Positions 1 through 51,774 of a stretch of DNA of 51,774 nucleotides are shown here, piece after piece. This stretch comes from Bacteroidales bacterium (GTDB taxonomy: Bacteria; Bacteroidota; Bacteroidia; Bacteroidales; UBA932), in assembly GCA_017380095.1 (NCBI GenBank), contig JAFOER010000006.1, forward strand, positions 1 through 51,774, written 5' to 3'. A program made the translations under genes and the position numbers. The notes under the pieces were generated by a model. The model was not told where the DNA came from. It saw nothing but the letters and a program-made list of their open reading frames with translations, and ran no database searches. Numbering within the stretch: the stretch's first letter is position 1; every line of letters starts with the position of its first letter.

Positions 1-58
1 AAATATCAGCCTCTCTTCCCAACAGAACCGGCTCAAACTCCACCTTTCTCATACTCAT
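1..58 (-). CDS. N-terminal fragment of an unidentified protein; the gene continues past the left edge
   Basis: Minus-strand ATG at 58 (second ATG at 52) opens the frame MSMRKVEFEPVLLGREADI..., which runs off the window. A TAACTTTG -7 box lies 12 nt upstream. Too short to identify. Confidence 0.3.
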   Translation of the reverse strand, partial: MSMRKVEFEPVLLGREADI

Positions 59-69
59 ACTTATTTCTG

Positions 70-77
70 CAAAGTTA
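70..77 (-). promoter_or_regulatory. Candidate Bacteroides-type -7 promoter box (TAACTTTG) for the left-edge gene
   Basis: Exact match to TAnnTTTG on the minus strand, 12 nt upstream of the ATG at 58. Confidence 0.35.
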
Positions 78-167
78 CTGATATTTTAATAATATACAAT
101 AGATTAAGCTTACATATACTTAACTTTTAACTTAAGTACTTTAACGGTACGAGAATTTATTATAATA

Positions 168-254
168 CAAGCTCTGTTTGTTTAACATAACGGGTGATGT
201 AGTCTTGAAAGCCGCTCTTCGCTCTCAGATCATAAAATTAAAAACTCTGATTGT
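168..254 (+). repeat. Direct repeat copy A (~87 nt), a decayed paralogue of copy B
   Basis: Aligns with 1303..1387. The 24-nt core ATAACGGGTGATGTAGTCTTGAAA (187..210) is identical, followed by GCCGCTC. CTG replaces the ATG that ends copy B. Confidence 0.85.
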
Positions 255-422
255 TATAATTTTCCTATAAGTTTTATCAAAGCTGCAAATAAGAATCCTA
301 TAATAAATAAACTTATACTGCATAAAATAGCGATAGAGAGATTCTGAAAGAAAGCGTTTAAAATTCCTGTCACAATCAGACACAGAAAAACAAGATTATT
401 GCTATTTCGGAGAGTGTATGTT

Positions 423-1133
423 TCATATTTTGTTCATGCGCTTTTTGAGGGCAGAGAATGCTTTCTGGTACAGTGCGGAGTCATCCATAGTGGAAAGCAT
501 CTCCTTGAAGCGGCTCATTGGGATTGTGAAGGTAAGTTCATTTTCAGGCACAAGAGGGCGTGCAGACGGATCCAGCATCCCAAGGAAGCATCTGCGGCCC
601 CCGTAGCGGTTTTCGTTTACGGCAAAGGTAATTATTGATGCACATCCAGAGCCAAACGGGGTTGTTACAGCATCGGGGGAGTTGTTGTCATAGAATGCCC
701 AGGTGGCCAGTCCAGACAACATGTCGGGAACAGCAAAGAATACCAGTGCCTGTGCTTCATCCCAATTGCCAAGTTTGTCCACCCTCACAAAATTAAGGTA
801 TGGCTTTGGAGATATCTGTATATCCAACCCCTCCACATACTCCTTCACCATCTCTTTGGACTGTTTGTAATGCTCAACCTCTGACACAAATACAGGAACC
901 CTCTCCGGCATTGGCTTGAATGCGGTGTAGAGCCCTCCTCCTCCGCAAATGACATTCTCTGCACAGAGGGTAAGCGGCTCTCCATCACGTACTTTGGAGA
1001 TACTCCCGACAATGCATTTTGGTACCGGTCTCACTTCTGCAGCAGGAGTACCTCTGTAGGCAACTGCAATTGGCAGTGGCGCAGCAGGCCCGAATGCCTC
1101 AGTATATTTTGTGATGAATTCCTGGATTGTCAT
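423..1133 (-). CDS. DUF169 domain-containing protein
   Basis: ORF 423..1247, trimmed to the first ATG (MTIQEFITKYTEAF...). Length (~236 aa) and conserved stretches (CAENVICGGGG, GSGCAS, FTIPMSRF) fit the DUF169 family as I remember it. Confidence 0.7.
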   Translation of the reverse strand: MTIQEFITKYTEAFGPAAPLPIAVAYRGTPAAEVRPVPKCIVGSISKVRDGEPLTLCAENVICGGGGLYTAFKPMPERVPVFVSEVEHYKQSKEMVKEYVEGLDIQISPKPYLNFVRVDKLGNWDEAQALVFFAVPDMLSGLATWAFYDNNSPDAVTTPFGSGCASIITFAVNENRYGGRRCFLGMLDPSARPLVPENELTFTIPMSRFKEMLSTMDDSALYQKAFSALKKRMNKI

Positions 1134-1215
1134 GTTGATAAGTTGTTTTGTTTTCAAAGATAAGAAATTCACCAATATCTTTTGTGGAATTGCTTGTACT
1201 TCCAACAAATATGTA

Positions 1216-1223
1216 TACCTTTG
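1216..1223 (+). promoter_or_regulatory. Candidate -7 promoter box (TACCTTTG) for the small-ORF transcript
   Basis: Exact TAnnTTTG match on the plus strand. The DUF169 start lies upstream and the repeat B leader, 51-aa ORF and terminator lie downstream. Confidence 0.35.
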
Positions 1224-1302
1224 CGTTGGAAAAAATATTTCAATCATAGGAGAAGCAAGCGCTCCTACGCAATTTAAACAGGGTAAGAATTTTAATATAA
1301 TT

Positions 1303-1387
1303 CAAGCCCTGTTTTTTGTTATAACGGGTGATGTAGTCTTGAAAAGCCGCTCATCGCGCTCGAATTTCAATTTAAAACTATGATTGT
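1303..1387 (+). repeat. Direct repeat copy B (~85 nt), which forms the leader and start codon of the 51-aa ORF
   Basis: Aligns with 168..254. The identical core is at 1321..1344, with a 1-nt indel (extra A at 1345) relative to copy A. Confidence 0.85.
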
Positions 1388-1535
1388 AGTCAATATTTTT
1401 TCCAACAAATGCGTAATAGAGCGCCTTAGCAAAGAGTGCAAGGATGCTCCCCGTAAACAATTTTTTATCCGAGGCCACTTCAGAGTGGTTAACGGCAAGA
1501 AGGTTTACGTAAAGCCCCATTACCGTAAAGGGTAA
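1380..1535 (+). CDS. Small, highly basic hypothetical protein of 51 aa (below the ORF-track cutoff)
   Basis: My own translation is MIVVNIFSNKCVIERLSKECKDAPRKQFFIRGHFRVVNGKKVYVKPHYRKG, with 13 K/R against 3 D/E. An in-frame TGA lies at 1329 and a strong plus-strand terminator lies 37 nt after the stop. No homology could be tested. Confidence 0.4.
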   Translation: MIVVNIFSNKCVIERLSKECKDAPRKQFFIRGHFRVVNGKKVYVKPHYRKG

Positions 1536-1571
1536 CAGGGCATAAACTTATAGCATCTTCCACCCGTTTGG

Positions 1572-1602
1572 ACACCCGCAGAGATGTGGGTGTTCTTTTA
1601 TT
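1572..1602 (+). terminator. Rho-independent terminator
   Basis: Stem ACACCCGCA / TGTGGGTGT (9 bp with one G.U) around a GAGA tetraloop, followed by TCTTTTATT. The opposite strand has no U-tract. Confidence 0.7.
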
Positions 1603-1636
1603 GGATGTAAAGTTTGGACATAATTTATAATATGTC

Positions 1637-1644
1637 TACTTTTG
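1637..1644 (+). promoter_or_regulatory. Candidate -7 promoter box (TACTTTTG) for the MazG-like gene
   Basis: Exact TAnnTTTG match, 29 nt upstream of the ATG at 1673. Confidence 0.45.
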
Positions 1645-1672
1645 TTTATCAGATAAGCTAATATATGTGTCT

Positions 1673-2002
1673 ATGGGTGAGATAAAAGAAATAACCGAAA
1701 AGATAAGACAATTTACAGAAGATAGAGATTGGGATCAGTTCCACAATCCAAAAGACTTGGCTATAGCTATTAGCATAGAGGCCAATGAATTATTGGAGTG
1801 CTTCCTTTGGAAATCCCATAATGAGGCCAAACCGGAGAAAGTAAAAGAAGAATTGGCAGATATTTTTAATTATGCATTTCTTTTGGCCGAAAAACTAAAT
1901 CTTGACCCATTGCAAATTGTAGAAGAAAAAATGCGTAAAAATGCTGAAAAATATCCTGTCGAAAAATCCCGTGGAACTGCAAAAAAATATAATGAACTAT
2001 AG
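1673..2002 (+). CDS. MazG-like nucleotide pyrophosphohydrolase (small all-alpha NTP-PPase, DCTPP1/RS21-C6-like)
   Basis: Contains RDWDQFHNPKDLAIAISIEANELLECFLWK and EELADIFNYAFLLAE, the ExxE/ExxD metal-binding helices of the MazG superfamily. The ORF-track start at 1667 is GTG; the first ATG is at 1673. Confidence 0.85.
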   Translation: MGEIKEITEKIRQFTEDRDWDQFHNPKDLAIAISIEANELLECFLWKSHNEAKPEKVKEELADIFNYAFLLAEKLNLDPLQIVEEKMRKNAEKYPVEKSRGTAKKYNEL

Positions 2003-2014
2003 CTGAGGATCTAT

Positions 2015-3748
2015 TTATCTATATGTATCCATAAATCTTTTCAGGTAATTCTGCATTCCCTGATTACATGCATATACATAACATCCTTTTATACCTCTAG
2101 TCATCATAACTTTATATGAGTTGACAATATACTTCTTTAGAGTAGCGTCGTCAACCCCACTTTTCACCTTGGTATCATAGAATTTGCTTCTGTCTATAGT
2201 AATGGTTTGGGATTGCTCATCATAATCAATCTCTTTACCAAATATTACAGCTACATAATTCAGATCATATCCCTGAGTTGTATGGACACATCCTATTTCA
2301 TTCACAGCTCCAGGTCGTAAAATCCACTCCTGATTGCTCATATTCCATACATACTTTTCGCCATCAAGTTCAATATCCTCCAAACCTTTGTCTATAGCTT
2401 GTTCCAACGTTATACACTCTTTGGATTGCCATTCCCATGAATAACCGGCAACTACTCTACACAAAGACATTAAAGAATCTTTATGGCGTATTTCCCTAAT
2501 CATAGCATTCGGATCATCCCAAATTTTAAAATCATAACTGGTGATATCCAATTTTTGGCTCTGATTTACCTGAAAAATATCATCAAGATATTGGGTATAA
2601 GCTACACCTCCCTCACATCTCATTTGAGATTTAAGGTTACTCCTATGCCGTACATCTCTTCTTACTAGTGCACTCTCAAACTGCTCGGCTGTTAGATCAG
2701 ATGACTTTACCGTCTGGTTTTCATCATAAACAAGGACACTGTATCTTGACTTGATTTGGATCATATCAAGTTGCGTTGACGTGCTTTCGTCAATATCAAG
2801 AGTCCTGCACGCTTCGTCAAATGAACCGTAACTGGTAATGCCATGCCTTCTTGCCAATCTATGTGATTCATCTACAAATATCACGTCATACTTACCGTTT
2901 TCCTTAACAACTTCTTGAGGACCAATAACCATAGCAGGATTAAGTCCTGTATCTTTTGATGCTTTGAATACGGCCTTGAATGTTTTCCTTATTGAGGTCA
3001 TAGGAACTACAAAAGCAATTTTAAGACTTCCATGCTTATCAACATACTCACGTATTCTGTTGGAAATGGATATCCTTTCAAGCAATTCCAATTGCTCCTC
3101 CGGACCAAGATCGCCATCGTTATATCTGATATTCATTGCACTCATAAGAGTATATATCATATGGATAACGACGATAGATTTACCTGTACCTGCCTTACCA
3201 CTTAAGATTGAGGTACCAGTCTTGTCACTTTCCAGGGTATCCAATATGTTACTTATAATTTCATGTGATACCGCTTCCTGTTCAGGAGTTAAAGTATTAT
3301 ATGGAGAATACTTGAACAAATTGGAGTTTCTGATTTCAGAAGAGCTGCTTTTTGTAATATTGTGTCTTTTTAATTCATTCCAGATTTCATCAACCTTACT
3401 TTGATAAAGTGCCCGTTGGTAATAATCATGTTTACATGACTGCCCTCCATTTTTATTCTGCAACTTGTACTTCTGGTCTGCCAAAAACATTTGAATCAAT
3501 GTCTGCTCAATATCCAATATTGCAGATTTATTGAATTGATCATCAAAGATAAATCGGATATTGATAAGGGATTGCCTTTCCGGATTATTAAGATGTTGAT
3601 TAAACCTGCCTCCCGCACTGGTAGTTTCACCAACATACAATTGTTTATCATTGTCAATCAAATAAACAACAGGCCAATTCTGACCTTTAGGATGCTGTTT
3701 GAGCAACTGTAAACCGTCATTACTGAATATGTAATTTCTAATTTCCAT
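2015..3748 (-). CDS. GIY-YIG nuclease domain fused to a DUF2075 (Schlafen-like) P-loop ATPase/helicase
   Basis: The N-terminus reads VVYLIDNDKQLYVGETTSAGGRFNQH...DIEQT, which fits the GIY-x9-YIG-x8-R...E pattern. Walker A is GKAGTGKS and Walker B is VIFVDESHRL. VYDENQ, HTTQGYDLNYVAVIFG and MTRGIKGCYVY are typical of DUF2075. The track start at 3763 is TTG; the first ATG is at 3748. Confidence 0.8.
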   Translation of the reverse strand: MEIRNYIFSNDGLQLLKQHPKGQNWPVVYLIDNDKQLYVGETTSAGGRFNQHLNNPERQSLINIRFIFDDQFNKSAILDIEQTLIQMFLADQKYKLQNKNGGQSCKHDYYQRALYQSKVDEIWNELKRHNITKSSSSEIRNSNLFKYSPYNTLTPEQEAVSHEIISNILDTLESDKTGTSILSGKAGTGKSIVVIHMIYTLMSAMNIRYNDGDLGPEEQLELLERISISNRIREYVDKHGSLKIAFVVPMTSIRKTFKAVFKASKDTGLNPAMVIGPQEVVKENGKYDVIFVDESHRLARRHGITSYGSFDEACRTLDIDESTSTQLDMIQIKSRYSVLVYDENQTVKSSDLTAEQFESALVRRDVRHRSNLKSQMRCEGGVAYTQYLDDIFQVNQSQKLDITSYDFKIWDDPNAMIREIRHKDSLMSLCRVVAGYSWEWQSKECITLEQAIDKGLEDIELDGEKYVWNMSNQEWILRPGAVNEIGCVHTTQGYDLNYVAVIFGKEIDYDEQSQTITIDRSKFYDTKVKSGVDDATLKKYIVNSYKVMMTRGIKGCYVYACNQGMQNYLKRFMDTYR

Positions 3749-3777
3749 CTTGGTTATGTTCAATCAATTATACTTCC

Positions 3778-5241
3778 CTACCTTATCTCCATCCTAATCC
3801 TCCTTGCCATAGGCAAGAGATTGTTGGTGCGGTTGCCGAGGTTCTTTACAAATCCGAGGCCGAGGCCGCGGTACACCAGCAGCACGTAGCCCATTGGGGC
3901 GCCGGGGAGCACCAGTGGTTCCTTTGCAAGGAACTTGAGGGCATCCTCCCTCCCCACTTCAACGGCAGAGATTCCGTCGGGAAGACACTCTGATGCCACC
4001 ATATCTGCAACCACTGCCTGCAGGGCAAAGTCTGCGTGGGGCACGTAGTCCTTTCCCTTCTTGTTTGCCACCGCTATTCCCGACAGCACTGTTCTGAGGT
4101 TTTCCTCCACAAATTTTATCTTCTCGTACAGCTCTTTCCTGTATCCCTTTACAAGATCTCCCTGCAGCACCTTCACATAGTTGTCAGGAAGATACCGGCA
4201 ATCCTTATCCATCTGTGGAGCACCTTTTTTGGCGTCTTTGCCTCCTTTTTTCTTCTTGCCCTGCGCTGCACTTCCAAAACTTGAAGGCTCCCAATCGCCC
4301 TCCTTCCGCACAACAGCCATGAACTGCCCCTCACCTTTAATTTTACACGGTACAAACTGCAACCCGCCCTTCTCCGTTAAAATGATACCTGATTCTGAAG
4401 CAGTTGTAAAAGAAGACGACGTCACAATATTACACCCTAGCCCCTCCAGCCAGGCGAGGTTGCCGTCATTTTCGTGTTTGTTGTAGGTGCAGGTGGAGTA
4501 GATGAGGTAACCGCCTGGGGCGAGGGCGGGCCAGATGTCGGCAAGGATGCGCTGCTGGCGCTGGGCGCAGAGCTGCACGTTGGCCGGGCTCCATTCACCA
4601 ATGGCCTCGGGCTCCTTGCGGAAAAGCCCTTCACCGGAACATGGAGCATCTACAACTATAAGGTCAAAGAGCCCTTCAAAGGCTCCAAAATCTGAAGGGT
4701 CATTATTGGTTACCACCACATTGTCGCAACCCCATTTGGCTATATTGTCGGCCAGTATAACAGAACGGCTCTTTATAACTTCATTGGAAACCAGAAGGGA
4801 ATCCTTGCCAAGCAAAGATACCAGATGGGTAGATTTTCCACCCGGTGCGGCACAAAGGTCAAGGGCATTCACCCGCTGGGCAAAAAATGTCCCCTCCTCC
4901 TCACCGCACCTTGCAGCATAATCCTTCTCTATGGCATTCAAGGCCAGTTCCATATACATGCTGCTGGCCTCCTGTACATAATATCCGCCGGCGTGGAACA
5001 AAGGATCCAGGGTAAATACAGGACGCTCCTTAAGATAGTGTCCCAACTCGCTCCATTTCACTTTCCCCTCAACCTCAGCAGGGAAAAATCCCTCCTCCAC
5101 TGAACTCTCATCCACCTTAAAAGGGTTCACCCTCACGGAGGTAATCTCCTCTCCGGAGCCAATAACATCAAACAATCCCTGTGCAACCTCCTCTCCAAGG
5201 GCCGCAACGGCATACTCTCTAAATTCTACAGGCAATTCCAT
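3778..5241 (-). CDS. rRNA (cytosine-C5)-methyltransferase, RsmB/RsmF (NOL1/NOP2/Sun) family
   Basis: SAM motif DLCAAPGGKSTHL and the catalytic Cys motifs DAPCSGEG and YSTCT. The track start at 5250 is TTG; ATG is at 5241. Confidence 0.85.
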   Translation of the reverse strand: MELPVEFREYAVAALGEEVAQGLFDVIGSGEEITSVRVNPFKVDESSVEEGFFPAEVEGKVKWSELGHYLKERPVFTLDPLFHAGGYYVQEASSMYMELALNAIEKDYAARCGEEEGTFFAQRVNALDLCAAPGGKSTHLVSLLGKDSLLVSNEVIKSRSVILADNIAKWGCDNVVVTNNDPSDFGAFEGLFDLIVVDAPCSGEGLFRKEPEAIGEWSPANVQLCAQRQQRILADIWPALAPGGYLIYSTCTYNKHENDGNLAWLEGLGCNIVTSSSFTTASESGIILTEKGGLQFVPCKIKGEGQFMAVVRKEGDWEPSSFGSAAQGKKKKGGKDAKKGAPQMDKDCRYLPDNYVKVLQGDLVKGYRKELYEKIKFVEENLRTVLSGIAVANKKGKDYVPHADFALQAVVADMVASECLPDGISAVEVGREDALKFLAKEPLVLPGAPMGYVLLVYRGLGLGFVKNLGNRTNNLLPMARRIRMEIR

Positions 5242-5253
5242 AATTCCCAAAAA

Positions 5254-6981
5254 TTAGTCACCATCTTCGGCAGTACGAGCCACCTTAACTTCCTGGCCAC
5301 GCTCCTCTTCCGATTCAAAAATATATCTGCAAGGCTCCTCCACTCCCCAAAGGGCATAACGCCTGAACTGCACAGGCATCCCCTCCAGGAACCTTCCATA
5401 ATCCTTAAGTTCCTCACGTGTCCAGTACACCTCACTTATGGCAGAAATGCGTGGAAAAATCGCATACTCCACATCGGCCGGAGTGGCATAATACTCTGTC
5501 CACAGGCACCCCTGGCCGCCAATCACATTCTCCAGCACTGCCGCAGAAAGGGTATCCGGTGTAGGATCATAGTTGTACACTGTATCCAGAGCCACCAGCC
5601 TGAACATATGGGCCAGACGCTTCTCATCGGGCCTCTGCTTGTAGTTCAGGTAACTCTTGCCGTTGGGGGTCATGATTATCTTGTGTCCGCTCTCAGCCGC
5701 AGGAACCCATCGCTGGCCGCCCCTCCATACCATCACAGCCACATCCTCTGCCAGGCCGTTGTCCACCATCTCATCCCATCCAAGCGGAATCCTCCCCCTG
5801 GCCTTGATCATATCACCAACCCTCTGTGCAAAATACTTCTGCAACCCTTTCTCATCGCCCAAACCGTGCTCCTTAATGAAAGCCTGTGTCCTTGGCGACT
5901 CTTTCCACCATCTGTGACAGCACTCATCCGCCCCCATATGGATATACGGCCCCGGAAAAATGTCCATCAGCTCCCCAAAGACATCCTCAAGGAAAGCAAA
6001 CGCCTCCCCACTTGGAGCCATAACATTATTGAGCTTATTGTAAATGCCCCAGGTAATGGCTGGTTTAACATCCCCGTTGCTCTCAGTTCCAAACTGGGGA
6101 TAAGTGGCCAGAATAGCCATACAGTGCCCCGGAAGGTCAATCTCCGGAACAATGGTAATATACCTCTGCGCCGCATACTCCACAACCTCCTTCATCTGCT
6201 CCACGGTATAATAACCGCCATATCTTGTAGAATCAACGCCGGTACCGGGATACAGTCCAATAATTGTACCGTCCCTGTACGAACCCACCTCATTAAGGCG
6301 CGGGTGCTTGCGGCTCTCAATCCTCCAACCCTGGTCATCTGTAAGGTGCCAATGGAAATAATTCAGCTTATGGAGCGCCAGATAATCAATGTACCTCTTC
6401 ACAAACTCCACCGGCATAAAATGTCTTGCAACATCCAAATGCATACCCCTGTACTCAAACGCCGGCGCATCCTCAATCCTCACCGCAGGAACCGCAATCT
6501 TCTTCCCGACAGTCTTCCCGTCTGCCTCCCCTGCAATCTCCCCTTCGCCATTCACAGCACTGTGAGCCACTTCAGGTACCGGCAACAGCTGCAGCAATGT
6601 CTGCACACCATAGAACAGACCGGGCTCATTCTTCCCTACTACAGTAATCTTTCGGGGAAGAACCTCAAGGGAATATGCCCCCTGAACTGCGGCAGAGTCC
6701 TCTTCTATCCTCAATTCAATCTTGCGGGCACCCCATTTGCGCGAGGTTACCCCATAATGCTCCTGCAGATAGCCCTTAAGGAAAGCTGCTGAATTTTCAG
6801 TACCCTCACCCTTACAAACAACAGCGGCACTCCCGCCAAGCAGGAATGCCCCGTTATCCAAAACCTCAATACTTGCCGGATGAGGAACTATTGCATTTAC
6901 CTTTACAGGCTCCACAGAGGAGCAGCTTGCAGCGCAAATACAAATTACAGCAAATATCAGGAAACAGTTTCTATAATTCAT
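5254..6981 (-). CDS. Beta-N-acetylhexosaminidase (GH20), secreted or lipoprotein
   Basis: HWHLTDDQGWR and HMGADE catalytic-region motifs. The N-terminal signal peptide contains Cys (FAVICICAASCSS). Confidence 0.9.
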   Translation of the reverse strand: MNYRNCFLIFAVICICAASCSSVEPVKVNAIVPHPASIEVLDNGAFLLGGSAAVVCKGEGTENSAAFLKGYLQEHYGVTSRKWGARKIELRIEEDSAAVQGAYSLEVLPRKITVVGKNEPGLFYGVQTLLQLLPVPEVAHSAVNGEGEIAGEADGKTVGKKIAVPAVRIEDAPAFEYRGMHLDVARHFMPVEFVKRYIDYLALHKLNYFHWHLTDDQGWRIESRKHPRLNEVGSYRDGTIIGLYPGTGVDSTRYGGYYTVEQMKEVVEYAAQRYITIVPEIDLPGHCMAILATYPQFGTESNGDVKPAITWGIYNKLNNVMAPSGEAFAFLEDVFGELMDIFPGPYIHMGADECCHRWWKESPRTQAFIKEHGLGDEKGLQKYFAQRVGDMIKARGRIPLGWDEMVDNGLAEDVAVMVWRGGQRWVPAAESGHKIIMTPNGKSYLNYKQRPDEKRLAHMFRLVALDTVYNYDPTPDTLSAAVLENVIGGQGCLWTEYYATPADVEYAIFPRISAISEVYWTREELKDYGRFLEGMPVQFRRYALWGVEEPCRYIFESEEERGQEVKVARTAEDGD

Positions 6982-6986
6982 CAATT

Positions 6987-7460
6987 CTAACTGTAACGTT
7001 TTCTCATCTCCTCGGCAAACGCCTCGGGATCTATTTTTGAAGGATCAATCTTTCCGCTCAAAGCCATGCCCAACTGCTCGGTAATCTGGTCTATACCCTC
7101 CTGCAGCTTGCTTCCCAACATCATCTTCACCATCATTGGAAGATCTGCATTAAGCTCCAGGTGGAAAGCGGTCTTGTATGAATCAATGGCGTCGAAGAAC
7201 ACCGTAATGGCAAACTCAAAAGGGGTATTGCCGTAATTCTGGAACATTAGTGAAGAGAAAGGGGTCTTGTGTGTAATCTGCAGACCCATCTTGAATCCCT
7301 GCACCTCACCCTCAATTGTATCCTCAGTTGCCACTACACCCTCCTTTTTGTCGGGAGGAAGGGCTGCAACAAAATTCCTCATGTCTGAGAATGCGGTATA
7401 TAATACATAGGAAGGTTGCTCCACTGTAACAACCTTCCCTTTAATCTGAGTTATTCCCAT
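6987..7460 (-). CDS. Hypothetical protein, possibly SRPBCC-fold
   Basis: 157-aa ORF packed tightly between pyrE and GH20. Size and an alternating beta/long C-terminal helix pattern suggest START/SRPBCC, but I see no diagnostic motif. Confidence 0.35.
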   Translation of the reverse strand: MGITQIKGKVVTVEQPSYVLYTAFSDMRNFVAALPPDKKEGVVATEDTIEGEVQGFKMGLQITHKTPFSSLMFQNYGNTPFEFAITVFFDAIDSYKTAFHLELNADLPMMVKMMLGSKLQEGIDQITEQLGMALSGKIDPSKIDPEAFAEEMRKRYS

Positions 7461-7463
7461 CTT

Positions 7464-8096
7464 TTACTTGCCCCAAATTTCAGGATTGATTCTCCACTCC
7501 TTAAGGACATCAAGATCCTCCGGCTTAACGTAATTCTCCTCCACTGCCTTCTCCAAAAGTGCCTCATAGTGGCTTAGAGTGTGAAGCTCAACATTTGCAT
7601 TCTCAAATGCCCTGATAGACTTGATGAAGTTATAAGAGAAGATTGCAACCATACCAAGTACGTTTGCGCCAGCCTTATGCAAAGCGTCAACTGCTGCAAG
7701 GCTGCTTCCTCCGGTAGAGATAAGGTCCTCTACAACTACAACCCTTGCCTTCTCAGGAAGGTCACCCTCAACCTGAGCACCTGTACCATGATCCTTCGGT
7801 TTAGGTCTTACATAAACGAATGGAAGGCCAAGAACCTCTGCCACCATCATACCATAGGCAATGGCTCCAGTTGCAACACCTGCAATTACCTCAACATCCT
7901 TGAAATGTTTTTTGATAATCTCCACAAATGCCTCATAAACAACCTTACGTGCTGCAGGGTAAGACAAAACTTTTCTATTATCACAATAAATTGGAGACTT
8001 CCAGCCGGAAGCCCAAGTAAAAGGTTTCTCAGGACTCAACTTTACAGCTTTGATATCCAACAGCTGTTTAGCAACGATTTTTTCTATAGATTCCAT
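7464..8096 (-). CDS. pyrE: Orotate phosphoribosyltransferase
   Basis: PRPP-binding loop VVVVEDLISTGGSS. Length 210 aa and good end-to-end resemblance to PyrE. Confidence 0.92.
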   Translation of the reverse strand: MESIEKIVAKQLLDIKAVKLSPEKPFTWASGWKSPIYCDNRKVLSYPAARKVVYEAFVEIIKKHFKDVEVIAGVATGAIAYGMMVAEVLGLPFVYVRPKPKDHGTGAQVEGDLPEKARVVVVEDLISTGGSSLAAVDALHKAGANVLGMVAIFSYNFIKSIRAFENANVELHTLSHYEALLEKAVEENYVKPEDLDVLKEWRINPEIWGK

Positions 8097-8186
8097 AATT
8101 CATCATTATCTTTGTTTGCAAATATAACTAAAACCGGCATCATATATCGCGGTTACTGCAAATATAGTGAAATCATTTTAAATTTT

Positions 8187-8810
8187 ATGTACAGCATATA
8201 CTTTAACAACCGAATTTTAAGAATTTGTAACCAGGAAGCAACAAATCAGTACAACCCCAATGCCGTTGTGCTGCACTCTCCTGATGTTAAAACACTCCAG
8301 GAGCTCCCTTGTTTATTTGACAGGAACGAAAACATCAAATTGCTGTGCATATCCACTCTTCCCTGCAAATTGGAGGAAACCCTTGTCCACCTTTGCAGCA
8401 TCCTCACCCCAATAAACGCCGGCGGCGGACTGGTGCAGAACACAGCAGGAGAATACCTACTCATACACCGCAACGGTCTGTGGGACCTCCCTAAGGGAAA
8501 ACAGGAAGAGGGGGAAGATATTGCCATCACCGCATTACGTGAGGTGGAAGAAGAGTGCGGCATCACCGGCCTTGAGCAGGGAGAACTGCTGTGCATCACC
8601 CACCACACCTACCACATGAACGGCCTCCACATGCTCAAGCATACCTACTGGTACAACATGAAATATTCAGGCGACTGCACCGTTACCGTTCCCCAAACAG
8701 AAGAGGGCATCAGCCGTTGCGAATGGGTACCGGCCGCCAAACTCCCTGAATACCTGCAAAACACCTACCCTTCCATAAAGAAAGTATTTGAAGAGGCAGG
8801 GTTACTATAG
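8187..8810 (+). CDS. NUDIX hydrolase
   Basis: Nudix box GKQEEGEDIAITALREVEEECGI. The ORF 7581..8810 is an antisense-extended frame; the first plausible ATG after the pyrE start is at 8187. Confidence 0.8.
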   Translation: MYSIYFNNRILRICNQEATNQYNPNAVVLHSPDVKTLQELPCLFDRNENIKLLCISTLPCKLEETLVHLCSILTPINAGGGLVQNTAGEYLLIHRNGLWDLPKGKQEEGEDIAITALREVEEECGITGLEQGELLCITHHTYHMNGLHMLKHTYWYNMKYSGDCTVTVPQTEEGISRCEWVPAAKLPEYLQNTYPSIKKVFEEAGLL

Positions 8811-8830
8811 GGATAATTGCCAAAAAAAGA

Positions 8831-8858
8831 AAAATCTGCACTTTACCCGCAGATTTTT
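8831..8858 (+). terminator. Rho-independent terminator after the NUDIX gene
   Basis: AAAATCTGC (8831..8839) pairs with GCAGATTTT (8849..8857). The 3' arm runs into a T-tract. Confidence 0.6.
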
Positions 8859-8882
8859 ACCCTATTTACGCATATCATTATG

Positions 8883-8890
8883 TATATTTG
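8883..8890 (+). promoter_or_regulatory. Candidate -7 promoter box (TATATTTG) for the DUF4160-DUF2442 pair
   Basis: Exact TAnnTTTG match, 60 nt upstream of the ATG at 8950 and downstream of the NUDIX terminator. Confidence 0.4.
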
Positions 8891-8949
8891 TGGAGAAAGA
8901 GAGGGAGGGGTAATGATAATTTAATTATTAACCTTAAATTATTATTACT

Positions 8950-9207
8950 ATGCCACAAATCAGCAGATTTTATGGGATTATCATTTTTATGAACTTTAAA
9001 GATCACTGTCCCCCTCACTTCCATGCATGGTACAATGAGTACCGTATCACTGTCAATATCGCAGATGGAGAGATTAATGGATCTATGCCGGCACGTGCAA
9101 TTAAACTGATATTGGAGTGGTGGGAAATTAACAAGGATCAACTTACTGAGTATTGGTACAGAGCACAAACAGGCAAGCCTCTTGGAACCATTGCTCCTCT
9201 TAAATAA
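8950..9207 (+). CDS. DUF4160 domain-containing protein
   Basis: MPQISRFYGIIIFMNFKDHCPPHFHAWY is the characteristic N-terminal signature of DUF4160. Length 85 aa. Confidence 0.85.
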   Translation: MPQISRFYGIIIFMNFKDHCPPHFHAWYNEYRITVNIADGEINGSMPARAIKLILEWWEINKDQLTEYWYRAQTGKPLGTIAPLK

Positions 9208-9213
9208 GAAGAT

Positions 9214-9456
9214 ATGTTGGAAATCATTAAGGCTGAATATCTGTCTGATTACAAACTTAAGGTATGGTTCAACAATCAGCAAGTCAGGATTGTGGATTTT
9301 GAGAACAGTTTGGATGGAGAAGTTTTTGCTCCTTTGAGAGACAAAGCCTACTTCAAAGAATTCACAATTCCTTTTAATACTGTTCAATGGGATAATGGAG
9401 CAGATTTTGCTCCAGAATACCTTTACAGTATAAGTATCCCTACCTCAAATCAGTAA
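9214..9456 (+). CDS. DUF2442 domain-containing protein
   Basis: 80 aa. YKLKVWFNNQQVRIVDF...VQWDNGADFAPEYLY fits the DUF2442 pattern. Lies 6 nt downstream of the DUF4160 gene. Confidence 0.8.
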   Translation: MLEIIKAEYLSDYKLKVWFNNQQVRIVDFENSLDGEVFAPLRDKAYFKEFTIPFNTVQWDNGADFAPEYLYSISIPTSNQ

Positions 9457-10006
9457 CCACTGCAGTAGGGAAATCATCTAGATTTAGGACAAAAGAGGAT
9501 GCATCCACGGTATCCTCTTTTTTTGCATCCAGTATCCCGATAGTGTATACAGCACCGGAGGCGGCGCGGAGTTCGATTTTGTCGGGAAGGGCACCGGGAG
9601 CACCGGAAGTGGCTTTTTTGCCCCCCTTATAAGTTGTTACCGTGTAGAATTTGCCTGCATGCTGCAGGATTGCAAAGGGATTGTCCATTATCCCCTGAAG
9701 GGTTGTATTTGCCGCCGAAAGGTTGCCGTCGGAACCCGTTGGTGCCGAAGCACCCGTTGCACCGGCAGAAGCCACCTTTTGCAGCACTATTTCATCTATC
9801 TCCTTCTGGTAAATGCCTTTGGTTTCCCCGTCAGATACAACGAGCATCTGGGGTGTTTCCATACGGTAGGAATCGCCGATGGCAAGCACCGTGCCGGAGC
9901 CTTCATACATAACTTTCCCAGAAGGTTCAACTGCCTTGAAGCTGAAAGATAAAGTGGCGCCCGCAATGAGGAACGCCACTAAAGTGTTTATGAATCCGTT
10001 AGCCAT
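9440..10006 (-). CDS. lolA: LolA-like outer-membrane lipoprotein carrier protein
   Basis: Lies directly downstream of ftsK, the conserved Bacteroidota arrangement. Has a signal-like N-terminus (MANGFINTLVAFLIAG) and a beta-rich body. Start moved to the ATG at 10006, which overlaps the ftsK stop by 8 nt. Confidence 0.6.
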   Translation of the reverse strand: MANGFINTLVAFLIAGATLSFSFKAVEPSGKVMYEGSGTVLAIGDSYRMETPQMLVVSDGETKGIYQKEIDEIVLQKVASAGATGASAPTGSDGNLSAANTTLQGIMDNPFAILQHAGKFYTVTTYKGGKKATSGAPGALPDKIELRAASGAVYTIGILDAKKEDTVDASSFVLNLDDFPTAVVTDLR

Positions 10007-12473
10007 AAATATCCTTGATGTTTGCAAGACGGGCGTCCAGCTCGCTAAGATCGCCAACCAGTACCTGGCGGGCCTTGCTTCCCTCGTATGGCCCTACGAT
10101 TCCGGCAGCCTCAAGCTGGTCCATTATTCGTCCGGCCCTGTTGTAACCGAGGTTCATCTTGCGCTGGATTAGGGATGTTGAGCCCTGCTGATGCATCACT
10201 ACAAGTTTTGCAGCATCTTCAAAGAGGGAATCCCTCCTGTTGAGGTCAACCTCACCTACTCCGCCATCGTCTTCCTTGTCCTCTCCCACATACTCAGGCA
10301 AATAGTGTGCCGTAGTGTAACCCCTCTGGTCGGCTATGAAGTCCACTACCCTCTCCACCTCCTTGGTATCTATGAATGCACACTGTACACGGGTAAGTTC
10401 GCCGCCAATTGAAATTAGCATATCTCCTTTACCTATCAGCTGGTTTGCACCGGTCTGGTCGAGAATTGTCCTTGAATCCACACTCGAGCGTACCATAAAC
10501 GCTATACGGGCAGGGAAGTTGGCTTTGATGTTACCTGTAATTACACTTGTGGTAGGTCTCTGGGTTGCTATTACAAGGTGGATACCAATTGCACGGGCCA
10601 GCTGCGCCAGACGTGCTATAGGCTCCTCTATCTCCTTGCCTGCTGTCATAAGAAGGTCTGCAAACTCATCTATTACCACAACTATATAAGGCAAGAAACG
10701 GTGTCCTTTAAGAGGGTTGAGTTTCCTGCTGAGGAATTTCTCGTTATACTCCTTAATGTTCCTTACGTATGCAAGTTTGAGCAGATCATACCTTGCATCC
10801 ATCTCCATACACAAGGATTTGAGGGTGTATACAACCTTCTGTGTATCTGTAATCACCGGCTCGTCCGCATCGGGGAGCTGTGCAAGGAAGTGTTTCTCCA
10901 GTTTTGAATACAAAGAGAGCTCCACCTTTTTGGGATCCACAAGAACCAGTTTCATCTCCGACGGATGCTTGTAGTAGAGCAACGAGGTAAGGATTGCATT
11001 CAAACCTACAGATTTACCCTGTCCTGTAGCACCTGCAACAAGAAGGTGAGGCATTTTTGCAAGGTCGAAATGCATTACGTCGTTGGTAATTGTCATACCC
11101 AATGCAACCGGAAGGTCATAGCTCTGTGCCTTGAACTTCTCGTCATCCAATACAGAAAGCATTGATACCGTGCTCGGCTTCTCATTTGCCACCTCAATGC
11201 CAATTGCATTGGTTCCTGGCAATGTTACCACACGCACGCCCTTTGCAGCCAATGAAAGCTGAATATCCTCCTCAAGCCTCTTTATCTGTGCCACACGCAC
11301 ACCCGGAGCGGGAACAATCTCATACAAGGTTACGGTAGGTCCCACACGGGCAGAAATCTTGGTTATCCCTATCTTGTAGTTTGCAAGGGTCTTTACAATC
11401 TGCCTGTTGTTCTTCTCCAGCTCCTCACGGGTTACTGCAAACCATTTGTCCTTGTAATCCTCAAGCAATGTAAGCGGCGGAGCCTGATATGAAGACAAAT
11501 CGAGCCTTGGGTCAAACGGCTCCATTTCAAATGCCTCTTCCTCTGCCTCCTCCTGGGTTACAGGGGATTCGTCGGGAGTAGAAAGAACCTCCACCTCAAG
11601 TTGTTCCTCATGTGGTTCTTCCTGTGGTTCTTCCTGTGTATCAAATTCAAGGAATTCCTCTTCCCTGCTCTCTTCAAATTCTCCGCCAACCACTTCAAAT
11701 GGAGGGTTTACATCCTCATCAGCAGCCTCCTCACAAGTTACCGGAACCTCAACATCCAGTTCTGTGAACAGATTGCCTACTGGTGCAACATCTTCAGGAG
11801 CAACCTCAGGTTCCGCAATCTCCTCAACAGGTTTCGGTTTAGGGGTTGTAACTCTCTCTATCCAGTTGTAGAAACCATCAATTATCCTGCCGTTTACAAG
11901 TATAAGCCATACAACAAGAAGTGTGAGCACTATGCTTCCTGTACCCACAGCTCCAATCATATTGTTGAGCCAGCTTATTACAAAATAGCCGTATGAACCG
12001 CCGGCACCACCGCCAAAGAGGTCGTCAGCTTTTGTAAACGAGAAGATGTACGAAAAGGCCAGCGATACAAAAATACAGCCCAATACAGAAAGGAGCAAAA
12101 ACCTCAATAGCCTTATCTTCTTTATATTCAAACAATAAAGTGCTACCCCCAAAAAGAAGAACGGTACAATGAATGCGCCAAGGCCAAACAACCTTGCAAC
12201 AAGGAAATTTGCCCACACAAGCCCCAGTTTACCTCCCTGGTTCTCCACATTCACGGCAGTACTGAACATCTCCCTGTCATGGAAGAGGCTCTGGTCATCT
12301 GCCCATGTAAACACAAAAGAAATAAGGGAAATGAGGGTATATACCGCCACTATAAGTGCCAGCAGACCACATACAAGATGAAAAGCGTCACGCTTTTTTG
12401 GAACCTGCGTCTCCGCCTTTGCCTTAAGTTTGTCCTCTTTTTCAAGTTTGGTTTTCGTCACCTTCCTAGCCAT
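9999..12473 (-). CDS. ftsK: DNA translocase FtsK/SpoIIIE
   Basis: N-terminal TM segments, an acidic linker, Walker A GATGQGKS, Walker B VVVIDEFADL and a C-terminal gamma domain. Confidence 0.93.
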   Translation of the reverse strand: MARKVTKTKLEKEDKLKAKAETQVPKKRDAFHLVCGLLALIVAVYTLISLISFVFTWADDQSLFHDREMFSTAVNVENQGGKLGLVWANFLVARLFGLGAFIVPFFFLGVALYCLNIKKIRLLRFLLLSVLGCIFVSLAFSYIFSFTKADDLFGGGAGGSYGYFVISWLNNMIGAVGTGSIVLTLLVVWLILVNGRIIDGFYNWIERVTTPKPKPVEEIAEPEVAPEDVAPVGNLFTELDVEVPVTCEEAADEDVNPPFEVVGGEFEESREEEFLEFDTQEEPQEEPHEEQLEVEVLSTPDESPVTQEEAEEEAFEMEPFDPRLDLSSYQAPPLTLLEDYKDKWFAVTREELEKNNRQIVKTLANYKIGITKISARVGPTVTLYEIVPAPGVRVAQIKRLEEDIQLSLAAKGVRVVTLPGTNAIGIEVANEKPSTVSMLSVLDDEKFKAQSYDLPVALGMTITNDVMHFDLAKMPHLLVAGATGQGKSVGLNAILTSLLYYKHPSEMKLVLVDPKKVELSLYSKLEKHFLAQLPDADEPVITDTQKVVYTLKSLCMEMDARYDLLKLAYVRNIKEYNEKFLSRKLNPLKGHRFLPYIVVVIDEFADLLMTAGKEIEEPIARLAQLARAIGIHLVIATQRPTTSVITGNIKANFPARIAFMVRSSVDSRTILDQTGANQLIGKGDMLISIGGELTRVQCAFIDTKEVERVVDFIADQRGYTTAHYLPEYVGEDKEDDGGVGEVDLNRRDSLFEDAAKLVVMHQQGSTSLIQRKMNLGYNRAGRIMDQLEAAGIVGPYEGSKARQVLVGDLSELDARLANIKDIYG

Positions 12474-12475
12474 CT

Positions 12476-13129
12476 CTATTTATTGTTTTTCCACCTTTTG
12501 CCGTTATTGTTCTGCTTTCCTCTGTTATTGTTGTTGCCGCCATTGTTGCCGTTATTCCTGTGCGGCCTCTGCTGCTGATTCATTCCCATTCCTATATGCA
12601 CACCCTCAGGAACTGTAATCCTGCCGTCTGAAAGTTTGTATATATCATTGAAAATTGTCTCCTCAGAAACTGAATCCTTGTTCCAGATAAGGTACTGCTG
12701 CTTCATGTACGAGGCAAGTGTCTTTATCATATATGTCTTAACCTCATCATCTTCCCTCTGCGCAATAACCTCTATCATATTCTGTATGTTGCGTCCGTAA
12801 TGTGCAGCCTTTACAGGGGTCTTCTGCAACGGAATGGGACTTGGTGCAGTAGAGAGGCTCTCCCTTGTAGGTGTAGGGTAAGGGGAGTCAATATCTATCC
12901 TGAAATCCGAAATCACCTGCACATGGTCCCACAGCTTGTGCTTGAAATCATTTATGTCCCTCAACTGCGGGTTAAGCGTACCCATCACCTGAATTACAGA
13001 CTGTATCTGCTCATTGCGCTTCTCCTTGTCCGGCAAAGAAGCCACATATTCCACCATCTTCTGCACATGCCTTCCGTACTCCGGCATGTTAAGTTTCTCT
13101 CTCTGTGTATTATAATCCAATTCCTCCAT
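12476..13129 (-). CDS. DUF4290 domain-containing protein
   Basis: YNTQREKLNMPEYGRHVQKMVEY is the typical DUF4290 N-terminus. Has an N/G/K-rich C-terminal tail. The track start at 13153 is TTG; ATG is at 13129. Confidence 0.75.
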   Translation of the reverse strand: MEELDYNTQREKLNMPEYGRHVQKMVEYVASLPDKEKRNEQIQSVIQVMGTLNPQLRDINDFKHKLWDHVQVISDFRIDIDSPYPTPTRESLSTAPSPIPLQKTPVKAAHYGRNIQNMIEVIAQREDDEVKTYMIKTLASYMKQQYLIWNKDSVSEETIFNDIYKLSDGRITVPEGVHIGMGMNQQQRPHRNNGNNGGNNNNRGKQNNNGKRWKNNK

Positions 13130-13162
13130 ACTCAAATCACATATATGTTGCAAACAACAAAA

Positions 13163-14116
13163 TTACTCAATATTTGCCATCTTCTCAACAAAATATCTTG
13201 GTCTTCTCTTTACCTCCCTGTATATCTTGCCAATATATTCTCCAATAACGCCAATTGCAGTAAGAATTGCACCTCCAATGAACCACAAAGAGACCAGCAG
13301 CGATGTCCATCCCGGAACAACATGCCCTACTGCATACTCATACAGCGCATAACATATAATTGCCAATGCTACAAAAATGAACAATACTCCCGACGATGTT
13401 ATGAGCCTCAACGGCTTTATTGAAAACGAGGTAATTCCGTCAATTGCAAAACTTAGCATCTTTGAGAAAGGATACTTTGATTCCCCTGCAAAACGCTCGT
13501 TGCGGCTGTAGTAAACATACTCCTGGCTGAATCCCAGACTCCTGACCATACCCCTGAGGAACAGGTTGCGCTCCGGATGGGCAACAAGAGCCTGTAGCGC
13601 CCTGCGGCTCATAAGGCGGAAATCTGCATGGTTGTACACCACATCCCCACCCATAGTGCTCATAAGCTTATAGAACATCTGTGCAGTATGTTTCTTGAAG
13701 AAAGTATCTGTCTTGCGCTCATTCCTCACCCCATAGACAACTTCAAAACCCGCATTGAACTTCTGTCCCATCTCCACAATTGCATTCACGTCATCCTGCA
13801 GATCCGCATCAATGGAAACAATGGCATCAAACTCACTCTGTGCAGCCCACTCCAATCCTGCCCACAAGGCATTCTGGTGCCCCACATTATGCGCCAGTTT
13901 CAATCCCATCACCCTTTTGTTGCTTCCCGACAACTCTTCAATCAGCCTCCAGGTAGCATCCTTGCTTCCGTCATCCACATACAGGAACATTCCCTTGGAA
14001 ATTATACCATCCTTCTCCATCCTCTCCACAACAGAGGTAAGCTGGCGTGTAGTCTCGTGCAGAACCTCCTCCTCGTTATAACAAGGGACAACAATTACAA
14101 GTTTAGTGTCATTCAT
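13163..14116 (-). CDS. Family 2 glycosyltransferase, polyprenyl-phosphate sugar transferase type (ArnC/GtrB-like)
   Basis: VVPCYNEE, DDGSKD and DADLQDD motifs plus two C-terminal TM helices. The track start at 14143 is TTG; ATG at 14116 overlaps the GtrA stop by 8 nt. Confidence 0.85.
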   Translation of the reverse strand: MNDTKLVIVVPCYNEEEVLHETTRQLTSVVERMEKDGIISKGMFLYVDDGSKDATWRLIEELSGSNKRVMGLKLAHNVGHQNALWAGLEWAAQSEFDAIVSIDADLQDDVNAIVEMGQKFNAGFEVVYGVRNERKTDTFFKKHTAQMFYKLMSTMGGDVVYNHADFRLMSRRALQALVAHPERNLFLRGMVRSLGFSQEYVYYSRNERFAGESKYPFSKMLSFAIDGITSFSIKPLRLITSSGVLFIFVALAIICYALYEYAVGHVVPGWTSLLVSLWFIGGAILTAIGVIGEYIGKIYREVKRRPRYFVEKMANIE

Positions 14117-14498
14117 CGTTATTGCGTTTATTTTTGAATACAAATTTTACCAATATAAAGTTTACCGGTATGGCAATTGCAAACACAGGCAGCGGTGCCC
14201 ATTTTGCCCCCACTCCAATCCAAAGGAACAGATTGAGAAGTACCATATGCAGCAGGTAATTCACCCCGTGGGCCCCCGCCATACCAAAAAGTTTCTTCCA
14301 CGACGGTGCACTTCCAAAAGTGAAATATGATGTGAGGTAAAAATTAACCACAAAACTCAGAAGGTAACCCACCGTATAGGCAATGTTTACATTAATGGCC
14401 ATCTGCAGAAGGAAATAGATTCCGTAGTGGAGAGCAGTACATACACCTCCCACTATTCCAAAACGGACAAATTCCCATATTACAGGATTAATCTTCAT
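14109..14498 (-). CDS. GtrA family membrane protein
   Basis: 129 aa with four TM segments. FVRFGIVGGVCTALHYGIYFLL is the GtrA-like N-terminus. Confidence 0.8.
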   Translation of the reverse strand: MKINPVIWEFVRFGIVGGVCTALHYGIYFLLQMAINVNIAYTVGYLLSFVVNFYLTSYFTFGSAPSWKKLFGMAGAHGVNYLLHMVLLNLFLWIGVGAKWAPLPVFAIAIPVNFILVKFVFKNKRNNDE

Positions 14499-16455
14499 CT
14501 GTTATCCTCCCCTGTCTTACAAGATACTCTGTACTCTGGAGCATTGAGAAGCAGTACTCCTTGAGCATCCTGTAGGTATCGTTGTCCTCCTCCACTGCAA
14601 TCTTTCCACCCACATGCCTGTACCTGAATTCCTGGCCGGTCTCAGGCGAAAATATATAAACCCTTTCAGAATCGCGTGCCGCAATGAGGTTATCTGCAGT
14701 ATAGAACATGCAAGGTCTCTTCTCATTAAGGAGATCAACACCAAAATTAATCTGAGTATATCCCACACCCAACATTCCAAGTATTGTAGGGGCAACATCT
14801 ATCTGCCCTCCAAAAGCACCGTTTACGCCCTTTTCTATCCCTTTCCCGTAAATCATAAGAGGCACATGGTTATACGACTGCGGCATCTCGCTCTCCGGAG
14901 TACCCACAAGCTTGCCGTGGTCACCCAAAAGGACAAAAATTGTATTGTCAAACCAAGGCTCCTTACGGGCCTGGGCAAAGAATTTCCTTATGGACCAGTC
15001 TGCATACTCAACAATGGCATCCTCCATCTTCTGTGAACGTGGAGTAAAATACTCAGGTATAACATACGGAGGGTGATTGCTTATTGAAAGCAACGCAGCA
15101 AAGAAAGGTTCCCCGCTCTCCGCCCTTGCATTCAGTACAGGGAGGGCGTACTCATAAAGGTAATCATCCTGCACGCCAAAATGGTTTGCTATCTTCTCCT
15201 TAGGGTAATCCTCCTGGGCAAATATCTCGTCAAATCCGTTGGTACGGAAGAATGCATTCATGTTGTCGTACTGGCTCTCGTGGGTCATGAAGAACATGTT
15301 GTGATATCCGTTATCCTTCAATATTGTCGGGAAGCCGCAATAAACGGGAATCACACTACCCTTCATTGCATTGCGCTTCATTATGGTAGGGAATGAATAC
15401 AGGGTGGAGTACATTCCGTGATTGGTGTGGATTCCGGCAGAGTAAATGTTGGTAAACAGAAGCGATTCACCTGCCAAAGAATCAAGGAACGGGGTAAGGT
15501 TGCCACTGTTGCCGAAAGTACCCATAAGATTGGCACTCATGGATTCCATAAAGATGAACACAATGTTCCTTTTCTGTGGCTGTGCCGCCCCCTCAACCTT
15601 TCTGGCAATTGGGGAAACTGACTCAATGCCCTCCCTGCCAAGGAGTTTCTGTGCTGTTGCAAGCGCCTCCTCAACAGGCATCACATCAAGGAGCTTGTTC
15701 TCCTTGCGCTGGTCGTCGAGATAACTTGTAAGAAGGTTGAACACCGGATTTACACCCAACTGGTTAAGGAAAGGATCTGTGCAGTAGTATGCCTGGCTCA
15801 CCTTAATTGGATTGTATCCTGTACGCCCCCTTATTCCAAAAACGCACAAGCCTGAAACAACTGCTCCAAGCAGAAGAATTGACGCAAAGTTCTTTATGGT
15901 ATATGGCAATACCGGCTGTTTGCTCCTTTTATAGAATACCATTGCCAGCTTGCATACTGCAAAACCGAATCCCACTACAGCCGCAAAGCCAAGTGCTATT
16001 GGGAAATAGTAAGAACTCTCTCCCACAATCATTCCGGCTGTTGTTCCGGCATAGCCGAACCAGTTGAAGATTGAGGAGTTTATGATCTTGAAGAAATACT
16101 CAAAGTACGGGATATTGGCCGCCGTAAATGAAAATGCAATGGCGTACATTATTGCAAACCACCATCCGGCAAACCTGTAAAGCCATTTTGCAGTATAGTT
16201 GAACAGGGATGCCACCCACATTACCAAAAGTGGAAGGGTAAGGATATAGCAGGCAATCACGTTGTCAAACCACACTCCCTTTACAAAGGCTATACTCTGG
16301 AGAAACCAATCTGCACTGATCTCCTGCGGAAACTCATAACTTGTTGTAAGGAAGAGTACCAGACGGAAAATTCCAAACACAAGCAGTGCCAGCAGATGCA
16401 CGGTAACAAGATACCCCAATGCTGTGGTAAATTTCTTTATAGGGCTCCTTTTCAT
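14488..16455 (-). CDS. LTA synthase/sulfatase-family membrane protein (phosphoglycerol or phosphoethanolamine transferase-like)
   Basis: An N-terminal multi-TM region followed by an alkaline-phosphatase-superfamily domain (NIVFIFMESMS, LLGDHG). Confidence 0.8.
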   Translation of the reverse strand: MKRSPIKKFTTALGYLVTVHLLALLVFGIFRLVLFLTTSYEFPQEISADWFLQSIAFVKGVWFDNVIACYILTLPLLVMWVASLFNYTAKWLYRFAGWWFAIMYAIAFSFTAANIPYFEYFFKIINSSIFNWFGYAGTTAGMIVGESSYYFPIALGFAAVVGFGFAVCKLAMVFYKRSKQPVLPYTIKNFASILLLGAVVSGLCVFGIRGRTGYNPIKVSQAYYCTDPFLNQLGVNPVFNLLTSYLDDQRKENKLLDVMPVEEALATAQKLLGREGIESVSPIARKVEGAAQPQKRNIVFIFMESMSANLMGTFGNSGNLTPFLDSLAGESLLFTNIYSAGIHTNHGMYSTLYSFPTIMKRNAMKGSVIPVYCGFPTILKDNGYHNMFFMTHESQYDNMNAFFRTNGFDEIFAQEDYPKEKIANHFGVQDDYLYEYALPVLNARAESGEPFFAALLSISNHPPYVIPEYFTPRSQKMEDAIVEYADWSIRKFFAQARKEPWFDNTIFVLLGDHGKLVGTPESEMPQSYNHVPLMIYGKGIEKGVNGAFGGQIDVAPTILGMLGVGYTQINFGVDLLNEKRPCMFYTADNLIAARDSERVYIFSPETGQEFRYRHVGGKIAVEEDNDTYRMLKEYCFSMLQSTEYLVRQGRITDED

Positions 16456-18227
16456 TTTCTCTCAAATTTATAGATATGGGTAATGTCCCTGAAATCGTTG
16501 CTCTTGAACTCTATCCCCTCCACCTGCTCTATATTGAACTGCGGTGAATATGTATCGTGGAATTTCTGTGCCTCCTTGTCGCCTATGATCACGTATCCTT
16601 TGTCGGGAGCAAAATCCACAAACGGCACTACCCTGTTGTTCAGATAAAAATTGATGGTAAACGGATGCATCCTGTTTGCCATAACGGTATTTGTAATGTA
16701 TGAATACACATACCCCTCCGGTACCAGCTGTGCAATCTTCATGGCATCCTCCTTGTTAGATTTCACATTCAGCACTGCCGGCTGGAAAATTCCGTCCAAG
16801 GCAACAAACAGCACAAACGCCATTACAATGCCCTGCAATCCCAATCTCATCTTCTCAAACTCCACACAGCACTCACACTTGCATCCCTTGTTTTTATAGA
16901 TGAAGTACCACACCGCAACTGCCAACGGCAACAGTGCAAGGAGGAACCCCACACCAAACGGAAGGTTCTCCAATGCCTCCAGATATGCAATGTTCTCCGC
17001 AGCATGTTTGCCGCCAAAGAGTGAATGAGGAACCACTCCGCACCTTGCAATTATGAATATTCCCGACAACAATGCCATGAGTCCACCCATAATATTGTTG
17101 AACCACCTGAGGGATTTTGGCCTGTTGTGGATGAGCCAGATGATGTACTCTGCAATGAAATAGGCTATGAAAGGATATATCGGGAGGAGATACACACTCC
17201 TCTTGCTCTTTGGTATGCAGTAGAATACAAACATTATTGTTATGCTCAGCAGCGAGAACAGGCGGGCATCGTCCATATTCTTTATCCATTGCACAAACTT
17301 GCTCCACCACTCCTTTGGTTTTGAAGACACCTTTGTATACTTGAGTGTGAATAAAGACAAAAGGAGCAATATTGTATAAGGGACAAATCCCGTAATTACT
17401 GTCATTACATTATACGGCCAAGGGTTCTCGTGCGACGAGTAGCTCATCTTGCCAAGGAACCTGTACACGTTCTCCTCAAGGACAAGCTGAAGGAAAGGCT
17501 CCCCACCCTGTTTCCACGCAGCCACATACCAGAATGCAGGCAAAATGCACGCGGCTAAAGCAACTCCTATGAAAGAGAAGCAGATTCTGATAAAGTTTAT
17601 ACCCCTTATCCAGCAGAAAGCGGCAACCACAGCACAAGGAAGTACCAGACCAACAGGACCTTTTGTAAGGAATGCACCGCTGAGGAAAAGGATACCGAGC
17701 CAAGGGATCCCCCTAAGTTTTTTCTCCGCCCATTTGTAAAGTTCATATAATGCCAAAACCATAAATGCGGCCAGAACCATATCTACACGGCAGTTTACAC
17801 CTGCCCGGTGCACCTCAAAGTTGGTAAGGGTTATAAGGGCTGTAAGCAATGCCAGCTCCCTGCCCCTGCGCTTTGCAAAGAATGAATAACCCACAAGCAC
17901 CATAGCTGCAAGCGCCAAAGCCGAAGGGAATCTTGAAGTGTACTCATTAACCTCACCAACAACAGAAGATGTTGCTGCAATCATCCAATGGAAGAACGGT
18001 GGCTTGTAAGCCATATCCACTCCGTTTGTTGTAGGAAGGGTCCAGTTTGAACCGTTTATCATGGCCTGGGCCACAAGTGCCTCGCGCGGCTCACCTCTTG
18101 TATGGAAACTGCTGCTGCCCAGAAAAAGGAACAAAGAAAGGAAACTCACAAGGGCAACAAGCCAGAAATACTTATCCTTATAGAAACTAACCATTGTTGT
18201 AAATTTATAAACAACAAAGTTAATCAT
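16452..18227 (-). CDS. ArnT/PMT-like GT-C glycosyltransferase (GT83-like)
   Basis: 591 aa and polytopic. The N-terminal loop TRGEPREALVAQAM...YKPPFFHW resembles the ArnT/PMT_2 family. Its stop overlaps the next start by 4 nt (ATGA). An alternative ATG is at 18194. Confidence 0.75.
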   Translation of the reverse strand: MINFVVYKFTTMVSFYKDKYFWLVALVSFLSLFLFLGSSSFHTRGEPREALVAQAMINGSNWTLPTTNGVDMAYKPPFFHWMIAATSSVVGEVNEYTSRFPSALALAAMVLVGYSFFAKRRGRELALLTALITLTNFEVHRAGVNCRVDMVLAAFMVLALYELYKWAEKKLRGIPWLGILFLSGAFLTKGPVGLVLPCAVVAAFCWIRGINFIRICFSFIGVALAACILPAFWYVAAWKQGGEPFLQLVLEENVYRFLGKMSYSSHENPWPYNVMTVITGFVPYTILLLLSLFTLKYTKVSSKPKEWWSKFVQWIKNMDDARLFSLLSITIMFVFYCIPKSKRSVYLLPIYPFIAYFIAEYIIWLIHNRPKSLRWFNNIMGGLMALLSGIFIIARCGVVPHSLFGGKHAAENIAYLEALENLPFGVGFLLALLPLAVAVWYFIYKNKGCKCECCVEFEKMRLGLQGIVMAFVLFVALDGIFQPAVLNVKSNKEDAMKIAQLVPEGYVYSYITNTVMANRMHPFTINFYLNNRVVPFVDFAPDKGYVIIGDKEAQKFHDTYSPQFNIEQVEGIEFKSNDFRDITHIYKFERK

Positions 18228-18256
18228 TTAAAACCAACTATCTTATGATATAAACT

Positions 18257-18297
18257 AAAAAAAAGAGCAACTCTTACGAATTGCTCTTTTCTTTTTT
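18257..18297 (-). terminator. Rho-independent terminator after tRNA-Met
   Basis: AGAGCAA (18264..18270) pairs with TTGCTCT (18281..18287). On the minus strand a run of 8 T follows the stem. Confidence 0.7.
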
Positions 18298-18299
18298 AG

Positions 18300-18372
<73 letters not shown>

Positions 18373-18386
18373 GTGTTATTGGACTG

Positions 18387-18394
18387 CAAAAGTA
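18387..18394 (-). promoter_or_regulatory. Candidate -7 promoter box (TACTTTTG) for tRNA-Met
   Basis: Exact TAnnTTTG match, 14 nt upstream of the mature tRNA 5' end, in the 37-nt gap after hisS. Confidence 0.5.
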
Positions 18395-18409
18395 GAGGTT
18401 ATTTTTCAA

Positions 18410-19759
18410 TTATGCAAATTTTATTTCATCTTTTTTGCAAACAATCTGCTCTCCGGTTACCTGGTTCTTTATATTTACCACACCGTCAGCTATTTCCTGC
18501 TCACCTACAATTACAAAGTAAGGGATGTTTTTCTTGGCTGCATAGTCAAACTGTTTCTTGAGTTTGCTCTTGTCGGGATAAATCTCGCAGTTTATACCCT
18601 GTGCCCTCAAGCCTGCGATGATTGGAAGTGAGTATGCAACCTCCGCATCTCCCATATTTGAGAAGAGCACTTTGGTTCCAATGATTGCCTCTTTAGGGAA
18701 CTTGTCCAGTCCCTGAAGTACATCGTAGATACGGTCTGCACCGAATGAGATACCTACGCCGCTCATTCCAGGAAGTCCGAAGATGCCTGTAAGGTCATCA
18801 TATCTTCCACCGCCGCAGATGCTGCCAATTGCAAAATCCTTTGCCTTTACCTCAAAGATTGCCCCTGTGTAGTAGTTGAGGCCGCGGGCAAGTGAAAGGT
18901 CTATTTCCACCTCCTGTTTTATTCCTGCAACTGCAATGTATCCGAACAGCTCCTCAAGCTCTGCAAGTCCTTTAAGGCCGGCCTCACTGCTTGCCAGGAT
19001 GCCTTTCATTGTTGCAAGTTTCTCCTCAGTTGTACCGCTCAATACCAATACAGGCTCAATGGTTGCAATTCCTTTTTCATCAATTCCCCTCTCAGCAAGC
19101 TCTGCCTTAACGGCATCAAGGCCAATCTTGTCTATCTTGTCTATTGCAACTGTAATGTCAACAAGTTTGTCGGGATGACCAATAACCTCTGCAAGGCCCT
19201 GAAGGACTTTTCTGTTGTTTATCTTGATGCATACATTAATGCCGAACTTTGCAAATACCTCATCCACAATCTGCACGAGTTCAAGCTCGTTGATAAGGGA
19301 TTTGCTGCCTATAACATCCACATCACACTGGTAGAACTCCCTGTAACGCCCTTTCTGAGGACGGTCTGCCCTCCACACCGGCTGAATCTGGTAACGTTTG
19401 AAAGGGAATGCCAGCTCGTTCTGGTGCTGCACAACGTATCTTGCAAACGGTACTGTAAGGTCATATCTGAGACCTTTCTCGCAAACTTTCAATGAAAGGG
19501 CGTTGCTGTTTGCAAGCTCCTCTCCCTGCACTTTTGCAAATGCATCACCCGAGTTGAGGATCTTGAAAAGGAGTTTGTCTCCCTCATCACCGTATTTGCC
19601 CAACAGGGTTGAAAGGTTCTCCATTGAAGGGGTCTCAAGCGGTGCAAAACCGTACTTCTTGAACACCGAACGGATTGTATCAAATATGTAATTTCTTCCT
19701 GCCATCTCTGCAGGTCCAAAGTCTCTTGTTCCCTTTGGAATGCTTGGTTTCTGAGCCAT
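18410..19759 (-). CDS. hisS: Histidine--tRNA ligase
   Basis: Class II motifs ([17 protein letters not shown]) and a C-terminal anticodon-binding domain. 449 aa. Confidence 0.93.
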
Positions 19760-19760
19760 A

Positions 19761-21149
19761 TTATTTCTTGTTCTTTAAATATTCATCTATTGCGGCAGCA
19801 GCCTTTCGCCCTGCCCCCATTGCCAAAATTACTGTTGCGGCACCTGTTACCGCATCACCCCCTGCAAATACACCTTCTCTGGTTGTAGCACCCTCCTCAG
19901 TTGCCACCAACCCACCTTTGCGGCTCCTCTCAAGCCCCGGAGTAGTCTGGGCAATCAACGGGTTAGGGGATGTTCCAAGTGCCATTATAACCACATCGGC
20001 CTCCACATTAAAATGTGAATCCGCCACTGCCACCGGCGACCTTCTTCCGCTGGCATCCGGTTCACCCAGCTCCATCTTCTCGCATTTGAGGGCAGTTACC
20101 CAACCCTTTTCATCCCCGACAATCTCTACCGGATTGGTGAGCATCATGAACTCTATCCCCTCCTCTTTTGCGTGGTGCACCTCCTCTGCCCTTGCCGGAA
20201 GTTCCTTCTCTGTCCTGCGGTAAACCACAGTCACCTGAGCTCCAAGGCGCAACGCCGTGCGGGCAGCATCCATAGCAACGTTACCGCCTCCAACGACACA
20301 AACCTTGTTTCCCACATAAATTGGGGTTCTTGCCCCCTCCTTATATGCCTTCATAAGGTTGTTCCTGGTAAGGAACTCATTTGCGGAAACCACTCCATTG
20401 AGGTTCTCGCCAGGAATGTCCATAAATTTTGGAAGACCGGCACCGCTTCCCACAAATACCGCATGGAAGCCCTCCCGGTCAAACATGTCGTCTATTGTAA
20501 GGGTACGGCCTACTACAACGTTTGTCTCTATCTTTACACCCAATCTCTTTACACTCTCTATCTCTGCAGCCACTACCGTATCCTTGGGGAGCCTGAACTC
20601 CGGAATACCGTATGTAAGCACTCCTCCCGCCTTGTGAAGGGCCTCAAATATGGTTACATCATAACCCATCTTGGCAAGGTCACTTGCACAGGCAAGGCCG
20701 CTCGGGCCGCTTCCAATTACCGCTACCCTCTTTCCGTTTGATGGGGCAGTTGCATTGAATGCCACATTGTTTTCCCTGCTCCAGTCTGCAACAAAACGCT
20801 CCAGTTTGCCTATGGCTACAGGCTCTCCCTTCACACCCATAACGCACGAACCCTCGCACTGGCACTCCTGCGGACAAACCCTGCCGCAAATAGCAGGCAA
20901 CGAACTGTCTATTGATATTATCCTTGCCGCATCGGCAAAATCTCCCTTTGCCACAGCCTGAATGAAGAACGGTATCTTCACCGACACAGGGCATGCTGTC
21001 ATACAGGCAGGCCTCTTGCAGTTGAGACACCTGCGTGCCTCAAGCATCGCCTCCTCATCTGTATAGCCGAGACAAACCTCCTTGAAGTTTCTTGCCCTTA
21101 TCTGGGGATCCTGCTCCCTTACGGGAACCCTCGGTATTCTTCCTGCCAT
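19761..21149 (-). CDS. nfnB: NADPH-dependent glutamate synthase small-chain-like oxidoreductase (NfnB-type; often annotated gltA/gltD)
   Basis: N-terminal Cys clusters ([29 protein letters not shown]) and two dinucleotide folds ([20 protein letters not shown]). Paired with a PyrK-like subunit. Confidence 0.75.
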
Positions 21150-22003
21150 TATCTTCCCCTCCCTATTTTACATTTGTGGTCCTCTTCCATCTCCTTCCCC
21201 CTGTACATGGCCTGACGTCTCATCGCCTCATCAAAATCCACCTCATATGCATTGAACTCAGGACCCTCCACACAGGCAAAACGGACTTTGCCGCCAACGG
21301 TTACCCTGCAGGCTCCGCACATTCCCGTTCCGTCCACCATAAGTGTATTGAGGCTCACCACCAGAGGCAAATTGAATTTCCCGGCTGTAAGGGTTACAAA
21401 TTTCATCATTATCATAGGGCCTATTGCCACTGCCTGGGTATACCCCTTTCCCTGGGCCATAAGCTCCTCAAGTTTTGCAGTAACAAGCCCCTTGAATCCT
21501 TTGGAACCGTCGTCTGTACAGATATAAAGGTTATCGCATACCGCCTCCATCTCCTTCTCCAGGATTACAAGGTCGGCAGATTTGGCACCAAGGATCACAT
21601 CTACCTTGGCCCCCTTTTCGTGGAAATATTTTGCCTGCGGGTACACTGGTGCAGTTCCCAAACCGCCCGCTATGAACACGAACGACATCTTCCGGAGCTC
21701 TTCGTCGGGAAGATTCACAAACTCAGACGGCTGCCCCAACGGGCCAACAACATCTGTAAAGCACTCCCCTTCCTGCAAGGCACATATCTCCTTGCTGCTT
21801 GCACCTATGGCCTGGGTTACAATTGTAACCGTTCCCTTCTCCCTGTTGTAGTCACATATTGTGAGAGGAATCCTCTCCCCCTCCTCGTCTGCCCTTACAA
21901 TGAGGAACTGCCCGGGCTGTGCCGCACGGGCAAGCCTGGGAGCCTCTACCTCCATAAGGGTTATTACAGGCGAAAGTACCTCTTTCCTTACTATTCTGTA
22001 CAT
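21149..22003 (-). CDS. nfnA: Sulfide/dihydroorotate dehydrogenase-like FAD/NAD-binding protein (NfnA-type subunit)
   Basis: PyrK-like fold with RIPLTICD, FIAGGLGTAP and the C-terminal 2Fe-2S motif CGACRV. Overlaps the downstream partner by 1 nt. Confidence 0.75.
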   Translation of the reverse strand: MYRIVRKEVLSPVITLMEVEAPRLARAAQPGQFLIVRADEEGERIPLTICDYNREKGTVTIVTQAIGASSKEICALQEGECFTDVVGPLGQPSEFVNLPDEELRKMSFVFIAGGLGTAPVYPQAKYFHEKGAKVDVILGAKSADLVILEKEMEAVCDNLYICTDDGSKGFKGLVTAKLEELMAQGKGYTQAVAIGPMIMMKFVTLTAGKFNLPLVVSLNTLMVDGTGMCGACRVTVGGKVRFACVEGPEFNAYEVDFDEAMRRQAMYRGKEMEEDHKCKIGRGR

Positions 22004-22006
22004 AAA

Positions 22007-24496
22007 TTAAATCTCATTAAGCGACTTGAAACTGTAACCAAGCTTGGTCATGTGCTTGATAATCTCCTCAAGCCTGTCATAAAGTCTGTCTGTCCTCTCC
22101 TCACTTACACCCGGATGGACAAGTATGATTGCACCGTTCAATCCCTCTACAACCTCAAAGTTGAGCAGCTGGTCAATAAGCTGCTGTGAACTTCTGTAGT
22201 TCTTCATCGACGGTGTTGTGTAATCTGCAGGTGTTGATGTACCAGGAGTGTAGTTGAGCACCTTGTATCCGAGGCTCTCTGTAATCCTTACACTCTCGTC
22301 ATTGTAATACTCATATGGAGGGAGGAACCACAATGATTTCTCTTTGGTTATGCCAAATTTCTCAAGCTCCCTTGCGTTTGCAATGATATCATCCTCAATC
22401 TGCTTATAGGTAACAATAAGGGAATCCCTGTTGTCCCATCCGGCATAAAGCATATGGGAGTCTGAATGGCCGCCCACATAATGCTCCTCCTTTATTATTT
22501 TCTCTATGATCTCCTTATGCTCCTCCATCCTCAAGGCATTTCCGGTAAAGAAGAATGAACCTTTGATCCTGTTCTTTTTAAGGGTTTTAAGAATCTTCTC
22601 TCCTCCCTGGAACATTGAGTCTGCTGTAAATACAAGGAATATGTTCTTCTCTTCAGGTTTTATCCTTACAACACAATCATATTTGTCCTTGACAACATTA
22701 AGGGTCTTCTGCTGCTTGCCCATCTCCTCCATTGCAGAAAAATAGTAGGTAAGTCCCGCAGAGCCGTCCATTGTAGGCTCATTACTTGAATAGTCGCCAT
22801 AATCATCATGGTATACAGCCTCTCCCTCATTGAACACTGCAAGATCGTCAGGTCTTGTAAGCGATTCTCCTGCCCTCTCCTCAAAAAGGTCTCTCTGGAT
22901 AGGTCCGTCAATAAGGCCTCCGTAAGTGATGTCATTCCACTCAGTAAGGTATGAAGAGTGAGGATACTGCGGATAATCTGCAATTGAAGGGTAACCCACT
23001 ATCATTGTTGTTCCCCATGGGTTACATCCCAGAAGCCAGTCCCTTAGAGCCATCTCCATCTCCACGAACGAAGAGTCTCCCGATGCAATATTGTATAGTC
23101 TTGCATAAGAAACAGCCGCTGAAGTAAGGTTGTTTGAGCACCACAAGTATGGAACACCGTGCATGAACGGATCGTTCTCTGCATTTTTCTTCAGGATATC
23201 CAGACCAAGCTTCATGAAGCCCTGGTATTTCTTTGCTATCTTTTCATTTGTACTCTTTGCCTGGAGGAAGTGTCCCAGGTTGATGAACGGATACCATTGG
23301 TAGTGATGGTACTCACCTCTTCTGCCAACCTCCATCCAAGGGGTTACAGGCTCAAGGTCTCCCCAGTAGTTTGCCTTCTTGGTCCACTCAGGCATACCTG
23401 TAAACTCTGCCAGAGTTGCTGCTGCAAGCTCAAGGTCATCCACATATGAATCCTCCTCATAGAAGTATGGTGATACAAGACATGCTGTCTGTGTATTGCC
23501 GGGGAACTCCTCGCCAAAGTTGAATGCCTGAACAGCCTTAACCTGTATTGTGTTGGCAAGTTTAGGATCAATATCCTTGAAAATTTGTGCTCCCAACGCA
23601 AAGGTTGAAGCAAATTTTCCTGCAGTTGAAGCAACACCGGTGGTCCTGTTTATATGTTTTCCCAATCCCTGAGGCTTGCCTGTAACAAAATATACAGGTC
23701 TTCCCTCACCAGGGCCCCATCCGTAATCAACTGTATCCTTATGAGGCAATCTGAATCCTGCATGGTCCCTGTCATCGGCAATCTGGTTGAACATCACCTT
23801 GTCCTCAGGGTTCATCTTGTTGAGCCACTCAAGTCCCCATTTGGCCTCATCAAGGATGTCGGGAATACCGTTTGAACCTTTTCTGCCGTTTGCAAGGTAT
23901 TTGTCTTTGAATACAGACTTGTCCTTTGCCATATAGTATGCAAACATCATGTGATAGGTAGCTGTTGCTGATGTTGTCTGGTACTGAAGGTAATCTGTAG
24001 CATCGTGCCAGCCTCCCCTTACGTCAATCTTCTCACCGTTGCGGGTAGGATGGTCTACAATGAATCCGTCGTGCTGGTGGCACAAGGTATCTGTATAAGG
24101 ATTGTCGCCGCATCTCTGCTGCCTCATGTACACGAGCATATAGTCTGCAAGTCCGTCATATACATCTGCCCCAATCCTGAAATTGGGTGATTTGGCATCC
24201 CCACACTCAATGTAGTAGCCTCCCTCCTTCTTCAAATCCGAGAAGTTGAGTCTGTATGCAGAACCCATTTTCCATTTTTCACCGCTTACAGCCTTTGTAT
24301 GCGCAACCAGCACAACCTCACCTGTAACAGCATCGCAAACCTTGAACGATGCAGCCTTTACCGGCTCCTTGGAAATGAATACAGCAACTTTTACATCATT
24401 AGGCAAATAACCTACAGTGTTCACCCTAACCCATTGCTGCGCAAAGAGTTGTACCGAGCAAAACATTACCGCTAAAATAAACAACAGCCTTTTCAT
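22007..24496 (-). CDS. Secreted GH9 glycoside hydrolase fused to a C-terminal polysaccharide deacetylase (CE4-like) domain
   Basis: Signal peptide, an Ig-like CelD_N-type N-domain (VRVNTVGYLP) and GH9 core motifs (GGWHDATDY). The C-terminal ~220 aa carry VFTADS and HSDSH motifs (NodB-like) and ILVHPG. Confidence 0.75.
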   Translation of the reverse strand: MKRLLFILAVMFCSVQLFAQQWVRVNTVGYLPNDVKVAVFISKEPVKAASFKVCDAVTGEVVLVAHTKAVSGEKWKMGSAYRLNFSDLKKEGGYYIECGDAKSPNFRIGADVYDGLADYMLVYMRQQRCGDNPYTDTLCHQHDGFIVDHPTRNGEKIDVRGGWHDATDYLQYQTTSATATYHMMFAYYMAKDKSVFKDKYLANGRKGSNGIPDILDEAKWGLEWLNKMNPEDKVMFNQIADDRDHAGFRLPHKDTVDYGWGPGEGRPVYFVTGKPQGLGKHINRTTGVASTAGKFASTFALGAQIFKDIDPKLANTIQVKAVQAFNFGEEFPGNTQTACLVSPYFYEEDSYVDDLELAAATLAEFTGMPEWTKKANYWGDLEPVTPWMEVGRRGEYHHYQWYPFINLGHFLQAKSTNEKIAKKYQGFMKLGLDILKKNAENDPFMHGVPYLWCSNNLTSAAVSYARLYNIASGDSSFVEMEMALRDWLLGCNPWGTTMIVGYPSIADYPQYPHSSYLTEWNDITYGGLIDGPIQRDLFEERAGESLTRPDDLAVFNEGEAVYHDDYGDYSSNEPTMDGSAGLTYYFSAMEEMGKQQKTLNVVKDKYDCVVRIKPEEKNIFLVFTADSMFQGGEKILKTLKKNRIKGSFFFTGNALRMEEHKEIIEKIIKEEHYVGGHSDSHMLYAGWDNRDSLIVTYKQIEDDIIANARELEKFGITKEKSLWFLPPYEYYNDESVRITESLGYKVLNYTPGTSTPADYTTPSMKNYRSSQQLIDQLLNFEVVEGLNGAIILVHPGVSEERTDRLYDRLEEIIKHMTKLGYSFKSLNEI

Positions 24497-24552
24497 ATGT
24501 GTTCTCCTTTTTACTAAAAATACAATTTACAAATGTACTAACATTTTCCATA

Positions 24553-24580
24553 AATAAAAAGGGCAACCTTACGGCTGCCC
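24553..24580 (-). terminator. Rho-independent terminator after the HMA gene
   Basis: The minus strand reads GGGCAGCC-GTAA-GGTTGCCC followed by TTTTTATTT. Confidence 0.75.
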
Positions 24581-24608
24581 CTGTACAATCATATTCCCAA
24601 ACCGGCTG

Positions 24609-24980
24609 TTAGTGGCTGTGGTTGTGGCCATGCTCGTGGTTATGGTTGTGGTCGTGGCCATGCTCGTGGTTGTGGCCATCCTTAACCTCCTTAACCTCAT
24701 AACCTTTCTTTGCCAAAGCCGCTACAAGCTCCTCCTTTGAGGTCTTTGAAGTGTCAAATTTGATCCAGAAAGTCTGTTTCTCAAGGCTTACTTTCAAATC
24801 CTTGATGCCCTTAACTGTAGGAACTACAGCCTCAGCTTTCTTTACGCAATCGTTGCAGTGAAGATGTACAGAGAAAGTAACCTCCTCAACACCTTTCTTT
24901 TTCTTGTTCTGAGCCTGTGCATTAAAGGTAACGGCAGATACCATAACTGCCAATACCATCATAAATTTGAAAAATTTCAT
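24609..24980 (-). CDS. Secreted heavy-metal-associated (HMA) domain protein with an alternating-His C-terminal tail
   Basis: Signal peptide and an HMA fold with a CNDC metal motif (HLHCNDCVKKAE). The tail DGHNHEHGHDHNHNHEHGHNHSH has 11 His in 23 residues. Confidence 0.8.
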   Translation of the reverse strand: MKFFKFMMVLAVMVSAVTFNAQAQNKKKKGVEEVTFSVHLHCNDCVKKAEAVVPTVKGIKDLKVSLEKQTFWIKFDTSKTSKEELVAALAKKGYEVKEVKDGHNHEHGHDHNHNHEHGHNHSH

Positions 24981-24999
24981 ATCTGTAATGTTTTAAATG

Positions 25000-27312
25000 T
25001 TATTTTTTCCACAAAGTAAGTCTCATACCAGCATAAACCATCCTTCCCATTAGGGGACCCCAAACCATAGCGGCATTGAAGTTCTTCCCGAAAGCATCAT
25101 TTGCATTCATGATAGGATTCTCCTGGGTATAACCGAAGATGTTCTCCACACCCACATACACATCCACAAGATTGATTTTCTTTGTAACCTGTGCAAAGAA
25201 CATAGGATAAACCTCAGACTCCCCGCCACCCATAAACTGAGGCAAGGTGCAAGGTCCGTTCAGCTGTGCAGTTGCATCAAACATCCATCTGTTCAACGGC
25301 AAAGCGTACTGAAGGTTAAGTACAGCCTTGTACTTGCTTGTCATAGGAGCATCAACCAGCCCCTGGTCCTTCATTGAAATCTTGGCATTGCTGTAACGGA
25401 AAGTTGCAATTGCAGTAAATCTCTCAACAGGCTCAAGGGAAAGGTCGAACTGGTATGTATCTGTATAAGCCCTGTTTGTACCTGCAGTTGCATCCCTGAA
25501 GTCATAAACCACAACATTATCCATATCAGTATCCCAGTCATAAACAACCTTATGGTTGAAGCTTGTACGGAAATAGTCGAAGCTGAAATAATTGTTCTCC
25601 CTATCTCCAATCCTGAAATACTGGGTAAAGTTACCTCCGAATGTCCAAGCATCCTCAGCCTGCAGGTTATCTGCAATCTTAAGCTCTCTTCCCGACGAAA
25701 GTACACCAAGATTGTCTGTAACCACCTCAGGGGTACGGAAGCCCCTTCCTCCGGTAAGTCTGAGGATAGTCTGGTCGCTGAATGAATATTTGAAGCTTGC
25801 CCTTGGAGCAACCTGCCATCCGAACATTGAGCTGTAGTCTGCCCTGAAACCTGCAACAAGGGAAATCTTCTCATCCAAAGTATATGTATACTCACCGTAA
25901 GCGCCAACCACCTTGTCATCTGTCCTGAAATCAAGCCTCTTTATGTCTGCAACAGGTGAAGAAGCGTTTCCTGAAGGCTTGTAGCTTGCATAATTGCTGT
26001 GTATGTCATCATATCTGCCGCTCAAGCCAAGAGTATATTTATGGTTCTCGTTGACATCGTGGTGGTACATTGCATTGAAGAATCCCATATTCTGGTAACC
26101 GCCAAAATCCTTTAAGCCGTAAGTGCTCTCCATATCATAATATGAGTAATCCGCCACAAATGCAATGTTCTTGCTCTGGTCCTCATTCAACGGAATACCC
26201 AGTTTGAAGAAACCGCCAACGCTCTTGTTGTGGATCTCATTTCCCCAGATTCCCATGCCGTATGCCTTGCCCAATCCAAACTCACGGTCATTCATCCCCT
26301 CCTCATAATCCTTGTGGCCTCCAATGCGGGTATCGCTCATCACCTTGAATCCGAACCTCACCTGGGTTCCGTCGGGATTAAAATACAACCATCTGTTGTC
26401 AAAGTTGACCTGCTGGGTCATAGGGTCATCCCTGAAGGTATCATCATTTTCGTCATGTTTCATGTTGTCCTTTGAGAAATGGGCCATCATAACTGTGCTC
26501 CATTTGTCATTGAGCTGCAATGAAGAAGCCACATTGGCCTCTGTCCTGAGGTTGGTGTTTGTAAACAGGTTGACAAACAACGGGTTCTCTGCAGTAGGTT
26601 TCCTGTGCTCCACATTAATCTGGCCGGTAATTGCCTCCAGGCCGTTCACAACAGAAGAAGGGCCCTTTGCAATCTGGATGCTCTCAAGCCACTGTCCGGG
26701 GATATATGTAAGTCCGAACGGAGAAGCCAGTCCCCTCATTACCGGACGGGTCTCATCCAGCATCTGTGTATAGCTTCCCGACAAACCCAACAGTTTGATC
26801 TGTTTTGCACCTGTTACCGCATCCGAGTAGCCCACACTTACACTGGCAGAACTCTCAAAACTCTCAGCCAATGAACAGCACGCCATCTTGCACAAGCCTG
26901 CGGCAGAGATAACCTCTGTCTTTATGCTTGTTGTCTTTGAAAGGAAGTTTGCCTGCTGTCTTCCTGTAACGGTTACAGACTCGAGCTCGTTTGCAGGCTT
27001 GAGGTTGAACACTATCTCCTTGTCTGCAATAAGGTTCACGCCATTCTCAAACAGTTTTACAGTATCCTGAGTGTAACCTACATAAGAGGCAATAAGGGTG
27101 ATGTTGTCTCCTTTGAGCTGCTTAATGGTAAACTCACCGTTCTCATCAGCTTCAACGGCAGACTTTCCCTCCATCCACCATACGCTTGTAAAGGCACCGG
27201 CCTCTTTCTCGCCCTGGGAATTGAGGAAATAAACCTTGCCGCTAACTTTCTGTGCTGCAGCAAACGTACTGCACACAAATACAAAAAACAAAAGGGTAAA
27301 TATTTTTTTCAT
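25000..27312 (-). CDS. TonB-dependent receptor with a carboxypeptidase-regulatory-like N-terminal domain
   Basis: 770 aa. Has a signal peptide, a CarbopepD_reg-like segment (KVSGKVYF...GEFTI), a plug region (ESVTVTG...) and a long beta-barrel with repeated aromatic-terminated strands. Confidence 0.88.
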   Translation of the reverse strand: MKKIFTLLFFVFVCSTFAAAQKVSGKVYFLNSQGEKEAGAFTSVWWMEGKSAVEADENGEFTIKQLKGDNITLIASYVGYTQDTVKLFENGVNLIADKEIVFNLKPANELESVTVTGRQQANFLSKTTSIKTEVISAAGLCKMACCSLAESFESSASVSVGYSDAVTGAKQIKLLGLSGSYTQMLDETRPVMRGLASPFGLTYIPGQWLESIQIAKGPSSVVNGLEAITGQINVEHRKPTAENPLFVNLFTNTNLRTEANVASSLQLNDKWSTVMMAHFSKDNMKHDENDDTFRDDPMTQQVNFDNRWLYFNPDGTQVRFGFKVMSDTRIGGHKDYEEGMNDREFGLGKAYGMGIWGNEIHNKSVGGFFKLGIPLNEDQSKNIAFVADYSYYDMESTYGLKDFGGYQNMGFFNAMYHHDVNENHKYTLGLSGRYDDIHSNYASYKPSGNASSPVADIKRLDFRTDDKVVGAYGEYTYTLDEKISLVAGFRADYSSMFGWQVAPRASFKYSFSDQTILRLTGGRGFRTPEVVTDNLGVLSSGRELKIADNLQAEDAWTFGGNFTQYFRIGDRENNYFSFDYFRTSFNHKVVYDWDTDMDNVVVYDFRDATAGTNRAYTDTYQFDLSLEPVERFTAIATFRYSNAKISMKDQGLVDAPMTSKYKAVLNLQYALPLNRWMFDATAQLNGPCTLPQFMGGGESEVYPMFFAQVTKKINLVDVYVGVENIFGYTQENPIMNANDAFGKNFNAAMVWGPLMGRMVYAGMRLTLWKK

Positions 27313-27390
27313 TATAAGGGATTTTTGGTTTAAAAAATTAGTATAAAAAAGAATTTACCTGATGATAATCAAGTATTTACACTAATATTT

Positions 27391-27864
27391 CTAAACTCTG
27401 AAGGTGCAAAGCAGTGCCTGTTGCACATCCTGTTGCAACGGCTCTTTAAAGATAGTGCCGCAAGAGGCACCTGAGAATGTACCGGCAAGCAGTTCCTGCT
27501 GCCCAACGCCGTAAAACAAAGAATCAATCAGGAAAAATGAAGGGACAAGAATCTGCACATCCTCCTGGGTTGTCTGGTCATGCGTAAGTACATAAACACT
27601 TGTAGAACAGCAATCATCATCGTGCTCCTGCTCTTCCCCGTGATGGCAGCACCCGTGGTGCTCTGCAGGATTGTGTGCATGGGTATAGCAGTTGCCCTCA
27701 TCATCAATATGGGAGTGCACCCACTCGCAAGGGGTCTCCCCGAAAAGCAGGATAAGGGATGCAGTACCGTCAGAAGCACATTTGTGCACACCGTACCCCA
27801 TTGTAGAGACGATATACAGCAGCGCTACCGCAATAAACAATATGTTCCTTACAAAACTTTTCAT
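27391..27864 (-). CDS. Small Cys/His-rich membrane-anchored protein (possibly related to the Bacteroidota HYC_CC_PP family)
   Basis: One N-terminal TM helix, followed by VHKC, PCEWVHSH, CYTHAHNPAEHHGCCHHGEEQEHDDDCC. The family assignment is from memory only. Confidence 0.5.
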   Translation of the reverse strand: MKSFVRNILFIAVALLYIVSTMGYGVHKCASDGTASLILLFGETPCEWVHSHIDDEGNCYTHAHNPAEHHGCCHHGEEQEHDDDCCSTSVYVLTHDQTTQEDVQILVPSFFLIDSLFYGVGQQELLAGTFSGASCGTIFKEPLQQDVQQALLCTFRV

Positions 27865-27871
27865 TTGGGGA

Positions 27872-27879
27872 CAAAAGTA
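27872..27879 (-). promoter_or_regulatory. Candidate -7 promoter box (TACTTTTG) for the Cys/His-rich protein-TBDR-HMA operon
   Basis: Exact TAnnTTTG match, 7 nt upstream of the ATG at 27864. This would give a leaderless or very short-leader mRNA. Confidence 0.35.
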
Positions 27880-27891
27880 GCAATTTTTTTT

Positions 27892-27899
27892 TACATTTG
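27892..27899 (+). promoter_or_regulatory. Candidate -7 promoter box (TACATTTG) for sppA
   Basis: Exact TAnnTTTG match, 40 nt upstream of the ATG at 27939. Confidence 0.4.
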
Positions 27900-27938
27900 T
27901 GACAACTATAAGATTAGAACATAATAATAAGTATAACC

Positions 27939-29705
27939 ATGAAAAATTTCCTTAAAACCACACTTGCAGTAATTGTAGGAACACTTATTGCAATGTTCAT
28001 CAGCTCAATGCTGTTTTTTGGGATAATTGGCGGCATTGCAGCTCTTGGTGCAGAAGAGGAACCTGCAGTACCGGCAAAAGCTATCCTTAGAGTAGACTTC
28101 AACAATCCTGTAACCGAACTGGGACAGGAAGATGCAATGGCAGCCTTGCAGAGCCTCAACTTCAGCTCGGCAAAACCGCTTGGCATCCTCAAGGCAGTAA
28201 AGGCAATAGAAAACGCTGCCACTGACCCTTCAATCAAGTTCATTTACCTTAACATCAACGCACTCAACGTGGGTATGGCAAACCTTGAGGAGATAAGGAA
28301 TGCCCTTGAAAATGCAAAGAAATCGGGCAAAGCCATCATCACCTACGTAGACAACTTCTCACAGGGATCATACTATCTTGCATCCGTTTCAGACAAGATC
28401 TACATGAACAACGGAGGTTCTTCTGCAATGGTTGGTATTGGAAGCACCATGATGTTCTTTAAGGATCTTCTCGACAATCTTGGAGTACAGGTGCAGCTTA
28501 TCAGACACGGCAAGTTCAAGGCAGCTGCAGAGCAGTTCATTGCCTCTGAGATAAGCAAGGAAAATTATGAGCAGAACAAGGAGATGCTGGAATCAATCTG
28601 GGGCACCTGGGTAGACGAGATTGGCCAGAGCCGCAATATTGAGCCTGCAAAACTAAATGCCCTTGTAGATGACCTCAAACTTTTCTCAGCAGAGTCTATG
28701 GTTGAGAACGGCCTTGTTGATGCACTTGTTACCAGAAACGAGATGAACACCATCCTCTGCAACCTGTTTGATGTTGAGAAAGACAAGGACCTCAAATTCA
28801 TAAGCCTTGCCAAATATGCACAGGCAACTGTAAAACCTGACATTACAGCTAAAGAGAAAATTGCTGTGATTTATGCCGACGGTGAAATTACAATGGATGC
28901 ATCCGAGGGTTTGTCGGTGAAGAAATTCTACCCTATCTTGAGGGAGGTAAGCAGTGATTCTTCAATCAAAGGTGTTGTATTGAGGGTTAACTCTCCTGGT
29001 GGAGACGCGCAGGCTGCGGAGATTCTGAACAACGAGCTCCAGCTTATGAGACTCAACAAGCCAGTTGTTGTAAGTATGGGTGAGTATGCAGCTTCAGGCG
29101 GATACTGGATTGCTGCAAATTCTGAGAAAATCTATGCCGACAACACTACCATTACCGGTTCAATAGGTGTGTTCAGCATGGCTATGAATTATGGCAAGGG
29201 CTTGAAGAAACATCTTCACGTAAATACCGCAAACATAGGCTCAAACAAACACAGCAACATGATGAACGGCATTGATCCTCTGGATGCACAGGAGGTTGCC
29301 TTCATGCAGGGTATGGTAGAGGATATCTACACAGATTTCACCGAACTTGTTTCAAAAGGAAGGGATCTTCCTGTTGAGTATGTTGACGAAGTTGGCCAGG
29401 GAAGGGTATGGACAGGTGCCGATGCCCTTAAGAACAAGCTTGTTGACGAGATTGGAGGTCTTACAGATGCAATCAGCTATGCAGCAATCTGTGCGAACCT
29501 TACCGACAGCTACAGAGTGGTAGAGTACCCTAAGGCAAAAAGCCAGGTTGACCAGATTATGGAGCTCATAGGTGGTGCTGATGCTGCAGTTAAGGCTGCT
29601 GCCAACCCAGAGGAGACCATCAGGAACATCTACACCAAAGCTCTAAACCAGGACGGATTCAAGGTTTACGCCCGCCATCCTTACTGCTACCAGTTCAGAT
29701 ACTAA
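27939..29705 (+). CDS. sppA: Signal peptide peptidase SppA, 67K type
   Basis: 588 aa with two tandem ClpP/crotonase-like domains, a VNSPGGDAQAAE serine-site region and an N-terminal TM segment. Confidence 0.9.
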   Translation: MKNFLKTTLAVIVGTLIAMFISSMLFFGIIGGIAALGAEEEPAVPAKAILRVDFNNPVTELGQEDAMAALQSLNFSSAKPLGILKAVKAIENAATDPSIKFIYLNINALNVGMANLEEIRNALENAKKSGKAIITYVDNFSQGSYYLASVSDKIYMNNGGSSAMVGIGSTMMFFKDLLDNLGVQVQLIRHGKFKAAAEQFIASEISKENYEQNKEMLESIWGTWVDEIGQSRNIEPAKLNALVDDLKLFSAESMVENGLVDALVTRNEMNTILCNLFDVEKDKDLKFISLAKYAQATVKPDITAKEKIAVIYADGEITMDASEGLSVKKFYPILREVSSDSSIKGVVLRVNSPGGDAQAAEILNNELQLMRLNKPVVVSMGEYAASGGYWIAANSEKIYADNTTITGSIGVFSMAMNYGKGLKKHLHVNTANIGSNKHSNMMNGIDPLDAQEVAFMQGMVEDIYTDFTELVSKGRDLPVEYVDEVGQGRVWTGADALKNKLVDEIGGLTDAISYAAICANLTDSYRVVEYPKAKSQVDQIMELIGGADAAVKAAANPEETIRNIYTKALNQDGFKVYARHPYCYQFRY

Positions 29706-29723
29706 AATCAATATTGCACACAT

Positions 29724-29755
29724 AAAAAGGACTGCCCGTATGGACAGTCCTTTTT
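29724..29755. terminator. Bidirectional rho-independent terminator between convergent sppA and infB
   Basis: AAAAAGGACTG ... CAGTCCTTTTT. The stem is flanked by an A-run on one side and a T-run on the other. Confidence 0.7.
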
Positions 29756-29773
29756 AAGTTTATGGAATCCTTA

Positions 29774-32578
29774 TTACAAGGTTCTCTTAATCTCAACAAT
29801 CTGGTAAGCCTCAACAACGTCACCAACTTTAATGTCGTTGTATCCTTCAATGTTCAAACCGCAATCGTAACCGCTGTTAACCTCCTTGACATCGTCCTTG
29901 AAGCGTTTCAATGAGCCGAGTGCTCCGGTGTAGACTACAATGCCGTCGCGGATTACGCGCACTTTGGCATTCCTGGTAAGTTTACCCTCCTTAACCATAC
30001 ATCCGGCAATTGTACCAACTTTGGAAATCTTGAAGGTCTCGCGTACCTCTGCAGTTGCTGTAACCTCCTCTTTCTCCTCTGGTGCAAGCATACCCTCGAT
30101 ACCGCTCTTAACCTCGTTGATTGCATCGTAGATTACAGAGTATAGACGGATCTCAATCTCCTCGTTGTCTGCAAGTTTCCTTGCATTTGCAGAAGGCCTT
30201 ACCTGGAATCCGATGATGATTGCATTTGATGCTGCAGCCAACAGTACGTCAGACTCAGAAATTGCACCCACAGCCTTGTGGATTACATTTACGTGGATCT
30301 CCTCTGTTGAAAGCTTGATCAAAGAGTCGGACAAAGCCTCAATTGAACCGTCCACATCACCTTTGATGATAACGTTAAGCTCCTGGAAGTTGCCGATTGC
30401 AATACGGCGTCCGATCTCCTCCAATGTAATGTGTTTCTGGGTTCTCAAGCCCTGGATACGCAACAGCTGCTCCCTCTTGTTTGCAATGTCCTTAGCCTCT
30501 TTCTCATCCTCAAACACGTTGAAGTTCTCACCTGCATTAGGTGCACCGTTCAAACCGAGGATTGATACCGGAGTTGAAGGGCCTGCCTCTGTAACCTTCT
30601 GGCCACGCTCGTTGAACATTGCCTTTACCTTACCGGTGTAGCAACCGCTCAACATTACGTCACCCACTCTCAAGGTACCTGCCTGTACAAGTATTGTAGC
30701 AAGGTATCCTCTACCTTTATCCAATGAAGACTCAATTACAGTACCTACTGCCTTCTTGTTAGGGTTGGCCTTAAGCTCAAGCATGTCTGCCTCAAGCAAT
30801 ACTTTCTCCAAAAGGTCCTCAACACCTATACCCTGTTTTGCAGAGATCTCCTGGCACTGGTATTTTCCACCCCAGTCCTCTACAAGGATATTCATCTGTG
30901 ACAACTGCTCACGGATCTTGTCAGGGTTGGCAGCAGGCTTGTCAATCTTGTTGATTGCAAAGATCATAGGACATCCTGCAGCCTGTGCATGGCTGATAGC
31001 CTCAACGGTCTGCGGCATTATGGCATCATCGGCTGCCACAATGATGATTGCAAGGTCAGTTACTTTGGCACCACGGGCACGCATTGCTGTAAACGCCTCG
31101 TGACCTGGGGTGTCAAGGAATGTGATCTTTCTGCCGTCAGGCAATTTTACATTGTATGCACCAATGTGCTGAGTAATACCACCTGCCTCACCGGCAATCA
31201 CATTGGCTTTACGGATATAGTCGAGCAATGATGTCTTACCGTGGTCAACGTGACCCATTACTGTTACGATTGGAGGTCTCTCCTCCATCATCTCAGGTGT
31301 ATCAACATCATTCTCCTCATCAATTGTCTCCTGGATCTCAGCAGTTACAAAGTCAATCTTGTAACCGAACTCCTCTGCTACAAGCACCAATGCCTCAGCA
31401 TCTAGCCTCTGGTTGATGGATACCATAAGGCCAAGGTTCATACAAGCCTCAATTACTTTGATAACAGGGGTGTTCATCATTGTTGAAAGCTCATTTACAG
31501 TAACGAACTCAGTAACCTTGAGTACGTTGCTGTTCATCTGCTCCAACTCTTCCTCCTCCATCATTCTCTGAACGTTAAGCTCCCTCTTCTCCTTTCTGTA
31601 TTTTGAGCCTTTGGTCTTGCCCTTGCCCTCAACCATTCTCTGGTAGGTCTCCTTTATCTGCTTCTGTACTGCATCCTCATCAATCTCAACCTTAACCGGT
31701 TTGAACTTGTCCTTCTTGTTGCCCTTACCGTTGTTCTGGTTGTTCTTGTTGTTCTGCTGGTGCTTGTTAGGATTAGGGCCACCCTGCTGTTTGTTCTGGT
31801 TGTTGTGGCCGCCCTGGTTCTGTTTGCCGTTGTTCTGTTTTGACTCCTTTGCAACGTCAACCTTCTCGTTCTTCTTGTGAATCCTCTCCCTCTTGCCGTT
31901 GTTCTTGTTCTCAGAAGGTTTCTTCTCAAATTTGCTCAAGTCAATCTTGCCCTGGATCTTCGGACCCTCAAGGGTTTTCACTACGGTTGCTATATGAGCC
32001 GGCTCTGCCGGTTTCTCTTCTGCTTTAGGTGCTTTTTCCTGCTGCTGTGGCTTTACTGCTGGGGGAACAGGTTTATGCTCCACTTTAGGGTTGTCGGGAG
32101 TCTTCTCCACAGGTTTGTTCTCTTTTTTCTCTGCAGGTACTGCAGGTGCCGCAGGCTCCTGCACTGGCTGAGGCTGAGGCTTAACCTCCTCCTTCTTCAC
32201 CTCCTCCTGTTTTTTCTCAGGCTGAGGCTCGCCCTTAGGTTTGTCAAGGTCTATCTTGTACAGAACCTTAGGACCCTTTACCTCCGGTGTTGAAGTTTTT
32301 ATGAGCAGTTCCTTCTCAGGCTCTGCCTCCTTCTCCTCCTTAGGCTCCTTCTCAGTTATGTCCTTAACCTTTATGGCAACCTTCTTCGACTCCTCCTTCA
32401 CAATCTGCTCCTTCTTGAACTCCTTTGCAACAAGTGCATACTGCTCGCCGGTAAGCTTTGCTCCAGGATTGGAATCAATGTTAATGCCTTTCTTATGCAA
32501 GAACTCAACAAGGGTACCCATTCCTATATTGAACTCTTTAAGTACTTTACCTATTCTAATATTATCGTTTCCTGTCAT
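29774..32578 (-). CDS. infB: Translation initiation factor IF-2
   Basis: GTPase domain with GHVDHGKT and DTPGH, plus a long low-complexity K/E/P/Q/N-rich N-terminal region. Confidence 0.95.
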
Positions 32579-32620
32579 ATTATTTCCCCCATTTTAATTC
32601 AACAATAATTTTACTCTCAA

Positions 32621-33847
32621 TTAGTCCTCAAACTCGGATTTAAGGATGTTCTGAACCTCAACAACGGTCTCCTCCTCCAAATCTGCACGTTTTACTATAT
32701 CCTGTACAGAAAGGGCAAGGACACTCTTGGCAGTATCACAACCGATGCCTTTAAGGGCATCAATGATCCACTGGTCAATCTCGTCGCTGAACTCAGCCAA
32801 CAATACATCCTCTTCCTCCTCCTCAAGCTCCCTGAACACCTCAATCTCCTGGCCTACCAACATGCTTGCAAGCTTGATGTTGCTTCCGTTCTTACCGATT
32901 GCAAGAGATACCTCACCAGGTTTCAACCAAACGCTGATGTGTCCCTCCTCAACTTTGATTGAGGAGATTTTTGCAGGGCTCAACGCTCTCTGAACAAGAA
33001 GCTGGATGTTTGAAGTCCAGTTGATGATATCAATGTTCTCGTTCTTCAACTCCCTTACAATACCGTGGATACGTGAACCTTTCACACCCACGCAAGCTCC
33101 TACAGGATCAATTCTGTCATCGTATGACTCAACTGCAACCTTGGCTCTCTCACCAGGGATACGTACAATCTTCTTGATTGTGATAAGGCCGTCAAAAATC
33201 TCAGGAACCTCCTGCTCGAACAGTCTCTCAAGGAACATAGGAGCAGTTCTTGAAAGGATGATCACAGGATTGTTGTTCTTCATCTCAACCTTTGAGATAA
33301 CTGCCCTTACAGACTCACCCTTGCGGAAGAAATCAGAAGGGATCTGCTCAGATTTTGGAAGAAGGAGCTCATTGCCCTCCTCATCAAGTACAAGCACCTC
33401 TTTTTTCCATGCCTGGTAAACCTCACCAACCATAACCTCACCAATCCTGTCCCTGTAGGCATTGTAAAGGTTAGCCTTCTCAATATCCATGATTCTTCCC
33501 GACAAATTCTGTCTGAGGTTAAGGATACCCCTTCTGCCGAAGCTTGCAAGTTTCACCTCCTCTGTAAACTCCTCACCAATCTCGTATGAGCTGTCAATCT
33601 TGTCAACCTCCTCTTTTGAAATCTCGGTGTTAGGATCCTCAACTGTCTCAACTACAGTCCTGTTTCTCCAAATCTCAAAATCGCCTTTGTCAATGTTGAT
33701 GATGATGTCAAAATTGTCGGCAGTACCGTACATTTTGGCAAGCTGTGTGCGGAAAATGTCCTCCAATACACTCATCATTGTTGGGCGATCGATGTTTTTA
33801 AGCTCTTTAAATTCAGCAAATGTGCTAATTAAATTAAGACCTTCCAT
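32621..33847 (-). CDS. nusA: Transcription termination/antitermination factor NusA
   Basis: S1 and two KH domains, conserved nusA-infB order, 408 aa. Confidence 0.93.
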   Translation of the reverse strand: MEGLNLISTFAEFKELKNIDRPTMMSVLEDIFRTQLAKMYGTADNFDIIINIDKGDFEIWRNRTVVETVEDPNTEISKEEVDKIDSSYEIGEEFTEEVKLASFGRRGILNLRQNLSGRIMDIEKANLYNAYRDRIGEVMVGEVYQAWKKEVLVLDEEGNELLLPKSEQIPSDFFRKGESVRAVISKVEMKNNNPVIILSRTAPMFLERLFEQEVPEIFDGLITIKKIVRIPGERAKVAVESYDDRIDPVGACVGVKGSRIHGIVRELKNENIDIINWTSNIQLLVQRALSPAKISSIKVEEGHISVWLKPGEVSLAIGKNGSNIKLASMLVGQEIEVFRELEEEEEDVLLAEFSDEIDQWIIDALKGIGCDTAKSVLALSVQDIVKRADLEEETVVEVQNILKSEFED

Positions 33848-33872
33848 TCTATATGTTTTATTTTATACGTTT

Positions 33873-34343
33873 TTACTTGAATTTGATGACAGGCTTGCAT
33901 GATTTTATCCCGTCGTAGGCAAATGCAGTTACAGTATCCTGCTGAACCTTCTTCTTGCTCCCCTCAACCTTCACCATCTTGCTCACTGTAACCTCAAAAC
34001 CCTCTTCTGTTGCAGACGAAAGCACTCCCTTCATTTTTCCTCCCCCCTTCACAACTACCTCAACCTCACTCCCGACAAATTTCTGATACTGCTGCAGTAC
34101 CTTGAACGGCTGGTCCAGACCTGCCGATGTTACCGTAAGCGAGTAATCCTCAACATCCCTGTCGAACACACCTGCCACAATGTGGTCTATGTCCACACAG
34201 TTCTCAATCTTCACATCACCCTCACTGCTCTCTATGGCAATTGTGATGTCATTGTCCTTTGATATTTCAATATCTACCAGGAAGAGACCTTTCTCTGCCA
34301 GATATCCGGCTATGGCGCCGTGCAATGCTTCTGCTGTAATCAT
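33873..34343 (-). CDS. rimP: Ribosome maturation factor RimP
   Basis: 156 aa, directly upstream of nusA. The profile is RimP-like. Confidence 0.85.
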
Positions 34344-34457
34344 AATCGTTCAAATATGACAAAGGGCAACCGCACGCGGTCACCCTCAAGCCTTTCATTT
34401 CAAGTGCAAAGGAACAAAAAATATTGTTTAAAAACAAATTATCTCACAAATTATTAC

Positions 34458-34465
34458 TATTTTTG
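34458..34465 (+). promoter_or_regulatory. Candidate -7 promoter box (TATTTTTG) for the lpxD operon
   Basis: Exact TAnnTTTG match, 26 nt upstream of the ATG at 34491. Confidence 0.45.
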
Positions 34466-34490
34466 CTTTGTTATACAGAGAATAATACTT

Positions 34491-35480
34491 ATGGAAGTAA
34501 CAGCGGAAAGAATTGCACAACATTTCAACGGTGAAATTATTGGAGACCCTACCGTAAAGGTTTCTTCGGTAGCAAAAATAGAGCAGGGAAAGCCCGGAAA
34601 CATCTGTTTCCTTGCCAACCCAAAATATGAGCAGCACCTTTACACCTGCAAGGCAAGTGTAATTATCATAAACAGAACATTCAAGCCAAAGGAGCCTGTA
34701 GCCCCTACCCTTATCCTTGTGGACAACGCATACGAGGCTGTGGCATCATTGCTTGACCTTCTGAACACCCTAAAGAAAGCGAAGAGGAGCGGCCGCGCAT
34801 GGAGTTCAAAATGCGCATGGAGCGCCAAGTTGGGAAAAGGTGTATGGTTGGGAGATTTCTCTTTTGTCGGGAAGAAGAGCAAGGTGGGCAAGGATACCCA
34901 AATCTACCCTCAAGTATACATAGGCAACGATGTTACAATTGGCGAGAACTGCACCCTTTACCCCGGTGTGAAAATTTATGACGGCTGCAAGATAGGAAAC
35001 AACTGCATACTTCACGCAAATGTGGTGGTAGGATCTGACGGTTTCGGATTTGCTCCAAGGGAGGACGGTTCCTATAAAAAAATTCCCCAGACAGGTATAG
35101 TTACAATTGAGGACGATGTTGAGATTGGCGCAAATACCGTTGTTGACAGGGCCACCATGGGCACTACCCTCATAAAGAAAGGTGTAAAATTGGACAACCT
35201 CATTCAGATTGCCCATAACGTGGAGGTAGGCGAGAATACCGTAATGGCTGCACAGAGCGGTGTGGCAGGCTCTACCAAGATTGGAGCAAGCTGTATAATA
35301 GGAGGCCAGGTAGGATTTGCAGGACACCTTACAATACATGACAAAACGAGCATTGGAGCTCAGGCGGGCATACTTGGAAACACAAAGAAAGAGGGGGAAA
35401 CCCTTATGGGAAGCCCTGCCTTCGACTACAAGCAATACCTCAAGTGTTATGCTTTGTTTAGGAAACTACCGAACAAATAA
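34491..35480 (+). CDS. lpxD: UDP-3-O-acylglucosamine N-acyltransferase
   Basis: N-terminal LpxD domain ([16 protein letters not shown]) and left-handed beta-helix hexapeptide repeats. The first ATG in ORF 34320..35480 that lies past the rimP start. Confidence 0.9.
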
Positions 35481-35520
35481 CTATATTTGTATTTTTGAAC
35501 CTAATACCTCAAAACAATAT

Positions 35521-36438
35521 ATGAACAACAGACAGCACACGCTAAAGTGTAAATATACATTCAAAGGAAAAGGACTTCATACCGGCAGGAGTGTAACAAT
35601 GGTTCTTGAACCGGCTCCTGCAAACCACGGAATAAAATTCAAGAGGGTTGACATTGGCGAGGATGCCATCATTGACGCTCTTGTTGATTATGTTACCACC
35701 ACCGCCAGAGGTACAACACTGGAGAAAGGGGAAGTGAAGATTTCAACCCTTGAGCACCTTATGGCAACTTTCAACGGCCTTGGCATTGACAATGCACTTG
35801 TATCAATTGATGCACAGGAGGTTCCTATCCTTGACGGCAGTGCAAAACCATACGTTGAGGCAATATGCAAGGACGGGCTTGTTGAGCAGGACGCCCCAAG
35901 AAAGTATCTTGAACTTAAGGACAAGATCGTTTACAGGAACGAGAAGACAGGCTCTGAAATCATAATTATGCCTGACGACCACTTCTCAGTGGACCTTATG
36001 ATAGACTACAACTCAAAGGTTCTTGGCAACCAGTATGCAAGACTGGATGAGACTACAGATTTTGCAAAGGACATTGCCCCTTGCAGAACTTTTGTATTCT
36101 TCCACGAGCTTGAGCCGCTGTTCAAGAACAACCTCATCAAGGGCGGAGACCTTGACAACGCAATCGTGATTGTTGAGCACCCTGTACCGCAGGAAGAGCT
36201 TGACCGCCTTGCAGGTGTATTCAACACCTCTTCACTTGAGAGGGCTCCTGAGGGATACCTCAACCATCTTGAGCTGCGATTCTCAAACGAGTGTGCAAGG
36301 CACAAGCTGCTGGACATCATGGGAGACTTTGCACTGGTTGGTGCACCATTGAAAGCTAAAGTAATCGGTTACAAGACCGGACACGGCATAAATACACAAC
36401 TTGCCAAAATAATCAAGGAAAGCGCTAAAAACAATTAA
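35521..36438 (+). CDS. lpxC: UDP-3-O-acyl-N-acetylglucosamine deacetylase
   Basis: GKGLHTGR, EHLMATF and ARHKLLDIMGDFALVG motifs. 305 aa, ending at a TAA that is in frame with fabZ. Confidence 0.9.
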   Translation: MNNRQHTLKCKYTFKGKGLHTGRSVTMVLEPAPANHGIKFKRVDIGEDAIIDALVDYVTTTARGTTLEKGEVKISTLEHLMATFNGLGIDNALVSIDAQEVPILDGSAKPYVEAICKDGLVEQDAPRKYLELKDKIVYRNEKTGSEIIIMPDDHFSVDLMIDYNSKVLGNQYARLDETTDFAKDIAPCRTFVFFHELEPLFKNNLIKGGDLDNAIVIVEHPVPQEELDRLAGVFNTSSLERAPEGYLNHLELRFSNECARHKLLDIMGDFALVGAPLKAKVIGYKTGHGINTQLAKIIKESAKNN

Positions 36439-36450
36439 ACCATTACAGAT

Positions 36451-36930
36451 ATGGAGAACAATATACCAAAATACGATCCCAATGCCCAGCCTGTAATAGA
36501 TATCAACGGGATAAAGAAACTTCTTCCTCACCGTCCGCCGTTCCTTATGGTAGACAGGATTACCGAAATTGGAGAAGACTACATTGTGGGTATAAAGACA
36601 ATTGGTGTAAATGAAGGTTTCTTCCAGGGCCACTTTCCTGATGAACCTGTAATGCCGGGAGTCCTTATAATAGAGGCCATGGCACAGGTTGGAGGAATCC
36701 TTGTACTTCATAGTGTGGACGAGCCGGAAAAATACTCCACTTATTTTGCAAAAATAGACAACACCAAGTTCAAGAGAAAAGTTGTTCCGGGAGATGTGCT
36801 TGTATTGAAACTAAGAATGACACAACCTATCAAGAGATCAATCGCATTCATGCACGGTGAAGCCTACATAGGGGACACTTTGGCATGCGAGAGCGATATG
36901 GTAGCTCAGGTAATTAAAAATAAAGAGTAA
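36451..36930 (+). CDS. fabZ: 3-hydroxyacyl-ACP dehydratase FabZ
   Basis: LPHRPPFLMVDR and GHFPDEPVMPGVLIIEAMAQ hot-dog motifs. 159 aa. Confidence 0.92.
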   Translation: MENNIPKYDPNAQPVIDINGIKKLLPHRPPFLMVDRITEIGEDYIVGIKTIGVNEGFFQGHFPDEPVMPGVLIIEAMAQVGGILVLHSVDEPEKYSTYFAKIDNTKFKRKVVPGDVLVLKLRMTQPIKRSIAFMHGEAYIGDTLACESDMVAQVIKNKE

Positions 36931-36950
36931 TAATTTATAAAAATACATTT

Positions 36951-37745
36951 ATGGAAAGTTCTTTCGTTCATCCAAATGCCAAAATTGGAGCAAACGTAAA
37001 AATTCATCCTTTCTGCTATATAGCAGAGAATGTTGAGATTGGAGACAACTGCGAGATTGGTCCAAATGCAACCATCTATGACTATGTGAAAATGGGCAAA
37101 AACTGCAGGGTATTTCCCGGTGCAGTTGTAGGAGCCATACCTCAGGACCTCAAGTTTGAGAATGAGATTTCATATGTGGAAATTGGAGACAACACAACAA
37201 TCAGGGAATGCGCCACTATAAACAGGGGTACAGCAGCCAGCGGAAAAGGCAAGACCGTTATTGGAAGCAATACCCTCATTATGTCATACGCGCATGTGGC
37301 TCACGACTGCGAGGTTGGAAACAACTGTATCCTTGTAAGCTATGTAGGTATTGCCGGCGAGACCAAAGTTGACGACTGGGCTATCATTGGCGGCGCATCT
37401 GCAGCACACCAGTTCTCAAATATAGGTACACACGCAATGGTTGCAGGCGGTTCACGCATAGGAAAAGATGTACCTCCATACGCTATGGCAGGAAAACTTC
37501 CTTTGTCTTACTGCGGCATCAACATTGTAGGTTTGCGCAGAAGAGGTTTCACTACAGAGCAGATTGAGAGGATCAAAGAGATCTACAAGACCATCTATAT
37601 GAGTGGCCTCAACGTTACAGCAGCCTGCAAGAAGGTTGAAGAGGAGTTTGAGGAGAGCGTGGAGAAGAGGACAATCCTCGATTTCATTGCCCGCTCAAAG
37701 AGAGGTATCATCAGATACAATCCTAAAGCTGTTGCAGACGAATAA
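36951..37745 (+). CDS. lpxA: Acyl-ACP--UDP-N-acetylglucosamine O-acyltransferase
   Basis: Hexapeptide-repeat beta-helix plus a C-terminal helical domain. 264 aa, in the conserved position after fabZ. Confidence 0.9.
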   Translation: MESSFVHPNAKIGANVKIHPFCYIAENVEIGDNCEIGPNATIYDYVKMGKNCRVFPGAVVGAIPQDLKFENEISYVEIGDNTTIRECATINRGTAASGKGKTVIGSNTLIMSYAHVAHDCEVGNNCILVSYVGIAGETKVDDWAIIGGASAAHQFSNIGTHAMVAGGSRIGKDVPPYAMAGKLPLSYCGINIVGLRRRGFTTEQIERIKEIYKTIYMSGLNVTAACKKVEEEFEESVEKRTILDFIARSKRGIIRYNPKAVADE

Positions 37746-37757
37746 CAGACTTGAGCA

Positions 37758-38441
37758 ATGATTTTTGAGACATCCCTGCTGAGTACAGCGTACTTCCCTC
37801 CCATTGAGTACTTTGCCGTAATTGCAAACTCGGCAAAAGTTGAGATAGAGAGCGGGGAGATGTACCAGAAACAGTCATACAGAACCCGTTGTCACATAAA
37901 TGGTGCCAACGGGCTTCTTGTTCTCACACTTCCTGTTCTGAGGAGTGCCGCAAAAGAAGATGGTGCAAGCAGCCACAAACTGCCTACATCTGAACTTAAG
38001 ATTGACTACAGCAAGCCATGGCTGCTCCAGCACAAGAGGGCCCTTGAAGCAGCATATATGTCATCCCCTTTCTTTGAGTACTATATGGATGACATCTATG
38101 AAATACTCGATTCTGGAGAGGAATCACTCCTTGCCCTCAACACACGTCTCACACGCAAGATATGTGAGCTGACAGGAATTGGGACCCCCATAACCCTTAC
38201 AGACGGGAACTTCATCCTCCCAGGGGCTGAAGAGCTCACTGCCCGCAACATTTCAGACTTCAGGGAATCAATACACCCCAAGAGGGAATCACATCTGCTT
38301 GAAAGGCTTAAACTTGAAAAGCCCTACTGGCAGGTTTTCACCAACAAGCAGGGCTTTGTCCCAAATCTTACCATCCTGGACCTCCTTTTCAATGAAGGCC
38401 CAAATGCAATATCTTTTCTAGAATCTGAATCCTACAGATAG
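37758..38441 (+). CDS. WbqC family protein
   Basis: STAYFPPIEYFAVI and QKQSYRTRCHI are typical WbqC-like N-terminal motifs. 227 aa. Confidence 0.7.
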   Translation: MIFETSLLSTAYFPPIEYFAVIANSAKVEIESGEMYQKQSYRTRCHINGANGLLVLTLPVLRSAAKEDGASSHKLPTSELKIDYSKPWLLQHKRALEAAYMSSPFFEYYMDDIYEILDSGEESLLALNTRLTRKICELTGIGTPITLTDGNFILPGAEELTARNISDFRESIHPKRESHLLERLKLEKPYWQVFTNKQGFVPNLTILDLLFNEGPNAISFLESESYR

Positions 38442-39959
38442 AAGAAGTTTCCACCCCTTCATTTTTGACATGCCTGCAGGCGCAGGTACGGTTGTGTCAT
38501 TATATAGGGTAAAACCCTCTTCCGGATTGTTCAACAACTGCTGATAGGTAAGGTCTACAAACAGGTCACTTGCTCCGCACGGCCAAACATAACCGGCACC
38601 AATGGAACCTATATTGCGTTCCCCCTCGCTGCTGTCACCTGCATAAGGAGATGAATAGTGCTGGTAACCTGCCCTTACTGCAAATGCAGGATTAACATTT
38701 ATCTCTGCACCCACTCTGAAAATATCCTGTTTTACAAACAGTTTGCGGATATCACTGTTCTCCACATCATACCCGAACTCATAATCGGCATCCTTCAGTT
38801 TGGCCTTTGTATAATCAACACTTTCATAGTCTGCACTTATCACCCCCCTGCTGCCCAGCATCACCGCGGCTCCCACATTCCATCTGAAAGGGGTATTGAG
38901 CCTGTAGTTATATGTACCCAACGGAGAAATTATCCTCTGGCTGTAACCGTCACTGAACTCTGAATTTACACCATTCTCCCACTCCTCGCTAAGATACATC
39001 CATGTAGGGGTAGAGATGCTTGCGCCCAATCTGAGCCAGTTTGCCGGCAGATAAATGAGGCCTGCCTTCAAGTTGATTCCTGTACCTGTAGCCTTGTATC
39101 TGTATCCGTACGAAAAGTAATTGAAACCTGACTGGAAATCTGAACTGTTGAGCGCCTCCTCCTGCATCATCTCCTCATATTTGTACATTATGCTCTGAAT
39201 GCCAAGGTTCACACCCACAAACAATTTGTCAGAGAAATTGCCTCCCCAGTTGATTACAGCCTCAGTCACATTGCCCACTGACTCAGCATTGAACCTCTGC
39301 GCCAACTCTCCTCCTACTGTAATGTCGTTCCCGTAAAGGTTCTCAGTTGCTGCATAATACAAATCAGACGTACCTGGAAGGGTATCCAGCAACGATGCAT
39401 TCCATGCAAGAATTGAATTCCAGGAAGCATTGCTGCTGTAGAAAGGGTCATTATGGTCTGTGAAATCCATATTTGGGGCATAGATTCCGTCTGTATTGTA
39501 AGCCACGCTTGCAAGCCAGCTTGAGGCATCTGTCTGTCCGTACACCTTTCGTGCTCCGGTAAAGTTGTTCTGCTTGTTGAGCAGCAATCCTACACTCCAG
39601 CTTACCAGGCCCGAATTCTTGCCTGTAGAGTATGAACCTACATAACCGAAATTTGCAACGCCCGCCCTTGTCTTGTTTGCAGAGCTGGAAAAACCGAGGT
39701 AATCAGATTCCATACCTGCAACCGTAACGGTAGGGGTAAACATGAACTCGGAATACCTGTACACTGCACTCGATGCAGGATTGATTGAAATGCCTCCCAT
39801 ATCTCCGCCAACGGCCACAAATGCATTACCCATTGCCACACTTCTGGCAGTGCCCTCCGCATACTGTTCTGAAAACCTCAACGCATCGTATGCATTCTGG
39901 GCATACAGACCTGCAGCTGCAAACATTGCTGCACCGGCCAATATAAATTTTCTTAACAT
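38418..39959 (-). CDS. Outer-membrane beta-barrel protein, FadL/TodX-like (putative)
   Basis: Signal peptide ending YAQ. The N-terminal segment is GTARSVAMGNAFVAVGGDMGGISINPASSA. Has alternating beta-strand periodicity and a C-terminal Phe (SVGFRF). Confidence 0.55.
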   Translation of the reverse strand: MLRKFILAGAAMFAAAGLYAQNAYDALRFSEQYAEGTARSVAMGNAFVAVGGDMGGISINPASSAVYRYSEFMFTPTVTVAGMESDYLGFSSSANKTRAGVANFGYVGSYSTGKNSGLVSWSVGLLLNKQNNFTGARKVYGQTDASSWLASVAYNTDGIYAPNMDFTDHNDPFYSSNASWNSILAWNASLLDTLPGTSDLYYAATENLYGNDITVGGELAQRFNAESVGNVTEAVINWGGNFSDKLFVGVNLGIQSIMYKYEEMMQEEALNSSDFQSGFNYFSYGYRYKATGTGINLKAGLIYLPANWLRLGASISTPTWMYLSEEWENGVNSEFSDGYSQRIISPLGTYNYRLNTPFRWNVGAAVMLGSRGVISADYESVDYTKAKLKDADYEFGYDVENSDIRKLFVKQDIFRVGAEINVNPAFAVRAGYQHYSSPYAGDSSEGERNIGSIGAGYVWPCGASDLFVDLTYQQLLNNPEEGFTLYNDTTVPAPAGMSKMKGWKLLLSVGFRF

Positions 39960-39979
39960 GACATTCTTTTTTAAGTATC

Positions 39980-40978
39980 CTATCTCCTTCTGTATGAAGA
40001 TCCTCCTCCCGACGATCTTGTAGCTCCTCCAGAACTGTAACTGCCCCTGTTGGAACCTCCGCTGTATGATGAACCGCTCCTGTTATTGGAGTTGCTGCTT
40101 CTGTTGTATGAGCTCCTGTTCTGCTGGCTTCCCTGCTGCTGGCTCTTCTGCTGCTGTTTCACACTGCCGTTCTGCTGGCCGGTATTGCCCTGCTGGTTTC
40201 TTGAAGGCCTGCGGGTAACGCTTCCCTGCTGGTTCCTGCCGTCAACATTTCCAGGTTTTCCGGCTGTAACACTACCCCTGTTTATCCCATTATAAGTAGA
40301 GCCTGAACCTCTTTTTCCATAATATACATTCCTTCCTGGTCTGCCGTGTCCGGGATGATACCCTGGTCCCCCTGCAGGTCCGTGTCCAGGCCATGGTGCA
40401 TATATAGGGCGGTGTATAGGGCCCCACCACGGGTCATACCAATGGCTGTGCCATGCCCAACTTGGAGTACTCCACCACGGATCATACCAATGGCCGTACC
40501 AGTGGCTGTACCAATGGCTGCGCCAAGGATTGTGCCAATAGGAGTGCCAGTGCCAGCTTGGAGTGTACCAATGCCATCTTGGTCCGTACCACCACATATC
40601 CACATCCCACCAGTACGGCTCAACAAAATTGATGTTTACTGTATAGGTAGGGGAATCGAACTTCCTCAAACGGGCTGCATAGCTCTCATCATCATCCATT
40701 ATGGTGTATGATGCACCCGGCTCATAATTTATGTTTACCTCATTGGCTTCTCCAACATAAACTGTTCTGGTATCGGATGCCGGTCCCTGCTGCGTTTGCT
40801 GTACCGCTGCAGGTTCCTCCTGCTGTGCAATCTGCACTGCGGAACTTCTGCTCCCTGGAGTGTAGTAGATGCTGTTTTTGAATTGTCCTCCCCCCTGCAG
40901 GGATGAATAGCCCACCGTACCACAAGAGAACAAAGGCAAAACTGCTGCCAATAAAACAAATAAGCTCCTGTTTTTCAT
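39980..40978 (-). CDS. Lipoprotein with an extreme Trp/His-rich core and a Gly/Ser/Asn/Arg/Tyr low-complexity tail
   Basis: Lipobox LPLFSC. Carries 21 Trp and about 11 His within 74-81 residues (YWWDVDMWWYGPRWHWYTPSWHWHSYWH...). The C-terminal ~115 aa are RGG/SY-like low complexity. I cannot name a family. Confidence 0.7.
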   Translation of the reverse strand: MKNRSLFVLLAAVLPLFSCGTVGYSSLQGGGQFKNSIYYTPGSRSSAVQIAQQEEPAAVQQTQQGPASDTRTVYVGEANEVNINYEPGASYTIMDDDESYAARLRKFDSPTYTVNINFVEPYWWDVDMWWYGPRWHWYTPSWHWHSYWHNPWRSHWYSHWYGHWYDPWWSTPSWAWHSHWYDPWWGPIHRPIYAPWPGHGPAGGPGYHPGHGRPGRNVYYGKRGSGSTYNGINRGSVTAGKPGNVDGRNQQGSVTRRPSRNQQGNTGQQNGSVKQQQKSQQQGSQQNRSSYNRSSNSNNRSGSSYSGGSNRGSYSSGGATRSSGGGSSYRRR

Positions 40979-41008
40979 TTTTACCTCCTGTGTTTTATAT
41001 ATTTTTTG

Positions 41009-41016
41009 TACTTTTG
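41009..41016 (+). promoter_or_regulatory. Candidate -7 promoter box (TACTTTTG) for proS
   Basis: Exact TAnnTTTG match, 65 nt upstream of the ATG at 41081. Confidence 0.35.
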
Positions 41017-41080
41017 TCGTTCATTATATATGCGAATATATCAAAAATTGTTCCAATCAGAAAAATAAAACAACAATATA

Positions 41081-42559
41081 ATGGCTAAAGAGGTTACAAA
41101 AAGAGAAGAGAATTACTCTCAGTGGTACAACAACCTTGTTGTAAAGGCAGACTTGGCAGAGAACTCTGCAGTGAGAGGTTGTATGGTAATCAAACCATAC
41201 GGTTATGCAATTTGGGAGAAAATGCAGCACCAGCTTGACACCATGTTCAAGGAGACAGGACACCAGAACGCATACTTCCCGCTGTTCATACCAAAATCGT
41301 TCCTGAGCAGGGAGGCCGAGCACGTTGAGGGATTTGCAAAAGAGTGCGCAGTGGTTACACACCACCGCCTTATGGTTGACCCTGAGGGAAACGGCGTTGT
41401 AGTTGACCCTAGCGCTAAACTTGAGGAGGAGCTTATTGTAAGGCCTACATCGGAGACCATCATCTGGAATACATATAAAAACTGGATCAACTCATACAGG
41501 GATCTTCCAATCCTTTGCAACCAGTGGGCAAATGTGGTAAGATGGGAGATGAGAACCCGTCTGTTCCTCAGAACCGCAGAGTTCTTGTGGCAGGAGGGCC
41601 ATACAGCACACGCTACAAAAGAGGAGGCTATTGAGGAGACAGAAAAAATGGTAAATGTGTATGCAAAATTTGCAAGGGAGTACATGGCAGTTCCTGTAGT
41701 GGTAGGAAAGAAATCTGCAAACGAGAGATTTGCCGGTGCCCTTGACACTTATTGCATTGAGGCAATGATGCAGGACGGAAAAGCCCTTCAGGCAGGTACA
41801 TCACACTTCCTTGGCCAGAACTTTGCAAAAGCTTTTGATGTGAAATATGCAAGCAAAGAGGGTACCTTGGAGTATGTATGGGCAACATCATGGGGTGTTT
41901 CAACCCGCCTTATGGGTGCCCTTATCATGGCACACTCAGATGACAACGGTCTTGTTCTTCCTCCAAAATTGGCTCCTATACACGTAGTTATGGTTCCTAT
42001 CTTCAAGACAGACGAGGAGCATGCTGCAATTATCGGGAAGATGGAGGAGTTGAAGAAAGGTTTGGAGAGCCTTGGACTTTCTGTGAAGATTGACGACAGG
42101 GACAACCTGAGAAGCGGCTTCAAATTTGCAGAGTGGGAGCTTAAAGGTGTTCCGGTAAGGATTGCAATGGGTCCGAGGGATCTTGCCAACGGCACAATTG
42201 AGGTTGCACGCAGGGATACCCTTACAAAGGAGTCTATGCAGCTTGAGGGTGCAGAGGCAAAAATCAATGCCCTTATGGATGAGATTCAGGCAAACATCTA
42301 CCAGAAGGCTTTGGATTTCAGGGCAGCAAAAACCATTCAGGTTGACACCTGGGAGGAGTTCAAGGAGAAGATTGAGGAGGGTGGATTCCTTTTGTGCCAC
42401 TGGGACGGAACTCCTGAGACAGAGGAGAGAATAAAGGAGGAGACTAAAGCAACCATCCGTTGCATTCCTCTTGATACAAACGTAATTATGGAAGAGGGCA
42501 AGTGCATCTACTCAGGCAAGCCTTCAAAACAGAGAGTAATTTTTGCAAGATCATACTAA
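41081..42559 (+). CDS. proS: Proline--tRNA ligase (archaeal/eukaryotic-type)
   Basis: 492 aa with class II motifs and a C-terminal ProRS-specific domain ending in ...FARSY. Confidence 0.93.
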
Positions 42560-42578
42560 ACAAACATACAGAACATTT

Positions 42579-43289
42579 ATGGCAGCAGATCCTTTACCGA
42601 ACCAGCAACAGCTGATACTTAAGGGGCTTCAGGAGAAAGCCTACATCAAATCCTGCATCTACTCGCAGTCGCTTGAGGTTTTCAACGAACTTAAAGAGGT
42701 GTTGAGCGAGATAAGCAACGACCTTACCGACATCCTTTCAGAGTCTGAGAAGAACAAGAAGATAAGACTTGAATACAGGGACAGGGGCAAATATGAGGCA
42801 GAACTCAAGTTTGCAGATGATGTATTGGTTTTCAGTATGCATACAGACATTTTCCAGTTTGACAGGGATCATGCAATCTGGAAAAACAGCTATTCCAAGG
42901 AATCGCCTTACAACACCTACTGCGGTGTTATAAGTGTATACAACTTCCTTTCAGACTCCTTGAAGTTCAGCAGGAACGAGGATTTGGGATATCTTGTTGC
43001 AAGGATGTTCGTGAACAAGGACAAGAAGTTCTTTGTGGAGGGAAAACGCCAGAGCAGGCAGAAGATTTCCTCTTTCGGAAAGGTAGACCTCACCAAGGAG
43101 GAACTTGTGAATTTTGTTGAATCGGCAATGTTGTACTCATTGTCTTTCGACCTTCTTGTTCCGCCGTTCGACCTTGTAAAAGTTGCAAGCGTAGAACAGA
43201 TAAATGCCAAAATAGAGAGTGCAAAAATGAGGACAGGCAAACGTATGGGTTACAAATACAACTCAGACGATGTCCTTGAAAACGAATAA
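42579..43289 (+). CDS. Hypothetical protein
   Basis: 236-aa ORF from the first ATG (the track start at 42543 is TTG). Sits between proS and DUF3078 in the same orientation. No motif recognised. Confidence 0.5.
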   Translation: MAADPLPNQQQLILKGLQEKAYIKSCIYSQSLEVFNELKEVLSEISNDLTDILSESEKNKKIRLEYRDRGKYEAELKFADDVLVFSMHTDIFQFDRDHAIWKNSYSKESPYNTYCGVISVYNFLSDSLKFSRNEDLGYLVARMFVNKDKKFFVEGKRQSRQKISSFGKVDLTKEELVNFVESAMLYSLSFDLLVPPFDLVKVASVEQINAKIESAKMRTGKRMGYKYNSDDVLENE

Positions 43290-43291
43290 CA

Positions 43292-44353
43292 ATGAGATTG
43301 AGAGCGTTAAGATTCCTTTTTGTTTCACTTGTGTTGCTGTTTGCAGCATCACTCTCCTTGCGTGCACAGGTAAAGGATACCATGAACCTCTCAAACTTGA
43401 ATGCGGCACAGGAACTTTGCAGGATTATAGGCTCGCAGTTTGTGGTTCCTACCATAAACTATGAGCCTGTGACTCCTCCAAAATTCTGGACCAACGGTAT
43501 GCAGACAGAGCTGGGATTCTCGCAGATTTCACTTACCAACTGGGCAGCCGGAGGATCCGGTTCCGTAGCATTGAATACCTTTGTAAATGCCAACGCCAAC
43601 TATGCCAAGGGAAGCATGTTCTGGGACAACAGGGTACAGCTTGCATACGGCTTCCTGCAATCCTTTGAAGACGGTTACCGCAAGAGCAATGACAAAATTG
43701 TAATTGACAGCAAATGGGGCTATAAGGCAATCAACAAGCTCTATTTTTCTGCCAACTTCAACTTCAGGTCGCAGTTCTCCCCAGGATTTGAGTACAGCAA
43801 ATCCCAGGTAATAAAGGATGGGCACAAAGAAAGCGTCATAACCTCAAAGAAAGTATCCAAATTCCTTGCGCCGGCATATACGTCACTGGCTCTGGGTATC
43901 GACTACAAACCGGGCAACGGAAAGGAACTTTCCGTGAACATTGCCCCATTGACCGGAAATGCCGTAATAGTATGTGTTGCTGACTCCGCTTTCAGGGCCA
44001 AATACGGTAACAAGAAACACGAGGCAGTAAGGTGGGAGCTGGGTGCCCAGATAAAGGCTTCGCTCAACAAGAACCTGCTCAAGACACTTAAAGCCACATC
44101 TACCCTTACCCTCTTCTCCGATTATCTTCACAATCCGGAGAACATTCAGGTAAACTGGGATATGCAGCTTACTTATATACTCAACAAATACCTCACTACA
44201 GGTATCAGGACCAACCTTATCTACGATGACAACGTCCTCATAGCCACCACCAGGGTAAATGAGAAGAACGAGACGATAATGACCAAGAAAGTTCAGCTGC
44301 AGGAGATATTCAGCGTGAGTTTCACCTACACATTTGGCATGTTCAAGAAGTAG
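43292..44353 (+). CDS. DUF3078 domain-containing outer-membrane protein
   Basis: Signal peptide. WTNGMQTELGFSQISLTNWAAGGSGSVALN is the characteristic DUF3078 N-terminal block. Has beta-barrel periodicity. Confidence 0.7.
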   Translation: MRLRALRFLFVSLVLLFAASLSLRAQVKDTMNLSNLNAAQELCRIIGSQFVVPTINYEPVTPPKFWTNGMQTELGFSQISLTNWAAGGSGSVALNTFVNANANYAKGSMFWDNRVQLAYGFLQSFEDGYRKSNDKIVIDSKWGYKAINKLYFSANFNFRSQFSPGFEYSKSQVIKDGHKESVITSKKVSKFLAPAYTSLALGIDYKPGNGKELSVNIAPLTGNAVIVCVADSAFRAKYGNKKHEAVRWELGAQIKASLNKNLLKTLKATSTLTLFSDYLHNPENIQVNWDMQLTYILNKYLTTGIRTNLIYDDNVLIATTRVNEKNETIMTKKVQLQEIFSVSFTYTFGMFKK

Positions 44354-45575
44354 CGGCAGCCTTGCGACCGTTATAGATTATCTTTGAGAAAAATCTGATT
44401 ATAACTATAAGGAAGAGTATTACAAACAGGGATATCTCTGCAAACAGCCTTTCATCTATCTGGGTTGTGGCTGTTATGGTTTCAGGATCTTCTGCAAGAA
44501 TTTTCCCAATCTCCGCTGCAGGATAGCTCCTTCTCCCCCATTTCTTTACAACGATGCCGTCATTTATATAGGTAAGGCCACCGTTTGAGCGGTTCAAAGA
44601 GATAACTGCCTTATAGTCGGAATAGAGAATTTCAAATCCCGCAAAAAGCTCCTCTGTCTGTTCTGCAGAATTTGAACTTACAATGTAAAGTTCCACACCT
44701 TTTTGCTGCAGGGTATCTGCCAGTGCCGCTATTGTGTACACATCTGCTGTATCCAGTCTGCCGGCATTATAAACGGAAACAAGAAAAACCGGCCCATCTG
44801 CCTCAAGAATACCGTCACCCGAAGGATTCCCCTGTGCATCAATAAATGAAAGGTTGGAACTGGCATCCCCCTCTGCCCCGCTTACAAGGATGTTGCGGGC
44901 ATCAACAAATGTCCAGGTGCTGTCGGGAAGATTTTCCAGATTGAACTCCTTTTCCTCACCATCCTTTGAATATACAAGAACGGTTTCATATTCACGCTCC
45001 TGCATTGATTGCTGCGATGCAATGAGGTCCGTTCCCGGTTTGTATATGCCAAAATCTATCTGTGGTATATTGCCCAGAGTGTAAATCTGAAGTGACAACA
45101 GGAGCACTCCGTAAAGTGAAAGATACCCCCATTCAATCTTGGGCTTGGCAATTGGCACAAACCTTTTCCTCTGGAAAAACACCACCAGTGCAGCCACAAG
45201 CAAAAAGAGGTTCTTTATGAACGTTCCGGTATTGCTCAGGTGAATCGCCTCACCAAAACATCCGCAATCGCTTACAGGATTGGCAATTGCTATCCATAGG
45301 GTAAGAAGTGTAAAGAATGATATGAAACCAAGGGCTATTTTGGAGAACAGCTGTATCCTCAACCCTTTGAGGATTGCCACCCCCACGAGAAACTCCGCCG
45401 TTGTGAGAAGAACTCCGGAAGGGACAGAAAGGAAATCCAGGAAATCCATATGGAACGCCCCAAAATACTCCTTTATTTTAAGTGAAGTACCAACAGGGTC
45501 AACAGCCTTCAGGAACCCCGAAAGCACAAACAGGATTCCAAAAGCAAATCTGCATATTGCCCTTATGATTTTCAT
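44343..45575 (-). CDS. MauE/DoxX-family membrane protein with a C-terminal extracytoplasmic domain (BT_3928-like)
   Basis: The N-terminal four-TM region carries FVLSGFLKAVDPVG and a DCGCFG motif. A soluble domain follows, then a final TM helix. Confidence 0.6.
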   Translation of the reverse strand: MKIIRAICRFAFGILFVLSGFLKAVDPVGTSLKIKEYFGAFHMDFLDFLSVPSGVLLTTAEFLVGVAILKGLRIQLFSKIALGFISFFTLLTLWIAIANPVSDCGCFGEAIHLSNTGTFIKNLFLLVAALVVFFQRKRFVPIAKPKIEWGYLSLYGVLLLSLQIYTLGNIPQIDFGIYKPGTDLIASQQSMQEREYETVLVYSKDGEEKEFNLENLPDSTWTFVDARNILVSGAEGDASSNLSFIDAQGNPSGDGILEADGPVFLVSVYNAGRLDTADVYTIAALADTLQQKGVELYIVSSNSAEQTEELFAGFEILYSDYKAVISLNRSNGGLTYINDGIVVKKWGRRSYPAAEIGKILAEDPETITATTQIDERLFAEISLFVILFLIVIIRFFSKIIYNGRKAAATS

Positions 45576-45586
45576 TTCCCTATGTA

Positions 45587-46291
45587 TTAAAAGAGTTTGT
45601 CCACCTGCTCCTTTATATTTTCAAAGATCTGTGCCGGAGGCAACATTTTCCCCTGTGCATCCTCGCAGCATACCTTTACAAAACCCGGATCCATCTCTGT
45701 CTGCTGCAGGTAAATCTCCCTCACCGACATCTGGAACCTGATGTCCGCCTCGTGGATGTCTGCCTTGCCGTTCAAGTAATCGCGGTCATCATCGCCGCTG
45801 CGGCTCTCCTTGAGTTTGGAATCCACAAACTCTATAGGCACGTTAAGGAAGAGATTCAGATCAGGCTTTGGAATGCCGTATTTGCCGTACTCAGTATCAA
45901 AAATCCAGTTGCGCAACTCCTTGGCCAGCTCCTCACGGTTCTGGGCAAACTGAGGCTGCATCATTATTTTTGAGCACTGGTATGCAATGTTGGAATAGAC
46001 ATAACGGTCAAGCAGCACGCAATCACCGGCCGCCAGCCACTCCCTTACGGTAGCGGAAGCGTCCATCCTGTCAAGGGCAAAAAGGAGTGCCACTATCTGC
46101 GGGTGCACCTGCTCAATGCTCCCGAAATCTCCACGCAAATATTTGCCTATAAGCTCGCCGTACGGCTGTGAATCATAACGGGGAAAATGGAGATATCTCA
46201 AATTCACCCCTTTACCAATAAGATACTCCTTAAGCAATTTTACCTGGGTGCTTTTTCCTGCACCGTCAAGACCTTCCAGAACAATCAACAT
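45587..46291 (-). CDS. tmk: Thymidylate kinase-like (dTMP kinase family)
   Basis: P-loop LEGLDGAGKSTQ and a DRY-type motif (LDRYVYSN). The track start at 46318 is TTG; ATG is at 46291. Confidence 0.7.
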   Translation of the reverse strand: MLIVLEGLDGAGKSTQVKLLKEYLIGKGVNLRYLHFPRYDSQPYGELIGKYLRGDFGSIEQVHPQIVALLFALDRMDASATVREWLAAGDCVLLDRYVYSNIAYQCSKIMMQPQFAQNREELAKELRNWIFDTEYGKYGIPKPDLNLFLNVPIEFVDSKLKESRSGDDDRDYLNGKADIHEADIRFQMSVREIYLQQTEMDPGFVKVCCEDAQGKMLPPAQIFENIKEQVDKLF

Positions 46292-46349
46292 ATCAATTCC
46301 AATTTGTACAATAAACAAAGATATACAATAAAATGAGAAAAATACTTTT

Positions 46350-46357
46350 TACTTTTG
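46350..46357 (+). promoter_or_regulatory. Candidate -7 promoter box (TACTTTTG) for folP
   Basis: Exact TAnnTTTG match, 37 nt upstream of the ATG at 46394. Confidence 0.4.
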
Positions 46358-46393
46358 TCAAATAATAAGCATTCCCACAAAAATATTGAGCAT

Positions 46394-47242
46394 ATGACAA
46401 CACGTAAAACCCCACAGGTAATGGGTATCATAAATGTGAACCGGGAATCCTTCTTCAGCGGAAGCAGGTTCACCGCGGCAGACGAAATCCAAAAACAGAT
46501 GGAGGAGATGATCTGCCAGGGGGCATCCATCCTGGATCTTGGGGCATGCTCAACCCGCCCTGGGAGCACTCCGGTAACGGAGGAGCAGGAGTGGGAATAC
46601 CTTAAGGTGGCACTGGAAGTTGCGGGGAAGAAGTTCCAGGGAACAAAAACCGTTTATGGGGAGGATGTACGATTCTCAATAGACACCTTCCGCAGCGGGA
46701 TTGTCCGCAGGGGATATGACATGATTGGCAATTTTACGGTAAACGACATCTCCGCCGGGGAGGATGACCTCCAGATGCTCCCCACAGTGGGAAAACTGGG
46801 GCTCCCCTACATTGCAATGCACAAAAGGGGCACTCCGGAGACCATGCAGCAGATGTGCCACTACCCCAATGGGGTTGTGGAGGAGGTAACTGAATACTTC
46901 CGGGAATTTGAGGAGCGGGCAGCCCAATACGGGATAGAAGAGTTCATCATAGACCCGGGGTTCGGATTTGCCAAGAACCTGGAGCAGAACTACACCCTTT
47001 TCAAAGGAATGCCCCGTATAGTATCCTCATTGGAGGAATCCCACGGCAAAAGGAGGAAGCTCCTTGTGGGAATCTCCCGCAAAGGGATGATCTGGCGCCC
47101 TCTTGGCATTACTCCCGACGAAGCCCTCTGCGGTACCGCAGCCCTCAATCTCCAGGCGCTCCTCCTAGGAGCCGACATAATAAGGGTGCACGACGTAAAA
47201 GAGGCCGTGCAGTGCGTGAAACTTTGGGAGTGTCTGAGATAA
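46394..47242 (+). CDS. folP: Dihydropteroate synthase
   Basis: MGIINVNRESFFSG, DLGACSTRPG and DPGFGF motifs of the pterin-binding TIM barrel. The track start at 46355 is TTG. Confidence 0.88.
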   Translation: MTTRKTPQVMGIINVNRESFFSGSRFTAADEIQKQMEEMICQGASILDLGACSTRPGSTPVTEEQEWEYLKVALEVAGKKFQGTKTVYGEDVRFSIDTFRSGIVRRGYDMIGNFTVNDISAGEDDLQMLPTVGKLGLPYIAMHKRGTPETMQQMCHYPNGVVEEVTEYFREFEERAAQYGIEEFIIDPGFGFAKNLEQNYTLFKGMPRIVSSLEESHGKRRKLLVGISRKGMIWRPLGITPDEALCGTAALNLQALLLGADIIRVHDVKEAVQCVKLWECLR

Positions 47243-47254
47243 TTGGAGAGCGGA

Positions 47255-48433
47255 CTATTTCATCAGCTCCTCAATCATACCCGGCAATTCCCGGTTCTGG
47301 AAGATACCGGCAAATTTTTCAGCCCCGGCTCCGTATGCAAAGATTGGGACAACGGTTCCGGTATGCCCTTTGGTGCTGAAAGTGAGTTTCATTCCCTCCG
47401 GTGCATTTACCGGATGGCTCTTGTACCCTACACCTGTTCCGCCGGTCTCGTGGTCTGCTGTTACCACCAAAAGGGTATTTGGATGCTCTTTCACATACGC
47501 TACAAGTGCCTTGAGCGTACGGTCGAACTCCTGCATCTCCTCAATCATACCATCTGAATCGTTGTTGTGTCCGTAACCGTCTATGATGGCACTCTCTATC
47601 ATAAGGAAGAATCCTTTTGGAGCATTCTTTTCCAATTGTTCTATGGCTTTTACAGTTGCCTTCTGAAGATATTCTGCAGGCTCGGAGAAACGGGTTGTAT
47701 CGCCGTCAGAGGCCTCTGCGGCAAGTTTTGCAGCAAGGCAAACCTCTGCACCGTCTGCGGCTCCTGCAGTTTTGTTGGAAGACTTGTTGCGGCGGTGTAC
47801 GTCCCCCATCTCAAGGATACCCACAAACTTCTCCGACTGCGTATTCAGTACAGATTTCCAGTCGAGATATACATCGTAACCTTTATTTATGAGGGTTGCT
47901 GTAAGGTCTACGGAATCGGGGCGGTTGATGAATACAGAAAGGCCTGCTCCTACAGCTACATCCACACCACTTTCGCAGAACTGCTCTGCTATCTTATAGC
48001 TCATTGAACGGGAAGTGACACCGGCATAGAATGCACCTGGAGTGGCCTCGGTAAGGGTTGTATTTACCACAATACCGGTCTTCTTGCCCATTGTCTGAGC
48101 CTTTTTTAGTACGCTCTCAAGCTGTACGCTGTCGGGACCGACACCAAGAAAACCGTTGCAGGTACGGGTACCTGTTGCCAATGCGGTTCCTCCGGCAGGG
48201 GAATCGGTAACATAGTTGTTTGCAGACTGGGTCTCATTAAGGCCAATGACAGGTGCCATCTCAAACCCCGTCTCCCCATCCTGGGACAGAAGGAGTGATG
48301 AAACCGCTCCAAATCCCATACCGTCTCCAATAAGATAAATTACGTTCTGGGGTTTCTGTGATTTCTCAGTTGTACAACTGCACACAAGTGCCAATGCCGC
48401 TGCTGCAGCAAGTATATATCTGTAAATTCTCAT
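47255..48433 (-). CDS. Alkaline phosphatase (PhoA family), lipoprotein
   Basis: LIGDGMG, the active-site region VTDSPAGGTALATG and ADHETGG. Signal peptide with Cys (LVCSC). Confidence 0.88.
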   Translation of the reverse strand: MRIYRYILAAAAALALVCSCTTEKSQKPQNVIYLIGDGMGFGAVSSLLLSQDGETGFEMAPVIGLNETQSANNYVTDSPAGGTALATGTRTCNGFLGVGPDSVQLESVLKKAQTMGKKTGIVVNTTLTEATPGAFYAGVTSRSMSYKIAEQFCESGVDVAVGAGLSVFINRPDSVDLTATLINKGYDVYLDWKSVLNTQSEKFVGILEMGDVHRRNKSSNKTAGAADGAEVCLAAKLAAEASDGDTTRFSEPAEYLQKATVKAIEQLEKNAPKGFFLMIESAIIDGYGHNNDSDGMIEEMQEFDRTLKALVAYVKEHPNTLLVVTADHETGGTGVGYKSHPVNAPEGMKLTFSTKGHTGTVVPIFAYGAGAEKFAGIFQNRELPGMIEELMK

Positions 48434-48445
48434 ATGTTCAGGAAA

Positions 48446-48784
48446 TTATTTCAAACTGTATTTTGCCCCGCAGTCGAGGATAAAATCAAGGATATCTGCA
48501 AAGACGCACTCTGCATCTGAAGGTACACCTACACCTGCCATTTCGCCAAACTCGTCATAAAGTTCATCGGGAAGATCCTTTACTTCAACGGCAAGTGATT
48601 CTGCCATTTTGAGGGCCTCCTCCTTCTCTACAGTTGCGGTTTTTGTAAAGTTATTGCCCTCATCTTCATAATCCTCAAAATCATGCTCAACTACAAGTTC
48701 TCCATTTGCATTTACTGTTGCTGTAACCGATGCAACAGCCTCAAGATCACCGTCTGTTTCAATTATAATTCTTTCGTTTTCCAT
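48446..48784 (-). CDS. Small, highly acidic hypothetical protein
   Basis: 112 aa from the first ATG, D/E-rich, with no signal peptide. Has its own TAAATTTG box upstream. No motif recognised. Confidence 0.5.
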   Translation of the reverse strand: MENERIIIETDGDLEAVASVTATVNANGELVVEHDFEDYEDEGNNFTKTATVEKEEALKMAESLAVEVKDLPDELYDEFGEMAGVGVPSDAECVFADILDFILDCGAKYSLK

Positions 48785-48815
48785 ATCCAATGCTGTTTGT
48801 AAAAATATATCCTAA

Positions 48816-48823
48816 CAAATTTA
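48816..48823 (-). promoter_or_regulatory. Candidate -7 promoter box (TAAATTTG) for the acidic protein / alkaline phosphatase unit
   Basis: Exact TAnnTTTG match on the minus strand, 32 nt upstream of the ATG at 48784. Confidence 0.4.
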
Positions 48824-48883
48824 CAAAAATTTTACCGCTTTTTTGTATCTTTACCACCAAATTTTTTATTGTAACACAACGCT

Positions 48884-50227
48884 ATGTCAAATAACGCATT
48901 AATGGCAGTATCTCCAATAGATGGAAGATACCGCAAACAGGTTGAAGATTTGAGCCAGTACTTTTCTGAGTACGCTCTTATAAAATATAGGGTAAGGGTT
49001 GAAATTGAGTATTTCATTGCCCTTTGCGAGCTTCCTTTGGAGCAGTTGAAGAGTTTCCCTACAGCAGATTTTGCAAAATTGAGGGCCATCTACGAGAACT
49101 TCTCTTGCGAGGATGCACAGAAGGTTAAGGATATTGAGAAGGTTACCAACCATGATGTAAAGGCTGTGGAGTACTTCATCAAGGATGAGTTCAAGAAACT
49201 TGGCATTGAGAAATACGGCGAGTTCGTACACTTTGGCCTTACTTCACAGGATATCAACAACACATCTGTTCCATTGAGCCTTCTTGAGGGTATAAGGGAT
49301 TCCTATATGCCTGCCTTGAACGAGGTTATTGATATTCTTGAGGGTTTTGCAAAGGAGTGGGAGAATGTTTCAATGCTTGCACACACCCACGGCCAGCCTG
49401 CATCCCCTACCCGTTTGGGCAAAGAGATCTACGTGTTTGTTGCACGTCTTAAAGAGCAGTTGAGACTTTTGGAGCAGGTTCCTTACTCAGCAAAATTCGG
49501 TGGCGCAACAGGTAACTTCAATGCACACAACTTTGCGTATCCTTCAATTGACTGGAACAAGTTTGCAGCATCATTCGTTGAGGGCAAACTGGGCTTGAAA
49601 CGTTCATACCCTACAACCCAGATTGAGCACTACGACAACCTTGCTGCCCTTTTCCACAACCTTGAGCGTATAAACACTATCCTTATAGACCTTGCACGTG
49701 ACATGTGGACATACATCTCAATGGAGTATTTCCGCCAGAAAGTCAAAGCTGGAGAGGTTGGTTCTTCTGCAATGCCTCACAAGGTTAACCCTATTGACTT
49801 TGAGAATGCAGAGGGTAACTTTGGTATTGCAAATGCAATCTATGCACACCTTGCAGGCAAGCTTCCTATTTCACGCCTACAGAGAGACCTTACAGACTCT
49901 ACCGTTCTAAGGAACGTAGGTGTTCCGTTGGCTCACTCAATCATCTCGCTAAGGTCATTGAAGAAAGGTTTGGGCAAACTTATCCTTAACGAAGCTGCCT
50001 TGGACCGCGACCTTGAGGCAAACTGGGCAGTTGTTGCAGAGGGTATCCAGACAGTTCTCCGCCGTGAGGGCTATCCTAACCCATACGAGGCTCTTAAAGC
50101 CCTTACCCGCGGAAATGCAGGCATCACAAAAGAGAGCATCCAGGAGTTTGTAAAGGAGCTTAACGTAAGCGACGCCGTTAAACAGGAGATTCTTGTAATC
50201 ACTCCTCAGAACTATGTAGGAAAATAA
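48884..50227 (+). CDS. purB: Adenylosuccinate lyase
   Basis: Fumarate-lyase signature SSAMPHKVNP. 447 aa. Confidence 0.93.
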   Translation: MSNNALMAVSPIDGRYRKQVEDLSQYFSEYALIKYRVRVEIEYFIALCELPLEQLKSFPTADFAKLRAIYENFSCEDAQKVKDIEKVTNHDVKAVEYFIKDEFKKLGIEKYGEFVHFGLTSQDINNTSVPLSLLEGIRDSYMPALNEVIDILEGFAKEWENVSMLAHTHGQPASPTRLGKEIYVFVARLKEQLRLLEQVPYSAKFGGATGNFNAHNFAYPSIDWNKFAASFVEGKLGLKRSYPTTQIEHYDNLAALFHNLERINTILIDLARDMWTYISMEYFRQKVKAGEVGSSAMPHKVNPIDFENAEGNFGIANAIYAHLAGKLPISRLQRDLTDSTVLRNVGVPLAHSIISLRSLKKGLGKLILNEAALDRDLEANWAVVAEGIQTVLRREGYPNPYEALKALTRGNAGITKESIQEFVKELNVSDAVKQEILVITPQNYVGK

Positions 50228-50230
50228 TTT

Positions 50231-51517
50231 ATGAAGAAACTTATGTCATTTGCCGCAGCCATCATAGTATGTGTTGCGGCATTTGCGCAAAATGCGCAGT
50301 ATGAAACATACTTTACTCCCGACAGGTTGAGGATAGACCTCACCTTTGCAGGAGATGCCTCTTACCAGAAGATATTCCTTGAAGGGCTCACCAAAGAGGG
50401 TGCCTGGAGCGGTTCCAAGACCAACCTTATAGACCCTTTCAGATACGGCGAGTATTTTATGGAGGTTCAGACGCCATCCGGTGAGGCCATCTACTCAAAA
50501 GGGTTCAACACACTGTTCCAGGAGTGGAGGACCACTGCAGATGCCCTCACAACCCCTCAGGCATTCAACAGCTCGTATGTTATCCCTTTCCCCAAGGAGA
50601 AAGTGGTGCTGAAAGTTTTTGAGAGGGTAAAGGCTACCGGTCTGCATAACGAGATCTTCTCGGTTACAATAGACCCTGCAGACAAACTTATAAGCCATGA
50701 GGTTGCAAACAACTTTAAGGTAAGCCGCATAATGTACAGCGGTGATCCTGCCAACAAGGTAGACCTCCTTTTCATTGCAGAGGGGTATACAGCACAGCAG
50801 ATGGAGAAATTCCTTGCAGATGCACGCCGTTTTGCAGATTATATGTTTACAATGCCCCCTTACAACAGGCATAAGGAGGATTTCAATATCTGGGCAGTGG
50901 AATCCATATCTGAAGAGAGCGGTACAGATATCCCTCACGAGGGGGTATGGAAGAAGACAGTTGCCAATTCCAACTTCTACACATTCCGCAGCGACCGCTA
51001 CCTCACAGCACAGAACCAGAAAACAATATGCCAGATTGCAACCGCTGCCCCATACGATGCCCTGTATGTTATTGTAAACAATGAAAAATATGGCGGTGGG
51101 GGAATCTACAATTTCTATGGATTGAGTGCAAGCGACTGCCCTTGGGCCCTTGAGGTGTTTGTGCACGAATTCGGGCATAGTTTTGCAGGGTTGGGTGACG
51201 AGTACTACGATTCCAGCACATCTTATGAGGAGTTCTACAATATAAAGATTGAACCTTGGGAGCCGAACATCACAACATTGGTAGAGTTTGACAAGAAATG
51301 GAAAGATATGCTCCCTGCAGGCACTGCCGTACCTACAGCACCTCTTTCTGATAAAAAGGACAACGTCACAATTGGTGTTTACGAGGGTGGCGGATATATG
51401 GCCAAGGGTATCTACCGTCCTGTAATGGACTGCAGGATGAAGACCAACCAGGCCCACGGGTTCTGCCCCGTTTGCCAGAGGGCAATTGAGAAGATGATAG
51501 AGTATTACTGCAAATAA
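50231..51517 (+). CDS. M64 family metallopeptidase (IgA-peptidase-like), secreted
   Basis: Signal peptide and the zinc site HEFGHSFAGLGDEY. The overall length fits M64. Confidence 0.8.
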   Translation: MKKLMSFAAAIIVCVAAFAQNAQYETYFTPDRLRIDLTFAGDASYQKIFLEGLTKEGAWSGSKTNLIDPFRYGEYFMEVQTPSGEAIYSKGFNTLFQEWRTTADALTTPQAFNSSYVIPFPKEKVVLKVFERVKATGLHNEIFSVTIDPADKLISHEVANNFKVSRIMYSGDPANKVDLLFIAEGYTAQQMEKFLADARRFADYMFTMPPYNRHKEDFNIWAVESISEESGTDIPHEGVWKKTVANSNFYTFRSDRYLTAQNQKTICQIATAAPYDALYVIVNNEKYGGGGIYNFYGLSASDCPWALEVFVHEFGHSFAGLGDEYYDSSTSYEEFYNIKIEPWEPNITTLVEFDKKWKDMLPAGTAVPTAPLSDKKDNVTIGVYEGGGYMAKGIYRPVMDCRMKTNQAHGFCPVCQRAIEKMIEYYCK

Positions 51518-51535
51518 TTGTCGGGAAGAGGAGAT

Positions 51536-51774
51536 ATGGGCAAGAAGAACTACAGATTTTTCCTTTTCGACCTCGACCGCACCCTGTGGGATTTTGACAA
51601 AAATGCCAAGACTGCGCTGTTCAAGCTTGTTGATTCCCAGCAGCTGCCGCATTTGTTTGGGGTTACGGACAAGGAGGAGTTTTTCCAGAGGTATGAGGTT
51701 ATAAACCAGGGGCTGTGGAAACAGTATGAGAGGGGTGAGATACTTAAGGAGGAACTCCGCTGCAACAGGTTCCT
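51536..51774 (+). CDS. HAD-family hydrolase (YjjG-like nucleotidase), 5' part only
   Basis: HAD motif I is FLFDLDRTLWDF. The frame runs off the right edge. Confidence 0.7.
   Translation, partial: MGKKNYRFFLFDLDRTLWDFDKNAKTALFKLVDSQQLPHLFGVTDKEEFFQRYEVINQGLWKQYERGEILKEELRCNRF

Follow-up and report, generated by a model that had tools for sequence, protein, structure and literature searches.

A candidate anti-phage pair of a MazG-like pyrophosphatase and a GIY-YIG nuclease-helicase at a strain-variable site downstream of rsmF in an uncultured Bacteroidales bacterium

A short AT-rich segment follows the rRNA methyltransferase gene rsmF in this genome, which raises the question of whether the genes in it work together and, if so, against what. 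The segment occupies positions 1134–3777 of the window, i.e., of the whole 51,774-nt stretch of DNA analysed. The original prediction, made from the sequence alone, described it as a compositionally foreign islet, and the computed composition agrees. The GC content is 36.1%, against 45.9% for the whole window and 0.52 in rsmF, which makes the islet the lowest-GC 2.6-kb stretch of the window (z = −5.8, with all windows outside the islet as the reference). Its tetranucleotide distance is 0.433, compared with 0.20 ± 0.03 and a maximum of 0.31 for the rest of the window. The edges had been placed at 3778 and 1133. The right one (3777/3778, at the stop codon of rsmF) is an exact comparative breakpoint, where sister strains with ~96–98% identical flanks lose synteny; the left one is compositional only. 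By strain comparison, the cassette with the helicase and MazG genes spans 1544..3777 (GC 0.359) and ends at about 1544, the contig L004 being 99.9% identical to the window across 5102–1544 and diverging beyond. The strain-variable region continues past the cassette, through a DUF169 gene, to about position 171. The Rfam scan of positions 1–6000 gave no RNA family, and since the sole tRNA of the window lies far off, at 18299, the islet is not tRNA-associated.

Pfam and motif scans confirmed the three gene architectures originally proposed, namely a 577-aa protein with GIY-YIG and DUF2075 domains, a 109-aa MazG-type protein and a 51-aa ORF. The 577-aa protein is encoded on the minus strand (2015..3748). 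Its helicase was assigned to the Schlafen-group-3, SF1B type based on Pfam (PF09848, 1.6e-60), an AF2 model (pLDDT 87.4, pTM 0.84) and Foldseek, whose top matches were Upf1, SLFN11, RecD2, RecD, nsp13 and Dda. A PDB profile search with the full-length protein sequence gave no match; the informative searches were the fold search and the profile of the N-terminal domain. The ATG start at 3748 is consistent with the homologues, and the exact 577-aa protein was found on four metagenome contigs. The longest ORFs, with TTG starts, were also considered and gave empty exact-protein look-ups; the recorded starts are the ATG codons at 3748 and 5241. The helicase core (2039..3271, minus strand) is defined by PF09848 and by the Walker motifs found on the same strand, Walker A GKAGTGKS (aa 184–191) at 3176–3199 and Walker B FVDESHRL at 2855–2878. 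Residues K190, D293 and E294 are invariant among 44 homologues.

The predicted GIY-YIG nuclease domain (aa ~25–100; 3449..3676, minus strand) was recognised by a PF01541 scan, PDB profile matches and invariant residues. Scanned alone, the N-terminal domain of the window protein scored 23.6 bits at a cut-off of 22.6 bits, and PF01541 was matched by 18 of 20 N-terminal domains of the family (best 3.9e-8). The PDB profile matches were weak (E 0.02–0.1) and mostly to GIY-YIG enzymes, including the UvrC N-terminus, T4 endonuclease II and I-TevI. Y29, Y38, G40, R48, H52, E81 and N98 are invariant in the family, and the secondary structure predicted by AF2 is E27–32, E36–42, H45–53, E63–68 and H74–91. 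The domain has the GIY and YIG tyrosines, the Arg/Glu/Asn residues and the beta-beta-alpha-beta-alpha core of the superfamily.

The MazG-like gene (1673..2002, plus strand; PF12643, 3.7e-21) encodes a putative all-alpha NTP pyrophosphatase of 109 aa, a homologue of DCTPP1/RS21-C6. In the PDB it matched 2a3q/6sqw (dCTP pyrophosphatase 1, E 7e-19) and 4qgp, deposited as 'pyrophosphatase' (E 5e-18). The alignment to mouse RS21-C6/DCTPP1 (E 7e-19) is full-length and preserves aromatic W and Y positions. The protein has the ExxE(n)ExxD signature on the four-helix MazG fold of all-alpha NTP pyrophosphatases, and the metal-binding residues E36, E39, E60 and D63 (ExxE...ExxD) are invariant in 18 partner MazGs. 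Catalytic residues are invariant in all three domains (GIY-YIG, helicase and MazG).

The two genes are convergent in the window, with 13 nt between their stop codons; as they do not form an operon there, co-regulation is not evident. Each unit had been expected to carry its own promoter-like box, which holds for MazG. A pattern search located a Bacteroidota-type promoter motif (TTTG-N-TAnnTTTG, here TTTG, 20 nt, TACTTTTG) at 1613..1644 on the plus strand, 29 nt ahead of the start of MazG; it is one of eight matches across the window, where 1.8 are expected. A separate promoter for the helicase is doubtful because its start lies just 29 nt from the rsmF stop. The terminator scan found a GC-rich terminator-like hairpin with a subsequent T-run at the cassette's outer edge (1570..1595, plus strand), which falls within the segment common to L004.

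The 51-aa ORF (1380..1535, plus strand) belongs to a real Bacteroidales small-protein family with no Pfam match; 16 homologues share the invariant C-terminal motif RGHFRV..KKVY.K.H.R. Its proposed membership in the module was ruled out. The ORF is absent from L004, whose cassette (1544–3777) is 99.9% identical; it was not found at other module loci, either in the genome loci searched or in the gene tables of L181–L185; and homologues of it are found at other places in Bacteroidales where MazG-like and DUF2075 genes are missing. One of these homologues adjoins AbiEii and Vsr genes in a neighbourhood that lacks PF12643 and DUF2075 genes. Copy B (1286..1387, plus strand) of a direct repeat of ~105 nt, revealed by repeat comparison, forms the ORF's conserved leader. 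Copy A (152–254) lies on the other side of the DUF169 gene, so that the two copies bracket it, and the 24-nt repeat core occurs twice in the window, with zero occurrences expected. A coding role of the repeats was rejected on reading their sequences, as the frame is not kept between the copies. The DUF169 gene itself (423..1133, minus strand; PF02596) has a host-like GC content of 0.494, is strain-variable (it is absent from L090 and L091) and lies outside the module.

The cooperation of MazG with the nuclease-helicase, at first only an inference, is strongly backed by cross-phylum adjacency in both directions of search. Of 80 species genomes, 73 have a MazG homologue no more than 2 kb from the helicase, and in 69 of the 80 the distance is at most 200 nt; MazG is usually on the same strand, 5–45 nt upstream. 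The linked genomes span CPR/Patescibacteria, Bacteroidota, Firmicutes/Mollicutes, Proteobacteria and Methanomassiliicoccales (methanogenic archaea). Conversely, when 80 loci were collected by MazG alone, using a narrow MazG alignment, a DUF2075 helicase was directly downstream in 59; 14 loci had too little flank and 7 were true exceptions, which gives 59 of 66 informative loci. The pairwise identities of the two proteins correlate (Mantel r = 0.55, reached in 0 of 999 permutations). Because 62 of the 80 loci have unrelated flanks, without synteny to any other locus, only the MazG-helicase pair is conserved. In a related bacterium, a pair that is 73% identical and likewise convergent lies elsewhere on the chromosome, and the Bacillus thuringiensis plasmid pBMB431 carries an operon-type homologue (BTK_RS33805-33800), an adjacent pair at 32% identity beside HNH, zeta-toxin and SocA genes. 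On this comparative evidence, MazG and the helicase are a conserved functional pair. A literature search gave no description of a DUF2075/Schlafen helicase (COG3410) or a GIY-YIG protein paired with MazG. The family is sizeable, with at least 579 matches in 185,579 species genomes and 746 representatives at E <= 1e-30, i.e., several hundred 50%-identity clusters.

The region downstream of the rsmB/F orthologue was compared among close relatives, as had been proposed with the original prediction. The presence of the islet varies. At the same site, sister strains have two different Type I R-M systems, or a HigA/Gp49-type (HigBA-like) pair plus R-M, while in some strains the site is empty (~0.85 kb), with one full repeat copy and an inverted partial copy of 42 nt, DUF169 being absent. 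Low GC is shared by the other occupants of the site (0.385–0.416 versus 0.48 in the flanks). A 109-aa ORF near a NUDIX gene in sister strains was considered as a MazG candidate and ruled out, since it is not MazG-like. As the same site holds R-M, a HigBA-like pair with R-M, or nothing, the site after rsmF is, judged by its occupants, a strain-variable defence hotspot, with known defence systems at the locus in close relatives. The genes of the pair stay adjacent across bacteria and archaea and lie here at the site of restriction systems in sister strains, which points to an undescribed candidate anti-phage gene pair. The original interpretation is partly supported: the linkage of MazG to the helicase and the R-M/toxin-antitoxin site favour a candidate anti-phage module, from which the 51-aa ORF drops out.

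Viral databases yielded few relatives. Two were found among 2.9 million viral contigs of IMG/VR, and GenBank phages gave four weak matches, three of them to unverified faecal contigs. A phage-borne module was ruled out on these counts, and by its distribution the module is cellular rather than viral. Neighbours at other loci include SoFic, GmrSD, PIN, AbiEii-like, SocA, Cas9/Cas1, Type IV REase and AriA-like genes. Overall, many neighbours of the module are housekeeping genes, and in a raw listing of 125 flanking proteins, defence/TA genes were mixed with these.

Based on the above results, we suggest that positions 1544–3777 are a horizontally acquired cassette of two conserved genes, directed against phages or other mobile elements and residing in the rsmF defence hotspot. 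This is the best explanation, to which we assign a probability of about 0.55. We read the module as a putative Nhi-like nuclease-helicase whose nuclease head is of another kind and which has an obligate nucleotide-pyrophosphatase partner. As in Nhi, the helicase would load onto replication intermediates, single-stranded or forked, of incoming phages or other mobile elements and translocate using ATP, and the GIY-YIG head would nick or cleave the DNA. MazG may hydrolyse dCTP or 5-modified dCTP to the monophosphate, which would starve the DNA synthesis of the phage, above all of modified cytosine nucleotides; alternatively, the hydrolysis may bar nucleotides from degraded foreign DNA from the host chromosome. 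We infer a defence function of the pair, as well as its putative substrates and trigger and a possible physical interaction between MazG and the helicase. Other family members have a swapped nuclease head, and a C-terminal LexA-like Peptidase_S24 is present in 7 of the 10 long members tested and in some class-b partners. Since the family swaps heads or adds this autoprotease, its activity may, as these variants suggest, be coupled to RecA/ssDNA signals. A more far-reaching proposal, which we regard as tentative, is that the pair constitutes an immune system of two genes, widespread in bacteria, CPR and archaea and as yet unnamed, in which a DCTPP1-type pyrophosphatase would destroy phage modified dCTP or deplete dCTP, and a Schlafen-type helicase with an exchangeable head, sometimes S24-gated, would cut phage DNA.

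The main rival, in our view unlikely, is a DNA-damage or replication-stress module, in which MazG would clear non-canonical or damaged (d)NTPs and the GIY-YIG helicase would process stalled forks or excise lesions. UvrC and SLFN11 have somewhat similar roles at damaged or stressed DNA, and the DCTPP1/RS21-C6 family has a house-cleaning role. The homology of MazG to this family, the weak profile match between the nuclease head and the N-terminus of UvrC and the LexA-like peptidase of long family members and class-b partners are all consistent with such a function. The same can be said of the presence of the pair in reduced CPR genomes, where ten loci (mostly Nomurabacteria, Paceibacteria and Saccharibacteria) have recurrent MsrA, MsrB, TspO, YgjP-like and YdjM neighbours, the last belonging to an SOS-regulated family. 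The strain-dependent presence of the pair at a site occupied in other strains by R-M and TA systems speaks against this rival, and the foreign composition of the cassette, its patchy cross-domain distribution with unrelated flanks and the swapping of nuclease heads, typical of conflict systems, do so too, as does the fact that the closest characterised helicase relatives are Nhi and AbiO.

Less probable still is a selfish or maintenance module of mobile elements, of an addiction or anti-competitor (e.g., anti-plasmid) type, with the nuclease-helicase as the potential toxin and MazG restraining the toxin or its nucleotide cofactor. Relatives occur in 109 plasmid records, mostly Bacillus megaplasmids, the cassette is mobile between chromosomal sites, and TA neighbours (zeta toxin, SocA, PIN, AbiEii-like) are frequent. 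Nevertheless, most loci are chromosomal, no integrase or transfer genes were seen alongside them, the sizes and domains are unlike those of known TA pairs, and MazG matches no PADLOC model. Finally, incidental adjacency of two unrelated accessory genes in an AT-rich islet, which the convergent genes and the promoter motif of MazG might suggest, is contradicted by the 73/80 and 59/66 counts across bacterial phyla and archaea with unrelated flanks, and we give it almost no weight.

If the preferred reading of the pair as a defence system holds, it would represent a new family across both prokaryotic domains, including the reduced CPR genomes, supposedly poor in defences, and it would couple DNA cleavage with nucleotide-pool manipulation within one cassette. 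Human Schlafen and DCTPP1 relatives have roles in antiviral restriction, in replication stress and in the response to drugs, and the pair could then make Schlafen-type helicases and DCTPP1-type enzymes tractable in a prokaryotic model. Should the two-gene immune reading be true, the prokaryotic ancestry of Schlafen helicases would be linked to nucleotide-pool immunity. The hotspot downstream of rsmF offers a natural experiment, because sister strains carry different cargo at one site.

Among known systems, the anti-phage enzyme Nhi combines PD-(D/E)XK and DUF2075 domains (bioRxiv 10.1101/776245). The window protein resembles Nhi (SERP2475 of Staphylococcus epidermidis) and lactococcal AbiO in that one polypeptide joins a nuclease, at the N-terminus, to an SF1B helicase of the DUF2075 type with Walker A and B, and in all three cases the genes occur on plasmids and in variable islands. 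The PADLOC scan proposed with the original prediction recovered this kinship in part. The Nhi/AbiO models gave partial matches over the helicase part, at 1e-8 for the window protein and up to 7e-17 for family members, with no full-length model match for the helicase and none of any kind for MazG. Of the 470 positions of the Nhi model PDLC02372, the window protein matched only 121–225 (32 bits) and the best family member 171–436 (7e-17). The single-gene candidate model PDC-S14 (~300 aa) matched only the GIY-YIG region, aa 7–143, at 27–31 bits. Unlike Nhi, which has a PD-(D/E)XK head and acts as a single gene, the window protein has a GIY-YIG head in place of that domain, and its family keeps an adjoining MazG in ~90% of loci, a conservation that suggests a unit of two genes.

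Group-3 Schlafens (SLFN11, SLFN5 and SLFN13), which have antiviral and replication-stress roles, share the Pfam family PF09848 and the nuclease-plus-helicase logic with the window protein, and SLFN11 is among its best structural matches. They differ in having an N-terminal Schlafen/AlbA_2 RNase domain where the window protein has GIY-YIG (PF04326 was not matched in the 577-aa protein in the Pfam scan), and the structural alignment shows just ~11–12% sequence identity. The MazG protein, in turn, aligns with DCTPP1/RS21-C6 and small all-alpha MazG types over its full length with an intact ExxE...ExxD metal site, but adjoins a nuclease-helicase in an accessory cassette, and its preference for dCTP and 5-modified dCTP is putative. 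With the dCTP deaminase and dGTPase defences the pair may share the logic of removing a dNTP needed by the phage, whereas these are non-homologous single genes lacking a nuclease-helicase partner. Hachiman (HamAB) and Gabija (GajAB) likewise combine a helicase sensor or motor with a nuclease, so that abnormal DNA is attacked or sensed. These two-component systems use other helicase families, GajB being only a distant structural match of the window helicase, whereas in the window a single protein unites nuclease and helicase, and the partner gene encodes a putative nucleotide pyrophosphatase.

The DNA between positions 1134 and 3777 has a G+C content of 36.1%, against 45.9% for the whole 51.8-kb window and 51–52% for the flanking rsmF (rRNA methyltransferase) and hexosaminidase genes. 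No 2.6-kb stretch of the window is lower in GC (z = −5.8 versus all windows outside), and the tetranucleotide distance to the window average is 0.433, compared with 0.20 ± 0.03 elsewhere (maximum 0.31). The low-GC islet of the original prediction was thus confirmed by windowed GC and k-mer analysis, and its three ORFs were present as described: a 577-aa GIY-YIG nuclease–DUF2075 helicase (2015–3748, minus strand), a 109-aa MazG-like protein (1673–2002, plus strand) and a 51-aa ORF (1380–1535, plus strand). A terminator scan placed a terminator-like hairpin at 1570–1595. The proposal that each unit has its own promoter-like box holds for MazG, which is preceded by a Bacteroidota-type motif (TTTG, spacer, TAnnTTTG) at 1613–1644, but is doubtful for the helicase, because only 29 nt separate its gene start from the rsmF stop codon. 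A second low-GC patch at ~8100–9500 (GC 0.33–0.38 at about 7950–8400) adjoins NUDIX and DUF4160/DUF2442 genes; gene calls in it vary among sister strains, some contigs lacking DUF4160 or NUDIX.

The source organism is an uncultured Bacteroidales bacterium. Contigs of sister strains match the window at ~96–98% identity up to the rsmF stop codon, with divergence setting in precisely at 3778. The suggested comparison of this region among relatives revealed a variable islet: rsmF is followed by a Type I R-M system in contig L089, by one of another, EcoEI-like kind in L092 and L093, by a HigA-like/Gp49-like pair and then Type I R-M in L177, and by no more than ~0.85 kb of non-coding DNA leading up to the next conserved gene in L090 and L091. 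GC is low in these alternative cargos too (0.385–0.416). The site after rsmF is a defence hotspot. In one further strain contig (L004), the helicase and MazG are 99.9% identical to those of the window, and divergence begins at 1544, with other genes beyond; hence, the cassette spans 1544–3777.

Sixteen Bacteroidales homologues of the 51-aa ORF vary at the N-terminus but share an invariant C-terminal motif, VRGHFRVVNGKKVYVKPHYRK, usually with a CxxC upstream; this conservation indicates that the ORF probably encodes a real small protein. L004 lacks it, as do the other module loci examined. In another species, a homologue (L186, 5001–5159) has strain-variable AbiEii/DUF6922 and Vsr genes as neighbours, and neither a MazG-like (PF12643) nor a DUF2075 gene is close by; the family may thus be a marker of variable-island boundaries. 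The ORF is preceded by a conserved leader, a ~105-nt element in which a hairpin and T-run come before GATGnAGT..TTGAA.GCCGCTC. The window has two direct copies of this element (152–254 and 1286–1387), 82% identical and sharing a perfect 24-nt core, one on either side of the DUF169 gene. Empty-site strains have a single full copy and a 42-nt inverted partial copy (L090, 8907–9089 and 9685–9726) and no DUF169, which suggests that DUF169 was gained or lost by recombination between the copies. The 51-aa ORF and DUF169 are separate from the helicase–MazG cassette.

The 577-aa protein contains a DUF2075 domain (PF09848, 1.6e-60 in Pfam), currently named Schlafen group 3 helicase. Its N-terminal ~100 residues form a GIY-YIG nuclease: taken alone, the domain scores above the Pfam cut-off, 18 of 20 homologous N-domains do so too, and the hallmark residues Y29, Y38, G40, R48, E81 and N98 are invariant among homologues. 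The best profile matches in the PDB were weak, but most were to GIY-YIG enzymes (UvrC, T4 endonuclease II, I-TevI). An AlphaFold2 model built from 44 homologues was confident (pLDDT 87.4, pTM 0.84); its nearest solved structures are SF1B helicases (Upf1, SLFN11, RecD2, RecD, coronavirus nsp13, T4 Dda), none of which spans the full domain arrangement (TM about 0.3). The 109-aa protein is MazG-like (PF12643). It can be aligned from end to end with mouse RS21-C6/dCTP pyrophosphatase 1 (E 7e-19) and with a structure entered in the PDB as "pyrophosphatase" (4qgp). Its metal site, ExxE...ExxD, is complete and does not vary across 18 partner proteins.

Searching 185,579 species, each represented by a single genome, yielded at least 579 helicase relatives, the best 80 belonging to CPR/Patescibacteria, Bacteroidota, Firmicutes/Mollicutes, Proteobacteria, Fibrobacter and Methanomassiliicoccales archaea. 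Of these 80 loci, 73 have a MazG homologue (35–68% identity to that of the window) no more than 2 kb from the helicase, and in 69 the distance is at most 200 nt; in 56 the homologue is immediately upstream in the same orientation. The seven exceptions include two whose upstream sequence is cut off. Conversely, when metagenomes were scanned with MazG alone, a DUF2075 helicase was found directly downstream in 59/80 loci, 14 others having <1.3 kb of downstream sequence and seven truly lacking a helicase. These frequencies exclude chance adjacency and bear out the predicted association. In 62/80 loci the flanks show no synteny with any other locus, and the two proteins have diverged in a correlated manner (Mantel r = 0.55). 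Another Bacteroidales bacterium has a 73%-identical pair, convergent as in the window, elsewhere on its chromosome, and on the B. thuringiensis HD-1 plasmid pBMB431 an annotated "nucleotide pyrophosphohydrolase" is immediately 5′ of a "DUF2075 domain-containing protein" (32% identity). Taken together, the two-way linkage, unrelated flanks and correlated divergence make the helicase–MazG pair a unit of inheritance. The original idea of cooperating islet genes is therefore supported for this pair, by linkage, but not for a trio with the 51-aa ORF. No paper mentioning DUF2075 together with MazG was found in a literature search; the linkage is strong, widespread, undescribed and directly testable.

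The helicase family comprises 746 representatives (50% clustering, E ≤ 1e-30). Roughly half of the MazG-linked metagenome helicases resemble the window protein in the DUF2075 part only; their different N-terminal region of ~260 residues has no Pfam match, and these proteins are weakly similar to the PADLOC candidate PDC-S41. Such helicases of 617–796 aa, some ending in Peptidase_S24, follow close MazG homologues in metagenome loci L095, L101, L107, L113, L134, L140, L151 and L172. A TPR protein (515–653 aa) whose gene overlaps the MazG start is often encoded ahead of them, and this arrangement may be a three-gene variant. Among ten long GIY-YIG representatives, seven carry a C-terminal LexA-like Peptidase_S24 (P0204, P0205, P0209, P0221, P0234, P0237, P0297; also found in P0108), one an HTH domain (HTH_3, P0244) and one an N-terminal HSDR_N region (P0264). 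Conflict systems typically swap effector heads and gain sensor-like domains. After the pair in a related Bacteroidales bacterium (L181, 10187–12160) come a bPH_1 gene and one for a 462-aa SLFN_AlbA_2 (PF04326) protein similar to PADLOC PDC-S31, placing the two halves of a eukaryotic-type Schlafen in separate genes within 3 kb. A GmrSD-type restriction enzyme gene adjoins two MazG-less helicases (L031, 1953–3878; L038, 5565–7307); GmrSD depends on modified-cytosine DNA, which is a weak hint at modified-base phages. Ten CPR loci (L033, L034, L037 and L053 among them) share small genes at varying positions within ~8 kb of the module (TspO, MsrA, MsrB, DUF1905, YgjP-like peptidase, YdjM), with a SocA-type antitoxin additionally in L034 and L053.

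Based on the above results, we suggest, with a probability of roughly 55%, that the pair is a two-gene defence cassette, in which a GIY-YIG-headed, Nhi-like nuclease-helicase would be coupled to a DCTPP1-like MazG pyrophosphatase acting on dCTP or modified dCTP. A function in DNA damage or replication stress, the main alternative, appears unlikely; the S24 fusions, the house-cleaning role of DCTPP1 and the MsrA/MsrB/TspO/YdjM neighbours in the CPR loci speak for it. It is more improbable still that the pair maintains mobile elements. The family occurs on 109 plasmids, mostly Bacillus megaplasmids, and is nearly absent from viral collections.

As for known systems, the proposed defence cassette was only partly recognized by PADLOC (2023 models): the helicase part partially matches the anti-phage proteins Nhi and AbiO and the GIY-YIG part PDC-S14, while MazG matches no model. 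The fusion of DUF2075 to GIY-YIG was noted in 2019, with a suggested role in phage attenuation (PMC6765204). Nhi, a PD-(D/E)XK–DUF2075 enzyme, nicks and unwinds phage DNA, presumably in response to phage SSB (bioRxiv 10.1101/776245; PMC12904381). The window protein shares DUF2075 with Nhi but bears a GIY-YIG nuclease head in place of PD-(D/E)XK.

Follow-up and report, generated by a model that had tools for sequence, protein, structure and literature searches.

Genes and features of the locus

The window is the whole stretch of DNA that was analysed, 51,774 nucleotides of contig JAFOER010000006.1 from a Bacteroidales bacterium (assembly GCA_017380095.1). It contains an island of low GC content with two convergent genes, which lies beside an rsmF-like gene. 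The features are as follows.

1544..3777: low-GC accessory island with both genes; its left edge is the point of divergence from another strain's contig, its right edge the rsmF stop codon
1612..1644, plus strand: candidate Bacteroidota-type promoter for the MazG-like gene (TTTG at 1612-1615, 21 nt, then a perfect TAnnTTTG)
1673..2002, plus strand: gene for a MazG-like (DCTPP1-like) nucleotide pyrophosphohydrolase of 109 residues, convergent with the helicase gene
2003..2014: gap of 12 nt between the convergent stop codons, in which no terminator-like hairpin was found
2015..3748, minus strand: GIY-YIG-DUF2075 nuclease-helicase gene, 577 residues, ATG at 3748, stop codon at 2017..2015
3749..3777, minus strand: gap of 29 nt from the rsmF-like stop codon to this ATG, in which no terminator-like site was found
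3765..3772, minus strand: TATAATTG, a -7-like box with one mismatch, not above chance and without a -33 element

The longest frame of the nuclease-helicase gene (2015..3763, minus strand) opens with TTG and would give 582 residues. The ATG at 3748 is favoured because the N-termini of homologues line up with the form that begins MEIR, and the 577-residue product was also called by gene callers on four public contigs.

The initial annotation placed this gene 29 nt after the stop codon of the preceding gene, and this spacing is correct: the RsmF-like gene upstream ends with TAG at 3780..3778. A near-consensus promoter box was also proposed for the gap. The sequence TATAATTG is indeed present at 3772..3765 of the minus strand, but its significance as a promoter could not be upheld. 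Matches to TAnnTTTG with at most one mismatch number 736 in the window against 679 expected, or about one per 70 nt, and the box therefore carries no statistical weight; no -33 TTTG was found when sought 19-21 nt upstream of it. Perfect TAnnTTTG boxes number 60 in the window against 39.7 expected. This excess, and the fact that the best hits of the RsmF-like protein are from Bacteroidales, point to an uncultured Bacteroidales of the gut as the source. That of the MazG-like gene is TACTTTTG (1637-1644), with the ATG 28 nt downstream. A scan of positions 1400-4000 for sigma-70 promoters returned 10 sites against 9.6 expected and is therefore uninformative. Transcription of both genes is weakly indicated by metatranscriptome contigs of low depth (3-6), which cover parts of both and for which DNA carry-over is possible; the rsmF junction is spanned by none of these contigs.

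The nuclease-helicase protein

The protein was initially read as a GIY-YIG nuclease fused to a DUF2075-type helicase. All of the motifs cited for this reading occur in the translation: VVYLIDNDKQLYVGETTSAGGRFNQH (residues 27-52) and LDIEQT (residues 78-83) for the nuclease, and GKAGTGKS (184-191), VIFVDESHRL (289-298), VYDENQ (340-345), HTTQGYDLNYVAVIFG (489-504) and MTRGIKGCYVY (549-559) for the remainder. The fusion itself is borne out by profile matches, predicted folds and the conservation of catalytic residues. Failure of either the GIY-YIG fold or the conservation of its Arg and Glu was named as what would overturn the reading; the fold is supported and both residues are conserved. The two domains lie as follows.

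3365..3748, minus strand: GIY-YIG nuclease domain as predicted, residues 1-128, with Y29, Y38, R48, H52, E81 and N98
2018..3301, minus strand: DUF2075/Schlafen group-3-type SF1 helicase domain as predicted, residues ~150-577

Databases already list fusions of this type, and one paper mentions their existence (Lutz et al., 2019; PMC6765204). Homologues of the protein number more than 3,600, and NCBIfam has no model for it. Neither the protein nor a 24-sequence profile found a significant match among PDB sequences. The full-length model has a pLDDT of 86 and a pTM of 0.81, and the check by structure prediction and fold comparison suggested in the initial annotation matches the head to the GIY-YIG fold and the tail to SF1-type helicases.

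The match of the head to PF01541 in the window protein is short and below the Pfam cut-off (residues 28-62, E 7.8e-4, 20.1 bits; cut-off 22.6). The same profile is matched by all 24 of the 24 aligned relatives (E<=0.01; best 2.2e-8), several of them above the cut-off. Y29, Y38, R48, H52 and E81 are invariant across 85 representatives (100%), and N98 is retained in 99% of them. The tyrosines of VVY29 and LY38VG are nine residues apart and are located on model strands 27-32 and 36-42. The AlphaFold (AF2) model of residues 1-139 has a pLDDT of 90.1, and eight of its ten best PDB structural matches in Foldseek are UvrC GIY-YIG domains (probability 0.92-0.99, TM 0.58-0.67), with weak E-values of 0.04-0.15. 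The best match is the N-terminal GIY-YIG domain of UvrC (1yd3, 1yd2, 1yd6 and 1ycz; probability 0.99), which aligns with a TM of 0.67 and an r.m.s.d. of 2.8 Å over 88 columns, although the sequence identity is only 16-20% and the Foldseek E-value is 0.04. In UvrC and the head, the residues Tyr, Tyr, Arg, Glu and Asn follow one another in the same order and at the same spacing. The UvrC PDB entries name Y19, Y29, Y43 and N88, to which the spacing in the head runs parallel; the Arg and Glu of UvrC are R39 and E76. Unlike UvrC, the protein has neither the UvrC C-terminal domains nor a UvrB-binding region, and a helicase is fused to the head instead. On the sequence and the model, the N-terminal ~130 residues are a GIY-YIG domain, for which nuclease activity is predicted.

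The helicase part matches PF09848 over nearly the whole profile (residues 181-561, profile positions 5-353 of 354, E 1.6e-60, 205.8 bits against a cut-off of 24). Its landmarks are Walker A (G184-S191), Walker B (D293-E294), Q345, R377 and R551, and the Walker motifs and arginine fingers are intact. Conservation among the 85 representatives is 99% for K190, 98% for D293, 100% for E294, 99% for Q345, 100% for R377 and 98% for R551. The top PDB matches of the full model in Foldseek are Upf1, RecD2, RecD, nsp13, Sen1 and Dda (E 1e-9 to 1e-5), and the modelled fold of this part is a two-RecA-domain SF1B-like fold. As both domain assignments hold, it is sound to infer from the sequence an ATP-driven enzyme that would track along nucleic acid and cut it.

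Human antiviral Schlafens carry the same helicase domain. The C-terminal helicase of the eukaryotic group-3 Schlafens (SLFN5/11/13/14) belongs to PF09848 and has the Walker A and B motifs and arginine fingers in common with the protein described here, which, unlike the Schlafens, has no AlbA_2 tRNase domain and carries the GIY-YIG head in its place. The recent description of bacterial Schlafens concerns the nuclease domain and not the DUF2075 helicase (PMC13056530).

Many members of the family carry a further domain. A C-terminal Peptidase_S24 domain of the LexA/UmuD type is found at 27 of 80 loci, or in about a third of homologues, and in all six of the six long homologues tested. A search of 149 representatives for a fusion of MazG to the helicase (a Rosetta-stone link) found none, Peptidase_S24 being what the long forms carry instead, and no domain that reads modified bases was detected in the nuclease-helicase protein itself.

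The MazG-like partner and the two-gene cassette

The product of the convergent gene matches PF12643 (E 3.7e-21, 75.6 bits against a cut-off of 27) and, over residues 7-109, the PDB entries of DCTPP1/RS21-C6 (2a3q and 6sqw; E 7e-19). The two proteins have the all-α MazG-like fold family and the metal motif in common; the partner differs from DCTPP1 in its length of 109 residues without the eukaryotic extensions and in being dedicated to a DUF2075 neighbour. In the EXXE...EXXD metal motif, E36, E39, E60 and D63 are present in all of 61 partners (100%), and E42 in 95% of them. The gene is absent from the initial annotation.

A MazG-like gene is the immediate neighbour at 68 of the 80 nuclease-helicase loci, and the linked loci span Bacteroidota, Bacillota, Pseudomonadota, CPR, Fibrobacter and Methanomassiliicoccales. 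A 4-nt overlap of the two reading frames is seen at 24 of these 68 loci. The link is reciprocal, as all three of the MazG homologues that were looked up adjoin a DUF2075 gene, and the pairwise identities of the two proteins are correlated (r 0.58, Mantel 0/999). The remaining 12 of the 80 loci have no MazG-like gene in the available flanks, several of which are too short to judge. Five of them (L013, L017, L022, L049 and L079) lack it despite ~8 kb on each side, and the nuclease-helicase can therefore exist without this partner. The searchable literature yielded no description of a pairing of MazG with GIY-YIG, DUF2075, Nhi or Schlafen.

The pair is a horizontally acquired two-gene cassette. 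The GC content is 0.33-0.40 within the island and 0.47-0.57 outside, with the jump at ~3750. To the left, the contig of another strain (L084) diverges beyond position 1544, and DNA similarity to a clade of 74% identity is restricted to 1686-3696. The slot after rsmF differs among three relatives (RsmF identity 81-95%), where it is occupied by an ABC transporter, by no additional gene or, in one of them, by a type I HsdR gene. The cassette is sharply bounded and sits at intergenic sites of unrelated loci, and its distribution over bacterial phyla and archaea is patchy. Inverted repeats, integrase, transposase and mobility genes were sought in the flanks of the cassette in the window and none were found. 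Homologues occur on 109 plasmids, among them pBMB431 of B. thuringiensis HD-1, which carries the pair. A phage origin was considered and rejected, because only four of 50,697 phage records and two IMG/VR contigs hold a homologue; both of the IMG/VR contigs carry the pair.

Proposed defence function and alternatives

The neighbourhood of the cassette includes genes of known defence type, given here as raw counts that carry no background frequency; outside the window, type IV restriction genes often adjoin the pair. Among 137 flanking ORFs there are five DUF3427-type type IV restriction enzymes (called with PADLOC mREase_IV, E 1e-239), two GmrSD, six Fic (four of them also PADLOC SoFic) and four RhuM. 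Seven loci have, beside the cassette, a gene for a PLD-helicase-DUF3427 enzyme accompanied by a small NUDIX gene of its own; the neighbour on a plasmid of Paenibacillus encodes an MrcB_N-HNH protein. The variable presence of the cassette at the conserved locus after rsmF, where one relative has a restriction gene as the alternative, fits a gene of a defence island or accessory hotspot. DUF3427 enzymes adjoining DUF2075 NTPases have been recorded previously (Lutz et al., 2019; PMC6765204); in contrast to those type IV, modification-dependent systems, there is no DUF3427 gene in the window.

The closest experimentally supported systems are Nhi and Nhi-like, which are defensive nuclease-DUF2075 proteins (bioRxiv 10.1101/776245; 10.1101/2022.05.11.491447). 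AbiO, like Nhi, is a proven phage defence encoded by a single gene. Nhi of S. epidermidis (SERP2475), lactococcal AbiO and Nhi-like (Millman et al., 2022) have the same layout of an N-terminal nuclease and a C-terminal DUF2075 domain. Like the GIY-YIG family, these proteins are single polypeptides with an SF1B-type helicase of PF09848, and the genes of both groups are accessory, with mobile DNA and defence contexts as their setting. The head is GIY-YIG here and PD-(D/E)XK in Nhi and AbiO, and the protein is therefore not a member of Nhi/AbiO but only of the same kind of layout. The MazG-like partner, conserved here, is not described for Nhi or AbiO (bioRxiv 10.1101/776245; 10.1101/2022.05.11.491447; PMC13064643). 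The PADLOC models for Nhi and AbiO match only residues 92-204 of the 577 (the linker and Walker A; E 6e-9 and 1e-8). Two PADLOC candidates each cover one part of the protein: the models of PDC-S14 align with residues 2-138, the GIY-YIG head (E 7.5e-8), and PDC-S41 aligns with the helicase C-terminus. In a MazG-linked DUF2075 protein whose head differs, PDC-S41 also spans the complete N-terminal half (E 4e-23). Neither of these uncharacterised candidates, each consisting of one gene, includes a MazG partner.

We favour, with moderate confidence, the reading of the two-gene cassette as a mobile anti-phage or anti-plasmid defence module of the Nhi/AbiO kind, with a GIY-YIG head and a dedicated dNTP pyrophosphohydrolase. 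The helicase domain would engage foreign DNA, with single-stranded or replicating intermediates as its probable substrates, and would translocate along it with ATP; translocation would bring the GIY-YIG domain to the DNA for nicking or cutting. The MazG-like partner would edit the nucleotide pool and, by analogy with DCTPP1, may hydrolyse dCTP-type, possibly base-modified, dNTPs. Its role could then take one of two forms: phage-type modified nucleotides would be prevented from entering host DNA, which would confine the attack to invader DNA, or hydrolysis of the pool would starve phage replication. The idea of modified bases comes from the neighbours and from the known preference of DCTPP1, and from nothing else. 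Counted against a defensive role are the convergent arrangement in the window, which is not an operon whereas an overlapping operon is usual elsewhere, the position of many loci, that of the window included, among housekeeping genes, and the lack of a full-length PADLOC model match to the nuclease-helicase. No report of phage protection by the GIY-YIG-DUF2075 subfamily was found in the searchable literature.

A more specific proposal is tentative: that the MazG-like/DUF2075 pair is an undescribed two-component immunity system against invaders with modified pyrimidines. The pyrophosphatase would either stop the host from incorporating the modified nucleotide or exhaust the pool, the nuclease head would be interchangeable (GIY-YIG, NERD-like and others), and self-cleavage of S24 triggered by RecA* would gate the enzyme in a third of lineages. 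As both components have human homologues (an SLFN11-type helicase and DCTPP1), their pairing may reflect a functional link of ancient date. The family shows that the nuclease head of DUF2075 enzymes is exchangeable, here for GIY-YIG, and that many such enzymes, in more than one domain of life, are accompanied by a dNTP pyrophosphatase dedicated to them, a link not found in the searchable literature. If the cassette is defensive, it would couple editing of the nucleotide pool to DNA cleavage and offer a testable model of how targets are chosen or avoided.

The S24 domain and a pyrophosphatase of the house-cleaning type mean that a function in DNA damage or repair would fit too, and an unlikely alternative is a repair module for DNA damage and nucleotide sanitation with no part in immunity. 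Here the MazG-like enzyme would clear aberrant dNTPs (oxidised, deaminated or otherwise non-canonical) and the GIY-YIG helicase would incise DNA into which they had been incorporated, or process stalled forks, under SOS (RecA*) control through the fused S24 domain in many lineages. It is consistent with this that the closest fold of the head is that of a repair nuclease, UvrC, that the MazG/DCTPP1 family is known for house-cleaning, as the names of its PDB entries show, that an S24 (LexA/UmuD-like) domain is so frequent among the loci and the long homologues, and that housekeeping genes flank several loci, that of the window included. However, the gene is strain-variable and compositionally foreign, is missing at the same locus in close relatives, where a restriction gene may stand instead, and is patchy across the domains of life, unlike core repair genes. 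Type IV restriction, Fic, RhuM and toxin-antitoxin genes are among the neighbours, and the validated relatives of the same layout are defence proteins. Were the cassette not defensive, it would still be a widespread uncharacterised DNA-damage module.

We consider it improbable that the pair is a selfish addiction or homing cassette for which phage protection is incidental, with the GIY-YIG helicase as the toxin or homing-type nuclease and the MazG-like protein as its antidote or regulator. Free-standing homing endonucleases commonly have a GIY-YIG domain, and the sharp boundaries and intergenic landing sites in unrelated loci, together with a tight two-gene linkage and overlapping frames that resemble toxin-antitoxin organisation, are what such an element would show. 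AbiO is in addition toxic at high copy number (PMC13064643). This is opposed by the lack of repeats, integrase or transposase beside the cassette in the window, by a 430-residue helicase that would be superfluous for a homing nuclease, and by the loci that lack the MazG-like gene, at which the nuclease-helicase persists with no antidote. The conserved catalytic residues of MazG further argue for an enzyme and not a mere binding antidote.

It is very improbable that the module is RNA-directed and degrades or remodels transcripts rather than DNA: the RNA helicases Upf1, Sen1 and nsp13 are among the best structural matches and the Pfam family text reads 'DNA/RNA helicase', but the DNA helicases RecD2, RecD, Dda and Pif1 match about equally well, the characterised GIY-YIG nucleases are to our knowledge DNA enzymes, the nearest relative of the partner is a deoxynucleotide pyrophosphatase, and the neighbours include DNA restriction enzymes. 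The cassette measures 2.2 kb, and cultured homologues are available on plasmids of B. thuringiensis.

Domain architecture of the helicase protein

Genes at the cassette and immediately beside it
1673..2002, plus strand: MazG-like pyrophosphohydrolase gene, 109 aa (PF12643, E-value 3.7e-21)
2015..3763, minus strand: longest ORF, with a TTG start (window translation)
2015..3748, minus strand: helicase gene from the in-frame ATG at 3748, 577 aa (homologue N-termini and public gene calls)
3778..5250, minus strand: rRNA cytosine-C5 methyltransferase of the RsmF/RsmB type (PF01189, PF17125, PF13636)

The ATG form of the helicase protein (MEIR...) begins at the N-terminus at which aligned homologues start, and an identical protein is called as 577 aa on each of four public contigs. 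Its translation contains all of the motifs quoted in the initial annotation, which had also correctly placed the ATG 29 nt from the end of the upstream RsmF-like gene and the TATAATTG box at 3772..3765 on the minus strand.

The ATPase domain (SLFN-g3_helicase, PF09848, formerly DUF2075) spans residues 181-561 in Pfam with an E-value of 1.6e-60, and the full-length AlphaFold model (pLDDT 86, pTM 0.81) resembles the SF1 helicases Upf1, RecD2, RecD, nsp13, Sen1 and Dda in a PDB structure comparison. The Pfam match of the window protein to GIY-YIG (PF01541; residues 28-62, E-value 7.8e-4) scores 20.1 bits against a cut-off of 22.6. The doubt that this sub-threshold score leaves about the domain is removed by the family: PF01541 is matched by each of the 24 sequences in a diverse alignment at E ≤ 0.01 (best 2e-8), and the profile searches, whose failure had been named as evidence against a GIY-YIG N-terminus, support that fold. 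When residues 1-139 are modelled on their own (pLDDT 90), eight of the ten best PDB matches are UvrC GIY-YIG domains (probability up to 0.99, TM 0.67, r.m.s.d. 2.8 Å, with an E-value of only 0.04). A search of the head against 1.84 billion representatives gave 525 clusters at E ≤ 1e-3, and its position is N-terminal without exception.

Conservation was assessed in one full-length representative of each 50%-identity cluster, 85 in all. Residues Y29, Y38, R48, H52 and E81 are invariant (100%), among them the catalytic Arg and Glu expected to be conserved in orthologues; N98 is 99% conserved, and the ATPase residues K190, D293, E294, Q345, R377 and R551 are 98-100% conserved. Profile, model and conservation evidence thus agree on the proposed fusion of GIY-YIG to a DUF2075 helicase. 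A single chain holds a GIY-YIG site and an SF1-type ATPase, both intact, and, since the catalytic residues of both domains are conserved, the predicted nuclease and ATPase activities are probably both under selection. The fusion is not new: many of the more than 3,600 homologues are already annotated with PF01541 and PF09848, their JGI name is 'DUF2075 family protein/predicted GIY-YIG superfamily endonuclease', and the existence of such fusions was noted in one paper (Lutz et al., 2019; PMC6765204).

The MazG-like partner gene

The MazG-like gene, which is absent from the initial annotation, is convergent with the helicase gene, the stop codons being 12 nt apart. The nearest solved structure to its product is the dCTP pyrophosphatase DCTPP1/RS21-C6 (E-value 7e-19). 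Its linkage was examined in 80 genome loci encoding helicase-protein homologues at 38-52% identity, from Bacteroidota, Bacillota, Pseudomonadota, candidate-phyla-radiation bacteria, Fibrobacter and Methanomassiliicoccales archaea. By ORF clustering, 60 of the 80 loci encode a protein of about 109 aa beside the helicase gene; after tblastn a MazG-like neighbour is found in 68, and several others have flanking DNA too short to judge. Most commonly MazG lies upstream on the same strand, and downstream and opposite-strand orders also occur. A 4-nt overlap between the pair, present in 24 loci, suggests translational coupling. The order is convergent, as in the window, in the closest (74%-identity) clade, and MazG is downstream on the same strand in a 60%-identity relative. 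The pair is also carried by both IMG/VR matches and by the Bacillus thuringiensis HD-1 plasmid pBMB431 ('nucleotide pyrophosphohydrolase' beside 'DUF2075 domain-containing protein').

In the partners the EXXE...EXXD metal motif is kept (E36, E39, E60 and D63, all 100%). Pairwise identities of the MazG-like and helicase proteins are correlated across 59 loci (r = 0.58, Mantel 0/999), with a contribution from shared species phylogeny. No MazG-helicase fusion was found among 149 representatives. An intact MazG-type pyrophosphatase is an obligate-looking neighbour of the helicase gene.

For a reciprocal test, three MazG-like homologues (68-73% identity) were selected by long contig alone. Each of them has a DUF2075 gene immediately downstream, and two of the three DUF2075 proteins are missing the GIY-YIG head. 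Since DUF2075 proteins without GIY-YIG are also paired with MazG, what stays constant is the pairing of MazG with DUF2075, and the nuclease head can be exchanged. The two cases without GIY-YIG (locus L095, 3839-5701; locus L098, 3843-5822) have MazG-like partners 68-69% identical to that of the window. One of the two DUF2075 proteins matches the PADLOC candidate PDC-S41 and, weakly, NERD; in the other an unassigned head of 260 aa is present, and the gene lies between an upstream TPR protein and a downstream AAA_11/AAA_12 helicase.

Genomic context of the cassette

The cassette is accessory, horizontally acquired and mobile. The GC content is 0.33-0.40 over 1650-3750 and 0.47-0.57 in both flanks, with a step up at about 3750. 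DNA similarity between the window and the 74%-identity clade is limited to 1686-3696, and the contig of another strain with an identical protein departs from the window left of 1544. The upstream synteny FtsK...NUDIX-PRTase-GH20-RsmF is common to relatives, and the cassette was found in none of the relatives examined with that synteny. In a strain whose RsmF is 95% identical, rsmF is followed by an ABC transporter; in an 82% strain, by Pmp3 together with a C1 peptidase; and in an 81% relative (GCA_045592425.1, JAZNUT010000021.1), directly, by a type I HsdR gene of 1,106 aa.

Type I restriction R subunit in the rsmF slot
Locus L105, 6458-9778: HSDR_N, ResIII and EcoEI_R_C domains

The slot after rsmF behaves like a defence hotspot. 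Helicase homologues are carried by 109 plasmids, of which 70 are Bacillus megaplasmids, and by only four of 50,697 phage records.

Several minor features were seen in the window. A terminator-like hairpin of 11 pairs with a following T-run (1570-1595, plus strand) sits just within the left edge of the island; it precedes the MazG promoter candidate and is near the divergence point of the other strain (1544). Just left of the cassette, a direct repeat of about 100 nt (152-254 and 1286-1387, 82% identical; core 178-210/1312-1344) flanks a DUF169 gene (423..1247, minus strand) and could represent either a repeated intergenic element or the trace of a rearrangement at this variable locus. A DUF4160 and DUF2442 small-gene pair (8950-9207 on the plus strand and the adjoining ORF) resembles a toxin-antitoxin pair. 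The window strain and the 82% relative have it, the 95% and 81% relatives lack it at the same place (FtsK-side ORF to NUDIX gene), and it so represents a second small variable insert.

Across the 80 loci the pair is flanked by 137 ORFs, of which the commonest families, counted without a background control, are six Fic proteins (four also PADLOC SoFic matches), five DUF3427/ResIII/PLD proteins (PADLOC type IV methyl-directed restriction enzyme, E-value 1e-239), five TPR, four RhuM, three further DUF2075 and two GmrSD proteins; these counts are taken as suggestive. In seven loci the pair is beside an enzyme of about 970 aa and its NUDIX gene of about 130 aa.

Loci with a PLD-SF2 helicase-DUF3427 type IV restriction enzyme and a NUDIX hydrolase
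L014 (4336-7655), L023, L038, L051, L052, L064, L072

This enzyme and the NUDIX protein make up a second nuclease-helicase/nucleotide pyrophosphohydrolase pair. DUF3427 enzymes bind 5mC/5hmC DNA and restrict 5hmC phage, and their adjacency to DUF2075 NTPases has already been recorded (Lutz et al., 2019; PMC6765204). On a Paenibacillus plasmid, an MrcB_N-HNH protein lies upstream of the MazG-DUF2075 pair. Two genes from the cassette, the 74%-identity clade encodes an SLFN_AlbA_2 protein of 462 aa, of the Schlafen nuclease type (L085/L086, 8772-10160), so that both halves of eukaryotic Schlafen occur as separate neighbouring genes; this proximity may be coincidence.

Predicted function and expression signals

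We lean towards reading the cassette as a defence module. Nhi and AbiO, for which defence has been shown by experiment, combine a PD-(D/E)XK nuclease with DUF2075. The window protein has the same layout, but its nuclease fold differs and their models match it only in part, so it is not a member of either system. Given the shared layout, it may well work in a similar way: by analogy, the helicase domain would track along invading or replicating DNA, which the GIY-YIG head would cut. The MazG-like pyrophosphatase would edit the dNTP pool, either keeping phage-type modified (cytosine-like) nucleotides out of host DNA or depleting substrate. The modified-base theme is prompted by the type IV restriction neighbours and the known preference of DCTPP1.

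A C-terminal Peptidase_S24 domain (LexA/UmuD-type) follows the helicase in all six tested homologues of 700-820 aa and occurs in 27 of the 80 loci (for example L044, 9690-10079); the window protein is without it.

S24-bearing homologue proteins
P0245, P0250, P0284, P0291, P0332, P0354

In these lineages the domain hints at control by RecA*/ssDNA, with RecA*-triggered self-cleavage as a possible switch. Together with the UvrC-like head and the house-cleaning partner, the S24 tail favours an SOS/repair module that would sanitise and excise, a reading that we consider unlikely. A selfish or toxin-antitoxin-like cassette is less probable still, and an RNA-directed enzyme highly improbable. The system is easy to test because cultured homologues exist. 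No description of a conserved MazG-DUF2075 cassette, of exchangeable heads or of S24 variants was found in the searchable literature, the coverage of which is incomplete.

The MazG-like gene has a well-formed Bacteroidota-type promoter candidate, with TTTG at 1612-1615 and, after a spacing of 21 nt, a perfect TACTTTTG (1637-1644) that lies 28 nt upstream of the ATG. The window as a whole is enriched in perfect TAnnTTTG boxes: it holds 60, the expectation is 39.7, and no shuffle out of 100 gives as many. The helicase gene has a one-mismatch box alone, with no -33 element upstream; such boxes are near chance in the window (736 against 679 expected), and this one gives the promoter suggested for this gene in the initial annotation no statistical backing. 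No terminator-like site lies between rsmF and the helicase gene, which makes read-through plausible. No metatranscriptome contig crosses the rsmF-helicase junction; such contigs cover parts of both cassette genes at a depth of 3-6, similar to neighbouring genes. An uncultured gut Bacteroidales is the likely source: the sequencing runs containing window sequence are animal and human gut metagenomes, and the best RsmF matches carry Bacteroidales labels.

Follow-up and report, generated by a model that had tools for sequence, protein, structure and literature searches.

At positions 39980-40978 of the analysed window (the whole stretch of DNA, 51,774 nucleotides), an open reading frame on the reverse strand encodes a protein of 332 aa which, as predicted from its sequence and that of its relatives, is a real, conserved and unnamed outer-membrane lipoprotein of uncultured gut Bacteroidales. 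The gene lies in a core chromosomal neighbourhood of the order proS, lipoprotein-barrel, wbqC-lpxA-fabZ-lpxC-lpxD. Its invariant operon partner, a FadL/PorV-superfamily barrel gene at 38418-39959 that was missed in the first-pass annotation, starts 20 nt past the lipoprotein stop codon. The divergent region between the lipoprotein gene and proS presumably carries both promoters, and an AGGAGG-like motif is placed 5 nt upstream of the lipoprotein ATG. The features of the locus, with their basis in brackets, are the following.

39980..40978, minus strand: aromatic-block lipoprotein gene, stop codon 39980-39982 (open reading frame list, 109 homologues, purifying selection in all four regions)
40922..40978, minus strand: signal peptide and lipobox, residues 1-19 (MKNRSLFVLLAAVLPLFSC), with Cys19 as the predicted lipidated residue (conserved columns, lipobox in nearly all members)
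40778..40921, minus strand: post-Cys segment (GT....A...G.QF.NSIYYTP), then a variable Q/E-rich linker, residues 20-67 (conservation; AF2 pLDDT about 45-58)
40619..40777, minus strand: folded domain with the family signature DDDESYEARLRKFDSPTYTVNI, residues 68-120 (AF2 pLDDT 79-90)
40391..40615, minus strand: aromatic block, residues 122-196; of these 75, 21 are W, 10 H, 9 Y and 9 P (sequence; pLDDT <50)
40485..40520, unstranded: 12-bp x3 tandem repeat encoding SHWY-SHWY-GHWY, a small lineage-specific expansion (Tandem Repeats Finder, sequence)
40307..40390, minus strand: Pro/Gly/His hinge (PGHGPAGGPGYHPGHGRPG), then a conserved R-(D/N)-V-Y-Y-G-K-R motif, residues 197-224 (conservation)
39983..40306, minus strand: bulk of the polycationic S/G/N/Q/R/Y tail with xTRR/xYRR-type motifs, residues 225-332 (composition, charge; pLDDT 34-49)
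39983..40000, minus strand: C-terminal SSYRRR, the most conserved tail feature (conservation; translation checked)
38418..39959, minus strand: gene of a 513-aa FadL/BamG/PorV-superfamily barrel, the downstream partner (AF2 pLDDT 90, Foldseek, synteny)
40979..41080, unstranded: 102-bp divergent intergenic region from the lipoprotein gene to proS (sequence, open reading frame coordinates)

Reading frame, family and N-terminal region

The homologues of the lipoprotein, 109 in the first search, were extended to 268 clusters at 50% identity by a search among 1.84 billion representatives; every named source was an uncultured Bacteroidales MAG from gut or rumen, and the samples originated from herbivore and omnivore guts, rumen and digesters. 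One four-module layout is common to the family, namely the lipid anchor, a 53-aa folded domain, the aromatic block and the cationic tail, with dN/dS of 0.1-0.35 in every module at dS >1. The local low-complexity DNA yields long open reading frames in several frames, which may suggest that the frame does not encode a real protein but is due to low complexity or shadows a gene read in a different frame. However, the frame, the lipobox, the discrete motifs and the C-terminus are conserved across the 268 clusters. Synonymous sites are saturated, dN/dS lies far below 1, and in the Trp-rich block (dN/dS 0.18-0.35, dS >1.2) 15-16 of the 18-21 aligned Trp, each encoded by a single codon, have been kept. 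The non-protein reading is refuted by this purifying selection together with the conserved motifs and C-terminus and has practically no chance of being right; translation of the frame, on which the first-pass annotation had staked its proposal, is borne out by the values in the block and by the invariance of Cys19.

No match to the lipoprotein was found in Pfam, NCBIfam, the PDB sequences or the PDB folds, and the earlier statement that a characterised family cannot be assigned therefore holds. The Pfam scan of 32 relatives gave a single weak mucin-like match and no sorting domain, while the PDB sequence searches with the family profile, the profile of the N-domain and the aromatic block alone returned nothing save the mitoribosomal protein 6hiv_BK (E 7e-5), whose match in the tail region is of low complexity and is regarded as compositional. 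Foldseek with the lipoprotein model gave no match at E <3, as expected, because only 53 residues are modelled with confidence. Literature searches on Trp-rich Bacteroidetes lipoproteins, on aromatic-rich disordered lipoproteins and on the motifs SSYRRR, KFDSPTY, YDPWW and RKFDSP brought up nothing relevant.

The hallmarks of a bacterial lipoprotein are a positive charge in the n-region, hydrophobicity in the h-region and an invariant Cys that closes the lipobox [LVI][ASTVIF][GAS]C. The N-terminus, which reads MKNR-SLFVLLAAVLPLF-SC, has the charged n-region, the hydrophobic h-region and the lipobox L-F-S-C with C19 invariant in 99 sequences, so that processing by signal peptidase II and lipidation are predicted. 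M1 is likewise invariant, conservation reaches at least 90% at K2, N3, L6, S18 and G20, and the lipobox takes the form MKN..SCGT family-wide. The lipobox and the N-domain of about 100 aa described earlier were recovered, with about 102 residues from Cys19 to the aromatic block. In the post-Cys segment, N35, I37, Y38 and Y39 are at least 90% conserved. The surface-lipoprotein export signal of Bacteroidota consists of at least two acidic residues within six after the lipidated Cys (PMC12578637); in the 166 family members searched for it, 160 have no acidic residue in these six positions and the remaining 6 have one, and the lipoprotein under study, reading C-GTVGYS, has none.

The 53-aa domain (ESYEARLRKFDSPTY) is the sole confidently folded part, comprising three strands, a helix and a strand in the AF2 model (E70-75, E80-85, E90-95, H100-106, E113-118). 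Conservation in the alignment peaks in this domain, which also has the lowest dN and no fold match in the PDB. The N-domain also includes the peptide FDSPTYTVNINFVEPYWWDVDMWWYGPR.

Aromatic block and cationic tail

The Trp-rich sequence quoted in the first-pass annotation is read exactly so in residues 122-196, and its density was rightly called extraordinary. Trp amounts to 1.1% of the 14,960 residues of the 36 other open reading frames of the window, none of which exceeds 6 W per 74 residues, and since the probability of at least 21 W in 74 is 9e-24 at this background, a chance origin is excluded. Nor is the block a recent DNA tandem repeat, because only short arrays, namely the 12-bp x3 array and two 21-bp x2 arrays, were found in it by Tandem Repeats Finder. 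Of the two loose repeats proposed, the SHWY run is present, but (S/G)HWY is lineage-specific, and the repeat unit of the family is WY(D/N)PW(Y/W).

The family-wide composition of the block is Y 23%, W 19%, P 10%, G 10% and His 4.2%, the share of Trp and that of W+Y+F (about 45% of the 75-residue block) being counted across at least 160 members. That Trp as such is essential is not supported: it is exchanged with Tyr and Phe, and the distant members have 6-10 W yet 40-50 Y in the block. Such interchange of W, Y and F at a constant aromatic fraction fits a compositional rather than a structural constraint. The block is predicted to be disordered and strongly interface-seeking, although low AF2 confidence is not a proof of disorder and the block could fold on a partner or ligand.

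Among the roles offered in the first-pass annotation (sugar, heme or porphyrin, polyphenol or membrane interface), the membrane interface is best backed by calculation. The predicted Wimley-White interfacial free energy is -33 kcal/mol (family median -33.5), exceeding the score of the multi-pass membrane proteins of the window, and per residue the predicted partitioning of the block (-0.44 kcal/mol) is about that of indolicidin (-0.47), with tritrpticin at -0.32 and the gp41 MPER at -0.30. The likeness to these W/P-rich sequences, which are unstructured in water, has its limits: they are cationic peptides of 13-22 residues, whereas the block is 75 residues long, slightly anionic (mean net charge -1.4) and lipid-anchored, with Trp replaceable by Tyr. 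An antimicrobial-peptide precursor was rejected, because the block carries a slight negative charge and the tail, though cationic, lacks hydrophobicity.

Heme scavenging by outer-membrane lipoproteins is common to many Bacteroidales, and the 10 His interspersed with 21 Trp as HW(Y/H) might be taken to point to binding of a metal, heme or porphyrin, or to redox activity, by the His/Trp/Tyr-rich block of the lipoprotein under study. As a family trait, the His-mediated binding proposed earlier is not sustained, since His varies from 2 to 18 per protein (4.2% of the block), many members of full architecture have only 2-5, and no His column is conserved; Cys and Met ligands are also lacking and no heme- or metal-binding family is matched, which makes this function very improbable.

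After the block, the PGHG/PGYHPGHGRPG stretch and the low-complexity tail were confirmed as 136 residues (197-332) ending in SSYRRR, with 22% G, 18% S, 12% R, 10% N and 10% Q and a net charge of +19. The tails of the family span 122-304 aa, with a net charge of about +21, 21% S, 14% G, 12% R, 11% N and scattered Tyr. In the hinge segment, R223 never varies and conservation reaches at least 90% at P209, Y219, Y220 and G221; YYGK and YGKR rank among the commonest 4-mers of the tails. The RGG-type label given to the tail has to be withdrawn, there being 0 RGG, 3 RG and 2 [GS]Y[GS] in the 136 residues; the RGG/FUS-like class fails on these motif counts, and the conserved motifs are xYRR and YYGKR instead. 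The resemblance to condensing sequences stands as far as composition goes, in that a sticker/spacer, polycationic make-up is present.

Repeated xYRR motifs, which had been overlooked, occur throughout the family tails: [YFTVIMH]R[RK] motifs number 3.2 per tail, compared with 0.7 in shuffles, i.e., a 4.5-fold enrichment. At the C-terminus, R330 and R331 are invariant and G326, S327 and S328 are at least 90% conserved, with SYRRR (68), SSYRR (21), SSTRR (10) and similar endings among 167 members and ...RRK in a few. No structure is predicted by AF2 in the tail, and no helix beyond residue 125. A sortase/exosortase-type C-terminal signal was rejected because RRR is not preceded by a hydrophobic segment; a T9SS C-terminal sorting domain (Por_Secre_tail, type B CTD) was found neither with Pfam nor with NCBIfam, and the Bacteroidetes O-glycosylation motif D(S/T)(A/I/L/V/M/T) is absent from the lipoprotein under study.

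The partner barrel and related envelope systems

The barrel gene is directly downstream of the lipoprotein gene in all 76 loci with enough DNA, at a gap of about 20 nt or more, and the barrels are of about 515 aa; the adjacency holds as well for the lipoproteins most remote in the family, and it was recovered when remote barrels served as the starting point. The mature N-terminus of the barrel is nearly invariant (QNA.DA.R.SQQ..EGTARSVAMGNA) and includes the motif GxARxxxMGxA...NPA. The top Foldseek matches were BtBamG (the best), EcFadL, PgBamG, FjBamG and TodX, with E of 3e-16 to 1e-10 and a TM-score, normalised to the target, of about 0.6 for BamG and FadL alike; PorV was not among the best 50 structural matches, where the FadL-fold matches are FadL, TodX and BamG chains. 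By sequence, the barrel profile matches TbuX at 9e-5, and the BamG chains of the PDB are not picked up by it, even with E values up to 10 admitted. The FadL/Toluene_X family is defined by a 14-stranded barrel with an N-terminal hatch and by PF03349 at the gathering score, and PF03349 is matched by 4 of the 29 relatives and not by the barrel of this locus. With the NCBIfam PorV/PorQ models (NF033709/NF033710), sub-threshold matches were obtained for 28 of 29 members, but the barrel scores 37.5 bits under a curated cut-off of 90 bits, and its membership in the PorV/PorQ family was rejected. Thus, its likeness to PorV/PorQ and FadL/TodX/TbuX lies in the FadL fold, the N-terminal motif and these sub-threshold matches, while the score and the lipoprotein's lack of a T9SS C-terminal domain set the pair apart.

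The FadL-like barrels of Bacteroidota have been shown to be docking platforms: the lipoprotein BamH has its conserved N-terminus seated in the lateral opening of BamG, the genes of BamH2 and BamG2 share an operon, and cargo is bound by the FadL homologue PorV (PMC12578637, PMC12611786). In B. thetaiotaomicron, BamH/BamG and BamH2/BamG2 are Bt4306/Bt4367 and Bt1786/Bt1785, respectively (PDB 9HIV, 9HJM, 9N2D). The lipoprotein studied here is similarly encoded with, and by analogy may be docked on, a presumably 14-stranded barrel of FadL-like fold having a conserved N-terminal tail. However, neither the lipoprotein nor the barrel has sequence similarity to its counterpart, and BamG is shorter than the barrel by about 110 residues. 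The lipoprotein profile matched no BAM chain in the PDB, including 9HIV, 9HJM and 9N2D, and its identity with BamH or BamH2 was rejected for want of any sequence or fold match, AF2 folding only residues 68-120. BamH is a folded, crescent-shaped surface lipoprotein with the acidic export signal and has no counterpart of the aromatic block and cationic tail, whereas the present lipoprotein is about 80% disordered, as predicted, and is without the signal.

A further likeness is to Braun's lipoprotein Lpp and to Pal and OmpA, which likewise tether the outer membrane to peptidoglycan. Like Lpp, the present protein is a predicted outer-membrane lipoprotein whose C-terminus is of the conserved Tyr-Arg-basic kind and might reach the wall, the tethering role being a proposal in the present case. 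The C-terminus of Lpp is ...YRK. Lpp is a 58-residue coiled coil, and Lpp-type lipoproteins are defined by a trimeric coiled coil and a C-terminal Lys cross-linked by an L,D-transpeptidase. The lipoprotein under study has a terminal Arg, which cannot be cross-linked as the Lys of Lpp is, no coiled coil, a C-terminal motif that is repeated internally, and no detectable peptidoglycan-binding domain; with RR or RRR at the C-terminus of almost all members and no helix, the covalently linked Lpp type was rejected. The tail also shares S/G/N/Q/Y spacers, Tyr and Arg stickers and predicted disorder with FUS-like domains (prion-like/Arg-rich, of low complexity), from which it differs by its lack of RGG repeats, by having only 2 [GS]Y[GS], by its predicted membrane-tethered, extracytoplasmic position and by the placing of aromatic and cationic residues in two separate blocks.

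Anchoring, tethering and competing readings

The reading preferred here, which is tentative and carries well under an even chance, is that the lipoprotein docks on the barrel, the aromatic block grips the membrane interface and the cationic tail tethers the complex to an anionic polymer. The lipoprotein and the barrel would form a stable outer-membrane complex, with docking by the post-Cys segment and/or the small folded domain, a step suggested by the precedent of BamH on BamG and of the BamH2/BamG2 operon pair, although synteny conserved within one clade may stem from vertical inheritance alone. The lipoprotein would most likely be kept on the periplasmic face, because the acidic export signal is absent, a rule that is empirical and derived from other Bacteroidota; by analogy, the surface location of BamH, PorU and PorZ, partners of FadL-like barrels, argues for the opposite topology. 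Beside the barrel, the unfolded aromatic block would lie at the interface of lipid head groups and carbonyls as a very strong, non-transmembrane adhesive patch. The cationic tail of 120-300 residues would serve as a flexible multivalent tether, whose xYRR motifs and free C-terminal RR(R) may bind an anionic envelope component, most likely peptidoglycan or an anionic lipid, and would thereby join the outer membrane and the barrel to the underlying layer. The variation of tail length within 122-304 aa at a fixed C-terminus, the net charge, the enrichment of xYRR-type motifs and the absence of predicted structure are counted for such a tether; counted against it are the lack of a peptidoglycan-binding domain in the lipoprotein and a terminal Arg that does not permit cross-linking of the Lpp kind. 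Cation-pi contacts of the Arg tails with the aromatic blocks of neighbours would permit self-association.

The proteins may represent an unrecognised type of envelope protein, a lipid-anchored disordered 'block copolymer' with a Trp/Tyr glue and an xYRR polyanion tether or gel, a generalisation that we regard as rather unlikely. Its block, about half Trp/Tyr, would adhere to the membrane interface or to the barrel and its tether, to peptidoglycan or another polyanion, would be non-covalent; in this Bacteroidales lineage it would do the work of Lpp, Pal or OmpA as a disordered analogue, together with a dedicated FadL/PorV-like barrel.

Bacteroidota habitually pair each outer-membrane transporter with a surface lipoprotein, and an aromatic and Pro-rich sequence suits stacking on sugars and polyphenols. 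A surface substrate catcher or adhesin, carried or held at the surface by the barrel, could accordingly capture ligands with its block and feed them to the channel; fatty acids, bile acids, plant polyphenols, tannins and lignin fragments would be candidate ligands, or else the block would stick to plant fibre. The fold of the barrel, like that of FadL, TodX and TbuX, is that of transporters of hydrophobic compounds, the known Bacteroidota partners of FadL-like barrels sit on the surface, and the whole family comes from herbivore or omnivore guts, rumen and digesters. However, the export signal is absent in 160 of 166 members, an Arg-rich disordered tail of 120-300 residues would be very protease-sensitive in the gut lumen, and the neighbourhood is of housekeeping type rather than a nutrient-utilisation locus, so that this function has a rather low probability. 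The housekeeping neighbours are themselves envelope-biogenesis genes and bring in an accessory outer-membrane biogenesis module, i.e., a lineage-specific counterpart of BamG/BamH, BamG2/BamH2 or the PorV/PorQ-type docking pair, which would join BAM or another envelope machine with its disordered regions as chaperone-like or scaffolding elements. The operon resembles that of BamH2-BamG2, BtBamG is the top structural match of the barrel with PgBamG and FjBamG near the top, and about 7 extra residues precede the NPA motif in comparison with E. coli FadL (our own count), where the N-terminal extension that defines BamG is about 10-12 residues and threads the lateral opening (PMC12578637). This role is nevertheless doubtful, in view of the failure of the barrel profile to reach any BamG chain, the equal TM-scores for BamG and FadL and a mostly disordered lipoprotein that lacks both the similarity to BamH in sequence or fold and its export signal. 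As for the lpx neighbours, the adjacency carries no functional weight; in so narrow a clade the gene order may simply have been inherited, and synteny is therefore not taken as a sign of a functional link to the lipid A genes.

Self-association, which is permitted by the anchor-and-tether reading, would become the function itself, in place of binding an external ligand, if the lipoprotein were a membrane-tethered former of condensates or gels, whose aromatic stickers and Arg-rich spacer tail self-coacervate through pi-pi and cation-pi contacts into a coat, a two-dimensional gel lying either on the outer membrane or beneath it. Aromatic residues make up 45% of the block, the R, S, G, N and Tyr content of the tails matches the Tyr/Arg sticker grammar that Wang et al. 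reportedly set out for FUS-family proteins (Cell, 2018), and the whole region of block and tail is predicted to be disordered. This reading draws on composition, and RGG motifs are absent; the conserved RDVYYGKR, the xYRR motifs and the fixed C-terminus suggest specific recognition over generic stickiness, and the obligatory barrel partner is left unexplained, for which reasons gel formation as the main function appears unlikely.

The construction of the outer membrane differs between Bacteroidota and Proteobacteria, and only in 2025 were FadL-like barrels shown to be lipoprotein-docking subunits of BAM. With this locus comes a third kind of FadL/PorV-like barrel-lipoprotein pair, whose lipoprotein is almost wholly disordered, as predicted, and is among the conserved bacterial proteins with the most extreme aromatic content seen. 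No member of the host clade, which is abundant in the rumen and the hindgut, has been cultured, and the lipoprotein could therefore also serve as a marker of the lineage and as an antigen of the surface or envelope. Should it instead catch ligands for a FadL-type channel, it would be relevant to how hydrophobic or phenolic compounds of plants are taken up in the guts of herbivores. On the anchor-and-tether reading, if true, the family would reveal a means by which the outer membrane is joined to the wall in a lineage that has no Lpp, and would provide a natural Trp/Tyr interfacial anchor and an Arg/aromatic sticker grammar outside the cytoplasm.

A tryptophan-dense lipoprotein and its family

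The lipoprotein begins with a typical lipoprotein signal, MKNRSLFVLLAAVLPLFSC; its gene, the aromatic block and the gene of the partner barrel are placed as follows.

39980-40978 (-): lipoprotein ORF, 332 residues
40391-40615 (-): aromatic block, residues 122-196; 21 Trp, 9 Tyr, 10 His, 9 Pro; lacking an aliphatic core
38418-39959 (-): partner barrel ORF, 513 aa

The Trp density reported in the first-pass annotation was borne out, the binomial probability of at least 21 Trp in the block being 9e-24, with a Trp content of 1.1% in the other 36 ORFs of the window and a maximum of six Trp per 74 residues in any of them. The RGG/SY-type tail proposed there holds in that the last 136 residues are rich in G, S, R, N, Q and Y, with SSYRRR as the C-terminus, but it contains no literal RGG motif. 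The DNA of the block contains no repeats beyond a 12-bp unit present three times (SHWY) and two short arrays of 21 bp, so it did not arise by recent repeat expansion. Compared with the three nearest loci for which DNA is available, every module has a dN/dS of 0.10-0.35 (dS 1.0-3, near saturation); of the 18-21 aligned single-codon Trp, 15-16 are kept, and the others are mostly replaced by Tyr or Phe. From this codon-level evidence it follows that the ORF is translated in this frame and that purifying selection acts on the block; an artefactual ORF is excluded.

The search of 5.8 billion proteins gave 109 homologues, all unnamed or annotated as 'hypothetical protein' and from Bacteroidales MAGs, while a profile of the N-terminal 120 residues matched 268 clusters at E <= 1e-3 among 1.84 billion representatives. 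One architecture is common to nearly all full-length members.

Modules of the lipoprotein family
Module 1: MKN... and lipobox ..SCGT; C19 invariant
Module 2: conserved segment F.NSIYYTP
Module 3: small domain with the signature TIYVGD.N.V.I.Y.P..TY.IVDDDESYEARLRKFDSPTYTVNI
Module 4: aromatic block
Module 5: P/G/H hinge ending RDVYYGKR; R223 invariant
Module 6: S/G/R/N/T tail of 122-304 residues
Module 7: C-terminus SYRRR, SSYRR or SSTRR; two Arg invariant

According to AlphaFold2 (99-sequence alignment), residues 68-120 alone are predicted to fold, as three strands, a helix and a strand (pLDDT 79-90), and pLDDT is below 50 for the aromatic block and tail. No PDB neighbour was found for the small fold, and the Pfam, NCBIfam, PDB and literature searches found no curated family, structure or paper covering the lipoprotein; to our knowledge, its architecture is without precedent and the family without relatives.

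Gene neighbourhood and the partner barrel

The lipoprotein gene forms an operon with the barrel gene, which starts 20 nt after the lipoprotein stop codon; proS lies upstream in divergent orientation, and wbqC, lpxA, fabZ, lpxC and lpxD lie downstream of the barrel gene in convergent orientation. Among 76 related loci this order recurs on every contig of sufficient length, and it is also found around the most distant lipoprotein members; distant barrel homologues, in turn, are again preceded by the gene of a lipoprotein with an aromatic block and an RR end. The barrel gene (-) and wbqC (+, 37758-38441) share 24 nt at their converging 3' ends (window 38418-38441), so that a terminator has no room between them. 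An AGGAGG-type Shine-Dalgarno sequence (window 40983-40989) lies 5 nt 5' of the lipoprotein ATG and, because strong sequences of this kind are usually absent from Bacteroidota mRNAs, high or special translation may be expected. Directly 3' of proS, a 248-aa ORF (42543-43289, +; no Pfam match) is followed by a DUF3078 protein (43292-44353, +), of an outer-membrane beta-barrel family; both follow proS in most inspected related loci (L001-L004), and in loci L077 and L078 DUF3078 follows it directly. Hence the first pair has a second, uncharacterised pair of envelope genes in synteny with it.

The related loci are labelled as uncultured Bacteroidales from rumen, caecum, faeces and digesters. Ten others (L008, L009, L012, L015-L017, L024, L026, L027, L033) are labelled 'Candidatus Egerieisoma sp.', L051 'Eggerthellaceae' and L057 'Acutalibacteraceae'; these loci with Gram-positive labels carry the pair beside lpxA/lpxC/lpxD. 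NCBI taxonomy places Ca. Egerieisoma in Clostridiaceae and Ca. Egerieousia in Bacteroidales, and probably the labels were mis-assigned or mistyped (cf. Ca. Egerieousia) or the contigs mis-binned. The lipoprotein gene split over two frames in L076 (4170-4920) and the barrel called as 341 + 145 aa in L077 (7494-9087) reflect frameshifts or errors of assembly in low-complexity sequence and are not signs of pseudogenes.

The remaining window is ordinary chromosomal housekeeping (ftsK, hisS, infB, nusA, rimP, tmk, folP, glycoside hydrolases, a TonB-dependent receptor). It encodes an 829-aa protein (22007-24496, -) with CelD_N Ig-like, GH9 cellulase and C-terminal polysaccharide deacetylase (CE4) domains, an unusual fusion consistent with a plant-fibre-degrading host; two genes with a 4-nt overlap (14488-18227, -), for a sulfatase-family (LTA synthase/EptA-like) membrane protein and a PMT_2 (ArnT-like) glycosyltransferase, suggesting lipid A or envelope glycolipid modification; and a 582-aa Schlafen group 3-like DNA/RNA helicase (2015-3763, -; PF09848, E 2e-60) in a lower-GC stretch (37% GC at 1000-3000), which could mark a defence or mobile island at the window edge.

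The AF2 model of the barrel is confident (pLDDT 90), and its top Foldseek match in the PDB is B. thetaiotaomicron BamG (9hiv_F, E 3e-16), followed by E. coli and P. aeruginosa FadL, P. gingivalis and F. johnsoniae BamG, TodX and TbuX, all with target-normalised TM-scores of about 0.6 and 10-14% identity; porins are far behind. By sequence, the barrel profile matches TbuX only (E 9e-5), no BamG chain being detected, and sub-threshold matches were found to the NCBIfam PorV/PorQ family in 28 of the 29 barrel members, to UPF0164 in eight and to Toluene_X in four. The mature N-terminus is almost invariant. These structural and sub-threshold sequence matches point to a distinct subfamily within the FadL/PorV superfamily, its barrel about 110 residues longer than BamG.

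Two papers from 2025 show that the FadL homologue BamG is part of the Bacteroidota BAM, where the surface lipoprotein BamH is held by its conserved N-terminus in the lateral opening of BamG and by the conserved N-terminal tail of that barrel; the paralogous BamG2/BamH2 pair forms an operon, and PorV is another FadL homologue binding partners (PMC12578637, PMC12611786). Of known systems, these come closest to the coupling of lipoprotein and FadL-like barrel genes seen here. Membership of the lipoprotein in the BamH family fails on sequence, fold and export signal, and the barrel is not recognised as BamG by sequence. The pairing of a lipoprotein with a FadL-superfamily barrel is of a kind already known in Bacteroidota.

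Constraint on the aromatic block and tail

In the 167-172 full-length members, the median count of aromatics in the best 75-residue window is 34 (45%), the family block consisting of Y 23%, W 19%, P 10%, G 10%, S 7%, N 5%, D 5%, H 4% and F 3%. Block Trp varies from 0 to 22 (median 15), distant members having 6-10 W but 40-50 Y. The recurrent unit is (G)WY(D/N)PW(Y/W), of which the (S/G)HWY repeat of the first-pass annotation, present as described, is a lineage-specific variant; Pro is most commonly preceded by Asp/Asn and followed by Trp. What is constrained is thus the density of aromatics and the Asx-Pro turns, rather than Trp or His in themselves. A metal or heme role is very improbable, since individual members have anywhere from 2 to 18 His, with no conserved His column in the family alignment, which argues against a conserved site. 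On the Wimley-White scale the block sums to -33 kcal/mol (the family median being -33.5), which per residue equals indolicidin; no 75-residue segment of the multi-pass membrane proteins in the window scores as favourably.

The tail (family composition S 21%, G 14%, R 12%, N 11%, T 7.5%, Y 6%) has a mean net charge of +21, and +19 in the window protein. Motifs [YFTVIMH]-R-[RK] occur 3.2 times per tail versus 0.7 in shuffled tails, one copy always forming the C-terminus. Variable length, a fixed end and repeated short motifs would fit a flexible multivalent tether rather than a random spacer. The Tyr-Arg-basic ending resembles that of Lpp (...YRK), but, unlike the Lpp terminus, its Arg terminus cannot be cross-linked that way.

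Candidate mechanism and its alternatives

By analogy with BamG/BamH, the lipoprotein may be docked on the barrel in a physical complex. Surface export is associated with two or more acidic residues in the six positions after Cys; these are free of acidic residues in 160 of 166 members, which suggests a periplasmic orientation. The block, judging from its Wimley-White sum, would adhere at the membrane interface, and the polycationic multivalent tail would use its xYRR motifs and free terminus to bind an anionic polymer of the envelope, for which peptidoglycan or anionic lipid is the most plausible candidate. As a whole, this composite is put forward tentatively, topology being its main uncertainty. 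All characterised partners of FadL-like docking barrels sit on the cell surface; with the lipoprotein placed there too, the likelier task of the block would be to catch hydrophobic or phenolic ligands or to stick to plant material, a rival reading considered unlikely. A BAM-like accessory role of the pair has a still slimmer chance, as has a lipoprotein that self-associates into a gel.

The lipoprotein is striking, conserved and testable, though confined to an uncultured clade and with its function inferred; the chance that it represents a new type of disordered envelope tether is held to be small.
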